Notes: generated by a model from the letters alone, not told the origin. Counted from the first letter of the stretch, positions 1 to 64,000 are shown. The stretch is 64,000 bases of DNA from an uncultured bacterium (GCA_902761035.1 CACWIW010000004.1:3981-67980); one strand, 5' to 3'. Numbers and translations are program-made.

Positions 1-1054
1 GCACGTATACTGCCGGTCCGGCGGTGAACGAGACGGATGTCACCTTCTCGCCCTCGGCGAACGGGAACACGCGCGTATCGCGCAGCGACGCGCCGTCCGC
101 GCGGCAGCGCTCGGCAAGCGCGGCGTCGACTGACACCACGGCCTTCCCGTTCCGCACGAGCGCCCACACGAGGTTCGTGCCGGCCGAGCGTCCGAACACG
201 ATCTGCTCCGTGCGGTCCGCCGCTCCGCGCACCGTCACGGAGAGCCCCGCGTCAAGTCCGTAAGGCACGAGGTCGTCCGCGCGGATGCCGCCCGCCGGCA
301 CGGACGGACGGGTTCGCGACGGGATCTCGAACGCCACGATCTGCGCGGCGGCGAGGCAGTCCACAAGGGCGCCCACCGCAGTTCCGTCTGCAGGAGCCAC
401 CGCAGGCGAAAGTATCGACCACCCGCCTTCCGCGCGCGCAAGGCGGACAGCCGGCTTGTCGGGAACGCGGATGTCTAGGCCGGAGATTTCCTCACGCGGA
501 CATTCAAGCATGCCGCGCTCGCGGAAGTCGTCCAAGTTGCGGGGGATCCTTTCAAATGCGTCCTTCGGCAAGGCGCAGATGCTGCGCGACCCCTCCACGT
601 GGGCGTAGACCTCGGTTCCGGACGGCGAAATGTTCCCGAATGTGACAGCCGTATGGCGTCCGCGTGAACTGAGCGTGACGGACAGTGAATTGGTATTTAT
701 CCCGAAGTCCGCGAACGTCTCGTTCATTTCAAGAATTTCTCCGTCGGACCGCATGTCCGAAATCGGCACGAGCGTAAGCGCATCGACGAGGCGGGCGACC
801 GCGGCAGAGTCCGCTACGACGGCGAAGGGCCGCACGAGGCGCCATGTGCCGTCCGCCCCGCGCGCAAGCTCGACCTCCCCCTGCCCCGCGTTCCGCACAA
901 CGCAGGCGTCCACGCGCTCAGGTCTGAACTCGCACAGGACGCGCGCGCGCGCTTCCGGAGCGGCACTGCGCGTCCGCGTCTCCATCCACACGAGCAGGCC
1001 GCCCAGTAGGAGGATGCCCACAATGAAAAACAGGATCGCGCGCATGTTGCTCAT
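1..1054 (-). CDS. DUF4340-like membrane-anchored protein, partial (3' end outside window)
   Basis: Missing from the ORF track because it has no stop in the window. Hand translation of the minus strand from ATG 1054-1052 (ATGA overlap with the stop of the upstream gene) gives MSNMRAILFFIVGILLLGGLLVWMETRTRSAAPEARARVLCEFRPERVDACVVRNAGQGEVELARGADGTW (N-terminal TM helix). The same frame is still open at position 2 (AEGEKVTSVSFTAGPAVYV). The family name is based on position after a gldG-type gene and on recall. Confidence 0.55.
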   Translation of the reverse strand, partial: MSNMRAILFFIVGILLLGGLLVWMETRTRSAAPEARARVLCEFRPERVDACVVRNAGQGEVELARGADGTWRLVRPFAVVADSAAVARLVDALTLVPISDMRSDGEILEMNETFADFGINTNSLSVTLSSRGRHTAVTFGNISPSGTEVYAHVEGSRSICALPKDAFERIPRNLDDFRERGMLECPREEISGLDIRVPDKPAVRLARAEGGWSILSPAVAPADGTAVGALVDCLAAAQIVAFEIPSRTRPSVPAGGIRADDLVPYGLDAGLSVTVRGAADRTEQIVFGRSAGTNLVWALVRNGKAVVSVDAALAERCRADGASLRDTRVFPFAEGEKVTSVSFTAGPAVYV

Positions 1055-3267
1055 GACCGCCTCCTTCTGCGAAACGCGGCAAGCAACCCCAACAGCAGCA
1101 CGCATGCGGCAGGGCCGCCGGCGGCCAGCACCCCGAAGCGAATCCACCGCGAGCGGTCCATGCCCGTGGCGACGACGTTTCCTGGCATACGGGAATCCGA
1201 GAATGCGTCAAGGCCCGCGAGCCACGCGACGGCGTTGAGGAGGAAGTCGCGGTTCGCGTTCGCGCGGCGGGCGAGCGCTCCGTTGAGGGCGAACGTGGCG
1301 TCGCCGACCACAACGATGCGCGTTGGGCGGAATGCAAGGTCCTTCGCAGCGCCGCCGCCACGTTCAAGCGCCGCAGCTAGCACGAGAGGTCCCTTGGGCT
1401 CAGTCGTGGGGTCGAACGCCCACGGACGCACCGCCGGCTCGGATTCACCCCAGCTCTTGGCGTCAGTTCGCGCGAGCGCCATGAACTCAGTGCGGTCCAC
1501 GGCCGCCGATTGCGTCGCATCTACCGCATTTGTTGCCGCCGCGGCCGTCGGCTGCAGTACGGCGGCACCCTCGAAGAGAAGCGTGCAGCCCGCGAGCGGA
1601 CGCGTCACCGCATGGTCGCCCAGGTCCGTCACCAGCACGTCGGCGCCGTTGAACGTGGACGACGGCGACACGGCCGTGCATGGTAGCTGCCGCACGCCCC
1701 AGTCCGAAAGAAGCGAACCGACGCCCGCGTTGGGCGAGGAGGCCGTCAGCACGAGCAGACGCCCCCCGCCGCGAAGGTACCCTTCCACGCGCTGCGTCTC
1801 CGTGCGTGAGAACGGTTCGCGCGCACCGGCGATCACGAGCACGGCGCAGTCTTCCGGCACGGTGGCGGTCTGCGCGAGGTCGATGGTCTTGATGCGGTAG
1901 CCGTTCTGACGGAACTCGCGCGCCATGTCGCTCATACCGTAGATTGCATCGTATGAGGCAGCCGACGACTCGCCGTGGCCGGTCGTCCAGTACAGCGTCC
2001 CGCGCCGTCCTGCCACGGACAGACGCTGCACCGCCGTGGCGCATGCGCTCTCGGCCTCGAAGAGGCCCTCGGTGGTGACGGCGAGCGTATCGTTCGTGAC
2101 GCCCGCGAAGAGGTCGTCCACCGGCACCGTCACCTTACGCCGTCCCTGTCGGAAGACGAGCGTCCCCTCCGGCACGCCGGCCTTCACGAGCCGTCCTGCC
2201 GCGCCAAGGTCCCAGCGCGGATCGACGTTCGCGACCTCCAGCTGCACGCCGGCCACGCCGCGCGCAGTGGTCTCAAGGCCGCGCAGGAGACGCCGGACCA
2301 CCCGGTAGGCGGGCGCGCGCTGCGATAGGAAACACGTCACGTACACCGGCTCGCCGCTCGTCTCGGCCAGAATCTGCCGCGTACGGTCCGACGCCGAATA
2401 CCCGCCGCGCATCGGAAGTTCGGCGGAGATGCTGAACCTGTCCACGAAGAGGAACGCGCATGCCGTGAATGCGAACGCGAGGAACACGGCGCATGCCGTG
2501 GAGAAACGCACGCCTAGCCAGCCGCGTCCACCGAACTGCAGCAGCGCAAGCGTCTTCGAGGCCGCGAACAGCGCGCACACTGCGAGGGCGAAATAGAGGA
2601 ACAGGGTGGAGAGCTGCAAGAGCCCCGTGGAAAGATCCACCAGGTGCGCTGTGAACGGCAATTCCGTGAAGTGTACGCGGAACGCGCGCCCCCAGATGAA
2701 GGCCGACTGGTAGGCCGCGGTTGGCAGCACTACGGTGAGCATAAGCGAGATGATGGCCGCGACGGCCGCGGAACGACAGCAGGCGCTCGCGAAAATTCCG
2801 CACGCGCACCAGAGTGCCGCCTGCATGAGCAGCGCGGCATACGCAGGGAGGAACAAGTCCCACGTGAGATGCTCAGCGAGAGCCGGCGCGCACGCGGGGA
2901 GCAACGCCAACGGCAACGCCAGGTAGACGGCAAGCGCAAGCGCTGCGTGCAGCCATGCGCCGAGGAACTTGCCGAGCACGACGTCGCGCGGACGCACCGG
3001 CGCGGAAAAAAGAAGATCCGCGCGGCCAGATGCACGATCGTCGGCCACCAGGCGCATTGTCAGGACAGCCGCCAATACGGGAAGCGTCGGTGCCGCTCCG
3101 AGCGCCCACAGCACGGCCACGGGAGTGAGTCCCCCCTCTCCGCCCAACAGCGCCCTTGCGAAGAGACCGCCAGACACGCCGAGGAACACCGCCACGGCGA
3201 TCGCAGTCGACATCGACCCCATCAGCGCGCCGAACGTGCGCAGCATGACAACGCGCACAGTCCTCAT
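1051..3267 (-). CDS. Fused ABC-2 type permease (GldF-like) / GldG-like ABC-transporter auxiliary protein
   Basis: 738-aa ORF. The N-terminal ~270 aa hold about six hydrophobic helices. A large soluble domain follows, ending in a C-terminal TM helix and basic tail (GVLAAGGPAACVLLLGLLAAFRRRRRS). The start overlaps the ATPase gene stop by 4 nt (3264-3267). Confidence 0.7.
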   Translation of the reverse strand: MRTVRVVMLRTFGALMGSMSTAIAVAVFLGVSGGLFARALLGGEGGLTPVAVLWALGAAPTLPVLAAVLTMRLVADDRASGRADLLFSAPVRPRDVVLGKFLGAWLHAALALAVYLALPLALLPACAPALAEHLTWDLFLPAYAALLMQAALWCACGIFASACCRSAAVAAIISLMLTVVLPTAAYQSAFIWGRAFRVHFTELPFTAHLVDLSTGLLQLSTLFLYFALAVCALFAASKTLALLQFGGRGWLGVRFSTACAVFLAFAFTACAFLFVDRFSISAELPMRGGYSASDRTRQILAETSGEPVYVTCFLSQRAPAYRVVRRLLRGLETTARGVAGVQLEVANVDPRWDLGAAGRLVKAGVPEGTLVFRQGRRKVTVPVDDLFAGVTNDTLAVTTEGLFEAESACATAVQRLSVAGRRGTLYWTTGHGESSAASYDAIYGMSDMAREFRQNGYRIKTIDLAQTATVPEDCAVLVIAGAREPFSRTETQRVEGYLRGGGRLLVLTASSPNAGVGSLLSDWGVRQLPCTAVSPSSTFNGADVLVTDLGDHAVTRPLAGCTLLFEGAAVLQPTAAAATNAVDATQSAAVDRTEFMALARTDAKSWGESEPAVRPWAFDPTTEPKGPLVLAAALERGGGAAKDLAFRPTRIVVVGDATFALNGALARRANANRDFLLNAVAWLAGLDAFSDSRMPGNVVATGMDRSRWIRFGVLAAGGPAACVLLLGLLAAFRRRRRS

Positions 3268-3962
3268 GCCACTACCTCCTCTCCGGCCTTCCCCGCGAAC
3301 AGGTTGCGCACGTCGTCCGCCGTATTCGCGATCTGCAGGCGTCCGCCCTTCAGCACGAGAAACTTGGTCGCAATGGACTCCAGCTCGTCAAGTTCATGTC
3401 CGGAGATTATAGTCGCCGCGAACGACGAAACCGACTTGAGGATGCGCCCCACGGAGAGACGCATCTCCGCGTCCAGCCCAGCAAGCAGGTCGTCGAGGAA
3501 CAGGAAACGCGGACGGAGGAGGATCGCCTCCGCCAACGCCACGCGCTTGCGTAGGCCCTGCGAAAGACAGTCCGCGCGCGTGTTCGCGCGCGCGGAAAGA
3601 CCGCACAGCTCCATCGCCTCGAGCACGCGGTGGCGGATTTTCTTCTGCACCTCTCCCTTGAGGTTCGCACGGTACTTCAGGTAATCCTTAACCGTCATGC
3701 CCGGCTCCACCGCCGCAGACTCGGGCAGGTAGCCCAGCAGCCGACGGTACCGCAAAGGCGAAAGGAGCATGTCCACCGCATCCGCAACCACGGTCCCGGC
3801 GGACGGCAGGCATGCACCGGCAAGGATGCGAAGGAGCGTTGTCTTGCCCGCCCCGTTCGCACCGACAAGCGCCACCGTCTCGCCCGGCGTGACGGTGAAG
3901 GAGACGTCTTCCAGCAGCGGTGAACGTCCCCATGAAAAGGATATGTGTTTGACCTCTAACAT
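3264..3962 (-). CDS. ABC transporter ATP-binding protein (GldA-like)
   Basis: Walker A VGANGAGKTT, signature LSQGLRKRV, Walker B LFLDDLLAGLD. The ORF track starts at a TTG (3983). I prefer the ATG at 3962 (MLEVKHISF) because an extended -10 (TGATACAAT) sits at 3974-3982. Confidence 0.85.
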   Translation of the reverse strand: MLEVKHISFSWGRSPLLEDVSFTVTPGETVALVGANGAGKTTLLRILAGACLPSAGTVVADAVDMLLSPLRYRRLLGYLPESAAVEPGMTVKDYLKYRANLKGEVQKKIRHRVLEAMELCGLSARANTRADCLSQGLRKRVALAEAILLRPRFLFLDDLLAGLDAEMRLSVGRILKSVSSFAATIISGHELDELESIATKFLVLKGGRLQIANTADDVRNLFAGKAGEEVVA

Positions 3963-3973
3963 TGAGTGCCGAT

Positions 3974-4002
3974 ATTGTATCAAAATTTGGCTCTTTCGTG
4001 AA
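3974..4002 (-). promoter_or_regulatory. Sigma70-like promoter for the ABC operon (TTCACG-17-TACAAT, TG-extended -10)
   Basis: The minus strand reads TTCACG (4002-3997), a 17-nt spacer, then TGATACAAT (3982-3974). The ATG at 3962 lies 11 nt after the -10, so the leader would be very short. Confidence 0.35.
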
Positions 4003-4016
4003 CTGGAAATTCCCCC

Positions 4017-4045
4017 TTGCGCGCGCGCCGGGAATCTGCTATACT
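4017..4045 (+). promoter_or_regulatory. Sigma70-like promoter for tRNA-Gln (TTGCGC-17-TATACT)
   Basis: TTGCGC at 4017-4022, a 17-nt spacer, TATACT at 4040-4045. The mature tRNA 5' end is at 4066. Confidence 0.4.
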
Positions 4046-4065
4046 ATGCGCCGTTTTCACCCCAT

Positions 4066-4139
4066 TGCCTCATGGTGTAATGGTAGCACCGCAGATTCTG
4101 AATCTGCTTGTTAAGGTTCGAGTCCTTATGAGGCAACCA
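4066..4139 (+). tRNA. tRNA-Gln (anticodon CTG), CCA encoded
   Basis: Hand-folded 74-nt cloverleaf: acceptor TGCCTCA/TGAGGCA, D stem GTGT/GCAC, anticodon stem GCAGA/TCTGC with loop TTCTGAA, 4-nt variable loop, T arm TAAGG-TTCGAGT-CCTTA, discriminator A, then CCA. Confidence 0.9.
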
Positions 4140-4542
4140 TTCCGCAAAACCTGCGGACTCTCGACGTTGGATGCGTCGGGCCGAGCACGCCACCGATGCA
4201 GTCAATGATTTCGCCGCCGGCCTTCTTGAAGTAACCTCCAATTATGGATTTCGATGATTCAGGAACGAGAATTGCTGGAAACAACCGGGCGAAAGTCGCG
4301 GATTATCTCGGGCAGCTTGAAGGCACACCACTGTGGGAGAAACGCATCAAACTTGCGGCGCAAGTATAAAATTGGTCTTTTAGGCTTCATGCGCTGATAT
4401 TATATCACTAATCTGCCACACTAGGCAACCCTCAAACATATTTTATGAGCGAACTTTCCATAGAATCTGCCATTTTTATGAGCGAAGTTCTCAGATTCCC
4501 ATTCGACGTTCTCCATTGGCGTAGGAATTGCGGTCACGCGCG

Positions 4543-5124
4543 CTATCGCTTCGCCGCCGCGACTCGCTTCACGATCTCGGCCACGGCCTTCCACTTCTTT
4601 CGGATGACGGACCGTTTCGCGAACTTGGCGGGAATCTTCCCCTTGTGCTTCACGAAGAGCATGAAGGTTTCGGCGAAGTCCTCCTGCGTGGCAGAAGTGG
4701 CGTATTCAGAGACATAGCGGGTTCCCCACCCCGCCGCGACGCACTCTTCCGCAGGATCTTCGCCGTAGGCGCCACCGAACGCGGCGCGGAACAATCCGCC
4801 CTTCTTCAGCGCGCCCGGATACAGGTCCGCGAGCGCGTGCCCGAACTCGTGACGAATCACGTCAAGCGCGTTCGCCTTCACGCCCAGGTCGCGCCAGAGA
4901 GCCGCGATTGGCAGATACATTGACGGGAATTCAATAGTCTTCTCCTTCTCCTGATAGCGTCCCATCGTCCCTGTAAATGTCATGCTCGGCGCAATCGTCA
5001 GGTACGTGCACCCGACCCCGTCCAGTTTTGATCCATCCCACAGGACGCCGAGACGCCAGAGTTCCATACGGACCTTGTTGTAGGCCCGATTCACTTCGTT
5101 GCGCGATGTGTAGATTTGGCCCAT
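4543..5124 (-). CDS. Putative zincin-like metallopeptidase (HEFGH motif)
   Basis: 193-aa ORF with IRHEFGHALAD (HExxH). An acidic EDFAETF segment lies ~55 aa downstream, where the third zinc ligand of gluzincins would sit. Last gene of the island operon. Confidence 0.55.
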   Translation of the reverse strand: MGQIYTSRNEVNRAYNKVRMELWRLGVLWDGSKLDGVGCTYLTIAPSMTFTGTMGRYQEKEKTIEFPSMYLPIAALWRDLGVKANALDVIRHEFGHALADLYPGALKKGGLFRAAFGGAYGEDPAEECVAAGWGTRYVSEYATSATQEDFAETFMLFVKHKGKIPAKFAKRSVIRKKWKAVAEIVKRVAAAKR

Positions 5125-5190
5125 GATGTTCTTTCATTACCCTGCTACGTACATTTCTCGTTGGGATTGCTTTCGAGTCCCAACAATCAC

Positions 5191-6177
5191 CTACCAGTTT
5201 AGCTTATCTTTCGGCTTCAGCTGCCTCAGCACTGTCATACCCTCGGCGTAGCCCTGCTTGATAAATCGCTTTGCGCACTCACCATTGAAGGCCAGAGTAC
5301 CAGACCAGATGCGAATCTGGCGAGAGAGAGCATCAACACTTTGTGTAAGTTTCCCTACAAATGGAACGTCGTTTAGGAAACCGAAACTTGGCAACAAGTC
5401 GCTTGCGACATCCAACAGTCCTCGCAGTGAGCTACGGGGACGCACCTCGACTAATGTTGTGCCGCGCGGGATGGTGGCATCAATCGCTTCCGGTTCGTCA
5501 GCGGCACAATTACACCGCACGACGATGATCGTACGGATGTCGGGCCGACGTTCGAGAATCTGGGAGACGGGGATGTTGTCCCCGCCCATTGCCTCCCAGG
5601 AACCATCGACATACCTCCTGCCGTTTAGATCCACCGGAGCAAATCCCCATGGGATGGCCGCAGAGGCAAGTAGCTGCTTGATTCTGTTGTCTGCGTTCAC
5701 TTCCTCGTTCAGAAAGAAACATTGTCTTTCATAGCAGTCCGAATCAAATGTGCTGAGCAATCCCCCTCGGCATTCAAGCGTAGTGGCGTAGACTTCCGGC
5801 GCCCCTTCTGGCCATATTCTAGGAAGCAGTCTAGAAAGAATCGTTTCCAGAGCGCTACGGTCAAGAAGCCCCTGGAACGGGAATGGTTTCCCCGACAACA
5901 CGTCTTTGAGGGCAACGATGAACTGACCCGGCACTAGATTTGAAAGATTTGGCGTGGCGATGTCACCGACTTTTGTGTGCCAGAACCGGCAAATCTTCTC
6001 CGGATCACGTAACGCAGCAAACGCCGCAGCGTTGATCGCTCCGGCGGAAGTGCCAGAAATCACGCTAACCCGATCGGCAAGACCGAGTTCGCACATCGCC
6101 TTCCAGACACCAGCCTGGAACGCCCCTTTCGCGCCGCCGCCAGAGAGGACGAGCCCAATTGAATCATCATTTCCCAT
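5191..6177 (-). CDS. Patatin-like phospholipase
   Basis: Oxyanion box LSGGGAKGAFQAG, nucleophile elbow GTSAGA (GxSxG), catalytic-Asp region YVDGS. 4 nt separate it from the M48 gene stop. Confidence 0.85.
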   Translation of the reverse strand: MGNDDSIGLVLSGGGAKGAFQAGVWKAMCELGLADRVSVISGTSAGAINAAAFAALRDPEKICRFWHTKVGDIATPNLSNLVPGQFIVALKDVLSGKPFPFQGLLDRSALETILSRLLPRIWPEGAPEVYATTLECRGGLLSTFDSDCYERQCFFLNEEVNADNRIKQLLASAAIPWGFAPVDLNGRRYVDGSWEAMGGDNIPVSQILERRPDIRTIIVVRCNCAADEPEAIDATIPRGTTLVEVRPRSSLRGLLDVASDLLPSFGFLNDVPFVGKLTQSVDALSRQIRIWSGTLAFNGECAKRFIKQGYAEGMTVLRQLKPKDKLNW

Positions 6178-6180
6178 ATT

Positions 6181-7017
6181 CTACCAACTCAGTTTTGCTT
6201 TTCCAATCGTTTCGCCGAGCGTAACGGCTGGACGATATCCTGCGAACCACTTCTTCACCTCTGCGGCACGGACGGCAGGATACGGATGCGAAGCATCCTT
6301 TATCATCCAGTTCTGCAGAAACTTACTCTTGCCAGAATCCTTCATGAACTTCTGGTATTCGGCGGCTTGTTGGACGAACTGCTCCATGTCCACGCGTTCG
6401 GTGATGCGCGTTCCACCTCCGGCAAGACGCATCATCGTGCGAGCGACGACATCAGCGTCATTTGTCACGTATGCCGCCACACGGTCAGCGGAAAACTCAC
6501 TCCGGCGAATCCAGTACATGAGCGCCCACTGCAGCGGCTCGGAGATGATGCCGAGACCAAACAATCCTCCAATGCCGCCCCCTGCGGAAACGAGCAGACT
6601 TGCAAGGGAATGGTAGAGAACATGTCGGCAGAGGATATGCCCGCATTCGTGCGCGATGACAGCCCTCAACTCTTCCTTGGAAAGTAAGTCGATGATACCT
6701 GAGTTCACGACGACGAACGGCTTGGTGTCACCGTATGTGTAGGCATTCGGGATCGGATCCATTTCAAGGAACATTTCCGGTTCCGGTATCTGAAGCGTTT
6801 CGCAAGTATCCTTCAGAATCGCATAAAGTTCGGGAAGTTGCGACGGCCCGAGCTTGATCTTTGAAGCCATGTTGATACCGTGCATCATGTCCTCGGTGAC
6901 AGACTGCATGAATTTCTTCATGAGCGTGTCAAGCCCCGGGATTGCCTGTAGCTTGTTCAACGCATCCCGATCTTCGGGGTGAATGAATGGTTTGTAGTCG
7001 ATGGGCATAGTGAACAT
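6181..7017 (-). CDS. M48-family zinc metallopeptidase
   Basis: AHECGHILCRH (HExxH) followed by hydrophobic segments and SEFSADR, typical of M48/HtpX-like peptidases. 278 aa. Confidence 0.8.
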   Translation of the reverse strand: MFTMPIDYKPFIHPEDRDALNKLQAIPGLDTLMKKFMQSVTEDMMHGINMASKIKLGPSQLPELYAILKDTCETLQIPEPEMFLEMDPIPNAYTYGDTKPFVVVNSGIIDLLSKEELRAVIAHECGHILCRHVLYHSLASLLVSAGGGIGGLFGLGIISEPLQWALMYWIRRSEFSADRVAAYVTNDADVVARTMMRLAGGGTRITERVDMEQFVQQAAEYQKFMKDSGKSKFLQNWMIKDASHPYPAVRAAEVKKWFAGYRPAVTLGETIGKAKLSW

Positions 7018-7050
7018 TCCTCTCTTTGAATGACATTGGATGAAAAATTA

Positions 7051-7791
7051 CTACTTTCCTTTCGAAAAAATCTTTCGGAAAAATCCGCTGCACCTTGTAC
7101 GAATCTCAGAAAACCACTTTCGCTTCGGCGGATGAAGTAACACATCAACATCTTTACGACAAGTTTCGAGCTCCTTGCGAAGCTCAGTTACTTCTTCTTT
7201 GAGAAGCTTATTTTCGTCTCTAGCACAATTGAGATTTGCCTTGGCGTCGTCAATAAGTCGCTGCAATTCTGCGACCTTGTCCGGCACTGCCTGAAACTGC
7301 TTCTCGGCACTTTCCACACGAACACGACAGCGCTCAACCTCATTAGAGAGAGTGTCTGTCTTACTCTTGAGCTCGCCGTTGTCTTTCAAGATACTGTCGA
7401 GATTCGTTATGACCGAGTTGACTAATGTTGTAAGTTCGGCACGGACTGCCTCACGCACAGCCTCGCGCACAGCATCAGGGATTACGTTGAGGCGCTGATC
7501 TAAGGCGTCTAAGCGTTTGCCGGCGACTTCAATACACTTCCACGCCGTCCACTCGCCTTTCGGAAGCGGTCCATTGAGCTGCTTGTATGCGGTAAACGCT
7601 TTATCACGCAATGATCGGAGTTCGGAGTATATGTCCTCTCCTGGATTGAGCTTGAGTTCATTGATAGCCCTCCAAAGCGCCTCCTTGTTCTCGTTTTCTT
7701 TATGAAAGGCATTCAAATGGTCTTGAAAATCATCCCAAGACGGAACATAGACATCACCTCCAAATACTCCTTGCGACACTCTTACCGACAT
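7051..7791 (-). CDS. Coiled-coil protein, unknown function
   Basis: 246-aa ORF. The C-terminal half has heptad-like, charge-rich sequence (ELKSKTDTLSNEVERCRVRVESAEKQFQAVPDKVAELQRLIDDAKANLNCARDENKLLKEEVTELRKELE). No motif I recognise. Confidence 0.6.
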   Translation of the reverse strand: MSVRVSQGVFGGDVYVPSWDDFQDHLNAFHKENENKEALWRAINELKLNPGEDIYSELRSLRDKAFTAYKQLNGPLPKGEWTAWKCIEVAGKRLDALDQRLNVIPDAVREAVREAVRAELTTLVNSVITNLDSILKDNGELKSKTDTLSNEVERCRVRVESAEKQFQAVPDKVAELQRLIDDAKANLNCARDENKLLKEEVTELRKELETCRKDVDVLLHPPKRKWFSEIRTRCSGFFRKIFSKGK

Positions 7792-7804
7792 AATGCGGCA
7801 CCTT

Positions 7805-8278
7805 TCATTTCGCCTTCCTCGACGAAGTCGGTCTCTTCTTAGCTATATTTCGTTTTGCCGTAACCGGCCTAGTACTGGATGACATTACAGTTTTCTTACG
7901 CACTGCGGACTTGCGTGTCTTTCCAATCTTCTGCTTCGCCTTCTCCATCGGCAATTCGACCCCAAGATGCTGTGCCAGCAAGCGGTAGTGGGGCGCAAGC
8001 AGTTCCTTGATCACCCCTTGGAATGTTTCACGCGCCGTCTCGACAATCTTCTCGATTTCTTTTTGTGCTACGGCGGCGATCTTTGCCGCAGAAGCTGCCT
8101 GAACAGACATCTTGGCAAGCTTGCGCTCCTGCGCTTCCATTTTACTGTCAATGTCGCCAATTTCCAGTCCGATTACTTCTGCCACAATATTCTTAACGTC
8201 GGCCCGCGTCAAGATATCGACCGTTCTAGTCTCGTCGCCGGTCAAGTGGCTTACAGTCACGAAAGTATGTCTAGCCAT
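7805..8278 (-). CDS. Small protein with Lys/Arg-rich C-terminal tail, unknown function
   Basis: The ORF track starts at 8305. I prefer the ATG at 8278 (MARHTFVTV), which follows GGAGGA by 5 nt and lies just after the upstream stop (8290). The tail is KAKQKIGKTRKSAVRKKTVMSSSTRPVTAKRNIAKKRPTSSRKAK. Confidence 0.55.
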   Translation of the reverse strand: MARHTFVTVSHLTGDETRTVDILTRADVKNIVAEVIGLEIGDIDSKMEAQERKLAKMSVQAASAAKIAAVAQKEIEKIVETARETFQGVIKELLAPHYRLLAQHLGVELPMEKAKQKIGKTRKSAVRKKTVMSSSTRPVTAKRNIAKKRPTSSRKAK

Positions 8279-8289
8279 AACCATCCTCC

Positions 8290-9045
8290 CTATGCGGCAT
8301 TCCACCGCTTTTTGAATTCCACCACGAAACGATCCACGATCCTATTGATCTCACGTTCCGGATTCGCTACCGCGTGTTTGAGCAACTCAAGCGGAAGATT
8401 CCTCAGGAAGTCACGAACGGGAATGAATCCGCTACGGACGAGCATCTCGTTGCGAAGAGCGTCATCAACTGCGGAGATACCAAGATCATCTTCCGCGTAC
8501 GAACGTATCTTCCGAATGTCTCTCGTGTCACCCTGAGAAACGGAATCTATCAAACCGAGGCCAAACCGCGCCCAAAGAATGTTAAGCGGAATGACGAAGT
8601 GGCCGTCCAGCGGGATTATCAAGGACTTCAACCCCTTGTTTTCCAGCTCAGCTTCGATCGTCTCAACGATGTCACCGTTTTCTTCAGGCGACCACTTCTC
8701 GGAATTCCTACAGTTCAGGAGAAAGATCATTTGCTTCCCCTGTTCTCGGACTCGTTTGAAAACATCTGCACAGGTTTCCCCTAGCGACTTGCTTTCATGG
8801 ACATAAATCACCACGTTCGACATGTCGATGGCAGATGCAGCCGTACCGTCATCCTCGCCATTCGCATCGAATCCCGGTGTGTCGATGATGGAAACGGCCG
8901 GTGACAGCGAATAAATGACGTTCTCATGCGTGGTAGAAAGTCCCCGCCCCATTTCGGCGACATTGCGACCAACAAGCGCATTTACCAATGATGATTTTCC
9001 GCGCTGAAATCCACCGACAATGGAGATTGTCAAGACTGTGCTCAT
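8290..9045 (-). CDS. Small dynamin-type GTPase (paralog of 11983-13074)
   Basis: G1 VGGFQRGKSSLVNAL, G3 IIDTPG. Shares the blocks FLLNCxNxExWSP and IEAELxNxG with the 363-aa paralog. ATGA overlap with the upstream 966-aa gene. Confidence 0.75.
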   Translation of the reverse strand: MSTVLTISIVGGFQRGKSSLVNALVGRNVAEMGRGLSTTHENVIYSLSPAVSIIDTPGFDANGEDDGTAASAIDMSNVVIYVHESKSLGETCADVFKRVREQGKQMIFLLNCRNSEKWSPEENGDIVETIEAELENKGLKSLIIPLDGHFVIPLNILWARFGLGLIDSVSQGDTRDIRKIRSYAEDDLGISAVDDALRNEMLVRSGFIPVRDFLRNLPLELLKHAVANPEREINRIVDRFVVEFKKRWNAA

Positions 9046-11942
9046 CCGGCCAACTCCTTTGTGACGGTTGAGGCAAAAGCCTCGATCCGCTTACGCAACG
9101 GTTCAATGACATTAATGCGTTCGGCCCTGTTTGCCTCGGCGATGCGCTTGCGCTCTTCAAGGGATTTGCCAAACTGTGTTTCAGGTTCCCTTACACGCTC
9201 TGCCTCAAAGTCGGTCTTTAGTGAACCAAGACGCGAAATGAGTTTTTGTCGTATTCCCTCAAGACCTTGTCTAAGCTGATCTTCCAGAGGCTGTCTGATT
9301 TTGTCTTGAAATCGGATATCATTGACAGAATCCTCTATATTCTTGCGGAATTTGCTCGCCGTCTCCACAATCAAAGCATTGCGCCGCTGTTCCTTGGCAA
9401 TTTTGTTTCTTTCTGGCGCAGATGGGTCAATACCTCCTATCTTTGCCAATTCAGCAAAGAGCCAAAGCAAAAAGTCCAACAGGTTTTTGAAATTATTCAG
9501 CAAAAAAGTCTTGATATCTGTCGCACCGTGGACGATGTCAATCACCTGCCGGTTTTCCAATAGGACATTGGACAGATTATCGCATAACTCGCCGACGTCT
9601 TCCTCGGGGACGCTGGGAGGCTCAAATCCATCCAACATTTCGCTCTCGTTGATCTTCCGTTCCTTCCAAAGTTCGTGGATGTCACTGCAGACAAAAGCCA
9701 ACGATTTTCGAAGCCGTCCAACACCATCGCCTTGACGCCACTGCTCCAGTGCGCGGCTCATGGCACCCTTCAAAGCCCCCGCAAATTTCGGGGTTATGTC
9801 ACGCTTGATAGCTTGAGCCAGCTTCTCGGCGCTCCAGAAGAATCCGGCATTCACGGTTGATTCGGCCAAATGATAGGAAAGGTCAGTCACCAATCGATTC
9901 CCGATGGCAAGCTCAAGAATTGATCGAGCCAAACTATTTACCATTGAGTCAAGGCCCTCTCCCAAAACAGATCTTTCAACTTTCCCATTGGCGCGATCTA
10001 CAAAATCAGCTAATTGCCTTTTCGCATCTTCGACCTTGACCTTCCATTCTGCCTCTTTTTCCTCCGCAGCCTTCTCGGAGGCTCTAAGAACACCTTCGTA
10101 GGCGCTGAGCGCCTTGGCCGCACGGTCGCTGCCGCGATTCACGAGAATGCTTTCGGCCTTAAGCGGAATGATGTCATTGTTTAACTTGGAGATGATTACA
10201 TCCAATTGGCTCGCCTGCCGAGCAATTTCTACGGATGCCGACGTTAATTCATCGATACTTGCGAGATTATCATCTTCAATCATAGTGCCGACTTTATGAA
10301 CCATCTTCACCCACATGGAAGACAACGAAGAAGCTCCGTCCTTGACTTTAGCGTCACGGCGCATATTTGCCTCATCCAAATCGCTGAACAAGTCGTGGTG
10401 TTTCAAGAGCAATTCACCCTGCGTGGAAAGGAAAGCCAAGCGCGCGCTGTAAGGGACAACATCCAAAGATCGTCCCATATTGGCGAGCAAGCTTTTCGTC
10501 ACATCTAGAATCTCCGTTGATTTGACATCCCATTCTGACCAAATATTGGCCGTGGTCTGGATTTTTCCATCAAGTCCCCAATTGGCGATCCGCTGAATGG
10601 CCCTCTTGTCATGATCACCCAACTGCTTGTCGCCATAAATTAGATACCAGACAGCGTCGGCATGGCGAATCGCTCTCTCCGCCACACAGGTGTCAAAGGC
10701 ATTGGCAAAGAGGCCGGGGCAGTCCGTAATGCGGCAGCCCAGCCGTTGGAGATTTTCGGAATGGAGTCGAACCAAAACGGAACGAACAAATACAAATGCA
10801 ACCTCATCAAACTCAAAATGGGCGTTGCAGCCATCCCGCCACCGTGTCTCCCAGTCTTTTGGGAAAGCGACTAGTTTTTGAAATTGATTGATGGGCAGCG
10901 TAGCGTTCTCAACCAGTTCCTTTTGCCCATCCGTTCCGAAAAAACGGAGCTGGAGCGTGGCGATGCGCAATTGGTCGAGGCGATCTCGCTCCCAGTTTGC
11001 CTTGTCAGATTCCCACTTTCGCCACAGACCATCTGCGGTACTGCGAAGAAGGTTCATTATTTCCGGTCTTCGCAAATCGGCCAACTTAGGAAACCCGTCA
11101 TCGGTATCGATAGCATCTTCATATTCTTCGTCGGAGAGATTTGAGTTTAAGCTCCGCAATTCTTTTGAAGCCATCAGCTCTCCACGAAGGATGGTTGAAA
11201 TTCCCAGGGAAAGTTCATCTGGGGACTTATAACTTACCTCTGCCCATTCGGCAAGGCCGTCCTTCGTCTCGTTTCCCGAAATATTCTGGGCTGTGACAAC
11301 GGCAGCGCTCGTCTTAATGCCACTGCCGCGCGGGGAGATGTCGCGACCATCGCAGAGTGCGTTGAAAGTGGTGGACTTCCCGCCCTGATACTCGCTGACG
11401 AGGGCGATTTCAAAGGCATCCTCCTGACACTTACACGTTGTCAGGCGAAGTTCATCGGCGTATTTCTTTGGCACGTTCAGAGCGGAAGCTTCCTTCAAGA
11501 GGGCAAGCAATTCGTTGCGGCGGAATTCATACCATCTCGCACGGTCTTTGATATTGACGATCCGTGTTTCATCAGTTTTCGCCGTCCAGATGATATCGCC
11601 GTTTTCAAAATGTGAGATTCGGTCGTTCGGATCGCTGTCGCCATCGTAGGCTTCCTCGTCAGAAATCGGATGCCCGAGTGAACCTCGTTTGCCTGAAATG
11701 TCGAAAGCCCCCCACTCCTTGTACCAGCGCCTACCAATCGTACCATGGATTTCATGGGGTTCGGTCTCGCCGGGGCGTATCACAATCGCGCACCAATCCT
11801 GGTAGTTACACTGCCATCCACCGTCGAGGGTACGATAGATTCCAGGTTCTATTGGTTCGCCAACATAATATCCGCGTTGCTTCATCCAGTCGTATTTGGC
11901 CTGGAATTTGGAAAGGACATCAGCTGGGATGTTAGCGTTCAC
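9042..11942 (-). CDS. Large dynamin-like protein with N-terminal LGFP-like repeats (paralog of 13083-15650)
   Basis: G1 SEYQGGKSTTFNAL (aa 183-191), G3 ITDCPG (aa ~405-410), then ~550 aa of helical stalk-like sequence. It aligns by eye along its whole length with the 855-aa ORF. The extra ~128 N-terminal aa resemble LGFP repeats. Confidence 0.8.
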   Translation of the reverse strand: MNANIPADVLSKFQAKYDWMKQRGYYVGEPIEPGIYRTLDGGWQCNYQDWCAIVIRPGETEPHEIHGTIGRRWYKEWGAFDISGKRGSLGHPISDEEAYDGDSDPNDRISHFENGDIIWTAKTDETRIVNIKDRARWYEFRRNELLALLKEASALNVPKKYADELRLTTCKCQEDAFEIALVSEYQGGKSTTFNALCDGRDISPRGSGIKTSAAVVTAQNISGNETKDGLAEWAEVSYKSPDELSLGISTILRGELMASKELRSLNSNLSDEEYEDAIDTDDGFPKLADLRRPEIMNLLRSTADGLWRKWESDKANWERDRLDQLRIATLQLRFFGTDGQKELVENATLPINQFQKLVAFPKDWETRWRDGCNAHFEFDEVAFVFVRSVLVRLHSENLQRLGCRITDCPGLFANAFDTCVAERAIRHADAVWYLIYGDKQLGDHDKRAIQRIANWGLDGKIQTTANIWSEWDVKSTEILDVTKSLLANMGRSLDVVPYSARLAFLSTQGELLLKHHDLFSDLDEANMRRDAKVKDGASSLSSMWVKMVHKVGTMIEDDNLASIDELTSASVEIARQASQLDVIISKLNNDIIPLKAESILVNRGSDRAAKALSAYEGVLRASEKAAEEKEAEWKVKVEDAKRQLADFVDRANGKVERSVLGEGLDSMVNSLARSILELAIGNRLVTDLSYHLAESTVNAGFFWSAEKLAQAIKRDITPKFAGALKGAMSRALEQWRQGDGVGRLRKSLAFVCSDIHELWKERKINESEMLDGFEPPSVPEEDVGELCDNLSNVLLENRQVIDIVHGATDIKTFLLNNFKNLLDFLLWLFAELAKIGGIDPSAPERNKIAKEQRRNALIVETASKFRKNIEDSVNDIRFQDKIRQPLEDQLRQGLEGIRQKLISRLGSLKTDFEAERVREPETQFGKSLEERKRIAEANRAERINVIEPLRKRIEAFASTVTKELAG

Positions 11943-11982
11943 GGATTAACTCCTTTGCGATGAATGTTGGGTTGGGTGATGG

Positions 11983-13074
11983 CTAGTGCTTGCCGAAATT
12001 GGCGAGAAATGCCCGCAGTGCGACCTTTGCTTTTTCCGTGGCTTGTATTACGGTTGGCGCGATGGTGCCGCGAAACACAGTAGTCGTTGCAGCAGCGGCC
12101 GAGTTGAGTGCATTACCGGCCTTGGTTGCTGCGACTTTGGTTTCTCTCGCAACTGCGTTGGCCGCGTTCGCCACCACCGGCGCGACCCTTTCATAGATTG
12201 CGCCGACACGTCTCCTCGCCTCATCAAGCCAAGACGCCATGCCGTCCTTCTTTCCGAGTTCGGCTAATTTCTGGCGAAGAGCGGGGAAACCGCATCGCGC
12301 CATGATGGCAGAAGGTGAGGGATCGTCAATGCCGAGTTCGTCTTTGGCATAGCACCTGATTCGCTTTTCGACACGCTCGGCGTCACGCCTAACCCGCTCA
12401 TCGGGGGAATCCTTGTCGCGCGACAGTTGGCCTGTAGCATACCAAGCCCAAAGCGCATTGACTGGATGGACAAGACGTTCCCCTACGCGCAGGAAAAGAT
12501 TCGCTACGCCCATATTTGCCAGTTCAGCCTCGATAGCCGAGCCGATTTCGGCATTCTGCGGATCGTCCGGCGACCAGCATTCTGGATTGGTACAATTGAG
12601 CAGGAACAAGCAGCGTTTCCCTGGGACACAGGCTTCGTGGACAATCTTCCGGCAGACATCACCCATGGCTTTCGCCTCTTGGACGATCACGACGACCGAC
12701 GAGGCCTTGATTGCAACCGACGCGGATTTGTCATCGGTATCCTGCGCGTTGTAGCCAGGAGTGTCGACGACATCTATGTACTGCAGGAGAGGCTTGTAGG
12801 CGGATATGCGGAACCAATCGTCGGGGCCGACCTCGCGGGATGGGTCGAAAACATCCTGACGGCGGGCGAGACGCTCGCCGTCAGGGTTGGTGCCGTGGAA
12901 GAGCCAGACTTCCTCGGCCTCCCCGTAGCGAAAGAGCGTCGAGGCGGCCGTGGTGCGCAACCCCTTGCCGGTTGGGGCGTAGCGGTCATCTAGCAGACAG
13001 TTGACAAGCGTCGATTTGCCTATTTGGAAGCCGCCCACGATAGCGACCACAGGTTTTTCGCTGTGGAAGTCCAT
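11983..13074 (-). CDS. Small dynamin-type GTPase with Ala-rich C-terminal extension
   Basis: G1 VGGFQIGKSTLVNCL, G3 VVDTPG. Paralogous to 8290-9045. Alanine-rich amphipathic tail (VVANAANAVARETKVAATKAGNALNSAAAATT). Starts 8 nt after the stop of the 855-aa gene. Confidence 0.75.
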   Translation of the reverse strand: MDFHSEKPVVAIVGGFQIGKSTLVNCLLDDRYAPTGKGLRTTAASTLFRYGEAEEVWLFHGTNPDGERLARRQDVFDPSREVGPDDWFRISAYKPLLQYIDVVDTPGYNAQDTDDKSASVAIKASSVVVIVQEAKAMGDVCRKIVHEACVPGKRCLFLLNCTNPECWSPDDPQNAEIGSAIEAELANMGVANLFLRVGERLVHPVNALWAWYATGQLSRDKDSPDERVRRDAERVEKRIRCYAKDELGIDDPSPSAIMARCGFPALRQKLAELGKKDGMASWLDEARRRVGAIYERVAPVVANAANAVARETKVAATKAGNALNSAAAATTTVFRGTIAPTVIQATEKAKVALRAFLANFGKH

Positions 13075-13082
13075 TGCTGCAC

Positions 13083-15650
13083 CTAAGCCGAAAGATCGAC
13101 AATGACCGCGTCCTTGAACGCATCGATCCGCTTGCGCAGCGGCTCGATGGTCTGAGTACGAATGGCATGGATTTCGGCGGCAATCTTCTTGCGCTCTTCG
13201 ACAGACTGTCCGAACATCTTGTCCGGTTCGGCGACACGCTCTTTCTCAAAGTCTTTCTTGAGATCTTCAAGCCTGTTACGCAGAATATCCTCGATTTTCT
13301 GCACCGAACCTACAAGTTCTTCGTTCAGCGGTTTGACAATGCCGTTGCGGAAGGTAGAATCAGATACGGCCTTTGCAATCTCAGGACGGACTTTACCGAA
13401 GATTCTATCTATTTCCCGTTTCAGTCTCTCAATCTCCGCTCGTTCACGCTCCTCCTCACTGCGAGTCAAATCCCAGATGGCCTTTCCGATGAAGACAGCA
13501 GCTGTAAGTGGGAAACAGACAATTCCTCCAATGAACCCAAGAAGCATTGGCCAGATAACCTCCCAGATAACCGTGAAAATGCCTCTCCGCCCTTTCTCTG
13601 CTATTTCGCTGATATTTGTGCCACCCATGACTTTTTCAGAAAGATTTCCGCAAACACCCGTTATGTCTTCCAGAGAAACAGTTGGCGTTGAAAAACCACG
13701 AAGCATCTCAACGTCGCTTAACTGACGATCTGCCCACAAATCATGAATCTCGTCACATACATTAGACAACGAACGACGAAGGCGATCAAGGGAATTGCTA
13801 CCTGATTTAGCCTTCCATTCTTCGATTGCGCAAGTCAATGCGTCTTTGAAGTCCTCCGCCAAGACAGGTGTCATTCGAGCGACAAGATCCCGTTCCATGG
13901 CTTTCCGCGTCATGTAGAATTCGCGGCTGGTAATCCTAAGTATGGCTGCGATGTCATTTGCGAGGATATCAATGAATTGATCGCCTAAGGCCATGTCAAC
14001 AATCTCCGTTGCCATAACCTTGGCGAGCATGTCTTTCGATCCCGCGAAAGACGAACGATCGATTGTTGTATTGGCCCTTTCGACAAAATCCGCCAGCTGC
14101 CTGCGGGCGTCTTCAACCTTGGCGCGCCATTCTTCTTCCTTTGCCAGAGCGGCGTCTTCAGTTGCCTTCAGAACGCCTTCGTAGGCGAGAAGCGCCTTGG
14201 AGGCGCGGTCGCTGCCGCGGTCAACGAGGATACTTTGCGCCTTCTGGGGAATTATCTCGTTTTCAAGACGGGAGAGAATACCGTCGAGCAGACTTTCGCG
14301 GCGCACGACGGCAATGGATTCAGCATCAAGTTCCTGGATGTCCTCAACATTCTCGAGCTCAGTTGACCCTCCGACACGTCGTACCATCTTAGCCCACATG
14401 GTTTCCGGCGCAGGATCACCTTCCTTGACCTTTGCGTCGATGCGCATGTTGGCTTTGTCGAGACTGGAGAAAAGCGATGCACGGTTGAGAAGCAGGTCGC
14501 CCTGCATGGCGAGGAACGCGAGGCGGGCGTTGTAAGGAAATACCTCAACGGCATGTCCTGCATTGGCGAGGGCGGCCTTTGTGGCGGGAATGATCTCGGC
14601 TATCTTCTGCTCATGCGGCCCCTTGAGGTTACTCGTGGCCTCGATTTTCCCGAGCATCCCCATCGCGGCGATGGCGCGGATGATTTCAAGATCCTTCTGC
14701 CCAATCTGCTTCTCGCCGTTTATAAGATACCAGACGGCATCGGCGTTGAGGATTGTGCGCCGCGCCACACTGGTGTCGTATGCGTTGGCAAAGAGGCCGG
14801 GACAGTCCGTTATGCGGCAGCCGAGCCGCCGGAGATTCTCCGAGTGTATACGCACGAGGACAGACTGCACAAATACAAAGGCCACTTCGTCAAGCGTGAA
14901 CTGCGAGTCCGGCCCGTTCATCCAGCGGACCATCCAGTCTTTAGGGAAGGCGATCAGCTTCTGGAACTTGTCGATGGGCAAAACAGCCTGCGAAACCATC
15001 TTATGGTATTCTGCGCTATTGTAGAAACGCAATTGCAGCGTGGCAATGCGCAATTCGTCCAGCTCGTCGTCAGAAAGCGACGTCTTGTCGTTGCGCCACT
15101 TGCTCCAGAGCACGTTAGTTGCACTCTTTAGCGCGGTGCGGCATTCGTCGTTGTCAAGATCGACAAGGCCAGGAAAGCCATCGTCCGTCGCGATTGCCTC
15201 CGCATATTGCTCGTCGGACAACTTGGAGTTGAACCTGCGGAGAGCCTCGGAATCGATAAGCGGACGGCGGAGGATTGTGGAAAGGCTGAGCGCTATAGCA
15301 CCAGGTGTCTTGAAGGTCACTTCCGCCCATTCCGGCAAGCCGTCTTTCGTTTCGTCACCGGCGATATTCTGCGCCGAAATGACTGCGGCGCTCGTCTTGA
15401 TGCCGCCACCGCCGAGCCCGCGCGGGGAGATGTCGCGACCGTCGCAGAGCGCGTTGAATGTCGTGGATTTGCCGCCTTGGAACTCACCAACGAGGGCAAT
15501 CTCAAAGGAGTCCTCCTGGCACTTGCGCGAGGTTTGACGGAGTTCGTCCGCGTACTTTTCGGGAAGATCTAACGCCGTGGCCTCCCGAAGGAGTTCGAGG
15601 AGTTCGTTTCGACGTGTTTCGTACCACTTGGCTGTGTTGTCGTTAGTCAT
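13083..15650 (-). CDS. Large dynamin-like protein with hydrophobic hairpin
   Basis: G1 GEFQGGKSTTFNAL (aa 55-63), G3 ITDCPG (aa ~280-285), helical stalk. Hydrophobic hairpin GIFTVIWEVIWPMLLGFIGGIVCFPLTAAVFIGKAIW near the C-terminal third, at a BDLP paddle-like position. Confidence 0.8.
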   Translation of the reverse strand: MTNDNTAKWYETRRNELLELLREATALDLPEKYADELRQTSRKCQEDSFEIALVGEFQGGKSTTFNALCDGRDISPRGLGGGGIKTSAAVISAQNIAGDETKDGLPEWAEVTFKTPGAIALSLSTILRRPLIDSEALRRFNSKLSDEQYAEAIATDDGFPGLVDLDNDECRTALKSATNVLWSKWRNDKTSLSDDELDELRIATLQLRFYNSAEYHKMVSQAVLPIDKFQKLIAFPKDWMVRWMNGPDSQFTLDEVAFVFVQSVLVRIHSENLRRLGCRITDCPGLFANAYDTSVARRTILNADAVWYLINGEKQIGQKDLEIIRAIAAMGMLGKIEATSNLKGPHEQKIAEIIPATKAALANAGHAVEVFPYNARLAFLAMQGDLLLNRASLFSSLDKANMRIDAKVKEGDPAPETMWAKMVRRVGGSTELENVEDIQELDAESIAVVRRESLLDGILSRLENEIIPQKAQSILVDRGSDRASKALLAYEGVLKATEDAALAKEEEWRAKVEDARRQLADFVERANTTIDRSSFAGSKDMLAKVMATEIVDMALGDQFIDILANDIAAILRITSREFYMTRKAMERDLVARMTPVLAEDFKDALTCAIEEWKAKSGSNSLDRLRRSLSNVCDEIHDLWADRQLSDVEMLRGFSTPTVSLEDITGVCGNLSEKVMGGTNISEIAEKGRRGIFTVIWEVIWPMLLGFIGGIVCFPLTAAVFIGKAIWDLTRSEEERERAEIERLKREIDRIFGKVRPEIAKAVSDSTFRNGIVKPLNEELVGSVQKIEDILRNRLEDLKKDFEKERVAEPDKMFGQSVEERKKIAAEIHAIRTQTIEPLRKRIDAFKDAVIVDLSA

Positions 15651-15671
15651 TTTTCATTCACTTTTGTCTTC

Positions 15672-15695
15672 CCCACCCGTCTTGCGACGGGTGGG
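15672..15695 (-). other. Intercistronic GC-rich hairpin (10-bp perfect stem, 4-nt loop)
   Basis: CCCACCCGTC-TTGC-GACGGGTGGG, between the stop at 15707 and the start at 15650. No U-tract follows on the transcribed (minus) strand. Confidence 0.5.
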
Positions 15696-15706
15696 ATTAA
15701 GGGTAT

Positions 15707-18016
15707 TCAGAATGTCTTAGTAAGTGCAGCTAGGGCACCAGCGGCGGCATTGGTGAGGCGTGTCTTCTCGTCTGGAGCGGGCGTGAGTTCGTCACGCCAA
15801 TTGGCGACGATGATGCGGAATGCTTCATCAGAGTTCTTAGATCGGATGAAAGCGTCAAAAAATGTTTCCACGACGGCCGCGAAGATGCGGTTGGGACAGA
15901 AGCTCTGGGCGGAACCCATCGATTGCTCCAGCATCGCAATCACGTCGGCGCGAACCGAGGCGTCCGGGATTGCCTTTTCAAAGAGCCTCTTCTTACGCTC
16001 CAACGCGGCGGTATTTCCGGTGCCGGACTTGCGCATGGCCGTTGAATACGCTTCGGCCGCTTCCTTCAATTTCGCGTCGAGCGCAGCTAGGGTTTCCTGC
16101 ACGGCGTTCGCGTCGGACTCGGACACGTCCGGAAATCGCTTAGGTTCAAGGGAATCCGTTGCCGCATGGAGCAACGGTTCCAGATGGAAACGGAACTGGA
16201 GGTCGAATTCCGCAATCCTCCGAAGCGGAGCGGAAAGCTCTCGCAGGATTGCCGCATCCCCGGGATACTTCGTGCGTTCGTCGATTCGGTCGGCCAGGGC
16301 GACGATTTGGGCCCTGACGGCAGCCAGCCGTGCGGAGGGGCTGTCCGAGGCCGGGGTTGCTTTCGCAGGAACGAACCCATTCAAGTACCGGTTGGCCCGG
16401 AGCGAATCCATGACATCCGACAACAGCCGCGCGATCCGGTCGGTCAGATGCAGGTCCATCGTCTCCCATTGGTCGCGGAATTTCACGCGGAAATCGTTGA
16501 TGAAGAGCTGCGGCCGCCCGTGTTCCTTCGTAATCGCGCTCTTGACGACCCGACGCAATTCTTCGGGCGAACCGTATCCGAATCCTTCTGCTCCCCAGCG
16601 GAGAACTTGTTCCTTGACGTTGGAAACGGCGTCGTTCCACTCCTTGTCCTCTCCGCGCGTCTTTTCCACGGCGGAATCCCGCTGGCGTTCCAGAATGTCC
16701 TGGGTTTCGTTGTGGAGCATTGCCGCGAACACATTGGGATTCACGGAATCCAGACCGAGCGCAGGGACCTTGGTTCGGGCAGACTCCACTGCATTTCGAG
16801 CGGAGGCAAGGGCCGCTTCCGCTTTTGCGTTTTGGCGGGACAGGATGGCCGCGTCGATGACGGGGAGGTTTTTCGCGAGGAAATCCAGAATGCGCGGCAT
16901 CGCAACTTGATTCACCTTGTCCTTGCAGTGGGCGTCGCATTCAATTGTCTCGAACGGACGATCAACCTTCGCCCGGAAGTTCTCTACACAACTTTGTAAC
17001 CGATCCGGCGTCGAAGCATCATTAAAGAGAACTAACGTGAATTTCGTCTGATCCTCAACATCTGGAACGACTCTCTGCATCGCATCCAGCGCGGTAGTGT
17101 CGGCCTTCAACCATTCGACACGGCCATCTATCGGCACCTTTTTCACAAGTATCGTGATGTCGCAGCTGTTCCGAAGATTTTCAGTCTGAGCTTTCGCCAG
17201 ATTTATGCCCGCCTCGCCTATGCCAGGGAGATCGACAACACGGAGTTTGGCGAAGTCAGTGGCCGGGAACGGAGCCTTAACCACGAGGTTCGCGACAGCT
17301 AGAAACGGACCTGCTTTCGTCTTTCCATCCTCAGGGTATGCCACAAACTGACGTAGTTCCGGCAGTGAGATTGAGACGGCCCTTCGTCCTGTAAGATAGG
17401 ACTCGTATCCCGTCAGATGTAATTTTGCGTGCTCCAGTCTCTTTATAATATCGAGGTTGTTCTGGTTCTCCTCAACGCCCTGCGGAAGTTCCACGTGTAG
17501 GTCACGGAAGGCTGCCATGCTGGTCGGCGCGGGGATTCCGATCTCACTGCACAAAGGTGCGATAACCTCGGAGAGGAATGATTCAGGCGAGTGAAAGTCC
17601 GCGATTGCGGCCTTTTCGTCCAGACTGTTCTCAATCAGACTTCGGACGGCCGTGGTACAGTATAGGTCGCCAGTAGGGATTTCGTTTTCTGAGAGCCCTG
17701 TTGCGGATTGGATGAATGTGCTTTTCCCCATACCCGCCGTACCGCCGATGCCGATGCACAGAGTTTCCCGTGCGAAACGGACACGGACAAGGGCATAGTC
17801 AGCGAGAACGCCTCGCACGGCTTCCGCAGCCGAACGAAGCTGGACGGACGCTCCGTGCAGGTCGGAATTGGCGCATTCGGCGGCTTCCGTTTTAGCGATG
17901 ACTCCCTCCAGCGCGATTTCACGAGATTTCCACGCGGCAATGGCCGCGTCAATATCTTTCAGGTGCGCTGCGCGTGTGGCGAGGATAGCATCAAGTTGGG
18001 CTGAGATGTTGCTCAT
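15707..18016 (-). CDS. Divergent P-loop GTPase, dynamin-like (LeoA/HP0731-type by recall)
   Basis: 769-aa ORF. G1 GIGGTAGMGKSTF (aa 88-100), G3 VVDLPGIGEAG (aa 260-270), a long helical C-terminus. No obvious hydrophobic hairpin. Confidence 0.65.
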   Translation of the reverse strand: MSNISAQLDAILATRAAHLKDIDAAIAAWKSREIALEGVIAKTEAAECANSDLHGASVQLRSAAEAVRGVLADYALVRVRFARETLCIGIGGTAGMGKSTFIQSATGLSENEIPTGDLYCTTAVRSLIENSLDEKAAIADFHSPESFLSEVIAPLCSEIGIPAPTSMAAFRDLHVELPQGVEENQNNLDIIKRLEHAKLHLTGYESYLTGRRAVSISLPELRQFVAYPEDGKTKAGPFLAVANLVVKAPFPATDFAKLRVVDLPGIGEAGINLAKAQTENLRNSCDITILVKKVPIDGRVEWLKADTTALDAMQRVVPDVEDQTKFTLVLFNDASTPDRLQSCVENFRAKVDRPFETIECDAHCKDKVNQVAMPRILDFLAKNLPVIDAAILSRQNAKAEAALASARNAVESARTKVPALGLDSVNPNVFAAMLHNETQDILERQRDSAVEKTRGEDKEWNDAVSNVKEQVLRWGAEGFGYGSPEELRRVVKSAITKEHGRPQLFINDFRVKFRDQWETMDLHLTDRIARLLSDVMDSLRANRYLNGFVPAKATPASDSPSARLAAVRAQIVALADRIDERTKYPGDAAILRELSAPLRRIAEFDLQFRFHLEPLLHAATDSLEPKRFPDVSESDANAVQETLAALDAKLKEAAEAYSTAMRKSGTGNTAALERKKRLFEKAIPDASVRADVIAMLEQSMGSAQSFCPNRIFAAVVETFFDAFIRSKNSDEAFRIIVANWRDELTPAPDEKTRLTNAAAGALAALTKTF

Positions 18017-18053
18017 TGGAACTGTTCCTGTTTGGGTTGATTGGTAAAATCGA

Positions 18054-18073
18054 CGGGGACGCTAGCGTCCCCG
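18054..18073 (-). other. Intercistronic 20-nt perfect palindrome / hairpin
   Basis: CGGGGACGCTAGCGTCCCCG between the stop at 18082 and the start at 18016. On the minus-strand RNA it is followed by UCGAUUUUA, so it could be a weak attenuator. Confidence 0.45.
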
Positions 18074-18081
18074 CCTGTGGA

Positions 18082-19800
18082 TTAAAGAGCGGCAAGTGCC
18101 GATTCGAGATCAGCCTTGGCGCTTTCAAGTGCGGCGCGGTCAGCAGATTCTGCGGGAGACGCGGCAAGAGCAGAACGGATGGCTTCGACTTGTGCCTTGT
18201 TATAGACCTCCATTGCCGCCTTGACATCGACAAATGTCTTTTCTATGCCATCATTTACCTGCTTCATCACCTGCGTAGACACATTCGGCTTCGCTTCCTC
18301 AAGTCCTTTCTTAACCTGCGAAAGGATCAACTTCTTCACACCCCATTCCGCAGGCGAAAAGTTCTCGCCGAGTAACATCTTTGCGATGATAGCCGTAATC
18401 CACCCAAAAGGCAGGATCACATTGAGGAGAGCTACTTCTATGGCCTTGATGACGAGCGTTGGGACTTTTGCCGCAATCGGCTTCTCGATTTTCAATTCAT
18501 CCGAAATGAAAACATTCCACGGCTTCCGACATTCATCCATATTCTTCGCATAGCGATCAATCAGGCGATTGACATCGGACTTGAGCTTGAGCGCAATGAT
18601 GGAAACCTTGTCCTGCAGATCAGACCTGAGTGTCGTACTCGCCCTCTCAAGGACCTTCTTCATCGCATCAACATCCTCCTTCTCGGAGAATTCCGCATAG
18701 AACTTGTCAAACACTGCATCGACTGCGAGATTGACATCGCGTTTGATGTCGTCGTTCAGCGCGCTCACTTCATCCTGGAACCGCTCGAACGCCAGTTCGG
18801 CCTGCTCCTTGAAGCGGGCGACTTCGGTTTCAACTCTGGCGGCAAGTGCTGCGCGCTCGGCATCGGATTTACCTGCTGTCGCAAGTTTGGTAGCAATGCC
18901 AGCGAGGTCTTTCTCAAGTTCAACTCGAAGGAGATTCGCAATCTTCTCCTCGCGACCGGGAAGTGCGTTATCCGCAAGGAACTGGCGGATAGTCATGCGG
19001 ATTTCGGCGACATCTGACATGATGTCCTCAACCGACGAATCAAAGCAGTACATCTCGACGGGGATGTTGTCGCGGCCCATGTTAGTGAGATCGGCCTTAA
19101 TCGTGCGAAGAATATCCTTGCGCTCTTCCTGATCCTGATTCATTGTCTTTGGATTGAATGAAGCGAGAACCATTAGGCGGGAGATACCGTTTCTGCCCAT
19201 GATTTCCTTGCGCAGAAGACCACGTTCTCTGTCTCCTAGCGTCTTATCGCCGCGGACAACGAGGAGTGCCACATCTGCAGTGGGGATTATGCGCCAGGTT
19301 GTATCAAGCAGGAGTTCCTGATTAGGATCGTCGAGTCCAGGCGTATCCACAACTGTGAAACCGCGAAGTGCTTCATTCGGAACTTTCACGGCAACACGGG
19401 CACGCTTCTTTGCGAGCTCGGCACGCGTTTCCATTGCACTGGAAACCGTTACATCATTCACATCATCCTCAGTCGGGTTCGGTATCGTCTTCGCGAGCGT
19501 CTCGCCAGTTCGGCTGGTATCAGTCCAGTCATAAACTTCAAGTATCGGTGACGAAGCGTATTCGATGTCGGTGGCGACAGCCGTCGTGCAAAGCCCCCGC
19601 CCTTCGGAGAGGAGCGGTTTGTCGCCGAGAAAAACGCGATTGATTAGCGTCGATTTGCCGACCTGGTATTCGCCGACGACAGCGACGCGGTACTGGGGAT
19701 TCTCCAATCCGGCAATCTGCTTCTCGAGATCGACGGGGAGTGTGAGGCCGTGCGCCTTAACAGCGCGTGCGGCGTTGCGGATGGCTTCCTGTTTGCTCAT
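18082..19800 (-). CDS. Bacterial dynamin-like protein (BDLP/LeoA-like)
   Basis: 572 aa. G1 VVGEYQVGKSTLINRV (aa ~42-57), G3 VVDTPGLDD (~aa 150), helical stalk. Hydrophobic hairpin PTLVIKAIEVALLNVILPFGWITAIIAKMLL. Confidence 0.8.
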   Translation of the reverse strand: MSKQEAIRNAARAVKAHGLTLPVDLEKQIAGLENPQYRVAVVGEYQVGKSTLINRVFLGDKPLLSEGRGLCTTAVATDIEYASSPILEVYDWTDTSRTGETLAKTIPNPTEDDVNDVTVSSAMETRAELAKKRARVAVKVPNEALRGFTVVDTPGLDDPNQELLLDTTWRIIPTADVALLVVRGDKTLGDRERGLLRKEIMGRNGISRLMVLASFNPKTMNQDQEERKDILRTIKADLTNMGRDNIPVEMYCFDSSVEDIMSDVAEIRMTIRQFLADNALPGREEKIANLLRVELEKDLAGIATKLATAGKSDAERAALAARVETEVARFKEQAELAFERFQDEVSALNDDIKRDVNLAVDAVFDKFYAEFSEKEDVDAMKKVLERASTTLRSDLQDKVSIIALKLKSDVNRLIDRYAKNMDECRKPWNVFISDELKIEKPIAAKVPTLVIKAIEVALLNVILPFGWITAIIAKMLLGENFSPAEWGVKKLILSQVKKGLEEAKPNVSTQVMKQVNDGIEKTFVDVKAAMEVYNKAQVEAIRSALAASPAESADRAALESAKADLESALAAL

Positions 19801-19950
19801 GTTGTTTCTTTTCCTTTCACGATTCTTGTCTTCCTGATGGCTTGCGCCCTTTCAGACATCGGCGGGGGCGGAAAACGGAAAACTCCTCCGATGCATCGCA
19901 AGAGATGAAGTCACTTGCGACGCTTCCCATGGCCGCAGGGGCGGCGGTCG

Positions 19951-20420
19951 CGGGGCGACCGCCCTACCGTTCGGTCACGCGGGACGCGTGACCCTACCAG
20001 TTGGTCGTAACAAGCGCAACCCTCCCGCGCGGGAAATCTGTTGCCGAGGCGATTTGGGGCTCGCCCCTTCTCGTATTGGCGGAAATAGTATACCAAAAAT
20101 CAGACCCGCGAGCGGGATAACTTGGTAGAAAATTACTCCCGCCAAACCTCGCGCCCGCAGCCTGTTCGGAAATTCATTGTCCTATCCCCCGCCTGTTCAT
20201 AAGTCGGGCTCTGGGGGCCCAGATGTGTGTAGTCGGACATAGGTAACACTTAGGCAAAGGACATGGGTATTTGCGGCGGCTCGGCGGGACGCCTCGCCCC
20301 ACCATGCGGCGCGCTCGGTGATCGCGCCCTACCATGCGAACCGGTAGGGGCCGACCACCGGGCGGCCCGGAGGTGGGGCGAACCCTCCGGGTGAGCCGTG
20401 GCGGCTCGGCGGGACGCCTC
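19951..20420. repeat. GC-rich REP-like repeat block
   Basis: The identical 21-mer GGCGGCTCGGCGGGACGCCTC occurs at 20275-20295 and 20400-20420, 125 bp apart. CCCTACC-type motifs occur at 19962-19968, 19992-19998 and 20327-20333, with an inverted GGTAGGG at 20343-20349. Further short GC hairpins are present. Confidence 0.6.
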
Positions 20421-21870
20421 ATTCAGACTTAGCGGCCACCGCCGCGTGGGCGAGCGAGCGGAGGTAGAACGGCGGCAGCGGGAAGCCGAAGTCGTTTTTC
20501 AGCCTACCATGCCCGTTCCAGTTCCACAGATAGCGCACCTGCTTCGGATCGGCCACGCCGGCGGCGCGAAGCTCAACCGCCCCTTTGAGGTATTTGGCGG
20601 TGGCGGGCTTGAAGACGCCGTCCGAGCCGGCGATCTCGAACGGCGCGGGGTCAAGGCCGTGCATCACCCATTTCTGCACATGGTCGAACGCAAGTGTCAC
20701 CACGTCGCCCTTCACGGTCCAGGACTTGACGGTGGGGTTGTCACACGGCACGTCCTTGCGTCCGTACGTGCGGTTGAGCGCGAGCGCGGCGAGGCGCAGC
20801 GCCACCGTGCGCTTGTCGCCGGGGTGGATGTTGTCGCGTTCGCCCACATCAACGATCGTGGCCATGCCGGCGTATGGATTTTCCTTCGCGAACTTCTCCT
20901 CCGCCTCCCAGATGTCGCATGAGGAGGCTTCGGGATTTTCCGGTTTCAGCCCGTAGCTAAACGGCGCGATCTGCACCAGGTAGAACGGCATCTCGGGGTT
21001 TTCAAACGCCTTCGACCAGCCGTTCCAGAGCGCGTGCAGACAGTCCTTGTAGCCCAGGCCCTGCTTGCGGTTGCTCTCGCCCTGGTACCACAGCGCGCCG
21101 CGGAACGTAAATGGAACGAGCGGATGGATCATCCCGTTCCAGAGCGCGCGCGGCTGCTGGTGCGGACGTTTTCCCTTCGTGTTGATCGGACGGTCTGCCG
21201 AGGCCGCGAGCTTCTGCACGGACCGGTAGCCGTCCGGCGAGATCCACGGCTCGATGTACGTGCCGCCCCAAGCCGAGACGACGACGCCTACCGGCACTTT
21301 CAGCGTACGGTGGAGGATCAGCCCATAGTGGAACGCGAGGGCGGAGAACGACTTCTGCCGACCCGGCGCCAAACGATCCCACTTGAGCGGCGCGGACAAC
21401 TCCTTCGGCTGCGCGCTCCACACGCTCGGCACGGTGCAGGCGCGCACGAGCGGCTCATCGACGATCATCGCGTCCAGGTAGCCGTTGTTCTCGCGGTTTC
21501 CGTGCTGCCGCACGTATGGATCCGACCACATCACCATCGTCATGTTGCTCTGCCCGGAACAGAGCCACACCTCGCCCACGAGGACGTCCTTCACCGACGC
21601 GCCGTTCGCCATGAGCACGCGCCCCTCGCCCGACGCCTTCATCGGCGCGAGACGCACGATCCAGCGCCCGTCCGCGCCGGCCGTCGTGGAGACCGACTGC
21701 CCGGCGAACAACACGGTCACCTTCTCGCCCGCCGCCGCCGTGCCCCACACCGCGACCGGCTTTTCACGCTGCAGCACCATGCCGTCGTTGAACGGCGCCG
21801 CGAGCTTCACATCGGCCCGCACGCCACACGCGGCAACCGCCGCAACAACCATCAGATACATCTTTTTCAT
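20419..21870 (-). CDS. Sialate O-acetylesterase-like SGNH hydrolase, secreted
   Basis: Signal peptide MKKMYLMVVAAVAACGVRA, the CSGQSNM serine motif, 483 aa. Confidence 0.75.
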   Translation of the reverse strand: MKKMYLMVVAAVAACGVRADVKLAAPFNDGMVLQREKPVAVWGTAAAGEKVTVLFAGQSVSTTAGADGRWIVRLAPMKASGEGRVLMANGASVKDVLVGEVWLCSGQSNMTMVMWSDPYVRQHGNRENNGYLDAMIVDEPLVRACTVPSVWSAQPKELSAPLKWDRLAPGRQKSFSALAFHYGLILHRTLKVPVGVVVSAWGGTYIEPWISPDGYRSVQKLAASADRPINTKGKRPHQQPRALWNGMIHPLVPFTFRGALWYQGESNRKQGLGYKDCLHALWNGWSKAFENPEMPFYLVQIAPFSYGLKPENPEASSCDIWEAEEKFAKENPYAGMATIVDVGERDNIHPGDKRTVALRLAALALNRTYGRKDVPCDNPTVKSWTVKGDVVTLAFDHVQKWVMHGLDPAPFEIAGSDGVFKPATAKYLKGAVELRAAGVADPKQVRYLWNWNGHGRLKNDFGFPLPPFYLRSLAHAAVAAKSE

Positions 21871-21910
21871 TTTTTAGTTCTCCTTTAACATGTTTAACCG
21901 TCATTCGACC

Positions 21911-24900
21911 TTACCGCACGTAGAGCGTCATGCCTGTAAGGATGTAGACGCCGTCATCGCGCTTCTGCACGGTGTAGCCACGCGGATCGGAAGGATCGCG
22001 CACGAACGAGAGCGTTTCGTAGGTGGACGGCTTCGTCTCCTCGGTCCACGCGATGACCTTTCCGCCCTTCTCGCCCTTCCTCACCTTGATCGTCGCGCCG
22101 TCCGCGAACTCCAGGTCCTTCTTGCCGGTGTCGGTGAACGTCGAGACCATCGGCAGCGGCGTGGTGCGGTTTGCCAGGTCGATTGTCGAGCCGTCCAGCA
22201 GCGTGCAGCCGTAGAAGAAGTCATGCGCGGCGGGCTTGAACACGCCGTGCACGTTCATCTTGCCCGATCCCTTGTGCGTGGTAGCGCCCGACCAGTCCGG
22301 CTCGTAGCCGCCCACGTCGAACTGCGCGTCGATCTGCATGGCGCTGTTCACCTTGAAGTCCACGGTCGATGCGTCCGTCGCAGTGACGACGTGTAGCCAG
22401 CCCGTCGTCCCCGTCTCGATCCGCCCGTTGGCAAAAGAGGTGTTGCGGATGTGCCACGACTTCCCGGAGGCGATCGTGACCGTGAGCGTGTGTCCGCCCA
22501 GGTCGCACGCCCCGCCCTGGAACACGATCGAACGCGGGACGTCGAGCGAGGAATTCGCCGTCAGCGCGCCGATGCCGGAGCCCCCGTTCGAGGTCACGCC
22601 CATATCGTGCGGACCGCTGCTCGCGAACGTGCCGCCGTCAAGCCGCAGGAACAGCCCGCTGTCCGAACGGACGCCGTAGTACGCATAGTTCGCCCGCACG
22701 TCGAACACGGCGCCGTTCGTGACGGCGACAATGCCCGGACCGAATGCCTTGATTCTGTCGCCGCAGTATGTGATGTCAGTATCGCTCGGCGCGTCATGCG
22801 GCCGCGCCGTTCCCTCGGCGACGAGCGTGCCGCCCACGTACGTCTGGGCGATGGTCGAGACGAGCGTGCCACGTCCAGTCTTCACCAGCTTCACGCCGCC
22901 GGTGATGTTCACCGTGCCCGCCGTGAGCGTCTGCCCCTCCGGCACTTCAACGATCAACTCTCCCGCGGCAAGATCCGCGTCGTACTTCAAGGCGCCGTCG
23001 GTGAACGTGCCGGAGCCCGCATTGGCGCGGAACTGCTTGCCGATCTTGTCGTACAGGCCCAGTGCCCCGTCCGAGAGCCGCTTCGCAGGCACGAAGTCGC
23101 ACACGACCTCGCCGTTCTCCGAGAACGTGAGATAGTAGAGACGCATCCTCGCACATCTATTGGCATCCCAGACGCCGTTGCCCTGCTTGAGGTTGAAGAT
23201 GTAGGCGGGGCCGGCGGTGGACGTGCCTGCGGTGGCCGTGCCAAGCGTCGCATTGGTAAGCGAACCGCCCGTGATGGTGCAAGGGCCATGCCCGGACTTG
23301 TCGAGGTGGAAGGTGTAGTCCGTGTTCAGGGCCACCACGCCAAGATCGGTCACTTTGACGTCCTGTCCGCTCATGGTCTTCCAGAAGTAAGCGGTGCCCT
23401 TGCTTTTATAGTCGCTGACGAACACGCAGAGGGCAGCCTTTTCGGTACTGGTGCCGCGCATGCCGAACACGCCGTGCCAGTGGTTGTCGGTTGGCGTGGC
23501 CGTGAACTGCGCCTTGAAGTCCGCCGTGCCGGAGTTCATCGTGTAGCCGGTGTTGATGTATTGCGTGCCGGTGCCCTGGATGTATTGCAGCGCCACATAG
23601 CCCTTCGACGTGTCGGTAATGGTACCGGTGCCGGGCAGTGCGGAGACCTTGAGCTTGTGTCCGTTCAAGTCGATCGTGCCGTTGAACGCGGCGGCGGAAC
23701 CGAAGCCGCGCCAGTCGCAGTCCTCCGTGAGCGTGCAGTTGCAGACCACAAGCGTGCGGTTCGCGATCGTCTGTCCCGGCGGAACCTGGAGCGCCACGTC
23801 GCCCGTGATGCGCACGTCGGCAAGCGAACCCGGCAGCGCGTCCGCTATGACGCGCCCCGCCGCGTTTGAACAGGCCCAGTTGTCTGTATTGGAGATGTCT
23901 CCGTCGCCCGCCGCGCCCGTCCACCATGCGCTGTCCACCACCTGCGAGTCCGGGTCGGCGCCGTAGTAGATGCCGTCCGACGCGACAACGATCGGAACGT
24001 CGCCGGCCGCCGTGGCGGCGTCGAACTGGAAGGTGACGCCTTCAGGACGCACCGGCCATGCGACGAGCTTTTCGTACAGCTGCGGCGTGCGGCCGCTGAT
24101 GTCCACCGTGACCGTCGCACCGCTCTCGAACGTCAGCGTGCCGTTCACCTTCGAGCTGCTGAAATAGCATGGCGTGACGAGCGTGCCGAAGAGCTGGTTG
24201 AGGTCGAGCGTGGACCCGTTCTTCATCAGCGTGCTGTGGAACAGCGCCGTGTACGGCCTGAAGCATCCCGTCACCTCTATCAGCGCGCTCCCCTTGTCGT
24301 AGTTCTGCGCACACTTGCTCTCGTACGTGCCTGCGGACGTCGTCGCCAATGCGTTCACCGCCGCGCCGCGTATGTCGAGCGTCACGCCGTCGGCGAACGT
24401 GCAGTATTTGCTGTACGAGCCGAGGTCGATCCAACCGCCCGTGTTCGCCACCACGCGGCCGCCTCCGGTGAAGGTCGTGTTGGCCACGTAGAACTCCTTG
24501 CCGGGAGTGACGTCGATCGTAAGCGTGTATCCCCCCAGGTTGACCGTCATCGCCGCCGAGCTGCCATGGACGAATCCGTAGGCGTCGCCCGAAATTTTCG
24601 AATTCGCCGTCAGGCGCAGATTGCTGAGCCAGGCGTACCCCGACATGCCGTGGTCGTGCGCGCTCCGGATCTCGCCGCCCGCCAGCACGAATTTCATCGT
24701 GTGCTGGTTGCCGTTGCCGTCGAAGTCCAGCACCGCACCATCCTCAATCGTCACCTCGCTGCCGCTCGCGCCGTAGAAGTAGTCGTTGTTGCAGCTGGCA
24801 CAGTGGAATTCGCCCTCCTCCACAACCGTGCCGCCGACGTAGAACTGATTGCGCTTCGCCGCGATGAACGATCCGTCGCCGCTTTTGACGAGCTTGACGT

Positions 24901-26692
24901 TGCCGATGACGGAAACGCCCTTGTTCTCGCACTCCTTGCCCGCCGGAACATCCACATGCAGTTCGCCCAACACGGAACTGGCGGCGGCATTCGTCACGGT
25001 GCCCGCCGTGAAGGCGCCGCTGCCGCTGTTCGCGTAGAACCGGTGGCCAATCGTGTCGTACAGGCCCACCGCGCTGTCCGTGGTGCGACGCGCGGGAACG
25101 AAATTGCGCGTGATTGTGCCGTTCTCGGCGAACGTGAGATAGTAGAGGCGCATTTTCGCACAGTAGCTTGCGTTCCAGACACTTCCGTTCTGGTTGAGAT
25201 TGAATATGTAGGCTGGGCCGGAGCACGTGCCGGCGAGCGCCGTGCCGAGCGTGGCATTGTCGAGCGAGCCGCCGGTGATGGTGCAGGGGCCGGTACCGGT
25301 CTTGTCGATGTGGAACGTGTAGTCTGTTCCGGTGGCGACTGCGCCGAGTTCCGGCACGTTGACGTCCCCGTTGAGCGTCTTCCAAAAATACGGGACGTTG
25401 CCAGTTGTGTAGAGGAACACGCAGGCGGCCACCTTGTCACCGCCGCCGCCGTTGCGCTGTCCGAAAACGCCATTCCAGAGGCCATTTCCCGGCGTGCTCT
25501 GGAACTGTGCCTTGAAGTCGGCGGTGGTACCGGAGCCCATCGTGTAGCCGGTGTTGATGTACTGCGTGCCGGAGCCCTGGATGTAGTCGAGATACTCGTA
25601 GGCGGATTCGTCGGTGACGGTGCCGGCGCCGTCGATGCCGGACACCTTGAGCGCATGACCGCCGAGATCGAGGACATCGCCCGCCGTGGTGAACACGGTA
25701 CCCAGCGCGCGCCAGTCGGCATCCGCGGCGAACGTGCCGCCGTCCGCCACCACGGCGACGTTCGGCGCGACCTTGATCTGCGCGCAATCCCAGGCGCCCG
25801 CGCCCGCCGACGCGGCAAGATGGAGCTCGCCTGTCGCGAGGGCGCGTTCGGCGCGTTCGGGTCCGCCCGTGAACGTACCCGAGCCGGCGTTCGTCTTGAA
25901 TTCGCCCGTCGTGCAGTCGTACATGCCCAGCACGCCGTCCGAAAGACGCTTCGCCGGCACGAAGTCGTGGACGGTCGTGCCGTTCTCGGCGAAGCGGCAG
26001 TAGTAGAGACGCTGCCCGGCGCCGCTGCTCGTCCCGTTCCAGGGCGATCCGTTCTGGTTCATGGCAAAGAGCAGCGCGGGATAGGAGCAGTTGCCGGAAA
26101 GACCGCTGCCGAAGTCCCTTCCGTTGATCTGGCTGGTGCCGTCCTTGTCCAGCTTCAGATAGTAGTCAACGCCCGTGGCCACAACGCCGTTTCCGGTGAC
26201 GACATGATCATCGTCTCCCCTGAGCGACTTCCAGAAATAGACGTTGCCACTCTGCTTGTAGAGAAAGACGCCGAACCAGGTATTATTTGCCCCCGTCTTG
26301 CGCGTGCCGAAGACAGTCTTCCAATTCCCGTTGTTCGCAGGCAGATTGCCAGTGAAACGCAGACGAAGTTCGGCGGTCGTGGCCGACACCGGCGTGTAAC
26401 CGGTGTTGATGTAGGATGCACCGCCGCTCTCCAGATATTCGAGGCGGCGATAGACCGCGGCGACGGAACTCGTCACCGTGCCTGCGCCGGCGAGGCCCGC
26501 GACGGTGAGCTTGTGCCCGGCGAGATCGACCGTCGCGCCGGCCTCAATGGTCAGGACGCCGTCCACCGTCTCGTCGGCGGTGAGCGCGTAGTCCGAGCTG
26601 ATCGTGCGGTCCGCCGCATACGACGGCGATGCCGCCGTCATGCACAATGCCACAGTGAACGTTGAGAGCAGTAGCGTTGTTTTCATATGCAT
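21911..26692 (-). CDS. Giant secreted repeat protein (three ~200-aa lectin-like repeats plus beta-strand-repeat modules)
   Basis: 1593-aa ORF with signal peptide MHMKTTLLLSTFTVALCMTAASPSYA. Three internal repeats fall at aa ~80-277, ~364-563 and ~1031-1232, sharing Y(L/I)(E/Q)xxGxxYINTGYT...VFG...YFWK...RLYY..F.ENG....FVPA.R..D...G.YD......F.N.GSG.FT.G. VKLVK(S/T)G.G segments recall autotransporter-associated beta-strand repeats. Confidence 0.75.
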   Translation of the reverse strand: MHMKTTLLLSTFTVALCMTAASPSYAADRTISSDYALTADETVDGVLTIEAGATVDLAGHKLTVAGLAGAGTVTSSVAAVYRRLEYLESGGASYINTGYTPVSATTAELRLRFTGNLPANNGNWKTVFGTRKTGANNTWFGVFLYKQSGNVYFWKSLRGDDDHVVTGNGVVATGVDYYLKLDKDGTSQINGRDFGSGLSGNCSYPALLFAMNQNGSPWNGTSSGAGQRLYYCRFAENGTTVHDFVPAKRLSDGVLGMYDCTTGEFKTNAGSGTFTGGPERAERALATGELHLAASAGAGAWDCAQIKVAPNVAVVADGGTFAADADWRALGTVFTTAGDVLDLGGHALKVSGIDGAGTVTDESAYEYLDYIQGSGTQYINTGYTMGSGTTADFKAQFQSTPGNGLWNGVFGQRNGGGGDKVAACVFLYTTGNVPYFWKTLNGDVNVPELGAVATGTDYTFHIDKTGTGPCTITGGSLDNATLGTALAGTCSGPAYIFNLNQNGSVWNASYCAKMRLYYLTFAENGTITRNFVPARRTTDSAVGLYDTIGHRFYANSGSGAFTAGTVTNAAASSVLGELHVDVPAGKECENKGVSVIGNVKLVKSGDGSFIAAKRNQFYVGGTVVEEGEFHCASCNNDYFYGASGSEVTIEDGAVLDFDGNGNQHTMKFVLAGGEIRSAHDHGMSGYAWLSNLRLTANSKISGDAYGFVHGSSAAMTVNLGGYTLTIDVTPGKEFYVANTTFTGGGRVVANTGGWIDLGSYSKYCTFADGVTLDIRGAAVNALATTSAGTYESKCAQNYDKGSALIEVTGCFRPYTALFHSTLMKNGSTLDLNQLFGTLVTPCYFSSSKVNGTLTFESGATVTVDISGRTPQLYEKLVAWPVRPEGVTFQFDAATAAGDVPIVVASDGIYYGADPDSQVVDSAWWTGAAGDGDISNTDNWACSNAAGRVIADALPGSLADVRITGDVALQVPPGQTIANRTLVVCNCTLTEDCDWRGFGSAAAFNGTIDLNGHKLKVSALPGTGTITDTSKGYVALQYIQGTGTQYINTGYTMNSGTADFKAQFTATPTDNHWHGVFGMRGTSTEKAALCVFVSDYKSKGTAYFWKTMSGQDVKVTDLGVVALNTDYTFHLDKSGHGPCTITGGSLTNATLGTATAGTSTAGPAYIFNLKQGNGVWDANRCARMRLYYLTFSENGEVVCDFVPAKRLSDGALGLYDKIGKQFRANAGSGTFTDGALKYDADLAAGELIVEVPEGQTLTAGTVNITGGVKLVKTGRGTLVSTIAQTYVGGTLVAEGTARPHDAPSDTDITYCGDRIKAFGPGIVAVTNGAVFDVRANYAYYGVRSDSGLFLRLDGGTFASSGPHDMGVTSNGGSGIGALTANSSLDVPRSIVFQGGACDLGGHTLTVTIASGKSWHIRNTSFANGRIETGTTGWLHVVTATDASTVDFKVNSAMQIDAQFDVGGYEPDWSGATTHKGSGKMNVHGVFKPAAHDFFYGCTLLDGSTIDLANRTTPLPMVSTFTDTGKKDLEFADGATIKVRKGEKGGKVIAWTEETKPSTYETLSFVRDPSDPRGYTVQKRDDGVYILTGMTLYVR

Positions 26693-26733
26693 TTTTCCTT
26701 CCCCGCCCGAGGCACACCGCCCCGAACAGCGAT

Positions 26734-26762
26734 ATTTTATAACATCCTCGGCGCACTGTCAA
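26734..26762 (-). promoter_or_regulatory. Sigma70-like promoter for the giant gene (TTGACA-17-TAAAAT)
   Basis: The minus strand has TTGACA (26762-26757), a 17-nt spacer and TAAAAT (26739-26734). GGAAGGA lies upstream of the ATG. Confidence 0.45.
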
Positions 26763-26805
26763 TAGTGCCGAGAAATCCACGCAGTCCTCCGGGCATTCCT
26801 ACCCT

Positions 26806-27837
26806 TCAAGGACGCTGGAGGAACTTGAAAACCTGATGCGAGAGTTCGCAGCGGTCGTCGGACAGAAACTCGACGCCCTTCAGCTCGGTCTCGACGATCC
26901 TCTTCAGAATTCCGTTCATCGCCATTCCGAACACAGCAAGGCGTCCTGGCACGCATCCGAGTTTCAGGAGCGTGTCGAGCACGAATTTCAGGACGGGCGA
27001 CCAGTCGAACCCGCCTTCGTCCGGCGACTCGAAGATGTCCATCCCCAGCGGCGCGCCGCGGTCCCTGTCCACGATCAGTACGAAGCGCGACATCTTGCCC
27101 CGTCCCTGTGGCGTGCGTCCCATGGGAACGACAAACGAGGCGACTTCAATGCCAAGCTTCTTCTTGATCGGCAGCGCAGCGACCCTCCGCATCTGTCTGC
27201 CGTCAAGGTTGAAGGCGATCGGCATGAGCCAGGAGAACTCGTTTTCGCCTCGAACCCACGACCCGTCGGGGAGTTCCGTCCAGGTCGTGAGCAGTTGCAT
27301 CGGAGCGTCCTTGAGCGCGATGGCGTCGGGTCCGTGCGCATCGAGGAACGCCAGCAGCGCGCGGATCGACGCGAGGGCGTCCTCAAGCTCCGCCGCTCCC
27401 ATGCGGTCACGTGCAAGCCCCGCGAAATACGACATGAAGGACGGCATTCTCCTGCGGTCGAACCTGACGCCGCTTTCGAGCACCTGCTCCATTTCCCCTT
27501 CGAGGAGGAAGTCCGCCGAGTCGAACGCCAACATCAGCTGATTGGTCGAGAAGAAACCGTCCGTTGCATCTTCGTGGTCTTTTCCGTCGACCGCCTTCAT
27601 CCGGTGGAAGTCGGCGTATGTCATGTAGACGGAGATGCCGCAGGTGCCGCCGCCTCGGCCCATTACCGAGACGAAGCGCTCACGTCCGTCAGCGAACCTG
27701 ACGGCCAGCACCTGACTGTCGTGCAGGCACTTCCACGGCGCGCGGTCCGCAACCTCGCGCGCGAGCCCGTACGCCTCGCGCAGTTGTTCGCGTGTCGGCC
27801 TCGTCAGATCAGGCTTCCTGGTTTTTACGTCTTTCAT
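26806..27837 (-). CDS. Hypothetical protein (343 aa), host-like GC
   Basis: A long ORF with GC-rich codon usage. I recognise no motif. Confidence 0.6.
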   Translation of the reverse strand: MKDVKTRKPDLTRPTREQLREAYGLAREVADRAPWKCLHDSQVLAVRFADGRERFVSVMGRGGGTCGISVYMTYADFHRMKAVDGKDHEDATDGFFSTNQLMLAFDSADFLLEGEMEQVLESGVRFDRRRMPSFMSYFAGLARDRMGAAELEDALASIRALLAFLDAHGPDAIALKDAPMQLLTTWTELPDGSWVRGENEFSWLMPIAFNLDGRQMRRVAALPIKKKLGIEVASFVVPMGRTPQGRGKMSRFVLIVDRDRGAPLGMDIFESPDEGGFDWSPVLKFVLDTLLKLGCVPGRLAVFGMAMNGILKRIVETELKGVEFLSDDRCELSHQVFKFLQRP

Positions 27838-28222
27838 TTGTCATTTTTGCCACGGCCGCAGCCGGTCGATATGATAATTCCGCCATTTCCTCTAGTTGTG
27901 CTATCGGGGCGGGCATGATCTGCCAAGTGAATCTGCATCCATCATTTGAAATATATTTCACCCGCCCGTTCATTGCCAGCTCCGCACGTAAATCTCTTTG
28001 CAAGAAGGCATCTAGCACATCATCTGTGGCAAACTCCCCTCTGTGCCAGTGTGCGAGAACGGACACGCGATCCAACACCTCACTGATTGCATCTTCCTCT
28101 GTCGGATAGAAATCGACAACCGTCTCGTCGGCAAAGTCGGACAACGCGCCCTCAAAGTTGTCGATGAGCAGATATGTACCTTTCGGCACGCCACGGCGAC
28201 TCAATGATTTCCTATGCGCCAT
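27809..28222 (-). CDS. Hypothetical small protein (137 aa) downstream of the restriction gene
   Basis: The ORF track extends it to 28447, inside the REase gene. I prefer the ATG at 28222 (MAHRKSLSRRGVPKGTYLLIDNFEG). It overlaps the REase stop by 11 nt and the start of the next gene by 29 nt. Low GC. Confidence 0.45.
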   Translation of the reverse strand: MAHRKSLSRRGVPKGTYLLIDNFEGALSDFADETVVDFYPTEEDAISEVLDRVSVLAHWHRGEFATDDVLDAFLQRDLRAELAMNGRVKYISNDGCRFTWQIMPAPIAQLEEMAELSYRPAAAVAKMTNERRKNQEA

Positions 28223-29129
28223 AGAGACTTCTCCTGATGGCGTCGCCGTACACATTACCTTCTGGAAGACTGACGGCGGAAAATGCCTCTTGTATCTTGT
28301 ACACGGTCGTACAATGCTCTTCAACCACATCAAGCGACGCGATCTCACCTTGTTCCACCGCATCAAGATTCTCGGCATAATCGTATGCAATGAAATGAAT
28401 CGCCGCCGGCTGCGTCGGAAACGCCGGAATCTTCTCCTTTCCTCCAAGTCTTGCTATCACTCGAGAATATATTGGCATTGGGCATACGAAATACAGTCCA
28501 GTCTTGCAAAGTTCTTCGCGTTGCAAGACCTGCCCTTTGTAGATTATCTGGGGTATTATCCTTTTTGAAACGTTCTCCCAGTTCAATCCTACCGTATCGG
28601 GAACGATTGAACGGCCATTCGCCAAGGCCTTTTGAGCATCGCTGTATTTGCCGGTAGTGTCGATTGTTTGCACTTCAACGGCAGTAAAATCAACGAGACT
28701 GCCGTCTCCGTCTAACCTGGCAAGGACCCAATCGACAAAATAGGAGCCAACCCCGTCTCGTTTGGGAAGTCGCAACTCGCCGCCCCATCCATGTCCAAAC
28801 ACGGCAATAGCACCTCCCAATGCCTTGGCCTTCTCCACTGCCGTTCGTCCTGCGAACAAAGGCAGCTCCTCGTGAAAAGCCCTACGTGCGACTATGCGCA
28901 GCATCTTGTAGTCTTCCGCATACATTCTGTTGGGGCAACAGATCACGGAAGGCGAACCCGGCTTTTTCTGCCGTATTGAGCAAACACCGGATATCGTCCT
29001 TGTTCGCCCAAGGAGTTTCGTGCAGGCCGATCCAAGAAACGGACAGCGCTTGTCTGCCGCCATCTTACGCGCCGCCAATGACTCGTCCGCGGCACGATAG
29101 CCGAAGAATTCTGAAATTGTTCCGGCCAT
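28212..29129 (-). CDS. NotI-family type II restriction endonuclease
   Basis: From the ATG at 29129 (TAATG overlap with the MTase stop) it reads MAGTISEFFGYR...CPFLGSACTK...GVCSIR...VICCPNRMY, followed by GGELRLPK, VDWVLARL, VEVQTIDTTGKY and NVSKRIIPQIIYKG. These match my recollection of NotI (EFFGHR, CPFL, C.K, GVC, CPNR Cys4 metal site, LEIQTMDFHGSY). Confidence 0.7.
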   Translation of the reverse strand: MAGTISEFFGYRAADESLAARKMAADKRCPFLGSACTKLLGRTRTISGVCSIRQKKPGSPSVICCPNRMYAEDYKMLRIVARRAFHEELPLFAGRTAVEKAKALGGAIAVFGHGWGGELRLPKRDGVGSYFVDWVLARLDGDGSLVDFTAVEVQTIDTTGKYSDAQKALANGRSIVPDTVGLNWENVSKRIIPQIIYKGQVLQREELCKTGLYFVCPMPIYSRVIARLGGKEKIPAFPTQPAAIHFIAYDYAENLDAVEQGEIASLDVVEEHCTTVYKIQEAFSAVSLPEGNVYGDAIRRSLYGA

Positions 29130-30877
29130 TATTTTTCCTCCTCGTCTAAAACCGCTTTGATTGCCACGCCCACCGCTTTTGCCAACATTGGAGGCACAGC
29201 GTTTCCGACTTGCGCGAACTGTTCCTGCTGCGATCCGTAGAAGATGTAATGGTCGGGGAACGACTGGCATCTTGCCGCCTCTCGCACCGTAAGCGAACGA
29301 TCTTGAGCGTAATGGAAATAGGCTCCCCAATGCGGATCGCACTTTGTGAGAATTGTAGAGGCGAGTCCATCTGGCGTCAAACGCCCATAGCGTTTCGTGT
29401 GGTCGGACTTCCTCGCCAACTTCATGCCTCTTGGCAGAAGGTCATATGGTATGTCCGTCCAGTTTCCGCCGGGTTTGATGTGTTTGAGGCGTTGCAGGTT
29501 AATTGGCGACAGTTTCGGCGCTTCATGGTTGTATATTCCCGGACTTCCTCGCCGTACGGAGCGCTGAAATGGACATGACGGCTTGAACAGATACTGCTTG
29601 CAATCCTCTCCCCTCTCTCCGGCCTTCAATGGGGGAAGGTCGCCGATTGCCTCCTCGACGGAAACAAAGTTTCCGGGGATATCCGCTGCTGGGGTCTTAA
29701 TAAGAGAATGTCCGTCGAAGGTGGCAGTGAAATTCGGCCTTATTGGCGCGTGGCATACGGGTTCGGGAAACGCATACCTCGGCAGTTCCTTCCCACGTAG
29801 TCCAAGGATTATTGTTCGCCACCGCATCTGCGGAACACCATAATAGGCGGCACCGAGAATCCGAACATCTGCCCCATATCCCAATTCGCCAAGCGCCTTT
29901 AGTATTGCATGAAGGGTGTCGCCATCTTCAAAAGACACCAATCCAGGCACATTTTCAATAAGAACAGCCCTTGGCTGGAATGCATCCACAAAACGGAGAT
30001 ACTCCTTGAACAAATGGTTCCGCTGGTCAAGAATGCTACGGACGGGGGCGTTGATTGAGAACCCCTGGCAAGGGGGACCGCCTGCAATCAATGCAAGTTG
30101 TCCCTTTTTGATGCCAAGATCCCGGCGTAACTTCTCGGCATCAAGCGTACGAACATCTGCCGTCGCCACAACTGTCCCCAAATGATTGCGCCGATATGTT
30201 TCGGCATATTGCGGAACGATCTCTGACGCGAACACACCGTGAAATCCCGCCTCTTCCAACCCTTCTGACAAACCTCCCGCACCCGCAAAGAGGTCGATCA
30301 AAGAATATTTCATTCCATCGCCAATACTTTTCACGGAACTAGATGTGCGACCATCACCAACACCAAGCGCCTCGAAGAAATCCATCTGCACGGGGTTGAA
30401 CGCACGCGCCGCGCGGCACTTGCCGAAGAATGGCCGTATGCGCTCGAAGATGTTGGGCACGGACTTGCCGCCGCACTGCGGCAGGGGGCGCGTGAAGAAG
30501 TCCGCGTCAATCTTGCCAGTCCAGCGCGTGGAGCAGACGAACACATCCGCGCCTGGCATCCCATAGAGCGACGCCTCGGCGACCGCTCGGCCCAGCTCGA
30601 AAAGCGCGTACTTCTCACCGTGCGGCTTCGGCGAGACCTTATAGCCGTTGGCGGCAAGCCATTGGCCGTCCACTTCGCGGACGTACTTCGCGCGGTAGGC
30701 GAGTGCTGGCATGTCAAGGGCATACACGACAAGGTGCGTAACGGGCGCATAGCTATCGCCTTTGCCGTCCTTCGGCAATGGTAGATTGTAAAGGTGCTTC
30801 TCCCTGATCCAGCCGTAGTTCTCGACCCTACAGGTGCAGGCGATCACGGTTTGCGTTTTTTCATCTTTTTTCGTCAT
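29129..30877 (-). CDS. DNA (cytosine-5)-methyltransferase with ~190-aa unknown N-terminal domain
   Basis: Motif I LIDLFAGAGGLSEG, motif IV GGPPCQGFS, motif VI LIENVPG, QSFPD, motif X GNAVPPMLA. The N-terminal aa 1-190 have no motif I recognise. Confidence 0.9.
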   Translation of the reverse strand: MTKKDEKTQTVIACTCRVENYGWIREKHLYNLPLPKDGKGDSYAPVTHLVVYALDMPALAYRAKYVREVDGQWLAANGYKVSPKPHGEKYALFELGRAVAEASLYGMPGADVFVCSTRWTGKIDADFFTRPLPQCGGKSVPNIFERIRPFFGKCRAARAFNPVQMDFFEALGVGDGRTSSSVKSIGDGMKYSLIDLFAGAGGLSEGLEEAGFHGVFASEIVPQYAETYRRNHLGTVVATADVRTLDAEKLRRDLGIKKGQLALIAGGPPCQGFSINAPVRSILDQRNHLFKEYLRFVDAFQPRAVLIENVPGLVSFEDGDTLHAILKALGELGYGADVRILGAAYYGVPQMRWRTIILGLRGKELPRYAFPEPVCHAPIRPNFTATFDGHSLIKTPAADIPGNFVSVEEAIGDLPPLKAGERGEDCKQYLFKPSCPFQRSVRRGSPGIYNHEAPKLSPINLQRLKHIKPGGNWTDIPYDLLPRGMKLARKSDHTKRYGRLTPDGLASTILTKCDPHWGAYFHYAQDRSLTVREAARCQSFPDHYIFYGSQQEQFAQVGNAVPPMLAKAVGVAIKAVLDEEEK

Positions 30878-30884
30878 CGCGTGT

Positions 30885-30893
30885 ATTATACCA
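30885..30893 (-). promoter_or_regulatory. Extended -10 (TGGTATAAT) 7 nt upstream of the MTase ATG (leaderless candidate)
   Basis: The minus strand reads TGGTATAAT-ACACGCG-ATG (ATG at 30877-30875). Confidence 0.35.
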
Positions 30894-30965
30894 CAAAACG
30901 AATACGCCGTGAGGAACTGGCTTAAAGTTTGAAGTTTGAAATTTCACATCCACACTGCGTGGCTA

Positions 30966-32267
30966 TCAGTCTTTGAGCGAGTCGCAGAAGTCCATCAGCC
31001 ACGTCCAGTCGTGCGCGGAGTAGCCGTGCCCCTCCGTGCGGCGCACGAAGGCGAGGTCTTCGCCCATGCAGTCGGTGGAGTAGTCGGCCGGATACGGCAC
31101 GTCGGGAAGTCCCTTCTTGCCAAGGAACGTCCACGCCGGCGATGCCGCCTTGCACGCAAGATACTCGCCTTCCGGGTCGAACCACTGCACGTCGTACCCC
31201 TGCACGAAAAGCTTGCGCGGCGCAATCGAGGCAAGGAGGAGATGCTGGTCGAATGTAAGCAGTTTCGCGGGGTCCTTCTCGTACTTCTTGTACGCAGGAC
31301 AGTACCAGTGGCGGAAGCTGCGCATCTCGGTGGCCACGTTCTCGCCCCAGTCGCGCTTGGCGAGCGGACACCCTCCGCCGCCCGTCTGGTTGGGCACGCA
31401 CGCCGCGAAGCGCTCGTCGCGTGCGGCGGCGAGCAGAGCGGTCTTGCCGAGACGGGAGTAGCCGGCGGCGATCGCCTTCTTCGCGTCAAGCTCGGGAATC
31501 TTGTAGGCGAGGTCGAGTCCGCGCGAAAGTGCCCACGCCCACGCGCCGATGGAGGTGGTGTTGTCGTCGCGCGCGGGATCGCGCTTCGGCCAGAGGTCGA
31601 ACACGCCCGACCATGGAGACGGATTTCCGCCCGGGTTCACGTCGGGCGAAACCTGCGCGTAGCACGCCGTGACGAGTGCGTATCCGCGCGCGAGGATCAT
31701 GTGCGCGGGGAACACGAACTCCACGCTGTTCATGTTCTCGTACCGGCCGCGCAGCTCCTCCACGCACTTGTGCGCAGGACGGAGCGCGATCCACATGTCG
31801 GGCGTGACCACCTGCTTGTCGCGGATAAGCTCGTAGTTGCCGCCGTAGTTGAGGAAGATGATGGGCAGGGCTGGCTTCTTCGCCCAACGCGGCAGCAGCA
31901 CCAGCCAGTCGATCGCGGGGCCGCTCTTGTCCGCCTTGAACCACATACGGTACTGTCGGCGGATTCCGAAACCGGCGAGCGTCACGCCCTCCTCCACCTT
32001 CTCGACCACGACCGCCTCCGGCGCGGGCGGCTCCTGTCCGAACATCTCCTTCGCGAAGATGCCCAGAATCTCGCGGCGGCGGCGCGCCCAGTCCGCAGGC
32101 GACGCCACCTTCGTGCCGTCCACGAACGTGAGCGGATCCTCAAGCGTGTACGGCGCGATCTTTGATTTGTCGTAGTTGGGCTTCCAATAGTCGGGACGCG
32201 CCGCCAGCACGCTCGCCGCGGCGAATACCCCAATCAGACACACTCCAAGTAGAACTCTTTTTTTCAT
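30966..32267 (-). CDS. Glucuronoyl esterase-like (CE15) alpha/beta hydrolase, secreted
   Basis: I prefer the start MKKRVLLGVCLIGVFAAASVLA (32267) over the ORF-track 32366. The GYSRLGK nucleophile motif is typical of CE15. Confidence 0.6.
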   Translation of the reverse strand: MKKRVLLGVCLIGVFAAASVLAARPDYWKPNYDKSKIAPYTLEDPLTFVDGTKVASPADWARRRREILGIFAKEMFGQEPPAPEAVVVEKVEEGVTLAGFGIRRQYRMWFKADKSGPAIDWLVLLPRWAKKPALPIIFLNYGGNYELIRDKQVVTPDMWIALRPAHKCVEELRGRYENMNSVEFVFPAHMILARGYALVTACYAQVSPDVNPGGNPSPWSGVFDLWPKRDPARDDNTTSIGAWAWALSRGLDLAYKIPELDAKKAIAAGYSRLGKTALLAAARDERFAACVPNQTGGGGCPLAKRDWGENVATEMRSFRHWYCPAYKKYEKDPAKLLTFDQHLLLASIAPRKLFVQGYDVQWFDPEGEYLACKAASPAWTFLGKKGLPDVPYPADYSTDCMGEDLAFVRRTEGHGYSAHDWTWLMDFCDSLKD

Positions 32268-32269
32268 CT

Positions 32270-34243
32270 TTATTTTCTCCTTTCCTGACCGAAAGCTCCG
32301 TATGCACGCACGTAGTCGACCTCCATGAACGTGCCGTCGATGGCGTCGCCCACAGGCCCCGCCCACTTTAAAATCGCCTCAGAAAGGAGAAGCGCGCATT
32401 CCGAATGGCACACTTCGTTCTTGACGCGCCGGATTTCCTTCCCGTCAAAGTAGAACACGAGCTCGTCCGCCGTCCACAGAAAACCATAGACATGGAACTC
32501 CTTGGACAAATCGACCGAACGTCCAAGATTGAATGCCTTCGCGTTGACCTTGTGGCTCTTCTTGCCGTCCTTGTAGAAAACCTTCTCGTAATCGTGGATA
32601 TTGGTGTTGATCTCAGACGGATAATGTCCTTCATTGACGTCGATCTCGAATCCCTCGTCCACCCCATGCGGGAGCGTCACGAACCAGAAGGAATTGTTCG
32701 TGCCCGTGGCGGCGGCATAGCGATACCGGCATTCGAAATACCCGTACTTGAAACGGGCCTTCGTCCAGACCGACGCCGACGTCCACTCCTTGCCGCCGCG
32801 CTTTTCCTTTCTGTTGCAAAGCCGCAGCATGCCGTTTGTGACGACGACGTTCTCCCGCCATCTGCTGCAGAGGATGTGGGTTGGGGACGCATTCTCCGAA
32901 ACCCACTTTTCTTCGAGCCTGGAATCTGCATAGTCGAACTCGTCCGACCACAGCAGTTTCCATCCCCTTTCCGCACACACGGGCGGAACATTGGTCGTTG
33001 CCACAGTGTCGACGGATGGCGGCACGTAGCCTTCCAGCTTCATGAACGACGGGTCGAGCTTGACGTTCTCCCTCCCCTTCACGTTGCAGTTCCGGAACAC
33101 GACATCCACCGCGCGCGTCTCTTGCTTGCCAACGCCATCCGGAAGGTTGTACCACTGCGTCCACGGACGCATCCGCATCGTGTCGCGACACCATCCCCTG
33201 ACGTTCTCCACGAGAATGTGTTCGTAGAGCTGTTTCGTGTCGGGACGCGACTTGAGGTTGAGAAGCGCCCCGCATCCCCTCACCTCGCTGTTCCGCAGGA
33301 TCAGGTTACGGCAGTGGAACGCATCGGAACCACAGGTGAACGCATGGTGGCAGACAGGCCCGAACACGCAGTCCTCCACGAGAATATTGAAGTTGGCTCC
33401 GTTGTCCGGCAGCGTCTCGCACTTGTAGCCCCAGCCGCCCTTCACCACCACCGCGTCGTCATTCACGTCCATGTACGAACCCCACACGTGAGCGTCCTTC
33501 ACGGCGTCAAGGTCGATTGCGTCCGAACTGGGTGCGGCCGGCGGGGTCTTGTGCCCCGGCGCCGTGATGCGCACGTGGTCCACCTTCACACGCTCGCACT
33601 TGTAGAACTGCACCGTCCAGAAATGGGAGTCCTTGATGGTCACGCCGGATATCCTGACGTCGCGGGAATTGGATACATAGATGTTCCGTGGACGGGGGAT
33701 GTCCCAGTCCTTGAACCCCTTGACAGTCTTGCGCTTTTTCCAGAAATCGATCCACGACTTCTTCCCGTTGCCGTCGATCGTGCCCTCGCCATAGATGGTG
33801 AAGCCGTTGCAGGCATCGGCGTTGATGAGCGCAAGCGTATAGACGAAGGAATGCCCGACGAAGTGCGTCATGCCGCGGGGTACCACAGAGCCGTCTTCTG
33901 GTCCGCGCAACACGGCGCCCTTCTCAAGCTTGAGATGTACGCCAGGCTTGAAGAAGAGCGCGGACGTGTTCCACACACCCGGCCCGAGAACGAGCACGCC
34001 GCCGCCCTGTGACGCAATCCAGTCAATGGTGAGCTGAAGCGGCTTGGTTTGAAGTTCGGGGACGTTGGCCTTCGCCCCCAGCATCTGCGAGGCGAAATAC
34101 TGCCGTCCGAGCTTCGCTTCATCGACCGGCGACTTGTCCGCAAACCACGCATCCATCGCGGACCCGTCCGGCCAAATCCCGGTCGCGCCCGCCACAGCGA
34201 ACATGCCGAGCAAGCATACGCCTGCCAGTATTTTGTTTTTCAT
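32270..34243 (-). CDS. GH28-like beta-helix / GH16 fusion glycoside hydrolase, secreted
   Basis: Signal peptide MKNKILAGVCLLGMFAVAGA. The N-terminal beta-helix part has SSDAIDLD and VNDDAVVVKGG. The C-terminal part has WSDEFD and the EIDVNEG (ExDxxE) GH16 catalytic motif. Confidence 0.7.
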   Translation of the reverse strand: MKNKILAGVCLLGMFAVAGATGIWPDGSAMDAWFADKSPVDEAKLGRQYFASQMLGAKANVPELQTKPLQLTIDWIASQGGGVLVLGPGVWNTSALFFKPGVHLKLEKGAVLRGPEDGSVVPRGMTHFVGHSFVYTLALINADACNGFTIYGEGTIDGNGKKSWIDFWKKRKTVKGFKDWDIPRPRNIYVSNSRDVRISGVTIKDSHFWTVQFYKCERVKVDHVRITAPGHKTPPAAPSSDAIDLDAVKDAHVWGSYMDVNDDAVVVKGGWGYKCETLPDNGANFNILVEDCVFGPVCHHAFTCGSDAFHCRNLILRNSEVRGCGALLNLKSRPDTKQLYEHILVENVRGWCRDTMRMRPWTQWYNLPDGVGKQETRAVDVVFRNCNVKGRENVKLDPSFMKLEGYVPPSVDTVATTNVPPVCAERGWKLLWSDEFDYADSRLEEKWVSENASPTHILCSRWRENVVVTNGMLRLCNRKEKRGGKEWTSASVWTKARFKYGYFECRYRYAAATGTNNSFWFVTLPHGVDEGFEIDVNEGHYPSEINTNIHDYEKVFYKDGKKSHKVNAKAFNLGRSVDLSKEFHVYGFLWTADELVFYFDGKEIRRVKNEVCHSECALLLSEAILKWAGPVGDAIDGTFMEVDYVRAYGAFGQERRK

Positions 34244-34287
34244 TCGTCACTCTTCCTCATCTATACCGATCTATCTGCCACCTGCGC

Positions 34288-35841
34288 CTACTCCTTGCGC
34301 AGCGGGACGGAAAGCCTGTCCGTGATCATCACGGGCGAATCCCACATAGGGATATTGCTAAGAACCGTGGAGTCATTCTCGAACTTCACGCTCTCCGCAG
34401 GAATCTCGAACACGCGGCCCGTGATCATGTCAACCCACACGGGGTCCACCACCTTCTTCCCCAGGAAGCTCACCGTAACTCGGTCAAATTCGAGGAGGGA
34501 CGACGGACGCGCGTCCGAGAACCAGAGGAAACGCAGCGTCTTACCCTCGCGTATGAAACTGATGGACGTTAGCGTGCGCTTGCGGTTGTCGCGCGGGTCG
34601 GCCCTCTTCGTCACCTTGAAGTCTGGATGTATCGAGATCTTCGTCGGACGCGCCTCGTCGTCGAGGAGGCCGAAGATGTTCTGCATCGCGAAGTACGACG
34701 GACGGCGGTACACGAACTCCTTGAGCGTGTTGGAGCGCACGAGCCCGAAGCTCTGGAGCATGAACGTGTACTGGAGGTCGATCATCGTGAACACGCTCGA
34801 CGGGATGTTGCGCGCCGCGTCGCCGATCGTGCGCCGCAGGAGCCACTTCGCCTGCGCGTACTCGCTCCACTCGATTTTGTTCAGCGCGTGGCCGAACTCC
34901 AGTTGCGCCGGACACCCCACTTCGCCCTGCATGATGTCGAACGTGTCGCTGTACGACTTCACGAGCTTACGCAGGTTCGGCACTGTCTTTTCGTATGTCT
35001 TGTCGGGATTCGGATCGTACGGATGGTAGATGAAGTACGAACCGAGATCGAGCGCGTTCTCCTTCTTCAGTTTCTCCAGGACGCACATGTAGTCCTTCCA
35101 CCTGACGGCCGTGCAATACAACTTCGCGTTGGGCTGGACGGCACGGATGGCCTTACCCGTGCGGTAGAACATCTCCGCGTATTCTGGGCCCTGCCCGAAC
35201 GGCTCGTTCCATATTTCCCATTCGTCAACCACGTCCTTGTAGCGCTCAACGCACGTAACACAGTACCTGATCCACGCATCGAACGCCTCGGGCTTGCCCG
35301 TGACCTGCTTCACCTTCATGCCGAGGCGAAAGTCGCTGCCGTAGACCGGGTTGCCGTACGCAAGGCAGATCCAGGGCTTCACGCCCATCGCCGCCATCTC
35401 GCGCACGTGCGGGTCGAACCACGAGAAGTCGTACTTGCCCTTCTCCTGCTCGGTCTTGGCCCAGCCGGAGAAGAGACGGCCGTGCTTCACGCCGAGCGGA
35501 CCGATGAGGTGCTTGTAGGCGTTCCAGTCCGCATAGTCGCGGTCCATCGTCTCGCAGCCGACGGACCACTTCGAGGACTTCACGTCCTTCGCGTCTCGCA
35601 CCGCGAGGCGGCCGATCTCCTTGAGACCGGGGTCGAGCTTGTTGAGCTTCGCCCATGTGACGCACCAGCGCTCCTTCTTCGGAACGGTCGCGTTCGTGGC
35701 GACGCCGGGCGGCGTCTTGTCGCCCCAGGCGTCCCAGCTCTTGATCTTCGCGGCGTCCTTGAACGACACGACTTCTCCGTCAAGCACGGAGGGCACTGCG
35801 GCGCAAAACGCCGCACCTAATAGGAATGCTGTTTTTTTCAT
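34288..35841 (-). CDS. Clan GH-A (TIM-barrel) glycoside hydrolase, secreted
   Basis: The real start is MKKTAFLLGAAFCAAVPS at 35841. The ORF-track start at 36657 is an artefact running into the upstream gene. It carries the WEIWNEP acid/base motif. Confidence 0.65.
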   Translation of the reverse strand: MKKTAFLLGAAFCAAVPSVLDGEVVSFKDAAKIKSWDAWGDKTPPGVATNATVPKKERWCVTWAKLNKLDPGLKEIGRLAVRDAKDVKSSKWSVGCETMDRDYADWNAYKHLIGPLGVKHGRLFSGWAKTEQEKGKYDFSWFDPHVREMAAMGVKPWICLAYGNPVYGSDFRLGMKVKQVTGKPEAFDAWIRYCVTCVERYKDVVDEWEIWNEPFGQGPEYAEMFYRTGKAIRAVQPNAKLYCTAVRWKDYMCVLEKLKKENALDLGSYFIYHPYDPNPDKTYEKTVPNLRKLVKSYSDTFDIMQGEVGCPAQLEFGHALNKIEWSEYAQAKWLLRRTIGDAARNIPSSVFTMIDLQYTFMLQSFGLVRSNTLKEFVYRRPSYFAMQNIFGLLDDEARPTKISIHPDFKVTKRADPRDNRKRTLTSISFIREGKTLRFLWFSDARPSSLLEFDRVTVSFLGKKVVDPVWVDMITGRVFEIPAESVKFENDSTVLSNIPMWDSPVMITDRLSVPLRKE

Positions 35842-35867
35842 GGGGGGAAATGGTATCAAAACCCCCG

Positions 35868-38800
35868 TCACATCGTCAAGCCGAAGTCCAGCCGCACAGT
35901 CTCGCCGCCGAACGTCAGTTCCGCCGCGTCGCCGAGCCACGGGATCTTGACGAACGGGCTCTTCACGCTCCAGTCGATCTTCTTCACGTATGGCTCGCCG
36001 TTGATCGTGCTGCCGTCGTCGGCGTTGAGCAGCATGTGGAAGCGTTGTCCGTAGATGCCGGTGTAGTCGAGCGCGGACGGCGTGAGCGCAAACACGGTCG
36101 CCTTGACCTTGGCGCGGAATGCCGCTTCGTCCTTGAAGTCGCACGCGCGCGCGGTCTCCACGATCACCGGCGTCCATTGGTCGTCGCACACGAGGAACTT
36201 CCCGGCACGCTCGCAGGGGATCTCGGACTTTTGCCCCGCCACCGCAAGGCGCGCGCCGCCCTTCGCCACGCGCACCGCGCTGTACGCGCCGCCGCATTTC
36301 GTGAACCACCAGTCGTCGTCCTTCTCCACATTGTCCACGCCCCCGGCGGCGGAGAACCACACGCGCATGCCGCCCGTGCGCGACGCGTACTTGTTCTTGC
36401 GCGTGAGGAGCGTGCCGCGCGCCTGCATCGACCAGAAGCTGTTGAAGGCCACGGAGGGAATGGTCGCGGTCTTCGTGTGCTTGCCGGTCGCCTCGGGAAT
36501 CGGCAGAAGCTGCGCGTCGTACGGACCGTACACGACGCCGTGGAACCGGTTCTGCGAGCTGATCATGCACCACTTGTCGCACGGCGCCTGCGGGAACATC
36601 TGCGTACCAACGATGAAGTCGGGCGTCGCGTAGGTGTAGCGGTAGATGTGGCCCCATTCGGGGTCGGGAAGGTAGTCAGGATACTTGTTTGTGGGAAGCG
36701 TCCAGCCGAGCGGACGCATCACGATCTCGTAAACGCCGCGTGCCGCCGCGTCGGACGCGATCTTGCCGATGATCGGGTGCGGACGGTACGCGCTGTCGAG
36801 GCAGACGTAGTCCATGCCGTTGGGGATGCGGTCCATAAACGCGTTCAGCCCGAAGTACCAGTACGCCCACACGGCCGCCTCGCTGAACGTGCCCCTGGCG
36901 CCGGTCGTGTAAACGCGCGACATGCCTCCGCCAGACGCACCGTCGATCTGTTCCTCGGCCCAAAGCGCCCAGAAGAGGTCGAGGAAGTTCTTGGCGAGGC
37001 GGCGGGTGGCGGGACGTCCGGAGAAATCGTACAGCGGATAGATGTTCTTGATGGTGTGGATGCCGTAGCCCCGGCTCTGCACCTCGATGAACATGGACCT
37101 CTTCGCCCGCTCGCGCATCCAGGTGCAGAAAAAGTCCTCCCACGCCTCGTAGTGTGCGCGCAACGTGCCGCCGTCGGCAAGTTTCCGCTCGCCGTACGCG
37201 GGATCGGCCTTCAACAGCACGTGCATGAGCTGCCAGAGCGCCGAGGCGCGCTGTACGTGGTGGTTCTCGCTCTCATACACGCGCCACGTCTTTACGCCGT
37301 CGCTGTCCGCGTCGTCAAGTTTCGAAATGTCGTGGCAATAGCCGAACGCCATTTCGCGGAATGCGGACTCTGCCTCGGGCGAGAGACGCCCCGGCGCGAT
37401 GTCGCCATTCGCGCCATAGTGCAGCACGGCGCGACAGAGTTCGCCGATGTTCCAGTAGAACGAGTCGCGGTCGTCGCGTACGTCGGTGTTCTCGATGTAG
37501 AAGCGGCAGTTCTCAACAATCTTCGCGTTCGCGAGCGCATACTTGTCCGCCTCGCCGTTGTGGAACACGCGCAGGGCGAAAGTGATGATGGAATGCGAGT
37601 AGGTGCGCGCGAAGCGAGGGTGTCCGTTGAACACCGGCGGCGCGACGGGACTCTCCCTGTACGGCTCGCCTCGACGACACTCCCACGCCGACGCGAAACG
37701 CTCGGCCCCCCCGTCCGCCGAAGACACCTCCTTATGGCGCGGCGTGGAAACCCACATCTTCCGCAGGGGCGACCGCGCCGAAAGAACCACTTTGTTGCCA
37801 CGAATCACCACGCCCTTCTCGCCAGGCTTGAGCCCCGCGTCTCCCCAAACGCACACTACCGCCGAATCGCTTGCAAGGCGCCTCGACGAGTTGGTGGAGA
37901 TGAACGTGTTGTCTTCCACGCGCGCATCCGACACGTTCGCGAGGCGCACGCCGCAATAGAGCGGGTTCACCACCACATTCCCCGCGAACACGAGTCCGTT
38001 GCAGGAACGCGCCCGGCCGTGGTGCCCAAGCGCGACGAGGTGCGGTCCCAGCCGTTCGCTCGGACCAAACCAGCAGCCGGTCACCGATACATTGCGGTTC
38101 GGGATGGAAATTTCCTTCGCGCATGAAATGGGCGAAGTCTCCGGATTGCCGAGCGCCCCGGGGCTCGTCTGCTCCACCTGGATCGTCTCGCGCGTCAGGC
38201 ACGTGTAAGCCCCCTTGAACACGTACCCCGCAAACAGGCAGTTCGTGACCACCACGTTCTCGCACCCGTCGATCTGTAGCGCATGGTTGTTCGGGATGTC
38301 CTTCACCACCGCGTTCTCGAAGCGGATGTTGCGCCCGCAGGCGAATGCGGCGGGCACGTAGCGCCCCTGGCAGTCGAACACGCCGCCGGACACCGCGACG
38401 TCGCTGAAGCCGTTCGTCGCATCGGTACGCGGCACGAGGTTATAGAGGAAGATCGACCAGTGCCCCTTGCGTTTCGCCGTCGAGCGGATGATGGCCGAGC
38501 GGGCGGGATCCATCGCGCGTGCGGCGACCTCGGGCGTCCAGCCGTCCGTCGCGCGTTCCACGCCCCCCGCCAACTCCAGGCGCACATGCGGACGCAGCGA
38601 AAGGTACAGGATGCGGTACACGCCCGGCGGAACAACCACAGTGCCCCCGCCCGCCGCCGACACGCGGTCGATACACTTCTGGATTGCAAGAGTGGAATCG
38701 GCACGCCCAGTCGGGTCTGCACCAGCCTTAGTCACAACCTCCCGCGCCAAAACCGTCCCGCATGGACTTCCCTGTTCCATACCTATGCTCGAACCTGTCG

Positions 38801-38882
38801 GCAAGGCCATCGCAGCAATCGGGAGTACCGCACTTGTCAAGGCTACTGCAATCGCCAGATGAAATTCTTGAGGCATGGGCAA
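35868..38882 (-). CDS. Large secreted polysaccharide-active protein (N-terminal pectate-lyase-fold beta-helix plus alpha/alpha-toroid-like C-terminal region)
   Basis: 1004 aa. The N-terminus reads ADSTLAIQKCIDRVSAAGGGTVVVPPGVYRI, like the Pectate_lyase_3 family. The helical middle and C-terminal region resemble heparinase II/III-type lyases. This is recall only. Confidence 0.55.
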   Translation of the reverse strand: MPMPQEFHLAIAVALTSAVLPIAAMALPTGSSIGMEQGSPCGTVLAREVVTKAGADPTGRADSTLAIQKCIDRVSAAGGGTVVVPPGVYRILYLSLRPHVRLELAGGVERATDGWTPEVAARAMDPARSAIIRSTAKRKGHWSIFLYNLVPRTDATNGFSDVAVSGGVFDCQGRYVPAAFACGRNIRFENAVVKDIPNNHALQIDGCENVVVTNCLFAGYVFKGAYTCLTRETIQVEQTSPGALGNPETSPISCAKEISIPNRNVSVTGCWFGPSERLGPHLVALGHHGRARSCNGLVFAGNVVVNPLYCGVRLANVSDARVEDNTFISTNSSRRLASDSAVVCVWGDAGLKPGEKGVVIRGNKVVLSARSPLRKMWVSTPRHKEVSSADGGAERFASAWECRRGEPYRESPVAPPVFNGHPRFARTYSHSIITFALRVFHNGEADKYALANAKIVENCRFYIENTDVRDDRDSFYWNIGELCRAVLHYGANGDIAPGRLSPEAESAFREMAFGYCHDISKLDDADSDGVKTWRVYESENHHVQRASALWQLMHVLLKADPAYGERKLADGGTLRAHYEAWEDFFCTWMRERAKRSMFIEVQSRGYGIHTIKNIYPLYDFSGRPATRRLAKNFLDLFWALWAEEQIDGASGGGMSRVYTTGARGTFSEAAVWAYWYFGLNAFMDRIPNGMDYVCLDSAYRPHPIIGKIASDAAARGVYEIVMRPLGWTLPTNKYPDYLPDPEWGHIYRYTYATPDFIVGTQMFPQAPCDKWCMISSQNRFHGVVYGPYDAQLLPIPEATGKHTKTATIPSVAFNSFWSMQARGTLLTRKNKYASRTGGMRVWFSAAGGVDNVEKDDDWWFTKCGGAYSAVRVAKGGARLAVAGQKSEIPCERAGKFLVCDDQWTPVIVETARACDFKDEAAFRAKVKATVFALTPSALDYTGIYGQRFHMLLNADDGSTINGEPYVKKIDWSVKSPFVKIPWLGDAAELTFGGETVRLDFGLTM

Positions 38883-40208
38883 TCAGCTCCAGCGGCGGTC
38901 GTTGGCCCATTCCCTGTCCCACTGTTCCGTAGAGGCCCACGCCTCCGGGAAGTCGGGATGGAGCTTCTCGCGGATGAGGTCCTCGTTCAGCGCCTCGATG
39001 CCGAGGCCGGGCGTATCGGGAACCTTCACGAAGCCGTCCTGGATGTTGAACGCGGGCACCACGAGGTCCTTCCACCACGGCACGTCCACGGAGTGGATCT
39101 CAAGCGACATGAAGTTACGCGTGGCCGCGGCCACGTGGACGGCCGCGAGCGCGGCGATCGGGCTCTCGGCCATGTGGATGTTCATCTGCACGCCGCGCTT
39201 CTCCGCGTAGTCGCCCACGCGCTTCGTCTCGCCGATACCGCCCGCCGTGAGAAGGTCGGGGTGGACCACCGCGAGCGCGCCCGAGTCGAGGAGCGGCTTG
39301 AAGTTGTCGAGGAGGTAAATGTCCTCGCCCGTGCCGAGCGGCGTGACGGTGGCGGCGTGGAGCTGCTTCCACATTTCGGTCTGCTGCCACGGGAGGGCGT
39401 CCTCCATCCACGCGAGGTTGTACTTCTCCAGACGCCGACCGAGGCGGATGCAGTCCTCGAGCGGGATGTGTCCGAGGTGGTCAATGGCGAGCGGGATCTC
39501 GTAGCCGACCGTCTCGCGGCACTCGCGCAGGTAGCCTTCCAGCCAGTCGAGTCCCTTCTCCGTGATGTGGATGCCGGTGAAGTGGTGCTCGGTGTTGAAG
39601 AGGTCGTACGCCTCGCCGCGCATCGCGCGCGGGTCGATGGAGCCGTGCGGCGTGGAGATGACGTGCTTCATCGCGCGCATGTACGCGAGGTAGCCCGTGG
39701 GCGCGGAGAGCGCGCCGGGAACGTCCATCAGGAGCTCGATGCCGAGGTCCATCTTGAGGAAGGTGTAGCCCTGCGCCACGCGCGCCTTGAGCGCCTCGCC
39801 CATGTCGCGGCCACCGCCCTCGGAGTCCGTGTCGCAATACACGCGCACGCGGTCGCGGAACCGGCCGCCCAGGAGCTGCCACACGGGCACGCCCCAGAAC
39901 TTGCCCGCGATGTCCCAGCAGGCGAGCTCGATCGCGCACACGCCGCCGGCCTGGCGCGAGTCGCCGCCGAACTGGCGGATGCGGCGGAACACCTTCTCCA
40001 CGTTGAGCGGGTTCTCGCCGAGGATGCGGCTCTTGAGCATGGCGGCGTACGTGCGCGAGCTCGCGTCGCGTACCTCGCCGTAGCCGACAAGGCCCTCCTG
40101 GTTCGTGTAGAGCTTGACGAGCGTGCAGCGCTTCGGCGCGCCGTCGATGTCCGCAAAGCGGATGTCGGTGATCTTGAGGTCTGCTGGGGTGATCTTGCTG
40201 TTGTTCAT
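38883..40208 (-). CDS. Enolase-superfamily (mandelate racemase/muconate lactonizing) sugar-acid dehydratase
   Basis: LVGYGEV...AIELACWDIAGKFWGVPVWQLLGG, with metal-ligand regions further downstream. 441 aa. Confidence 0.8.
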   Translation of the reverse strand: MNNSKITPADLKITDIRFADIDGAPKRCTLVKLYTNQEGLVGYGEVRDASSRTYAAMLKSRILGENPLNVEKVFRRIRQFGGDSRQAGGVCAIELACWDIAGKFWGVPVWQLLGGRFRDRVRVYCDTDSEGGGRDMGEALKARVAQGYTFLKMDLGIELLMDVPGALSAPTGYLAYMRAMKHVISTPHGSIDPRAMRGEAYDLFNTEHHFTGIHITEKGLDWLEGYLRECRETVGYEIPLAIDHLGHIPLEDCIRLGRRLEKYNLAWMEDALPWQQTEMWKQLHAATVTPLGTGEDIYLLDNFKPLLDSGALAVVHPDLLTAGGIGETKRVGDYAEKRGVQMNIHMAESPIAALAAVHVAAATRNFMSLEIHSVDVPWWKDLVVPAFNIQDGFVKVPDTPGLGIEALNEDLIREKLHPDFPEAWASTEQWDREWANDRRWS

Positions 40209-40284
40209 GGCGCAGTTATTTTACCACAATCTCGCGGCACTGGCTAGGGCTGGATGCCACCACAAAAAAATAAATCTCAAGGGC

Positions 40285-40313
40285 TTGCATAACGCCGTCC
40301 GTTATTCTATAAT
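40285..40313 (+). promoter_or_regulatory. Sigma70-like promoter TTGCAT-17-TATAAT directly abutting the mreB ATG
   Basis: TTGCAT at 40285-40290, a 17-nt spacer, TATAAT at 40308-40313, then ATAGGC and the ATG at 40320. Confidence 0.45.
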
Positions 40314-40319
40314 ATAGGC

Positions 40320-41351
40320 ATGTTTTCCAAATTCAAAGGATTCTTCTCTACCGATATCGGTATCGATCTCGGCACGGCAAACTCGCTCGTGCACGTGAAG
40401 GACCGCGGCATCGTGTTGCGCGAGCCCTCCGTGGTGGCGATTGAGGAAGGCTCTAAGCGCGTGCTGGCCGTCGGCGACGAGGCCAAGCGCATGCTTGGCC
40501 GCACGCCGGGGAACATCATGGCAATCCGTCCGATGAAGAGCGGCGTAATCGCCGACTTCGACATCACGGAGGCCATGTTGCGTTATTTCATCAACAAGGT
40601 CTGCCCGAAGCGCTTCTGGAGCAAGTACTTCAAGCCGCGCGTCGTGATCGCCGTCCCTGGCGGCATCACTGAAGTCGAAAAGCGCGCGGTCGAGGACGCG
40701 GCGCACGCCGCTGGCGTAGGGGAGGTCTTTCTGGTCGAGGAGCCGATGGCGGCGGCGATCGGGGTGGGGCTGCCAGTGTCGGAACCGGCCGGCAGCATGA
40801 TTGTAGACATCGGCGGCGGCACTTGCGAGGTGGCCATCATCTCGCTGGCCGGTATCGTGCACCAGCGCAGCGTCCACCAGGCGGGTGACGCAATGGACGC
40901 CTGCATCGTGAGCCACATGAGACGCGTTTACAATCTGCTGATTGGCGAACGCACTGCCGAATCTATTAAGATGACTATCGGGTCGGCATTCCCCACTGGT
41001 CAGGAACAGACCATGGAAGTGCGCGGCCGAGACATTGTGGCGGGACTGCCGAAGACTATGACCATCACTTCGGAGGAAATCCGCGACGCCCTTACCGAAC
41101 CGGTGTCGCGCATCGTTGAGGCGGTGCGCGACACGCTGGGGAACTGCGAACCAGAACTGGCCGCCGACCTTGTCGACCGTGGCATCGTCCTCTCAGGCGG
41201 AAGTTCGCTCCTGCGCGGCCTCGACAGGCTGATTTCCCAGGAGACGGGGTTGCCGGTGACATTGGCAGACGATCCCCTTTCTGCTGTGGCCGAAGGTACT
41301 GGCGTCGTGATGAACGAACTTGATTTCCTTTCGAAGAACAAGCGCACCTAG
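40320..41351 (+). CDS. mreB: Rod shape-determining protein MreB
   Basis: DIGIDLGTANSLV, actin-fold phosphate motifs (DIGGGT), 343 aa. It is followed by mreC, mreD, mrdA and rodA. Confidence 0.95.
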   Translation: MFSKFKGFFSTDIGIDLGTANSLVHVKDRGIVLREPSVVAIEEGSKRVLAVGDEAKRMLGRTPGNIMAIRPMKSGVIADFDITEAMLRYFINKVCPKRFWSKYFKPRVVIAVPGGITEVEKRAVEDAAHAAGVGEVFLVEEPMAAAIGVGLPVSEPAGSMIVDIGGGTCEVAIISLAGIVHQRSVHQAGDAMDACIVSHMRRVYNLLIGERTAESIKMTIGSAFPTGQEQTMEVRGRDIVAGLPKTMTITSEEIRDALTEPVSRIVEAVRDTLGNCEPELAADLVDRGIVLSGGSSLLRGLDRLISQETGLPVTLADDPLSAVAEGTGVVMNELDFLSKNKRT

Positions 41352-41383
41352 TCTGAGGCAGTCCTTCCAGACGAGGAAGGATT

Positions 41384-42229
41384 TTGACGAAGAAAATCAG
41401 CATATTAACTTTCTGCGGCGCGGTGCTCGCGCTGGTCTTGTGGTTTTTCTGCGGTTCATACGTGGCGGCAGAGGCCGTGTATCCCATTGAGAACGGCGCA
41501 AACTGGTTCTCGCGCCGTGTGGCGCGTCCAGTCAAGGCAATGTTCTCCTCCGGCTCCGCGCTTCTGGAGAACGACAGGCTCCGTTCCGAGGTGGCGAACC
41601 TTCGCATGGCCTGCGCCGAAGCCGACCGCACTGCGGCGGAGAACGCGCGGCTCAGGGGACTGCTGGGGCTTGACGCGCCCGATGCGTCCACGCGCTTCGG
41701 CACGAACGCATGGATCTGCGCTCCGATCATCTCTCGCGGCGCGGCTTCCGGCAACCCATGTGTCCTGCGCCTTGGGCGCGGGCTGCGCGCGGGCGTGCGG
41801 CCCGGCGCGGTCGTCGCCGTGCCGGAAGGCCTGGTGGGGCGCATCGGCAACGTCACGCCAAGCACAAGCGAGCTCAGGCTCATGACTGACCCCTCCATGC
41901 GCATCGCCTGCGACGTCGAACTCGACGACGGCTTCGCGCACGGCATACTTTCCGGTCGCGGACTCAGTCCAGTGGCCGCAACGGAGACTTCCCTTCTATA
42001 CGTCGTCCCACCTCTTCGCCTCCAAAGCGTCGCGCGGCAGTACGAACTGTCGCCACGTGCGAAAATCATTACCAGCGGCCTAGGGGGCGTGTTCCCCCGA
42101 GGGTTGCTTGTCGGCTTCCTCATTGACGGAGCGCACGAGGGCGAGGAGAACCTTGAACAGGAGGGCGACGTTGAGCCGGCCGTCGACTTCCTAGCCCTTG
42201 AAAACGTGTTCATCCGCCGTGCATACTAG
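41384..42229 (+). CDS. mreC: Rod shape-determining protein MreC
   Basis: N-terminal TM helix, a coiled-coil segment (ENDRLRSEVANLR) and position after mreB. TTG start. Confidence 0.8.
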   Translation: MTKKISILTFCGAVLALVLWFFCGSYVAAEAVYPIENGANWFSRRVARPVKAMFSSGSALLENDRLRSEVANLRMACAEADRTAAENARLRGLLGLDAPDASTRFGTNAWICAPIISRGAASGNPCVLRLGRGLRAGVRPGAVVAVPEGLVGRIGNVTPSTSELRLMTDPSMRIACDVELDDGFAHGILSGRGLSPVAATETSLLYVVPPLRLQSVARQYELSPRAKIITSGLGGVFPRGLLVGFLIDGAHEGEENLEQEGDVEPAVDFLALENVFIRRAY

Positions 42230-42725
42230 AGCAGTCCAGATTCTCTTCACGCTGATCTGCCTCGTCCTAGCCGCGGCGGCGCAGGAACTTGTGCCATCGT
42301 TCGGCGGCACCAAGGCGCCCGTGCTTCTTCTCTTCGCCCTTTACACGGCGTTCCGCCCGGCGCGGCGCTGGATGTTCGTGGCCCTGGTTGCGGGCGCGCT
42401 GGAGGACGCCCTGAACGCAAGCCCTGTCCCGTGCTGCACGTTTTTCGCTTTGCTCGCCGCCACTGGCGCGCACTTCCTGCGCCCGTTCGCGAACGATTTG
42501 TCGCCAGTCTGGACGGGCGTCTGCGCCGCGATGGTGGCCGCGCCAATCCACGAGTTGTGGATATCGACCTGGGGAGTGCTGCCGCCGGGGTGCTCTGTCA
42601 TCGTGCGCTTCTTCGCGAGCGCCCTGCCCGCCGCCGCAGCCGGGGCGCTGATCTTCGCCGTGTTGCCGTCGGCCGAGCGCAAGGCGGGGTATGAAGGTCC
42701 CATCCCGGAAAGGAGGCCGCGATGA
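42198..42725 (+). CDS. mreD: Rod shape-determining protein MreD (start uncertain)
   Basis: A small polytopic membrane ORF between mreC and mrdA. 4-nt overlap with mrdA. Confidence 0.6.
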   Translation: MKTCSSAVHTRAVQILFTLICLVLAAAAQELVPSFGGTKAPVLLLFALYTAFRPARRWMFVALVAGALEDALNASPVPCCTFFALLAATGAHFLRPFANDLSPVWTGVCAAMVAAPIHELWISTWGVLPPGCSVIVRFFASALPAAAAGALIFAVLPSAERKAGYEGPIPERRPR

Positions 42726-44602
42726 AGGTCTCCACGTGGTTCATCCTCTCGCTCGGCGCGGTCTACCTGCTCGGCTTCCTCGTGCTGTGCAGCGCGCTCT
42801 TCCGCCTGCAGTACGAGGACACGAGCGAATTCAAGGCCGATCTCGCCCTGCAGAACACGCGGCGCATCCGCGTGCCCGGACTGCGCGGGCGCATCCTCGA
42901 CCGCAACGGCGCCATCCTCGCGGAGTGCCGGCCCAGCCACTGCATTCAGTGCAACGTCGAGGAGTTCCAGCGTCGCGGCAGCGCCACCAACACCGTAGCG
43001 GCCGTGGAGGAGGCCGTGGACCGCCTTGCGAGCGAACTCAAGCTCGCGCGCCCCGCCAGCCTGACCCATGCCCGGATCGAGCGCCACGTGAAGCTGTCGT
43101 CCGCCATGCCGCTCATGCTGTGGGAGGACGTCTCGGACGAGACGTTCGCAAGGTTCGCAGAGCATTCCGACGAGTATCCGGGGTTCGACGTGTCCACACG
43201 GCCAGAGCGCATCTACCCTTGCGGACGCCTTGCCGCGCACATTCTCGGCTACACGGGCAGGAGCCGTCCCGACGACGCCGACAGCGCGCATTTCTTCGAG
43301 CACGACATGCGGGGACGCGAAGGCGTGGAGCGGTACTACAACAGGTTCCTCACGGGCGTCGCGGGCGAACGCCGGGTGCGAGTGGACGCGCGCGGGTTCC
43401 GTCCCACGAAGCAGCGCGAGGCGATGATGGAGGACGACATGGACGCGGACGTCGCGCCGTCCGCCGGACTCGACCTGCAGCTGACGATCGACAAGGACGT
43501 GCAGGCAGTCCTGGAGGCGCAGCTCGACGGACTGACGGGCGCGGGCGTGGTGCTCGACCCGCGCGACGGAGCCATCATCGCGATGGCGTCCGCGCCGACC
43601 TTCGACCCCAACGACTGCGTGCCGCGCCTCACGCGGGAAGTCTACGCCACGCTCACGAACGCACCGGCGAAACGACTACAGAACCGCGCCATCTCGGAAT
43701 CATACGCGCCGGGATCCACGTTCAAGCCCATCACGGCGCTCGCGGCGCTCGCGAACGGCTGGCTGCCCGACGACGAGTACTCATGTCAGGGCGTGTACAC
43801 GCTGGGTAACCTGCGTCTCCACTGTTGGGACCGCTGGGGACACGGTCCCATCACTCTCCGCACGGCCATCGAGAAGAGCTGCAACACCTTCTTCTGCAAC
43901 ATCGGCACGGCGATTGGCACGAACGCCGTAATCTCGGCCGCGCGCGCGTTCGGGCTCGGCTCCGTAACGGGCGTCGACCTGGGCGGGGAAACGCCGGGCG
44001 TCGTGCCGGACAACGAGTGGAAGTTCACGAACTTCAACGAGCGCTGGTACCCTGGCGACACGTGCCAGATGTCGATTGGACAGGGCATGCTGCTCGTAAC
44101 GCCCCTCCAGATGGCCGTCGTGGCCGCCGCACTCGCGAATGGCGGGAAGATATTCACGCCTTACCTATTCGCGCGCACGGAGGGCCAGCCGCCGCCAAAG
44201 CCCGTCCGGTCCGTCCCGTTCGCCAGCGAATACATCACGCTGGTGCGCGACGGCATGCGCGACGTGGCCGAACAGGGCACAGGGCGCCGCATCCGCACTC
44301 GCTGGGAGGAGGCCGAGACGGGTTCTTTCAAGAAGCGCAGGTTCAACCTGAACGTGACCTGCGCGGGCAAGACGGGCACGGCGGAACTCGGCCGCGGCAG
44401 CACCAAGCGCAAAAACACATGGGTGATCGCCTTCGCGCCGTTCGAGAAACCGACTGTCGCGATGGCGATGATCGTCGAGCGCGGCGAGTCAGGCGGCAGT
44501 ACCGTGGCCCCGCGCGTCCACGCGGTGTTGGCCCACATGTTCGGGGAAACGGAAGTCGCCGCCGCGCGTCCGCATGGCGGCATGCTGGAAAGGGGCGACT
44601 GA
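42722..44602 (+). CDS. mrdA: Penicillin-binding protein 2 (elongasome transpeptidase)
   Basis: SxxK (GSTFKP), SxN (KSCN) and KTG (GKTGTA) motifs, plus an N-terminal TM anchor. Confidence 0.9.
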   Translation: MKVSTWFILSLGAVYLLGFLVLCSALFRLQYEDTSEFKADLALQNTRRIRVPGLRGRILDRNGAILAECRPSHCIQCNVEEFQRRGSATNTVAAVEEAVDRLASELKLARPASLTHARIERHVKLSSAMPLMLWEDVSDETFARFAEHSDEYPGFDVSTRPERIYPCGRLAAHILGYTGRSRPDDADSAHFFEHDMRGREGVERYYNRFLTGVAGERRVRVDARGFRPTKQREAMMEDDMDADVAPSAGLDLQLTIDKDVQAVLEAQLDGLTGAGVVLDPRDGAIIAMASAPTFDPNDCVPRLTREVYATLTNAPAKRLQNRAISESYAPGSTFKPITALAALANGWLPDDEYSCQGVYTLGNLRLHCWDRWGHGPITLRTAIEKSCNTFFCNIGTAIGTNAVISAARAFGLGSVTGVDLGGETPGVVPDNEWKFTNFNERWYPGDTCQMSIGQGMLLVTPLQMAVVAAALANGGKIFTPYLFARTEGQPPPKPVRSVPFASEYITLVRDGMRDVAEQGTGRRIRTRWEEAETGSFKKRRFNLNVTCAGKTGTAELGRGSTKRKNTWVIAFAPFEKPTVAMAMIVERGESGGSTVAPRVHAVLAHMFGETEVAAARPHGGMLERGD

Positions 44603-44606
44603 CGGG

Positions 44607-45794
44607 ATGAAGGAATTTCTCTCCAAACTCCGGCGCATGGACTGGATCCTCTCCGCCTGCATGATGGCACTCATCGTGATGGGCGTGGTGTTCATCAACT
44701 CCGCAGGATCGGTCCGCCCCACCGACGCGCTGCGCAGCCTCTGGCGCGTACACGCCTCCACGGCCCTCTTCGGCCTTGCCGTGTACATGGCCTTCGCGGT
44801 CCTCGACTACCGGAAGCTGCTGGACTTGGGCGCCCTTCCCGTGTTCGCCCTCTCCTGCGCAATGCTCGTCCTCGTGCTCGTCGTAGGCACCGACCGCTTC
44901 GGGGGACGTCGCTGGCTGTGGTTCTTCCAGCCCAGCGAGATCGCGAAGCTCGCGGTGATCCTCTTCGCCGCGCACGTGTTCGCCGCGCCGGGCCGCAACG
45001 ATTTCCGCTCTTTCCTCGCAGGCGCGGCCATACTGGGCGGCCCGGCCGTGCTCGTGCTGGCCGAACCGGACCTAGGTACCGCGCTCGTGCTGGTGCCGTC
45101 CGTCCTCGCAATCCTCCTCGCCGCGCGCGTGTGGCTCAAGGGACTCGTCACGCTGCTCGCCGTGGGACTGCTCGCCGCCGGTCTCGTGCTGTGGGCCGTG
45201 GACCGCGCGGAGCGCGAGCCCGATCCCGACGCCCGCGCGAAGATATACCGCTTCGTGCCGCTCCGCGAACACCAGATCAAGCGCCTGCGCGTGTTCCTGT
45301 TCCCGGAGTCCGACCGTACGGGAGACGGCTACACCCTGCGGCAGGCGCAGATCGCCGTCGGTTCCGGAGGCATCTGGGGCAAGGGTCTGAAGAAGGGATC
45401 GCAGAAGCTCCTCGGATACCTGCCTTCCACGGTCTCGATGAACGACTTCATCTTCGCCGTCCTCGCAGAGGAGTCCGGCTTCATGGGAGTGCTGCTCATG
45501 CTGGCGCTCTTCATGGGCATCCTCGGGCCGGGGCTGCGCATCGCGATACGGTGTCCGGACGACCGCGGCCGCCTCGTGGTGATCGGCATCCTCACGCTGA
45601 TCTTCTGCCACCTGTACGTGAACGTGGCGATGTCCCTGGGGCTCGTGCCGATCACCGGCCTGCCGCTGCCCTTCATCAGCGCCGGACGCACGTTCCTCAT
45701 CGTCCTCATGGCCGCTCTCGGCATCGTGCAGAGCGTGGCTATCCACCACGCGGAGCTGCCCGACGACGACCGGGACGTGGAGCAACCAACTTGA
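44607..45794 (+). CDS. rodA: Peptidoglycan glycosyltransferase RodA (SEDS family)
   Basis: A polytopic FtsW/RodA/SpoVE-type sequence directly after mrdA. I prefer the ATG at 44607 (MKEFLSKLRRMDW), after the mrdA stop, over 44574. Confidence 0.85.
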   Translation: MKEFLSKLRRMDWILSACMMALIVMGVVFINSAGSVRPTDALRSLWRVHASTALFGLAVYMAFAVLDYRKLLDLGALPVFALSCAMLVLVLVVGTDRFGGRRWLWFFQPSEIAKLAVILFAAHVFAAPGRNDFRSFLAGAAILGGPAVLVLAEPDLGTALVLVPSVLAILLAARVWLKGLVTLLAVGLLAAGLVLWAVDRAEREPDPDARAKIYRFVPLREHQIKRLRVFLFPESDRTGDGYTLRQAQIAVGSGGIWGKGLKKGSQKLLGYLPSTVSMNDFIFAVLAEESGFMGVLLMLALFMGILGPGLRIAIRCPDDRGRLVVIGILTLIFCHLYVNVAMSLGLVPITGLPLPFISAGRTFLIVLMAALGIVQSVAIHHAELPDDDRDVEQPT

Positions 45795-45829
45795 AAACCG
45801 ATCTAAAAACATTCCAACAAGGAGAAACA

Positions 45830-47482
45830 ATGCCATCAATCATACAAGCCGTTGTCGATAAGGTCGTGGGCTTCTTCAGGAAGAAGAAGGTCAAGCGCGA
45901 AATCATCGTCAACATCGAGAAACTCGAGACCCGCGTGGCCGTCCTGGAAAACGGGCGCCTCGAGGAGTACATGATCGAACACCCAGACGAGGAGCGCCTC
46001 GTGGGCAGCATCTTCCGCGGCCGCATACAGAACCTGGAGGACGACCTCCAGGCCGCGTTCGTGGACATCGGCCTCAAGAAGAACGCCTTCCTCCACTACT
46101 GGGACATGACGCCCGACTTCGAGCAGTTCCTGGACGAGACGGAGGACGACGACGACAAGGCCAAGAACGGCAAGGGTAAGCGCAAGCGCAACAAGCCTGC
46201 AAAGCTCTCAAAAGAGGAAATCCACAAGCGCTTCGCCCCCGGCACCGAAATCACGGTCCAGGTCACGAAAGGCCCCATCTCCACGAAGGGTCCGCGCGTG
46301 ACCACGAACCTCTCCATCCCCGGACGCTACCTCGTCCTGATGGCGCCCGACAAGGACAACACGCGCGGCGTGAGCCGCAAGATCGGCGACGCCGAGGAGC
46401 GCAAGCGCCTCAAGCGCCTCGTCGACCGCCTGCCCATCCCCGAGGACGTCGGCATCATCGCCCGCACCGCAGGTCTGGGTGCCAAGGGCAGCTCCTTCGC
46501 GCAGGACCTCCGCAACCTCATCGCGTCCTGGAACGAGCTCCAGAACAACGTCAAGACGCGCCGCGCACCATGCTGCGTATACCAGGAGCCCGGCCTCGTG
46601 GAGCGCGTCGTGCGCGACTGGCTCACCGAGGAGATCGACAGCGTCATCATCGACGACGAGAAGGCATTTGAGGAACTGCGCGAGGTCACGTCCAAGGTAT
46701 CCCGCCGCGCCCGCAACAAGCTGCGCCGCTATGACGGCCCAGTGAACGTGTTCGAGTACCTCGGCATCGAGAAGCAGCTCCGCGACGCCTTCAACCGCCA
46801 AGTGCGTCTGAAGTCCGGCGGCTACCTCGTGATCGACGAGACCGAGGCGCTCATCGCAGTCGACGTGAACACCGGCCACCACAAGGGCAAGGGATCGCAG
46901 GAGGACGCCATCCTCGAAGTCAACCTCGAGGCCGTCGACGAGGTGGCGCGCCAGCTGCGCCTCCGCAACATCGGCGGGCTCGTCGTGCTCGACCTCATCG
47001 ACATGAAGAGCCGCAAGCACCAGAAGCAGGTCTACCGCGCACTCAAGGAGGCACTGCGCCGCGACCGCGCCCGCACGAACGTGCTGGAGATCTCGGAGCT
47101 CGGCCTCCTTGAAATGAGCCGCCAGCGCCACGAGCAGTCGATCCTCTCACTGCTCAGCTCCACATGTCCCTGCTGCAGCGGACACGGCGTGATCAAGAGC
47201 CCGCTCGCAATCTCCATCGAGATACAGCGCCAGCTCACCAACCTGCTCAGAAAATCCGAGTCCGAAAACAAGCCGTTCGAGCCCAAGATCGTCATCGCCC
47301 CGGCCGTCCTGCAACGTCTCCGCATGGAAGACGCCGACATCCTCAAGGAGATGCAGGACACCTTCAAGACTCCGCTCACGTTCGTCGCCGAACTCCACCG
47401 CCATCCAGAGTCGTTCGCCATCCTCGACAAGCAGTCGGGACAGGTCCTCTACTCCGCCGGCGGCAACCGTCCCACGGTCTAG
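45830..47482 (+). CDS. rng: Ribonuclease G/E family (Rng-like)
   Basis: The real start is the ATG at 45830, after AAGGAG. The ORF-track start at 44918 is a GC-rich read-through artefact. It has an S1-like N-terminus (RVAVLENGRLEEYMIE...GSIFRGRIQN) and the catalytic-core motifs IAVDVNTG and GGLVVLDLIDM. Confidence 0.85.
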   Translation: MPSIIQAVVDKVVGFFRKKKVKREIIVNIEKLETRVAVLENGRLEEYMIEHPDEERLVGSIFRGRIQNLEDDLQAAFVDIGLKKNAFLHYWDMTPDFEQFLDETEDDDDKAKNGKGKRKRNKPAKLSKEEIHKRFAPGTEITVQVTKGPISTKGPRVTTNLSIPGRYLVLMAPDKDNTRGVSRKIGDAEERKRLKRLVDRLPIPEDVGIIARTAGLGAKGSSFAQDLRNLIASWNELQNNVKTRRAPCCVYQEPGLVERVVRDWLTEEIDSVIIDDEKAFEELREVTSKVSRRARNKLRRYDGPVNVFEYLGIEKQLRDAFNRQVRLKSGGYLVIDETEALIAVDVNTGHHKGKGSQEDAILEVNLEAVDEVARQLRLRNIGGLVVLDLIDMKSRKHQKQVYRALKEALRRDRARTNVLEISELGLLEMSRQRHEQSILSLLSSTCPCCSGHGVIKSPLAISIEIQRQLTNLLRKSESENKPFEPKIVIAPAVLQRLRMEDADILKEMQDTFKTPLTFVAELHRHPESFAILDKQSGQVLYSAGGNRPTV

Positions 47483-47501
47483 CAAAACGAGGAAAACCAC
47501 A

Positions 47502-49721
47502 ATGAACAAACTCCACGCAATCCTCCTCGCCACCGCCTGCGCGGGCGCAGCCCAGGCTCAGTTCCTTCAAAGCTTCATGCCGCCAGAGAAATCCGACGTC
47601 CAGAATGTCGGCGACATCAAGATCGAGGCGAAGCACCTTTCCGCCAACAGGCAGACCGGCGTCCTCGTGGCCACGGGCAATGTTGTGGCCGTCGCCGCGC
47701 CCTACCGTCTCCACACGGACGCCGCGCAGCGCGCCGCAGACGGGCACTACGCCTTCGCGCCCGGCACGATGATGACAACCTGCTCGAACGACGTGGACCA
47801 CCTGCACTGGCGGCTTACCGGCGAGTTCCACTACCTCGAGAACCGTGCCGCAATCGTCCGCGACGCCTGGGTGACTCTTTTCGACGTGCCTGTTCTCTGG
47901 GTACCGTACTGGTACTATCCGCTAAACACCGACTACGGCCTGCGCGTCATGCCCGGCTATACATCCAAGTGGGGCGGCTACCTGCTCACCGGCTACGTCT
48001 ACGATATCTGGAACGAAGGCAAGGGCGAAGGCCCGTCGCTAGGCGGCTCCACTTACGCCGACTTTCGCACCCGGAACGGCGTCGCGCTCGGCCAGACAAT
48101 CCGCTGGGACCTCGCCGACTACGGCAAGGGCAAGTTCAAGGTCTACCATGCGTGGGACATCGACTATGACCGCTACGAAGACCACTGGAGCGACCACAAG
48201 CGCAACTACCGCAACTGGGGCAGCGACGTGGACCGCGAGCGCTACGGACTCAAGCTCGAGCACTACGCCGACATCACCGAGCGCGACACGCTCCGCGCAC
48301 AGGCCACCTACTACTCCGACTCCTGGTTCCGTCGCGACTTCTACCGCAACGAGGAGCGCGGAGAGTCCATCCCTATTAACGAAGTCTCATACGAGCACCG
48401 CGAGCTGAGCTGGGCATCAGGGGTATCCGCCTCCGGTCCGCTCAACGACTTCTACGGCGGCGTGGCGCGACTCCCCGAAGGCTGGATTTCCGTAAGCCCG
48501 CAGCCCATCTGGGACCTGCCCGTCAACTACGAGTCGCAGACACGCGCCGGATACCTTAACAGAAACTACGCCGAATACCGCGGCGCCTCTGAAGACATGT
48601 TCCGCTACGTGCCCTACATCGGACCTGACGGCCGCGCGGCCGACTACCAGACTTTCCGCGCCGACACGTCCCACCGCATCACCGCGCCCTTCAAGCTCTG
48701 GGACGTCCTGGCCGTTGCGCCGCGCGCCACGTACCACGGAACGTTCTGGAGCGACTCCGGCAGCCGTGCCGCTCTTGCCGAAGGCCGCTCCAAGGCAAGC
48801 GGCGACGACATCTACCGCAACATCGCAGAGTTCGGCCTCACCGCCTCCGCGCGTGGTAGCGCCTGGTTGAGCGACGCCTGGCGCCACACCGTGGAGCCAT
48901 ATCTCGACTACTCCTACCAGGTCGTCGACACCACATCCACCCGCAAGCGCCGCGCTTACGTGTTCGACGGCTACGACGGCGCCACGGAGTGGCTCGACCA
49001 GTTCGGCTTCGAGGGACGCGGACTGCCGTACAACTGGCACGGCATTCGCCCCGGCATCCGCAACATCTTCCAGCGCGCGGACGAGCACGGCGTCCCCCGC
49101 ACGGTGTTCGACGCAGACCTATACGCCGCCATCCCCTTCGCCTCATACAGCCGCTACACGCGCGGCAGCTGGATGAACGGCTACGCGAAGGACAGTGACG
49201 ACCCTCACTACTCGCACCGGGACGACGTCGTGCCAGGCTTGCGTCTGCGCTATGCGCCCACGAAGCGCGTCACCTTCCTCGCGCGCAGCGAATACGACGC
49301 CCGTAACGACAAGGCCGCCTACTCCGACCTCTTCATGCGCCACCGCATCACCGACAACTTCAGCTGGCATTTGGGCTACATCGGCCGCGACCACCGCACA
49401 TGGGAGTACGTGCCCTCGATCTACGATCGTTTCAACTGGGCAAAGTCCAGCATCGCACGTATCGGCTTCGAACACGGCATCTGCGACTGGCTAGCCTGGG
49501 GTCCGTACCTCCGCTACGACTGCCGCCACGGTGAAGTGGACGAAATCGGCGCCTGGGTGGACTTCATGACGGACTGCCTGGCCTTGCGAGTGCAGCTTGA
49601 ATACGAGAACGACTACCGCCGCATCGACGGCTCCCACCACGATGACGACGTGCGAGTGGTGCTCTTCATCTACCTCCGCGCGTTCGGTCCTAACTCCATG
49701 CTCGACCTCGCCCGCTTCTAA
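47502..49721 (+). CDS. LptD/OstA-like outer-membrane beta-barrel protein
   Basis: Signal peptide MNKLHAILLATACAGAAQA and an OstA-like N-terminal segment. The sequence is long and aromatic-rich (beta-barrel-like) and ends in F. The assignment is tentative. Confidence 0.5.
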   Translation: MNKLHAILLATACAGAAQAQFLQSFMPPEKSDVQNVGDIKIEAKHLSANRQTGVLVATGNVVAVAAPYRLHTDAAQRAADGHYAFAPGTMMTTCSNDVDHLHWRLTGEFHYLENRAAIVRDAWVTLFDVPVLWVPYWYYPLNTDYGLRVMPGYTSKWGGYLLTGYVYDIWNEGKGEGPSLGGSTYADFRTRNGVALGQTIRWDLADYGKGKFKVYHAWDIDYDRYEDHWSDHKRNYRNWGSDVDRERYGLKLEHYADITERDTLRAQATYYSDSWFRRDFYRNEERGESIPINEVSYEHRELSWASGVSASGPLNDFYGGVARLPEGWISVSPQPIWDLPVNYESQTRAGYLNRNYAEYRGASEDMFRYVPYIGPDGRAADYQTFRADTSHRITAPFKLWDVLAVAPRATYHGTFWSDSGSRAALAEGRSKASGDDIYRNIAEFGLTASARGSAWLSDAWRHTVEPYLDYSYQVVDTTSTRKRRAYVFDGYDGATEWLDQFGFEGRGLPYNWHGIRPGIRNIFQRADEHGVPRTVFDADLYAAIPFASYSRYTRGSWMNGYAKDSDDPHYSHRDDVVPGLRLRYAPTKRVTFLARSEYDARNDKAAYSDLFMRHRITDNFSWHLGYIGRDHRTWEYVPSIYDRFNWAKSSIARIGFEHGICDWLAWGPYLRYDCRHGEVDEIGAWVDFMTDCLALRVQLEYENDYRRIDGSHHDDDVRVVLFIYLRAFGPNSMLDLARF

Positions 49722-49724
49722 GCA

Positions 49725-50744
49725 ATGCTCGTCTCGTTCGTCATACCCGTCCTGAACTCAGAGAAAACGCTCGTGGAGTGCCTCAACGCCATCCGCGCGC
49801 AGACGCTCCCGCCGGGGATTGAACGCGAGATCGTGATCGCGGATGCAGGATCCTCCGACCGCACGCTCGACATCGCGCGAGATTACGGTGCGGACGTGAT
49901 CACCGACAATCCCCTCAAGACCGGCGAGGCCGGCAAGACCGCCGGAATCAAGGCCGCACACGGCGATATCATCGCGCTCGTGGACAGCGACAACATCCTC
50001 CCCGACCCCGACTGGCTCGCGCGCATGACGGCCCCATTCGCCGATTCCGAGGTCGTCGCCACGGAACCGATCGCCTACACGGTGCGTCCGCAGGACCCCG
50101 CCCCCACGCGCTACTTCGCCCTTCTCGGAATGAACGACCCCATCTGCCTCTTCACGCGCAACTACGACCGCACGTGCGGCGTCACCGGCACGTGGACCGG
50201 CCTAAAGGTCCCGACAGAGGACAAGGGCGACTGGCTCAAGCTCACACTTACTGCGGACGCCCTTCCCACCATCGGCGCAAATGGTTTCGTGTTCTGCCGT
50301 TCGCTCCTCGACGGCACGAACTGGGATCCCTACCTCTTCGACATCGACATCCTCTACGAGCGCATCCGTCGCGATGGCGCCGTACATGTGGCGAAAGTCA
50401 AGACGGGCATCGTACACCTCTACTGTGCGCGCCTCGCCGATTTCGTCCGCAAGCAACGCCGCCGCATCCGCGACTTCCTCTACTTCGCGCAGGAGAAGCA
50501 GCGTTCCTATCCATGGGACCGCCAGCGCAAGACGGGCATCATCCTCTTCTGCCTCTCCACGGTCACGCTCATCCCCCTGCTCGTGCAGATGCTCATCGGC
50601 TTCTGCCGCAAGCCCGACCGCGCGTGGCTCTACCACATACCCGTCTGCTGGATCACGCTCTGGGTATACGGCTGGGGCGCGCTTGCAAAACTTTTCGGCC
50701 GCAAGCAGTCAATCGCCGACCGCACCACCTGGCAGAAAAACTAA
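49725..50744 (+). CDS. Family 2 glycosyltransferase with C-terminal TM segments
   Basis: VSFVIPVLNSEKTL, the DSDN (DxD) motif and C-terminal hydrophobic helices. Confidence 0.8.
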   Translation: MLVSFVIPVLNSEKTLVECLNAIRAQTLPPGIEREIVIADAGSSDRTLDIARDYGADVITDNPLKTGEAGKTAGIKAAHGDIIALVDSDNILPDPDWLARMTAPFADSEVVATEPIAYTVRPQDPAPTRYFALLGMNDPICLFTRNYDRTCGVTGTWTGLKVPTEDKGDWLKLTLTADALPTIGANGFVFCRSLLDGTNWDPYLFDIDILYERIRRDGAVHVAKVKTGIVHLYCARLADFVRKQRRRIRDFLYFAQEKQRSYPWDRQRKTGIILFCLSTVTLIPLLVQMLIGFCRKPDRAWLYHIPVCWITLWVYGWGALAKLFGRKQSIADRTTWQKN

Positions 50745-50759
50745 CACAGGACTGGCTTT

Positions 50760-51893
50760 TCATGCGGCGAGGTGCCATGCCAGCGCAATGAGAAGTATCA
50801 AAATCAGCCCCGTCGCCACCCAAAACATCCGCTGGAGGAATCGCTTGTGCCGAAGCTGGGTCAAGAACTCCTGGACGTCTTCATCTTGTGTCTCAAGCGT
50901 AAGGTCGTTAGATTTCCGCGGCGTCTTGACAAACTCAGGTATAAGATCCTGCACCATGCCGGATGACACCACGTCCTCCTCGGCTGCGAACTCCGTTTCG
51001 CCAGATGGCGAAAGGACGTAACCAATGCGGGCAAAGGCGGAAATGACATCCTGCGGCGAGGCGAGGCGGTCTTCCTTCTTCTTGGCGCACATGAGAGACA
51101 GCACAGTGGACACATTGGGCGAGACGTCTGGGTTAAAGGTGCGGATATCCGGAATAGGAGTCGGTTCGAGAAGTTGCTGCAAAACCTCCGGCGGCGATTT
51201 TCCCGTATACGGACGCTGGCCGCAGAGTAGTTCAAAGAGAATGACGCCCATGCTATAGACGTCGGCGCGCGTATCAACGGTGCTGGAATCCGTAGCCTGT
51301 TCAGGAGAGATGTAGGCAGGGGTACCGAACACCGAATTCGCGCTTGTCTTCAGGGAGTCGATCCCTTCAGCAATCTTCGCAATTCCAAGGTCAAGCAGCT
51401 TGGCGTTGCCCTCCGGAGTCAACATGATGTTCTCCGGCTTAAGGTCGCGGTGTACCATGCCGAAACGCTGGGCAGCCGCCAACACGTCGGCGATCTGAAG
51501 GATGATGTGTATGGCGTCCTTCTCCGCGTGTACACCAGTAAACGCAATGGCCGCGCGCAGCGTATCGCCCTTGACGTAGTCCATCACGAGGAAGTAGACT
51601 CCCCTCGTCTCGTCGTATCCTGCGTCATGAACCCTCACGAGATTAGGATGGCGGATTCGGGTCGCAAGCCTAGCCTCGCGCACAAAGCGTTTCACGTAGT
51701 CGGGCTGCTGCTCTGCAATCTCTGGATCGAGGATCTTGATCGCGAAGAGCGTGTCGAGCATCTGGTGCCGTGCAAGCCACACGGACCCCAGCCCGCCTTC
51801 GCCCAGAAGTCGTTCCACTAAATAACCGCGAAAGTTCTCCCCCGGCTGCAATACCGGTCCGTCCCCAAAGGCCAACGTATGTAGACTGCTCAT
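50760..51893 (-). CDS. Ser/Thr protein kinase, C-terminally membrane-anchored
   Basis: GEGGLGSVW...[23 protein letters not shown], and the C-terminal TM helix [16 protein letters not shown]. Confidence 0.85.
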
Positions 51894-51899
51894 GAAAGT

Positions 51900-53153
51900 T
51901 TACCTTTCATCTGCTTTTGATAAAGTCCTGGCGGCGGCACGGGCGGCGGCGATGATTTCCCCTTCGCCCGGTATTACGCCCCCTTCCATCAACACGCGTC
52001 CGTCGCACACCACCGTGTCAACGCACGACGGATCCGCCGCGTAAACAAGGTCGCTCGTGCGGTTGAATCCCGGCACCAGCGGCAAACGGTCCGGATCGAG
52101 TATCACGAAATCTGCCGCCGCGCCCACGCGGATTTCGCCCGCGTCGATGCCAAACGCCTGCGCGCCGCCCCGCGTTGCAAGGCTGTATACCGTCTTGGCC
52201 GGGGCGCACGTGGGATCGCCGCTCTCTATCTTCGCCGCAAGCGCCGCGCACTTCATTTCCGCGAACATCGAGAGGGTGTTGTTCGAAGAGGCGCCGTCCG
52301 TGCCGATTGAAGCGCGGCATCCGCCCTTCTCGACCGCGCGCTTGAACGGGAAGAGCCCCGATACGAGCTTCATGTTCGACTGCTGGTTCTCGCAGATCAC
52401 CGCGCCTGTGTCCGCGATGATGCGGATGTCGTCGTCGGTCAGATGGACGCAATGCGCCATCACGGTCTTGGGGCCAAGCAGTCCAATGTCGTTCAGGTAG
52501 GCGACGGGCGTGCGTCCGCCGTGTTCCTGCATGCACGTCTCAACTTCAAAGCGCGTCTCCGCAACGTGTACGTGGATAAAGGTGTCCTCCGCCTTCGCGC
52601 GCGCGGCGATGTCGCGCAGGGACTGTTCGCACACGGTGTAGATCGCGTGCGGAGCGAGCGTCGCGAACACGCGGCTGGAAGCGTCGCGCGGCAAACCGGC
52701 GAGCGCTGCATTGGCGGCAATGTTCTTGGGGTCGTTGTGGCCTGGGCCTCCGGTCTCGATCGTCTGCATAGACACCGCACAGCGGATTCCTATCTCCTCG
52801 GCGGCGCGCGCCACGGCCGGAGCGTACCAGTACATGTCGTTCGCGAACACGGTGCCTGAGCGGATCAGTTCCAAAATCGCAAGACGCGTGCCGGCGTATA
52901 CGATCTCGTCCGTAAGGTGCGCCTCAGCCGGCCAGATGTGCTCCTGCAGCCACGGCATCAGCTCCAGATCGTCCGCGTAGCCGCGCAGAAGGCTCATCGC
53001 GAGATGGGTGTGGCAGTTGTAGAACGCAGGCACGACGGGACGCGCACGCGACTGCGACGGCTCTGACGGCGTGATGGACGCAATGCGTCCGTTCTCCACC
53101 GCGATATCCACTACCTTGCCGTCAAGTTCGAGATTCCTGAATGATGTCTGCAT
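51900..53153 (-). CDS. Amidohydrolase, MTA/SAH deaminase-like
   Basis: The HTHLAMSLLRGYADD metal-binding motif. Overall like the MtaD/guanine deaminase family. Confidence 0.7.
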   Translation of the reverse strand: MQTSFRNLELDGKVVDIAVENGRIASITPSEPSQSRARPVVPAFYNCHTHLAMSLLRGYADDLELMPWLQEHIWPAEAHLTDEIVYAGTRLAILELIRSGTVFANDMYWYAPAVARAAEEIGIRCAVSMQTIETGGPGHNDPKNIAANAALAGLPRDASSRVFATLAPHAIYTVCEQSLRDIAARAKAEDTFIHVHVAETRFEVETCMQEHGGRTPVAYLNDIGLLGPKTVMAHCVHLTDDDIRIIADTGAVICENQQSNMKLVSGLFPFKRAVEKGGCRASIGTDGASSNNTLSMFAEMKCAALAAKIESGDPTCAPAKTVYSLATRGGAQAFGIDAGEIRVGAAADFVILDPDRLPLVPGFNRTSDLVYAADPSCVDTVVCDGRVLMEGGVIPGEGEIIAAARAAARTLSKADER

Positions 53154-53171
53154 GAGCTGTATTCCTTCTGG

Positions 53172-54182
53172 TCATTCGAAAAACACCGTCTTCGTCGGGT
53201 CAGGGACGAGTGCGATATGGTCGCCGTGGCGCAGGCGAGAGTCGCCCGGAGCGCGCGCGACGACGTGCGTCTGGCGTCCGTCGAGGATTGCGTGTACAAG
53301 CGTCTCCGCGCCAAGCGGCTCAACGATGTCCACCGTCGCCGACAAGGCACCGTCCGGCGCGCCATCTGCGGGGAACAGGCGGATGTGCTCGGGACGTACC
53401 CCCGCCGTGCGGCTCAGGTCCAGCACGCCTGGCGGCAGAAGGTTCATCGGCGGCGTGCCGATGAATGACGCCACGAACTTGTTCGCTGGACGGTCGTAAA
53501 CCTCAAGCGGCGGCGCGGCCTGCTGTATGCGCCCGCCCTCCATCACCACGATGCGGTCGCCCATCGTCATCGCCTCGGTCTGGTCGTGCGTAACGTATAT
53601 CATCGTCGCGCCGAGGCGGTGGTGAAGGCGCACGATCTCCGCGCGCATCTCAACGCGCATTTTCGCGTCGAGGTTGGAAAGAGGTTCGTCGAAGAGGAAA
53701 ACCGCCGGCTCGCGCACTATCGCGCGCCCCACGGCCACGCGCTGGCGCTGTCCCCCGGAAAGCGCCTTGGGCAGGCGATCGAGGTACGCGCCGAGTCCTA
53801 AAGTCTCCGCCGCCGCGTCCACACGCCGCGCGATCTCGCCTTTCGGAACGTGGCGCAGGCGCAGCGCGAAGCTCATGTTCTCGCGCACGGTCATGTGCGG
53901 ATAGAGGGCGTAGTTCTGGAACACCATCGCGATGTCGCGGTCCTTCGGCGGAAGGTTCGTCACGTCGCGTCCGCCGATCTCGATGCGCCCCGACGTGGGA
54001 AGTTCAAGTCCAGCAACCATGCGGAGCGTGGTGGACTTGCCGCATCCGCTCGGCCCCACCAGCACAAGGAACTCGCCGGGACGCACCTCGAACGTGAAGT
54101 CGTCCACCGCGGGCTTTTGTCCCTTGGCGTAGATCTTGCAAACATGGGCGAACGAAACACCCGTCTGGCGAGACATCTCCAT
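53172..54182 (-). CDS. Sugar-type ABC transporter ATP-binding protein (MalK/UgpC-like)
   Basis: GPSGCGKSTTLRMVAGLE, LSGGQRQRVAVGRA, FLFDEPLSNLD and a C-terminal regulatory domain. Confidence 0.85.
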   Translation of the reverse strand: MEMSRQTGVSFAHVCKIYAKGQKPAVDDFTFEVRPGEFLVLVGPSGCGKSTTLRMVAGLELPTSGRIEIGGRDVTNLPPKDRDIAMVFQNYALYPHMTVRENMSFALRLRHVPKGEIARRVDAAAETLGLGAYLDRLPKALSGGQRQRVAVGRAIVREPAVFLFDEPLSNLDAKMRVEMRAEIVRLHHRLGATMIYVTHDQTEAMTMGDRIVVMEGGRIQQAAPPLEVYDRPANKFVASFIGTPPMNLLPPGVLDLSRTAGVRPEHIRLFPADGAPDGALSATVDIVEPLGAETLVHAILDGRQTHVVARAPGDSRLRHGDHIALVPDPTKTVFFE

Positions 54183-54200
54183 CGCTAAATGAAACTCAAA

Positions 54201-54803
54201 TCAGTTGAACACGGCGTGCCCCTGCGCGTCGATCGACACGAATCCGCGCGCCTCCATCTGATCCAGCATGGAGCGCGCATCGTCCATTGACATCTTGGGG
54301 TTGCGGCTCTTGAGCGTGTTCAGAATCCGCTTGCGCGAACGGCAGCGGTTCTTCTTCAGTATCGCGGCAGCGCAGGATATTTCGTCCGGCGCATCTGGGA
54401 AAAGAGTATCAGCCGACAACACAACCGCAGGCGCCGGCGCTTCCGCAGGAACCGATGCCGGTTCGGACTCTGGTTTCGGCTCCTCCACGGAGGCGGCAGG
54501 CTCTTCTGCCGATGGCGTTTCGGCAGGCGGTTCCGCCATGGACGCCTCTTCCGCCGGTGGCGTCTCTGTTTTCTTGCGGCGTCCGCGCGTTTTTGGCTTA
54601 GCAGGCTCTTCGGCTGGCTTAGACGCCGGAACCGGAGCCGCCTGACACAACGCAAGAATTGCAGCGGGCGTCTCGCGCACCTCGAAATCTCCATCCCCGG
54701 CCGCGGCCACGGCTGAACCCGTTTTCCACGACTCGATGCGCACTATGAACTCGGGATTCAGCCAAACTGGCGTTCCGTCGGATTTTGTGAGCTTTACAAA
54801 CAT
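54201..54803 (-). CDS. Hypothetical protein with Pro/Ala/Glu-rich linker
   Basis: 200-aa ORF with a small N-terminal domain (MFVKLTKSDGTPVWLNPEFIVRIES), a low-complexity PAE-rich middle and a small C-terminal domain. Confidence 0.5.
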   Translation of the reverse strand: MFVKLTKSDGTPVWLNPEFIVRIESWKTGSAVAAAGDGDFEVRETPAAILALCQAAPVPASKPAEEPAKPKTRGRRKKTETPPAEEASMAEPPAETPSAEEPAASVEEPKPESEPASVPAEAPAPAVVLSADTLFPDAPDEISCAAAILKKNRCRSRKRILNTLKSRNPKMSMDDARSMLDQMEARGFVSIDAQGHAVFN

Positions 54804-54808
54804 CGTCT

Positions 54809-56317
54809 TTACGCGCCTCTCTTCCTGATTTCCTTGAGCGCCTCGATGGCGGAGAACTGCGGACGCATGAAGCAGTTGCGCAGGTTCTTCTCGTCAGAGG
54901 GGTCCTTGAACTTGCAGTTCACGGGATCCCACTCGATCGTGCGGCCCGGGTTGTTGAGCGCATGGTAGCCGAGGATGCACGAGATCGTGGAGGAGCAGGT
55001 GGCCTCCACGGGGATGTTCGTGTCCTTGCGCTCGCGCATACACACGAACCAGATGCGGTGGTGTCCCTTGAGCTCGTTGCGCGCCACGTGCGATTCGGGC
55101 GTCTCCTCGATGATGCCCTTCCTGTTCGCCTCGCACCTGCGCCAGATGTCGGCCTTCGGCTTGTAGGCGGTGTCGACTCGGTCCTTCTCCGGAATGTGGG
55201 AGACGAAGCGGTTGGCGTAGATCCAGTCGCCGTTCTCGCCGATGAACCTCACGCCGATCTTGAAGTTAGAGGCGCGCGGCGTGCCGAGCTTCATCTCCAC
55301 GCCGTTCGCGTACTTGTAGGTGACGAGGCAGTGGTCGTGTACGTTGAAGAGGCGTCCGTGCATGAAGTTGGCGATGTCGGCCTTCACGGATATCGGCATC
55401 GCCTCGTCCATCGGCCACTGCGCGGAGTCGATCATGTGCGTGCCCCAGCCGGAAACGTTTCCGGTGCAGTAGTCCTGTATCTGGAGCCAGCCGACGTTCT
55501 GCCCAGGCACGAACGCGGGGCCGCGGGAGATGGTGCGTCCGCCGCCCGGGCGCGCCGCCGCGCTGCGCCAGTGCGTGCGGAGCTGCGAGTAGCGCACGTC
55601 GTCGCGCGCCGGGCCGAGCCACATGTCGAAGTCGAAGTCGCGCTTGTCGGGCGTCTCCTCCATCGACGGCACGTCCCACTCCTTCGCTGGGCTGTTGTCG
55701 ATGATACCCGTCTCGATGCGCACGAGCTTCCCGATGCGTCCGCTCTTGATGCAGTCCGTCGCCCAGCGGAAGCCGTTGCCGCAGAAGTGTTCGCTGCGCT
55801 GCTGCGTGCCAGTGTAGAATATGCGCTTCGTGCGCCGCACGGCCTCCTTGATGGCGAGGCTCTCCTCGATGGAAAAGGCGATCGGCTTCTGCACGTAGAT
55901 GTCCTTGCCCTTCAGACACGCCTCCACGGCCATGCGCGCGTGCCAGTGGTCGGGCGTGCAGATCATCACGCCGTCCACGCCGGGGTCGTCCAGCACCTTG
56001 CGGTAGTCGCGCTCCAGCTTGAGGTGGTCCATCTTGTGGCGGTAGTACGCCTCGGCGGTGACCTTCATGCTGGCGAGGCGCGCGGCATCGACGTCGCACA
56101 CCGTGGTGAGCATCGCGATGTCCTCGTTCTGCGCCATTCCCGCGATGTCCATCGTCGTGCCGATGCGTCCGCACCCGATGATGGCGATCTGCACCTTGTT
56201 GCTGGGGGCCGTCGCGCCGAACACGCTCGCCGGCACGACCACCGGCGCCGCTCCGGCGGCAAGTACGCCCTTCAGGAATCCTCTTCTCTCTATCCGCATC
56301 CTCTTCTCCTTCAGCAT
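54809..56317 (-). CDS. Gfo/Idh/MocA-family oxidoreductase with Tat-like signal
   Basis: RRGFLKGVLAAGAAPVVVPA twin-arginine leader and IAIIGCGRIG Rossmann motif. The start may be the MRIERRGF codon at 56299. Confidence 0.8.
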   Translation of the reverse strand: MLKEKRMRIERRGFLKGVLAAGAAPVVVPASVFGATAPSNKVQIAIIGCGRIGTTMDIAGMAQNEDIAMLTTVCDVDAARLASMKVTAEAYYRHKMDHLKLERDYRKVLDDPGVDGVMICTPDHWHARMAVEACLKGKDIYVQKPIAFSIEESLAIKEAVRRTKRIFYTGTQQRSEHFCGNGFRWATDCIKSGRIGKLVRIETGIIDNSPAKEWDVPSMEETPDKRDFDFDMWLGPARDDVRYSQLRTHWRSAAARPGGGRTISRGPAFVPGQNVGWLQIQDYCTGNVSGWGTHMIDSAQWPMDEAMPISVKADIANFMHGRLFNVHDHCLVTYKYANGVEMKLGTPRASNFKIGVRFIGENGDWIYANRFVSHIPEKDRVDTAYKPKADIWRRCEANRKGIIEETPESHVARNELKGHHRIWFVCMRERKDTNIPVEATCSSTISCILGYHALNNPGRTIEWDPVNCKFKDPSDEKNLRNCFMRPQFSAIEALKEIRKRGA

Positions 56318-56477
56318 GTTGCCCCAAAGGCAGACAATGTTCTGTTTTTCATGGGCGCTATTATATCAAATGCCCGCCCCGCTGAAAAGACAGAATCCAG
56401 ACGGCATCCAACGAAAACCTCCGCCGCAGACGGCGTATTTTTGCTATACTAATGTCCGCAACAGGAAAGGAACGCAA

Positions 56478-57392
56478 ATGAAACCAACACTCGTAGTTCT
56501 GGCCGCAGGAATGGGATCCCGTTATGGCGGCCTCAAGCAGGTAGATCCCGTGGGCCCTTCGGGCGAGGCCATTCTCGACTATTCCGTCTTTGACGCACAC
56601 CGCGCCGGATTCGGCAAGGTCGTGTTCATCATCCGCAAGGACATCGAGGAGGTCTTCCGCCGCCAGGTGGGCGCGAAGTACGAGGGCCTCCTGCCCGTCG
56701 ACTACGCATTCCAGGACATCAACGACCTCCCCGCCCCCTACACCGTCCCCGCTGGACGCACGAAACCGTGGGGTACCGCCCACGCGATCCGCGCCGCGCG
56801 CAACGTGGTGGGCGAGCCATTCGCCGCAATCAACGCGGACGACTTCTATGGCCGCGACGCCTTCGCGCGTCTCTCGTCCTTCCTCACCGGCGTCGACGCC
56901 GCCACGCGTCCTCTCCAGTTCGCGATGGTCGGCTACAAGCTCGACCTCACGCTCTCCGACCATGGTTCCGTCGCGCGCGGCATCTGCCAGGTGACTCCTG
57001 AAGGGAAACTCACCGGCGTCACTGAGATGACGAAGCTCGTGCGCACGCCCGAGGGCGCGGAGAACCAAGAGAATCCCGCCGCCCCCGTGAAGCTCACCGG
57101 CAAGGAGCGCGTCTCCATGAACCTCTGGGGCTTCACGCCCGCGCTCTTCGACGCGCTTGAGTCACGCTTCCCCGCATGGCTCGCCCAACGCGGCGCGGAG
57201 GAGAAGAGCGAGTGGTACATTCCCTTCGTCGTGGACGAGATGATCCACGAGGGCGCCGCCACCGTCGACGTGCTGCCCACCGAGTCCGCCTGGTTCGGCG
57301 TCACGTACCGCGAGGACAAGCCGCTCGTCACGGACGCGATCCGCGCCCTCGTCGATGCCGGCGAATACCCCGCGTCGCTGTTCGGGAAGTGA
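56478..57392 (+). CDS. Sugar-phosphate nucleotidyltransferase family protein
   Basis: The real start is the ATG at 56478 (MKPTLVVLAAGMGSRYGGLKQ). The ORF-track start at 56058 is an artefact. Confidence 0.75.
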   Translation: MKPTLVVLAAGMGSRYGGLKQVDPVGPSGEAILDYSVFDAHRAGFGKVVFIIRKDIEEVFRRQVGAKYEGLLPVDYAFQDINDLPAPYTVPAGRTKPWGTAHAIRAARNVVGEPFAAINADDFYGRDAFARLSSFLTGVDAATRPLQFAMVGYKLDLTLSDHGSVARGICQVTPEGKLTGVTEMTKLVRTPEGAENQENPAAPVKLTGKERVSMNLWGFTPALFDALESRFPAWLAQRGAEEKSEWYIPFVVDEMIHEGAATVDVLPTESAWFGVTYREDKPLVTDAIRALVDAGEYPASLFGK

Positions 57393-57394
57393 GT

Positions 57395-58141
57395 ATGTCG
57401 GGTCGAGCGGGCAAGTTCCTGGACGCCGTCCTCGACCGCGTCTGGCCGCGCGTCTGCGCGGTGAAGACGTGCGCACGCCCGTCCGACCGCCCCGGCCGAC
57501 ACCTCTGCTCCGCCTGCTTCGCGGGACTCCCCTTCCACGAAGCGGACGGCTGCTGCCGCATCTGCGGCACCATCATCGCCTCGAAAGTCACGCACGATTT
57601 CGTCTGCGAAGCCTGCGCCAAGGACAAGCCCGCCTACGAACGCGCGCGTAGCGCCGTCGTGTACGAGGCACCCGTCGACCAGCTCGTGAACGACTTCAAG
57701 TTCGGCGCCGCCGTGTGGCTCGCGGAGGACCTCGCGGACCTGCTCGAGGGAGCCGTACGCGCCAAGCTACAACCCGCCGACGTGGACGTGATCGTGCCCG
57801 TGCCCCTCCACCCCAACCGCCTGCGCACGCGCGGCTACAACCAGAGCGCCCTCCTCGCACGCGCGCTTGGGCGCCGCATCAACCGCCGCGTCGACGAACG
57901 CTCGTTCACGCGCATCAAAGATACGGAACACCAGTCGCGTCTCTCCGGCGACGAGCGCCGCACAAACCTCATCGGTGCCTTCGCCGTTGCAGACGCGCGC
58001 GGCATCCGCGGACGCACCGTGCTTCTCATCGACGACGTGATGACTTCCGGCAACACCTTCGCGCACTGCGCCAAGGCACTCCTCGACGGCGGCGCCTTCC
58101 GCGTCTGGTGCGCCTCCGTGGCCCGCCGCCTGAAAGATTAA
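57395..58141 (+). CDS. ComF/GntX-family phosphoribosyltransferase-domain protein
   Basis: N-terminal Cys-rich zinc-finger-like region (CSACF...CCRICG...CEAC) and the PRPP motif VLLIDDVMTSGNT. I prefer the start at 57395. Confidence 0.8.
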   Translation: MSGRAGKFLDAVLDRVWPRVCAVKTCARPSDRPGRHLCSACFAGLPFHEADGCCRICGTIIASKVTHDFVCEACAKDKPAYERARSAVVYEAPVDQLVNDFKFGAAVWLAEDLADLLEGAVRAKLQPADVDVIVPVPLHPNRLRTRGYNQSALLARALGRRINRRVDERSFTRIKDTEHQSRLSGDERRTNLIGAFAVADARGIRGRTVLLIDDVMTSGNTFAHCAKALLDGGAFRVWCASVARRLKD

Positions 58142-58185
58142 AGAATGTCCAAAGTCCTTAATTCTTTGCCCTGATTTAAACGCGC

Positions 58186-58358
58186 AAGGCGTGAGTACAG
58201 GACGGCGAAAGACCATACGCCTCGTCAACGAGCGCGTCGAGGTGCGCGTGGGCCTTCACCAAGTCGGGCGGCATCGTGAGCGGATCGTAGAGGTCGGCAA
58301 GAGTCGCGTTGGGGTACGCGGCGTGGGCGTCGAGAATGGCCTACGCGGCAGCGGCGAT
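58186..58358 (-). pseudogene. C-terminal remnant of a MmeI-like type IIG/IIL DNA methyltransferase-endonuclease
   Basis: The minus strand reads IAAAA*AILDAHAAYPNATLADLYDPLTMPPDLVKAHAHLDALVDEAYGLSPSCTHALRV*. This matches the conserved tail I recall for this family (ILDxRxxYPxxSLADLYDPxxMPxxLxKAHxxLDxxVxxxYG). There is an in-frame TAG at 58343-58341 and no upstream gene body. Confidence 0.6.
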
Positions 58359-58361
58359 CAA

Positions 58362-58455
58362 TGTTGCCATTATGGGAGTGTTGCCAGTTCCAATGTTGCC
58401 AGTTCCCAATTGGGCGTTGGCATTGGGTATTGGCAACATTTTTACATTGGCAACA
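58362..58455. repeat. ~95-bp composite imperfect palindrome (3x TGTTGCCA / CCCAATTGGG centre / 3x TGGCA(ACA))
   Basis: TGTTGCCA at 58362, 58379 and 58394. A perfect 10-bp palindrome CCCAATTGGG at 58405-58414. TGGCA at 58418, and TGGCAACA at 58431 and 58448. The arms are mirror-placed to within 2 nt. Confidence 0.65.
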
Positions 58456-58478
58456 TTCTCCACCTCCGGCGTTCCCAG

Positions 58479-59831
58479 TCAGACAAGTGGGAGCATATAG
58501 TGGGGAAGATAGGTTATGCCATCTTCCATGCGGACATCCTTGTCCGAGAACAGGAAGGCTTCACCGCACCACTCCGCGTATTTGTTCCTGAACTTGTCGA
58601 GGGATGCATGCGTAATGTTTGCGCCACACTTGATCTCGATCGGCATGACATTGTGTCGACGGGCCAATTTCGACTTCGAGACAACAAAGTCGATTTCCAT
58701 CCGCTCTTTCGCGTTGTCGGAACTGGACTCGGAATGGAAGTAGAGCTTATGGCCCGAAGCGACCAGCATCTGCGCCGCAAGGTTCTCCACGAGCATTCCC
58801 TTGTTCACCTCGATCCTGTCGAGCAGCAGCCGACGATGTATCTCCTCCCGGGCAAGCTCGTTCTCGTCAAACGCATGGCTCACAAGAAGCCCCGTGTCGG
58901 CAAGATAGCACTTCATGGACTTCCGATCCAGATTCATCTTGAGTCCGACGTTCGGGTCGGTGGAGTTCCAGCACAAGTTGGCGAACATGGCGGATTCAAG
59001 CCAATGAAACGCATCAGACCAGTCGCGCATCCTCGCCTTGGCCTCAAGGCTGCCGACTCGGAAGTTCTTCTCGTGGCGGGACAACTGATCGGGTATCTCG
59101 TCGAATATGCGTTCCACCTTCGGGGCCAATGCGCCGGCGTGCTTCCAGATGTCGGCCCTGTAAAGGTCGAGAATCGCGCGCTTCTGTCCGTCAACCTCGG
59201 CAAGATCGTGCGAACGCACGAACTCCGAAACCACCTGAGGCATCCCACCCACGACGAGATACTGCCGATACGCCTCCATGATTCGCCGGTGTACTGCCTG
59301 CCCAAGTGGCTTGCGCTCTGAAAAGAACTTCCTGACGGCGTCCATGGCCGATTCCCGCCCTGTCGCCCAGAGGAACTCCTCTAAGTCCATCGGATACATC
59401 TTCAGATGAAGCTCTTCGGAAGGTATCACGATGTTTGCCGTGTTTTTCTTTACCGATATGAGAGATCCTGTCTCAAGATAATGGTATCGCCCATCGGCGA
59501 CCAATGTCTTTATGGCTTCGCGGGCGCGGGGGAACTCCTGCACCTCGTCGAAAACGACCAATGCGTTGCCACGAACAAGCCGAACGCCCGTCTCCGCCTC
59601 AAGCAGCATGAAGAACGTGTCGAGATCTCCGAGGTTCTCCTCGAATATTGTGCGTATGCCGCGCGATGCCTTGCTGAAGTCTATCAGCAGATAGCTGGCG
59701 TACTCAGACTTCGCGAACTCCTCGGCAATCCAGCTCTTGCCTACGCGCCGCGCACCATCAATCAGCAGCGCAAAGCGGTCGGCCCGCTTTGACTTCCATT
59801 CCTTCAGCGTTTCGTAGAACTTGCGTTTCAT
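58479..59831 (-). CDS. AAA-family ATPase (AAA_14 / DUF4143 type)
   Basis: Walker A GARRVGKS, Walker B VVFDEVQ, a C-terminal DUF4143-like region. 450 aa, low GC. Confidence 0.8.
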   Translation of the reverse strand: MKRKFYETLKEWKSKRADRFALLIDGARRVGKSWIAEEFAKSEYASYLLIDFSKASRGIRTIFEENLGDLDTFFMLLEAETGVRLVRGNALVVFDEVQEFPRAREAIKTLVADGRYHYLETGSLISVKKNTANIVIPSEELHLKMYPMDLEEFLWATGRESAMDAVRKFFSERKPLGQAVHRRIMEAYRQYLVVGGMPQVVSEFVRSHDLAEVDGQKRAILDLYRADIWKHAGALAPKVERIFDEIPDQLSRHEKNFRVGSLEAKARMRDWSDAFHWLESAMFANLCWNSTDPNVGLKMNLDRKSMKCYLADTGLLVSHAFDENELAREEIHRRLLLDRIEVNKGMLVENLAAQMLVASGHKLYFHSESSSDNAKERMEIDFVVSKSKLARRHNVMPIEIKCGANITHASLDKFRNKYAEWCGEAFLFSDKDVRMEDGITYLPHYMLPLV

Positions 59832-60439
59832 GCCTTTTTAGCCTCCATTTTGGCGTTGCGACGAGTAGTATACACCAGATTTAGATTTTCTACAATGCGG
59901 AATCTACACCAAATGCAGATTTTTGGAAGTGGCGAAAATACACAATTTAGTGATTTTCCACACCATACGGGTCCAGGGGATATTCAAGTCTTCGGGGACG
60001 AAAATCGTCGCGGCGCCGGAGGAGTAGTCGATGTCCGCGGAGGGGATCGCCTTCGGCGCGAGCGTGACGGGTGACGCCCCCGCCGCGAGCGAGAGGATGC
60101 CGTTGACACGCGAAAGATCCACGGGCGCGCCGCCCGCCGCGGCGGCCACCCTGATCCGCACGCCGCGCCGCTTCCCCGATGGTGTGTCTTCCAATATCAG
60201 TTTTTGGAGGGATACAGGTGAGTGACCGGTTACAGGAAGTTCTTTACCCCTATTGCCTTCTTAATCAGGATGTGATACACTACCATCCGAACCCCGCGAT
60301 GGGTTACATCCACCCGCTGATGCACTGCCAATGCGGCGCAAGGCCGAGAGCAATCCCGGTCTTAGCATTTCAAAGGAATGACCATTACCAAAACGATTTT
60401 TTACAACCTCGCCGCGCGAACAGGGTCCTCAAAATAAAA

Positions 60440-61093
60440 ATGAAAACTGAAGCGAAAATAAACCCTACCCTTATCTGGGACTGGAACGGCACGCTGCTCG
60501 ACGACGTCGATGCGGCCGTGGCCGCGTTGAGCCGCATGCTCGCCAAACACGGCCTTCCGCCCGTCACGCGCGAGTTCTACCGCGCCAACTTTGGTTTCCC
60601 CGTGCGCCCCTTCTACCAGCAGGTCGGTATCGACCTCGACCGCGTGGACTGGGACGAAATCTGCACCGACTTCCACGCCTTCATCGCCGCCGAGCCGCAA
60701 GGACTCCACCCCACCTCGCTCGAGGCCCTCGAAGCCGCCCGCGCCGGCGGCTTCAACCAGTGCATCCTCAGCGCCCTCCGCGAAGACCTTCTCCAACGCG
60801 ATACCGCACGCTTCGGCGTAGCCCCGTTCCTCACGCACATCTTCGGCGTCGACAACCTCGACGGCGCCACAAAGCTTTCGCGCGGACACGACCTCGTCGC
60901 CGCCCTTCCCACGCAGACGAAGCTCTACTTTATTGGCGACACGCTCCACGACGCCGAAGTCGGTACTGCCATCGGCGCGGAAGTGATTCTCGTCGATTGC
61001 GGACACCAGACCGCCGAGCGTCTGCGCGCCACCGGATGCCCTGTCGTCCCCACGCCGCTCGCCGCCGTCCAGTACATCCAAACTGAAGGATAA
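60440..61093 (+). CDS. HAD-superfamily hydrolase (phosphoglycolate phosphatase-like)
   Basis: I prefer the ATG at 60440 (MKTEAKINPTLIWDWNGTLLDD, which is HAD motif I). GDTLHD is motif IV. Confidence 0.75.
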   Translation: MKTEAKINPTLIWDWNGTLLDDVDAAVAALSRMLAKHGLPPVTREFYRANFGFPVRPFYQQVGIDLDRVDWDEICTDFHAFIAAEPQGLHPTSLEALEAARAGGFNQCILSALREDLLQRDTARFGVAPFLTHIFGVDNLDGATKLSRGHDLVAALPTQTKLYFIGDTLHDAEVGTAIGAEVILVDCGHQTAERLRATGCPVVPTPLAAVQYIQTEG

Positions 61094-61097
61094 TGCC

Positions 61098-63113
61098 ATG
61101 AGAATTGTTCTTGGAATTGCCGTGGCAGTAGTTGCCGCACATGCACTGGCGGCGGAATGCGCACTGGCGGCGGATTGCAAAGACGGAACCTGCCCGATGC
61201 CGGCATCAGGCAGCGAGGCAACGTACACGGTGCTGTCGCCCGTGCCAGAGTCCGCCGTAGAGCCGATCAAACCCGCAGCGCGCCTCAAGACGCTGGACGG
61301 CAAGACAATCGCGCTCGTAGGTGGCAGCTTCATGGCAAACGTCACGCATCCCGAACTGAAACGGCTCATACTCGCCGAATACCCGACGGCGAAAATCTAT
61401 CTGCTGAGCGAGATTGGTTCGGCAGGACCCTACCCGCGTCCGGGAGTAGTGCGCCACGAGAAGGAAGAGTTCCAGCGCAATCTGAAGGATTTCAAAATCG
61501 ACGCCGTCATCTCCGGCAACGGCGGATGCGGACTCTGCACGCCGAAGGAGACAGGCTCCTGCATCGCCGCCGAAGTGCTGGGGATTCCGTCCGTAATGAT
61601 CGCCGCGCCGGGGTTCGTGAAACAGGCGAAGAGCACCGCCCTCTCCGCCGGACTCGCCGAGCTGCGCATCGCGGAATACCCAGGCGCGTTCGCAAGCCAC
61701 ACGCGCGAGGAACTGCTGTCGAACACGCGCAAGGTCCTGTGGCCGCAGGTCAAGGCGGGACTCATGGGGGCCAAGGACATCCGCCCGACGGCAACCGACA
61801 GTCGGACGCCGGCTGCCGACAGCCAAATCTCCGGCACGCTCGCCGAAATCCAGCGCATCTTCCTCGACTCCGGCTGGACAGACGGCCTGCCCATCGTGCC
61901 GCCAACGGAACAAACCGTTTCCGAGTTCCTGCGCTTCACCGACCTGCCGCCCACCCACTCGCTCGGCGCAATCCCGCCCGCGCAGCGCGGCGTGACTGTC
62001 CGACACGTGGCCGTAAACGGCGCGATGGCGGGGTGTCCGCCCGAGTTCATGCCGCTGCTCCTCGCGTTCGTGGAGGCGATGAAGGATGGCGACTTCCGCC
62101 GTCCGCTCGCCTCGACCCACGCCTGGACGCCCTACTGCTGGCTGAACGGGCCCGTCGCCCGCCAGCTGGGCTTCGACTGCGGACAGGGCGAAACCTGCGA
62201 GCCGAAGAACGCCGTCCTCGGACGCTTCATCAACCTCGCCATGCTCAACCTCGGCGGCTACCGCGTAAAGGAGAACCGCATGGGCACGTTCGGTTACCTG
62301 ATGCCGTGGTGTCTCGTGGAGGATGAGGCCGCCGCGCTGAAAATCGGCTGGAAACCGTACCAGATGCAATGTGGCTACGCCATCGACGACTCCACGCTCA
62401 CCGCCGCCTCGTCGATCAACTGGGGCAACAACCTCGTGCCGGCCACGTCCGACGGTGCGCGCATCAAGGACATGATGGCGTGGGACGCCGTGGAGAAGTC
62501 GCAGATGGCCGTGGCGAGCGGCATGCCCTGCACCTACCGCGCGTTCTTCGTCACGGAGGGCGTCGCACGCGATCTGGCGAATACCTACCAGACGAAAAAA
62601 TCGCTCTGCAAGGCCATTGAGAAGACGGCGCGCATACCGCTCGGCGCACGCGCATTCGCAAACTACTGGGGCAACCCCGGCAGCGCGTTCAATCCCGAAC
62701 GATACCCGCTCTCCCGCCACGAGGACCGCATTGCCGATAGGGAAGGATCTTCCATGACAAAGACGCCGCCGTGGCTTGCCTGGACGGACAAGTCCGAGAT
62801 GGAGACCGTACCCGCGATGGCGTCCGGCAAGAGCGCGTTCATCGTAACGGGCGACCCTTCGCGCAACAAGACGCTCTGCGTTCCCGGCGGCGGGTTCGCG
62901 ACAATCAAGATCACGCTTCCGAAGGCATGGGACGCGCTCATGTCCGAACGCGGCTACAAGCCGCTCGCCGACTTCCGCCTCAAGACGGACCTCAAGCCTG
63001 ACACACCGCCCACCTCTTTCCGCGACCCCTCGCGCCGTCGGCCGCCCTCGCAGTCGGGCGCACGCGGCGACTTCGAGCGCGGCTATTATCCCCGCAGAAG
63101 GCGATTCCGCTGA
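61098..63113 (+). CDS. Secreted/periplasmic protein of unknown function with CGLC...GSC cysteine motif
   Basis: 671-aa ORF with signal peptide MRIVLGIAVAVVAAHALAA. The motif GNGGCGLCTPKETGSCIAAEVLGIPSV sits in a Rossmann-like context, possibly the UGSC-type (seleno)protein family (recall, uncertain). The second half contains GWTDGLPIVPPT. Confidence 0.6.
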   Translation: MRIVLGIAVAVVAAHALAAECALAADCKDGTCPMPASGSEATYTVLSPVPESAVEPIKPAARLKTLDGKTIALVGGSFMANVTHPELKRLILAEYPTAKIYLLSEIGSAGPYPRPGVVRHEKEEFQRNLKDFKIDAVISGNGGCGLCTPKETGSCIAAEVLGIPSVMIAAPGFVKQAKSTALSAGLAELRIAEYPGAFASHTREELLSNTRKVLWPQVKAGLMGAKDIRPTATDSRTPAADSQISGTLAEIQRIFLDSGWTDGLPIVPPTEQTVSEFLRFTDLPPTHSLGAIPPAQRGVTVRHVAVNGAMAGCPPEFMPLLLAFVEAMKDGDFRRPLASTHAWTPYCWLNGPVARQLGFDCGQGETCEPKNAVLGRFINLAMLNLGGYRVKENRMGTFGYLMPWCLVEDEAAALKIGWKPYQMQCGYAIDDSTLTAASSINWGNNLVPATSDGARIKDMMAWDAVEKSQMAVASGMPCTYRAFFVTEGVARDLANTYQTKKSLCKAIEKTARIPLGARAFANYWGNPGSAFNPERYPLSRHEDRIADREGSSMTKTPPWLAWTDKSEMETVPAMASGKSAFIVTGDPSRNKTLCVPGGGFATIKITLPKAWDALMSERGYKPLADFRLKTDLKPDTPPTSFRDPSRRRPPSQSGARGDFERGYYPRRRRFR

Positions 63114-64000
63114 ACGGCGATGAGCTCTGCTGCGCGCTCTAGGTCTGCGTCGCTCTTCCCCGCATCCACCGCTGCGCGCAGACGTGCCGCACCGCGCGCC
63201 ACCGTGGGATAGCGTATTGCGGGTACAAGTACGCCCTCGCGTTCCAACGCCGCCGAGACTTCGCACGCCATGCGCTCGTCGCCAATCAGTATGGGCACAA
63301 TGGCGCTCTGCGTGGAACATTCCACTCCTGCCGCGTTGAGCGCCGCTACGAAACGCGCCACCTTCGCGCGCAGCTCAGGCGCGCGCCATGGTTCCGCCTC
63401 CAGTACGGACAACGCGGCGTCGGCAGCCGCCATCGCGCCAGGATCGGGTGCCGTTGAGAAGATAAACGCCCGCGACCGATTCCGCAGGTAATCGCATACG
63501 GTGCGGCTTGCGCAGACGAATCCGCCCTCGCAACCAAGGGCCTTTGAAAGTGTGCCGAGTATGATGTCCGGCTTGCAGCCGAAATATTCCGTGAGACCGC
63601 GTCCCGTTGCGCCCACGACGCCAGTCGCATGCGCCTCGTCAATCATCGATACGGCACCTGCCCGACGGCACGTCGCAAGAAACGCCGGCAGGTCGAGCAA
63701 ATCGCCATCCATCGAAAAAACAGCATCGCTCACCACGAGCTTGCGCCGACGCGGTCCCGCAGCATCAAGCTGACGCGCGAGGTCGTCCATGTCCGCGTGA
63801 CGGTACACGAAAACGTCCGCACGCGAGAGACGACACCCGTCTATGATGCTCGCATGATTAAGCGCGTCGCTGAACACGGCATCGCCCTTCCCCACAAGCG
63901 CGGAGATGGTCCCTACGTTCGCCATGTAGCCCGTCGCCCACACTACGGCATCCTCCGTGCCTTTGAAGGAGGCGAGATGCCGCTCAAGGCGCACATGTTC
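63086..64000 (-). CDS. 8-amino-7-oxononanoate synthase / alpha-oxoamine synthase family, partial (5' end outside window)
   Basis: ATGYMANVG, SDALNHASIIDG, DEAHATG and the PLP lysine in TLSKALG. The frame is open to position 64000 (EH precedes the listed GTG). Confidence 0.8.
   Translation of the reverse strand, partial: EHVRLERHLASFKGTEDAVVWATGYMANVGTISALVGKGDAVFSDALNHASIIDGCRLSRADVFVYRHADMDDLARQLDAAGPRRRKLVVSDAVFSMDGDLLDLPAFLATCRRAGAVSMIDEAHATGVVGATGRGLTEYFGCKPDIILGTLSKALGCEGGFVCASRTVCDYLRNRSRAFIFSTAPDPGAMAAADAALSVLEAEPWRAPELRAKVARFVAALNAAGVECSTQSAIVPILIGDERMACEVSAALEREGVLVPAIRYPTVARGAARLRAAVDAGKSDADLERAAELIAVQRNRLLRG

Follow-up and report, generated by a model that had tools for sequence, protein, structure and literature searches.

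A 64,000-nucleotide stretch of DNA from an uncultured bacterium (hereafter the window, with positions counted from its first letter) carries two adjacent gene pairs, each made up of a gene for a large dynamin-like protein and a gene for a small GTPase. The locus raises the question of whether these pairs arose by tandem duplication of a two-gene unit, as the original prediction had it, and what such a unit might do. Both modules are real, but they are only part of a larger system: they lie in the middle of an operon of 11 genes (4543-19800) that runs on the minus strand throughout, has intergenic gaps of at most 66 nt, and encodes six dynamin-family GTPases. Four of these are full dynamin-like proteins (DLPs), namely DLP572 (572 aa), DLP769 (769 aa), and the large module proteins largeA and largeB, while smallA and smallB consist of a G domain only. 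The 11-gene, six-dynamin operon is previously undescribed, and our literature search found no published work on this dynamin family.

By predicted fold, DLP572 and DLP769 are dynamin-like too. DLP572, encoded by the first gene of the operon (18082..19800) and, in most loci, by the gene that opens the core, scores 51.1 bits against Pfam Dynamin_N, carries a paddle-like hydrophobic segment at residues 441-472 (maximum 19-residue Kyte-Doolittle hydropathy, KD19, 2.01), and gives partial matches to PADLOC LeoBC and LeoA. DLP769 (15707..18016) is a full-length dynamin-like GTPase without a hydrophobic segment (maximum KD19 1.20). A Pfam search gave no match for it, and its assignment comes from the AF2 model (pLDDT 85.0; Foldseek to SynDLP 2.6e-11, probability 1.0, and also to BDLP, IniA, Fzo1, and mitofusin) and from motifs invariant across 36 homologs (GGxxxxGKST at 91-100, TT121-122, DLPG at 262-265, and K292). 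On the 3′ side of the GTPase genes lie a protein of 157-166 aa with no assigned function (7805..8305) and no family match in profile searches, a 246-aa coiled-coil protein with matches of coiled-coil type only (7051..7791), an HtpX-like M48 zinc metalloprotease (6181..7017; Pfam Peptidase_M48 84.5 bits), a patatin-like phospholipase (5191..6177; Pfam Patatin 97 bits), and, as the last operon gene, a putative zinc peptidase of Peptidase_Mx type (4543..5124; Pfam 31.9 bits). Against models of CBASS lipases and anti-phage phospholipases, the patatin protein matched weakly and below cut-off (CBASS lipase 31 vs 200 bits), and a Pfam profile search detected no TIR domain in any window protein.

The operon occupies a horizontally acquired, low-GC island of ~15-16 kb (48-59% GC, flanks 63-68%) beside tRNA-Gln(CTG) (4066..4139, plus strand; ARAGORN, Rfam 62.8 bits), which stands at the island edge, where GC steps at ~4 kb. 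The GC of the system is also below that of its flanks in three loci from other genomes (L002, L006, and L009). A search for a direct-repeat att site at the island found none. At a distance of 8 kb there is a NotI-like restriction-modification pair.

The large proteins are, on the evidence of their structural model, bacterial dynamin-like proteins with a helical neck and trunk of BDLP/mitofusin architecture. LargeA (855 aa; 13083..15650) combines a G domain bearing a helical insert with a helical trunk and a hydrophobic hairpin, and has no N-terminal accessory domain; largeB (966 aa; 9042..11942) has ~130 more residues at its N-terminus, including an LGFP-repeat domain, and its paddle is amphipathic only. 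As had been claimed, the two align end to end with about half of their residues identical (50% identity, 68% positives, 779 bits over 850 residues), and the similarity extends far beyond the P-loop over the whole length. The AF2 model (pLDDT 81.7) matches SynDLP, IniA, BDLP, Cj-DLP1/2, and mitofusin in Foldseek (E 6e-13 to 1e-5), with probability 1.0 for 7zw6, 6j72, 2j69, 5owv, and MFN1/2 over 520-930 aligned columns. Relative to the Pfam Dynamin_N gathering score of 27 bits, largeB lies above (28.9) and largeA below (24.9). The G1 P-loop, G2 threonine, and G3 DxxG are present in both paralogs, and in largeA GGKSTT (59-64), T86, DxPG (282-285), and N341 are invariant in 51 homologs; N341 lies within 'SNLKG', a G4 region assigned by eye that has no conserved Asp.

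A further difference predicted between the copies, a strongly hydrophobic hairpin in the 855-aa protein only, is borne out by the maximum KD19 of 2.33 in largeA (residues 703-721) against 1.31 in largeB. This putative membrane-inserted paddle (13470..13589; ~residues 688-727) falls within model helices 680-711 and 713-727, a part of the C-terminal helical region where pLDDT is low. Among homologs, clades A and A′ and those that bear TIR keep the hairpin (scores 2.1-3.2), whereas LGFP-bearing large proteins, in four separate subclades, have a weak one in every case (0.8-1.8), which suggests subfunctionalization of the large proteins. In largeB the LGFP-repeat region (11529..11852; ~residues 31-138) includes a Pfam LGFP match of 29.1 bits (cut-off 22) at residues 89-138 and, by eye, a second, degenerate repeat upstream of it; this N-terminus also matches the endolysin C-terminal region of PHROG 2998.

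Judged by their sequences, the small proteins are stalk-less dynamin-type G domains. They are paralogous, as proposed (33% identity, E 4e-43), but the label 'small GTPase' does not hold in a Ras-like sense: TIGR00231 small_GTP gives 18.8 and 26.2 bits against a cut-off of 42.5, while Pfam Dynamin_N (cut-off 27 bits) gives 46.0 for smallA and 46.1 for smallB and has the best E-value for both, MMR_HSR1 being a close second for smallB (45.7 bits). In addition, smallA shares 30% identity with the G domain of DLP572 (E 1e-15). SmallA (363 aa; 11983..13074) belongs to a 'long' lineage that retains an insert of ~45-46 aa between switch I and the DxPG motif, and ends in an Ala-rich C-terminal tail; smallB (251 aa; 8290..9045) belongs to a 'short' lineage that has lost the insert. 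The G4 region, again assigned by eye, reads N160-C161-x-(N/D/T/E). One small homolog carries LGFP and another TPR.

Each large gene is tightly linked to its small gene, as first described. The largeA stop codon TAG is followed by GTGCAGCA and the smallA ATG, an 8-nt gap, and at the largeB/smallB junction, GGATGA, the smallB start overlaps the stop codon (ATGA); in seven other loci (L001, L006, and L008-L012) the genes are just as close, overlapping by 4 nt or lying no more than 3 nt apart. The upstream copy was also said to be more GC-rich. This holds for the large genes (GC3 0.620 in largeA, 0.546 in largeB; difference 0.074, bootstrap 95% CI 0.028-0.119) and is not significant for the small ones (0.648 in smallA, 0.579 in smallB; difference 0.069, CI -0.013 to 0.146), all values being far below the 0.85-0.86 of the host flanks. 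The longest antisense ORFs are indeed those of the upstream module (205 vs 137 aa). Within largeA alone, GC3 falls from 0.70-0.73 to 0.42-0.48, and the gap between modules, smaller than this variation within one gene, is therefore weak evidence for a separate origin. The composition signal that stands out is the low GC of the island as a whole.

How, then, did the two modules arise? They are ancient, functionally diverged paralogs. Third-position identity between the copies is only 36% (large) and 29% (small), and NG86 gives dN of 0.45 and 0.67, respectively, with dS saturated and not computable. For each copy, orthologs in other genomes (70% and 57-59% identity) are closer than the in-genome paralog, and the A and B clades each hold orthologs from other genomes (NJ tree; bootstrap 98 and 100). 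The saturated synonymous sites and the closer orthologs elsewhere point to an ancient duplication. Both copies appear to be functional, since none of 51 large and 10 small homologs departs from the G1, G2, and G3 motifs and dN/dS against orthologs is 0.13-0.24. A recent two-gene duplication in situ, for which adjacency, equal gene order, and patches of 70-73% DNA similarity at 4083-4092 nt spacing might speak, is thus largely refuted and very improbable, as is independent acquisition of the modules from different donors. For the latter, one could cite the GC3 difference of 0.07 and the deep separation of the small lineages. Low GC is, however, common to the whole island, largeA and largeB are near relatives within the family, and two-module or two-large arrangements exist in other assemblies (L001, L005, L028, and L031). 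Moreover, in L002, whose largeA is 96% identical to that of the window, the N-terminus of smallA is fused in frame to the C-terminus of largeB; this chimera is a deletion scar and shows that the ancestor of this close relative also had module B. The suggestion that the copies differ in age or origin survives in so far as they are not a recent duplication, and GC3 adds little to the case for separate origins.

Nor, to judge from sequence relationships, did the large and small genes probably duplicate as a pair. SmallA and smallB belong to deep, separate lineages; smallA retains the ancestral insert, and smallB falls in a derived clade that shares the loss with single-module systems such as L008. 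The large genes, on the other hand, group together inside a crown clade without L008 (NJ bootstrap 64-74%, moderate support), and which small type accompanies which large type varies from genome to genome. The tandem duplication of a two-gene unit that was first envisaged is thus probably not what took place.

The family occurs mainly in PVC-group MAGs (Verrucomicrobia, Kiritimatiellia, and Lentisphaeria, with Victivallales and Akkermansia included) from gut, rumen, and wastewater, and also in a Spirochaetaceae MAG. Across PVC-group MAGs a four-gene core (DLP572, DLP769, large, and small) is conserved, to which an extra large(+small) module is variably added, with gains, losses, and reshuffling. 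A large gene is followed by a small gene in nearly every locus whose contig reaches past it, and module number and order differ among genomes (for example, B-A-small in L001, and large, long small, large, short small in L028). In L002, DLP769 is only 58% identical to its window counterpart, while neighboring genes are 89-96% identical. The N-terminus of the large protein is equally changeable, having no extra domain, LGFP, or TIR (TIR_2, 76 bits, in homologs P0012, P0022, P0026, P0028, and P0031). Further downstream, homologs of the 157-166-aa protein recur 3′ of the small gene (L001, L006, L025, and L028-L031), in L021-L023 and L028 the small gene is followed by one for a coiled-coil protein of ~210-235 aa, and the Peptidase_Mx-type gene has an equivalent at the corresponding position in GCA_016648615 / L028. 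The M48 protease is better conserved than any other gene of the system, with 81-91% identity across related loci. Genes found repeatedly beside the core encode DUF445, an XRE-type HTH protein, and a sigma-70 region 2 (ECF-like) factor accompanied by a Ser/Thr kinase. Other genomes mostly have housekeeping genes as neighbors (IF2/RbfA/PBP, GroEL/DnaK, and UvrB), and defense-type genes appear there only sporadically, as with YhcG and a PIN toxin-antitoxin pair in L021.

The operon product is probably a membrane-acting defense or envelope-surveillance machine. The best explanation overall, to which we give a probability of roughly 0.55, is that ancient paralogous modules serve in a multi-DLP operon whose products form GTP-dependent membrane assemblies with a likely anti-phage function. 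By analogy, the most likely role would be to remodel, seal, or destroy the membrane at sites of attack, as part of an anti-phage or conflict system. The DLPs would assemble heterotypically and in a GTP-dependent manner on the cytoplasmic membrane, with the hairpin-bearing DLP572 and largeA as bilayer anchors and the hairpin-less DLP769 and LGFP-largeB as peripheral partners. Each small G domain may dock onto the G domain of its large partner and thereby act as a gate on GTP hydrolysis and assembly. The N-terminal end of the large protein may serve as a swappable sensor or effector head (none, LGFP for glycan or cell-wall-type binding, or TIR in homologs), and the lipase and proteases could be membrane-directed downstream effectors or processors. 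Such a mode of action would resemble that of the Leo-type 'Dynamins' system and of DynA without membership in either family. The conflict-system reading draws on TIR_2 in large homologs, LGFP and TPR on small homologs, and the patatin lipase; on the low-GC island beside a tRNA, the lower GC in related loci, and the nearby NotI-like pair; and on a known two-gene dynamin system whose anti-phage activity depends on the P-loop (Millman et al., bioRxiv 10.1101/2022.05.11.491447). Counting against it are the mostly housekeeping neighborhoods, the absence of TIR from the window, the fragmentary, sub-cut-off PADLOC and NCBIfam dynamin matches, and the M48 protease, DUF445, and sigma factor/kinase genes, which fit envelope-stress control at least equally well.

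Those last genes lead to the main rival, an envelope-stress or membrane-repair module comparable to mycobacterial IniBAC, B. subtilis DynA surveillance, or Psp/HtpX, which we regard as doubtful. Here, the DLP set would patch or remodel damaged cytoplasmic membrane, the patatin lipase would remodel lipids, the M48/HtpX-type protease would remove damaged membrane proteins, LGFP would sense cell-wall status, and the ECF-type sigma factor and Ser/Thr kinase would govern expression. The high conservation of the HtpX-like protease, the regulators and DUF445 that recur beside the core, and the housekeeping flanks in several genomes all suit such a module, as does LGFP, a cell-wall-binding-type repeat that also matches an endolysin region; DynA and IniA are documented as membrane-integrity DLPs. 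Yet the TIR fusions, the patchy distribution, the island by a tRNA with a context that differs in each genome, and the allele swapping and module gain and loss between close relatives would be atypical for a housekeeping stress regulon. Still less probable is a PVC-specific machinery for vesicles, secretion, or endomembrane shaping with no immune or stress role. LeoABC, whose deletion cuts vesicle-associated cargo by ~50% (PMC4159319), offers a parallel, the family is concentrated in PVC lineages, and a set of four DLPs whose membrane anchors complement one another suggests tethering or fusion, as with Cj-DLP1/2 (Foldseek 5owv, 5oxf); the system is, however, not universal in these lineages, was horizontally acquired, and extends to a Spirochaetaceae MAG, and TIR and patatin partners would be unexpected in a vesicle machine.

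Within the anti-phage reading, it is tempting to speculate, as a tentative possibility, that the operon is an unrecognized immune machine comprising a four-DLP coat, two regulatory G domains, interchangeable heads, and a recruited lipase and metalloproteases. Such a coat, with large subunits bearing TIR, LGFP, or no head, might bring the patatin lipase and metalloproteases to the membrane where phage attacks. Perhaps the crown-group small G domains, with Asn at the guanine-specificity position, take a non-GTP nucleotide as regulatory input. If true, prokaryotes would possess in this coat an equivalent of Mx/GBP-style dynamin immunity, built from heterotypic assemblies of paralogs.

Among known systems, the Leo-type 'Dynamins' (LeoA + LeoBC; Millman et al., 2022; LeoABC of ETEC, Michie et al., 2014) are similar in having adjacent, co-oriented DLP genes on an acquired island, one membrane-anchored and one soluble partner, and, in LeoC, a separate gene with G-domain sequence only. 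In the Bacillus dynamin system, both P-loops are needed for defense (Millman et al., bioRxiv 10.1101/2022.05.11.491447). PADLOC LeoA and LeoBC are the best defense-library matches to window proteins, but they are partial only (22-74 bits) and do not support membership in PADLOC/DefenseFinder 'Dynamins', nor do scores of 20.9 and 28.6 bits against a cut-off of 325 support membership in NCBIfam LeoA/HP0731 (NF041922). Unlike Leo, which has two or three GTPases, the window system has six; its small protein supplies a further, complete G domain and not half of a split one; and Leo lacks the M48 protease, patatin lipase, and coiled-coil genes, as well as the TIR and LGFP heads of the family.

Paired or tandem genes are also found in C. 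jejuni DLP1/DLP2, DynA (fused D1-D2), M. tuberculosis IniA/IniC, Nostoc BDLP, and Synechocystis SynDLP. These heterotypic pairs resemble the window proteins in overall fold, with a G domain, a helical neck and trunk, and a paddle at the tip (Foldseek E 6e-13 to 1e-6), and in an asymmetry of membrane binding between partners, predicted from sequence on the window side; a sequence-level search against solved structures gave no match (best E 0.04). The window genes are separate and unfused, and 27.2 and 24.2 bits over ~110 residues against a cut-off of 1600 argue against DynA membership (NCBIfam NF052648). The G domain of the large protein differs in a ~145-aa helical insert between strands 108-113 and 261-268, and the family in its extra N-terminal domains and stalk-less G-domain partners. 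The mitofusin-like hairpin anchor of largeA and Foldseek matches to MFN1/2, Fzo1, and MxA recall eukaryotic mitofusins and immune dynamins (Mx, GBP, and MFN/Fzo1), as does the idea of paralog hetero-oligomers in cell-autonomous immunity, although the similarity is distant and at fold level only (~10-13% identity).

Lastly, the TIR_2 of homologs and the operon patatin lipase are reminiscent of TIR-STAND/Avs, the Thoeris ThsB TIR, and CBASS CapV patatin. The window itself departs from these systems in having no TIR and a patatin below the CBASS-lipase cut-off, and no cyclase or signal-generating gene was found. What the family shares with them is a conserved NTPase chassis with a variable head, the chassis here being a dynamin-like TRAFAC GTPase instead of a STAND ATPase.

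The two modules lie side by side on the minus strand, each pairing a gene for a dynamin-like protein (DLP) with a gene for a G domain without a stalk: largeA (13083-15650, 855 aa) with smallA (11983-13074, 363 aa), and largeB (9042-11942, 966 aa) with smallB (8290-9045, 251 aa). The original prediction of a duplicated two-gene module was borne out in every element, namely identity, junctions, hydropathy and, with a qualification for the small genes, composition. The large proteins are alike along their full length (in BLASTP, 850 aligned residues score 779 bits, with 50% identity and 68% positives), and a similarity confined to the P-loop is ruled out, as the alignment covers both ends. The small genes are likewise paralogous (33% identity, E 4e-43), smallA differing from smallB by a 46-aa insert and by a tail that is longer and Ala-rich. 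Within each module the junction is precisely as tight as predicted, reading TAG, 8 nt, ATG between largeA and smallA, and an ATGA overlap between largeB and smallB. The strongly hydrophobic hairpin is indeed found in the 855-aa copy only, the 19-residue hydropathy maximum reaching 2.33 in largeA (residues 703-721) versus 1.31 in largeB.

By predicted fold, these proteins belong in the dynamin superfamily. With Pfam Dynamin_N, whose cut-off is 27 bits, largeA falls short (24.9 bits), and largeB (28.9 bits) and both small proteins (46 bits) pass. The curated NCBIfam models for LeoA/HP0731 and DynA, which require 325 and 1600 bits, give about 20-29 bits. Solved structures searched by sequence with a profile built from 51 large homologs gave no match (best E 0.044). 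An AlphaFold2 model of largeA built from the same 51-homolog alignment (mean pLDDT 81.7) was matched by Foldseek to SynDLP, IniA, Nostoc BDLP, Campylobacter DLP1/2, mitofusins, Fzo1, OPA1 and LeoA (E 6e-13 to 5e-4, probability 0.99-1.0). At the level of the model, this settles the large protein as dynamin-like, a relationship that fold comparison alone revealed. Both paralogs have the GGKSTT P-loop, T86 and DxPG, none of which varies across the large family.

The small proteins, originally described as small GTPases, do have a G domain, with invariant GxxQxGKS, TT and DTPG motifs, but it is of the dynamin type, and a Ras-like identity is ruled out. SmallA shares 30% identity (E 1e-15) with the G domain of DLP572, a 572-aa DLP encoded upstream, and both small proteins are, judging from their sequences, complete dynamin-type G domains lacking a stalk. 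At the site expected for the G4 motif (N/T)KxD, around residues 158-163 of smallA, assignment by eye gives N-C-x-N in the window proteins and their nearest relatives; more distant homologs have N-C-x-D/T/E or N-G-x-D. Replacing Asp by Asn at this site in classical GTPases shifts specificity towards xanthine nucleotides.

The modules sit midway in an operon of eleven genes, all in one orientation (4543-19800) and with gaps of at most 66 nt. The first gene, DLP572 (18082-19800, minus strand), matches Dynamin_N at 51 bits and has a hydrophobic segment at 441-472. The second encodes a 769-aa protein, DLP769 (15707-18016, minus strand), which has no Pfam match; it has invariant GGxxxxGKST, TT, DLPG and K292, and its AlphaFold2 model (pLDDT 85) resembles SynDLP, BDLP, IniA, Fzo1 and mitofusin. 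DLP769 is not a degenerate or divergent copy of the large gene, because profile-profile comparison (hhalign) gives a probability of only 3.8%. Counting DLP572, DLP769 and the two modules, there are thus four full DLPs in the operon and two proteins that consist of a G domain only, and catalytic motifs are kept in all six GTPases. Downstream follow genes for a 157-166-aa protein, a coiled-coil protein, an HtpX-like M48 protease, a patatin phospholipase and a Peptidase_Mx protein. Between DLP769 and largeA (15651-15706, minus strand) lies a perfect 10-bp GC-rich hairpin, CCCACCCGTC-GCAA-GACGGGTGGG, with no T-tract after it, which may serve RNA stabilisation or transcription attenuation inside the operon. 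A scan of 4000-20500 gave promoter and terminator counts no higher than in shuffled sequence and no convincing internal terminator, and Rfam at gathering thresholds returned tRNA only.

The operon falls in a low-GC block of roughly 15-16 kb (48-59% GC, versus 63-68% in the flanks and a window mean of 60.5%) that starts directly after tRNA-Gln(CTG) at 4066-4139. A search for att sites found no direct repeats joining the tRNA end to the far island edge, only residual large-gene similarity and short chance matches, and PHROGs gave no phage-family matches except an LGFP-like endolysin tail and coiled-coil noise. GC3 is 0.620 in largeA and 0.648 in smallA, versus 0.546 in largeB and 0.579 in smallB. 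The predicted inequality of composition thus holds for the large genes (difference 0.074, CI 0.028-0.119) and is not significant for the small ones; the signal is reproducible, because the B-type module also lies below its operon neighbours at two related loci, L001 and L006. Inside largeA itself, GC3 is 0.70-0.73 over the 5' half but drops to 0.42-0.48 over the final quarter, at the 3' end, a spread greater than the difference between copies that may reflect recombination mosaicism. The difference between modules is modest, and the dominant signal is that of island versus host, a contrast seen again in L002, L006 and L009.

How old, then, is the duplication? Third-position identity in the codon alignments is 36% for the large pair and 29% for the small pair, NG86 dS is incomputable, and dN is 0.45 and 0.67, respectively. 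Recent duplication, which the original prediction had also doubted, is rejected because dS is saturated, and both pairs of copies are evidently old by their sequences. Neighbour-joining trees of 138 large proteins, bootstrapped on a 24-taxon subset, recover an A clade (window, L001, L002; 98%) and an LGFP-bearing B clade (window, L001, L006; 100%), which sit with a TIR clade in a crown group from which the single-module L007/L008 lineage is excluded with moderate support (64-74%). Orthologs are closer (A-A 70%, B-B 57-59%) than paralogs (A-B 51-53%). Among small proteins, smallB, L001, L006 and the single-module L008 form a monophyletic 'short' clade that has lost a 45-aa insert; this insert is taken as ancestral because it is kept in smallA, in small proteins of Kiritimatiellia, Lentisphaeria and Victivallales, and in the DLP572 G domain. 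The small A/B split thus appears older than the large A/B split. The trees bear out paralogy and neither of the two histories proposed for it: a clean in-situ duplication of the pair is improbable, as the small tree conflicts with the large tree, and independent acquisition by the window genome is not favoured either. Large-to-small pairings are not fixed, and the history is probably one of module shuffling within the family.

The close relative L002 illustrates such turnover. Its largeA is 96% identical to that of the window, and at 12002-12487 it carries a 161-aa in-frame chimera in which residues 1-70 are smallA and the remaining 91 are the C-terminus of a largeB-type protein, the final 22 being identical; this is a deletion scar left by loss of module B. 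DLP769 (15707-18016 in the window, 7042-9369 in L002) is only 58% identical between the two (dS 1.9), whereas its neighbours are 89-96% identical (dS 0.11-0.35), which suggests that an allele or cassette within the operon has been replaced. Purifying selection acts on all genes (dN/dS 0.09-0.24).

At least 291 large-protein relatives were found at E <= 0.001 among 8,000 candidates scored. The 120 relatives listed are all metagenome- or MAG-derived, and the one that is named is a 'hypothetical protein'. GTDB representative genomes with relatives comprise Verrucomicrobia UBA6982, Kiritimatiellia, Lentisphaeria, Victivallales, Akkermansia, one Spirochaetaceae and one Bacteroidetes MAG; two further contigs (L003, L004) are identical to the window. 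Over about 70 loci, DLP572, DLP769, large and small form a recurrent core, the small gene following the large one in almost all loci where the contig reaches past it, a tight and conserved linkage. Frequent accessories are a coiled-coil gene, M48, patatin, Peptidase_Mx, DUF445, an XRE HTH gene, and a sigma-70 region 2 gene with a protein kinase. Only a minority of loci carry a further large gene, which may or may not come with a small gene of its own (window, L001, L005, L028 (GCA_016648615), L031, L014, L016, L017). The order varies, being LGFP-large, A-large and a single short small gene in L001, and large, long small, A'-large and short small in L028. L006 (Verrucomicrobia bacterium UBA6982), the nearest GTDB genome, has the LGFP-large and short-small module only. 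In L005 an extra 741-aa gene without family match (6720-8945) lies between DLP769 and a TIR-bearing large gene, and the Lentisphaeraceae and Akkermansia loci L014, L016 and L017 have large genes in tandem arrays of two or three, along with two genes resembling DLP572. The system is mobile; no largeA relatives were found on plasmids or phages (tblastn) or in a scan of IMG/VR viral contigs.

The heads of the large proteins vary, the N-terminal extension being absent (~850 aa), LGFP (~966 aa) or TIR (~1000-1017 aa; TIR_2 76 bits), and the small protein of some relatives carries LGFP or TPR. The membrane tips speak for subfunctionalisation: in four separate subclades every LGFP-bearing large protein has only a weak amphipathic tip (0.8-1.8), whereas a strong hairpin is retained throughout clades A, A' and TIR (2.1-3.2). 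Within the operon the anchors are complementary, the tips of DLP572 and largeA being hydrophobic and those of DLP769 and largeB not, a pattern that recalls the asymmetric partners DynA D1/D2 and LeoA/LeoBC (PMC4159319), and Cj-DLP1/2 among our structure matches.

Other low-GC patches occur in the window. About 8 kb from the island, a patch of 51-56% GC (28212-30877, minus strand) encodes a NotI-like endonuclease (28212-29342) and a C5-cytosine methyltransferase (29129-30877), which together make up a type II restriction-modification pair; a DUF7309/DUF6930 protein (26806-27837, minus strand) lies between this pair and a 1593-aa host-like gene. An AAA_14 and DUF4143 ATPase (58479-59831, minus strand) occupies another (54-57% GC).

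In the mechanism that we infer, the DLPs would assemble heterotypically and in a GTP-dependent manner on the cytoplasmic membrane, with each small G domain gating hydrolysis by docking on its large partner at the G interface; the LGFP or TIR heads would then act as sensor or effector, and patatin and M48 as membrane-directed effectors. We favour a role in conflict or defence, at a probability of about 0.5-0.55, because of the TIR fusions in relatives, the patatin lipase, the operon's place on an island next to a tRNA, the turnover of modules and alleles, the NotI-type pair nearby (28.2-30.9 kb), and the precedent of a two-gene dynamin defence system whose anti-phage activity depends on the P-loop (Millman et al., bioRxiv 10.1101/2022.05.11.491447). 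Millman et al. put the defence co-localisation of the Leo-type operon at about 60%. The main rival, an envelope-stress or repair module, draws support from the very conserved HtpX-like protease, the DUF445 and sigma/kinase genes among the accessories and the mostly housekeeping flanks, and we consider it less likely; a vesicle or endomembrane role seems improbable. Under either defence or envelope repair, the one-module, two-module and scarred variants, together with alleles swapped between close relatives, are natural material for dissecting heterotypic DLP assembly. The operon is of more interest than the duplication alone, and its function is one that we infer throughout.

Literature searches yielded no description of such a multi-DLP operon, of TIR- or LGFP-fused DLPs or of stalk-less dynamin G-domain partners, and nothing specific on dynamins in PVC bacteria. 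To our knowledge, almost all bacterial DLPs described so far come as a single gene, a pair or a fused pair, and little is understood of what they do. The window proteins fall below the curated thresholds of the LeoA/HP0731, DynA and PADLOC Leo models and should not be filed under those families. Against these systems the locus stands apart as a conserved mobile operon of six dynamin-family GTPases, with stalk-less G-domain partners, paralogs divided into membrane-inserted and peripheral forms, a dynamin scaffold fused in relatives to TIR or LGFP, and linkage to a phospholipase and proteases. A role in defence would mean a direct tie between the mechanics of dynamins and the effector logic of TIR or lipases, and would extend the analogy to Mx and GBP immunity in eukaryotes; if the operon served envelope repair, no bacterial DLP machine described to date would be as elaborate.
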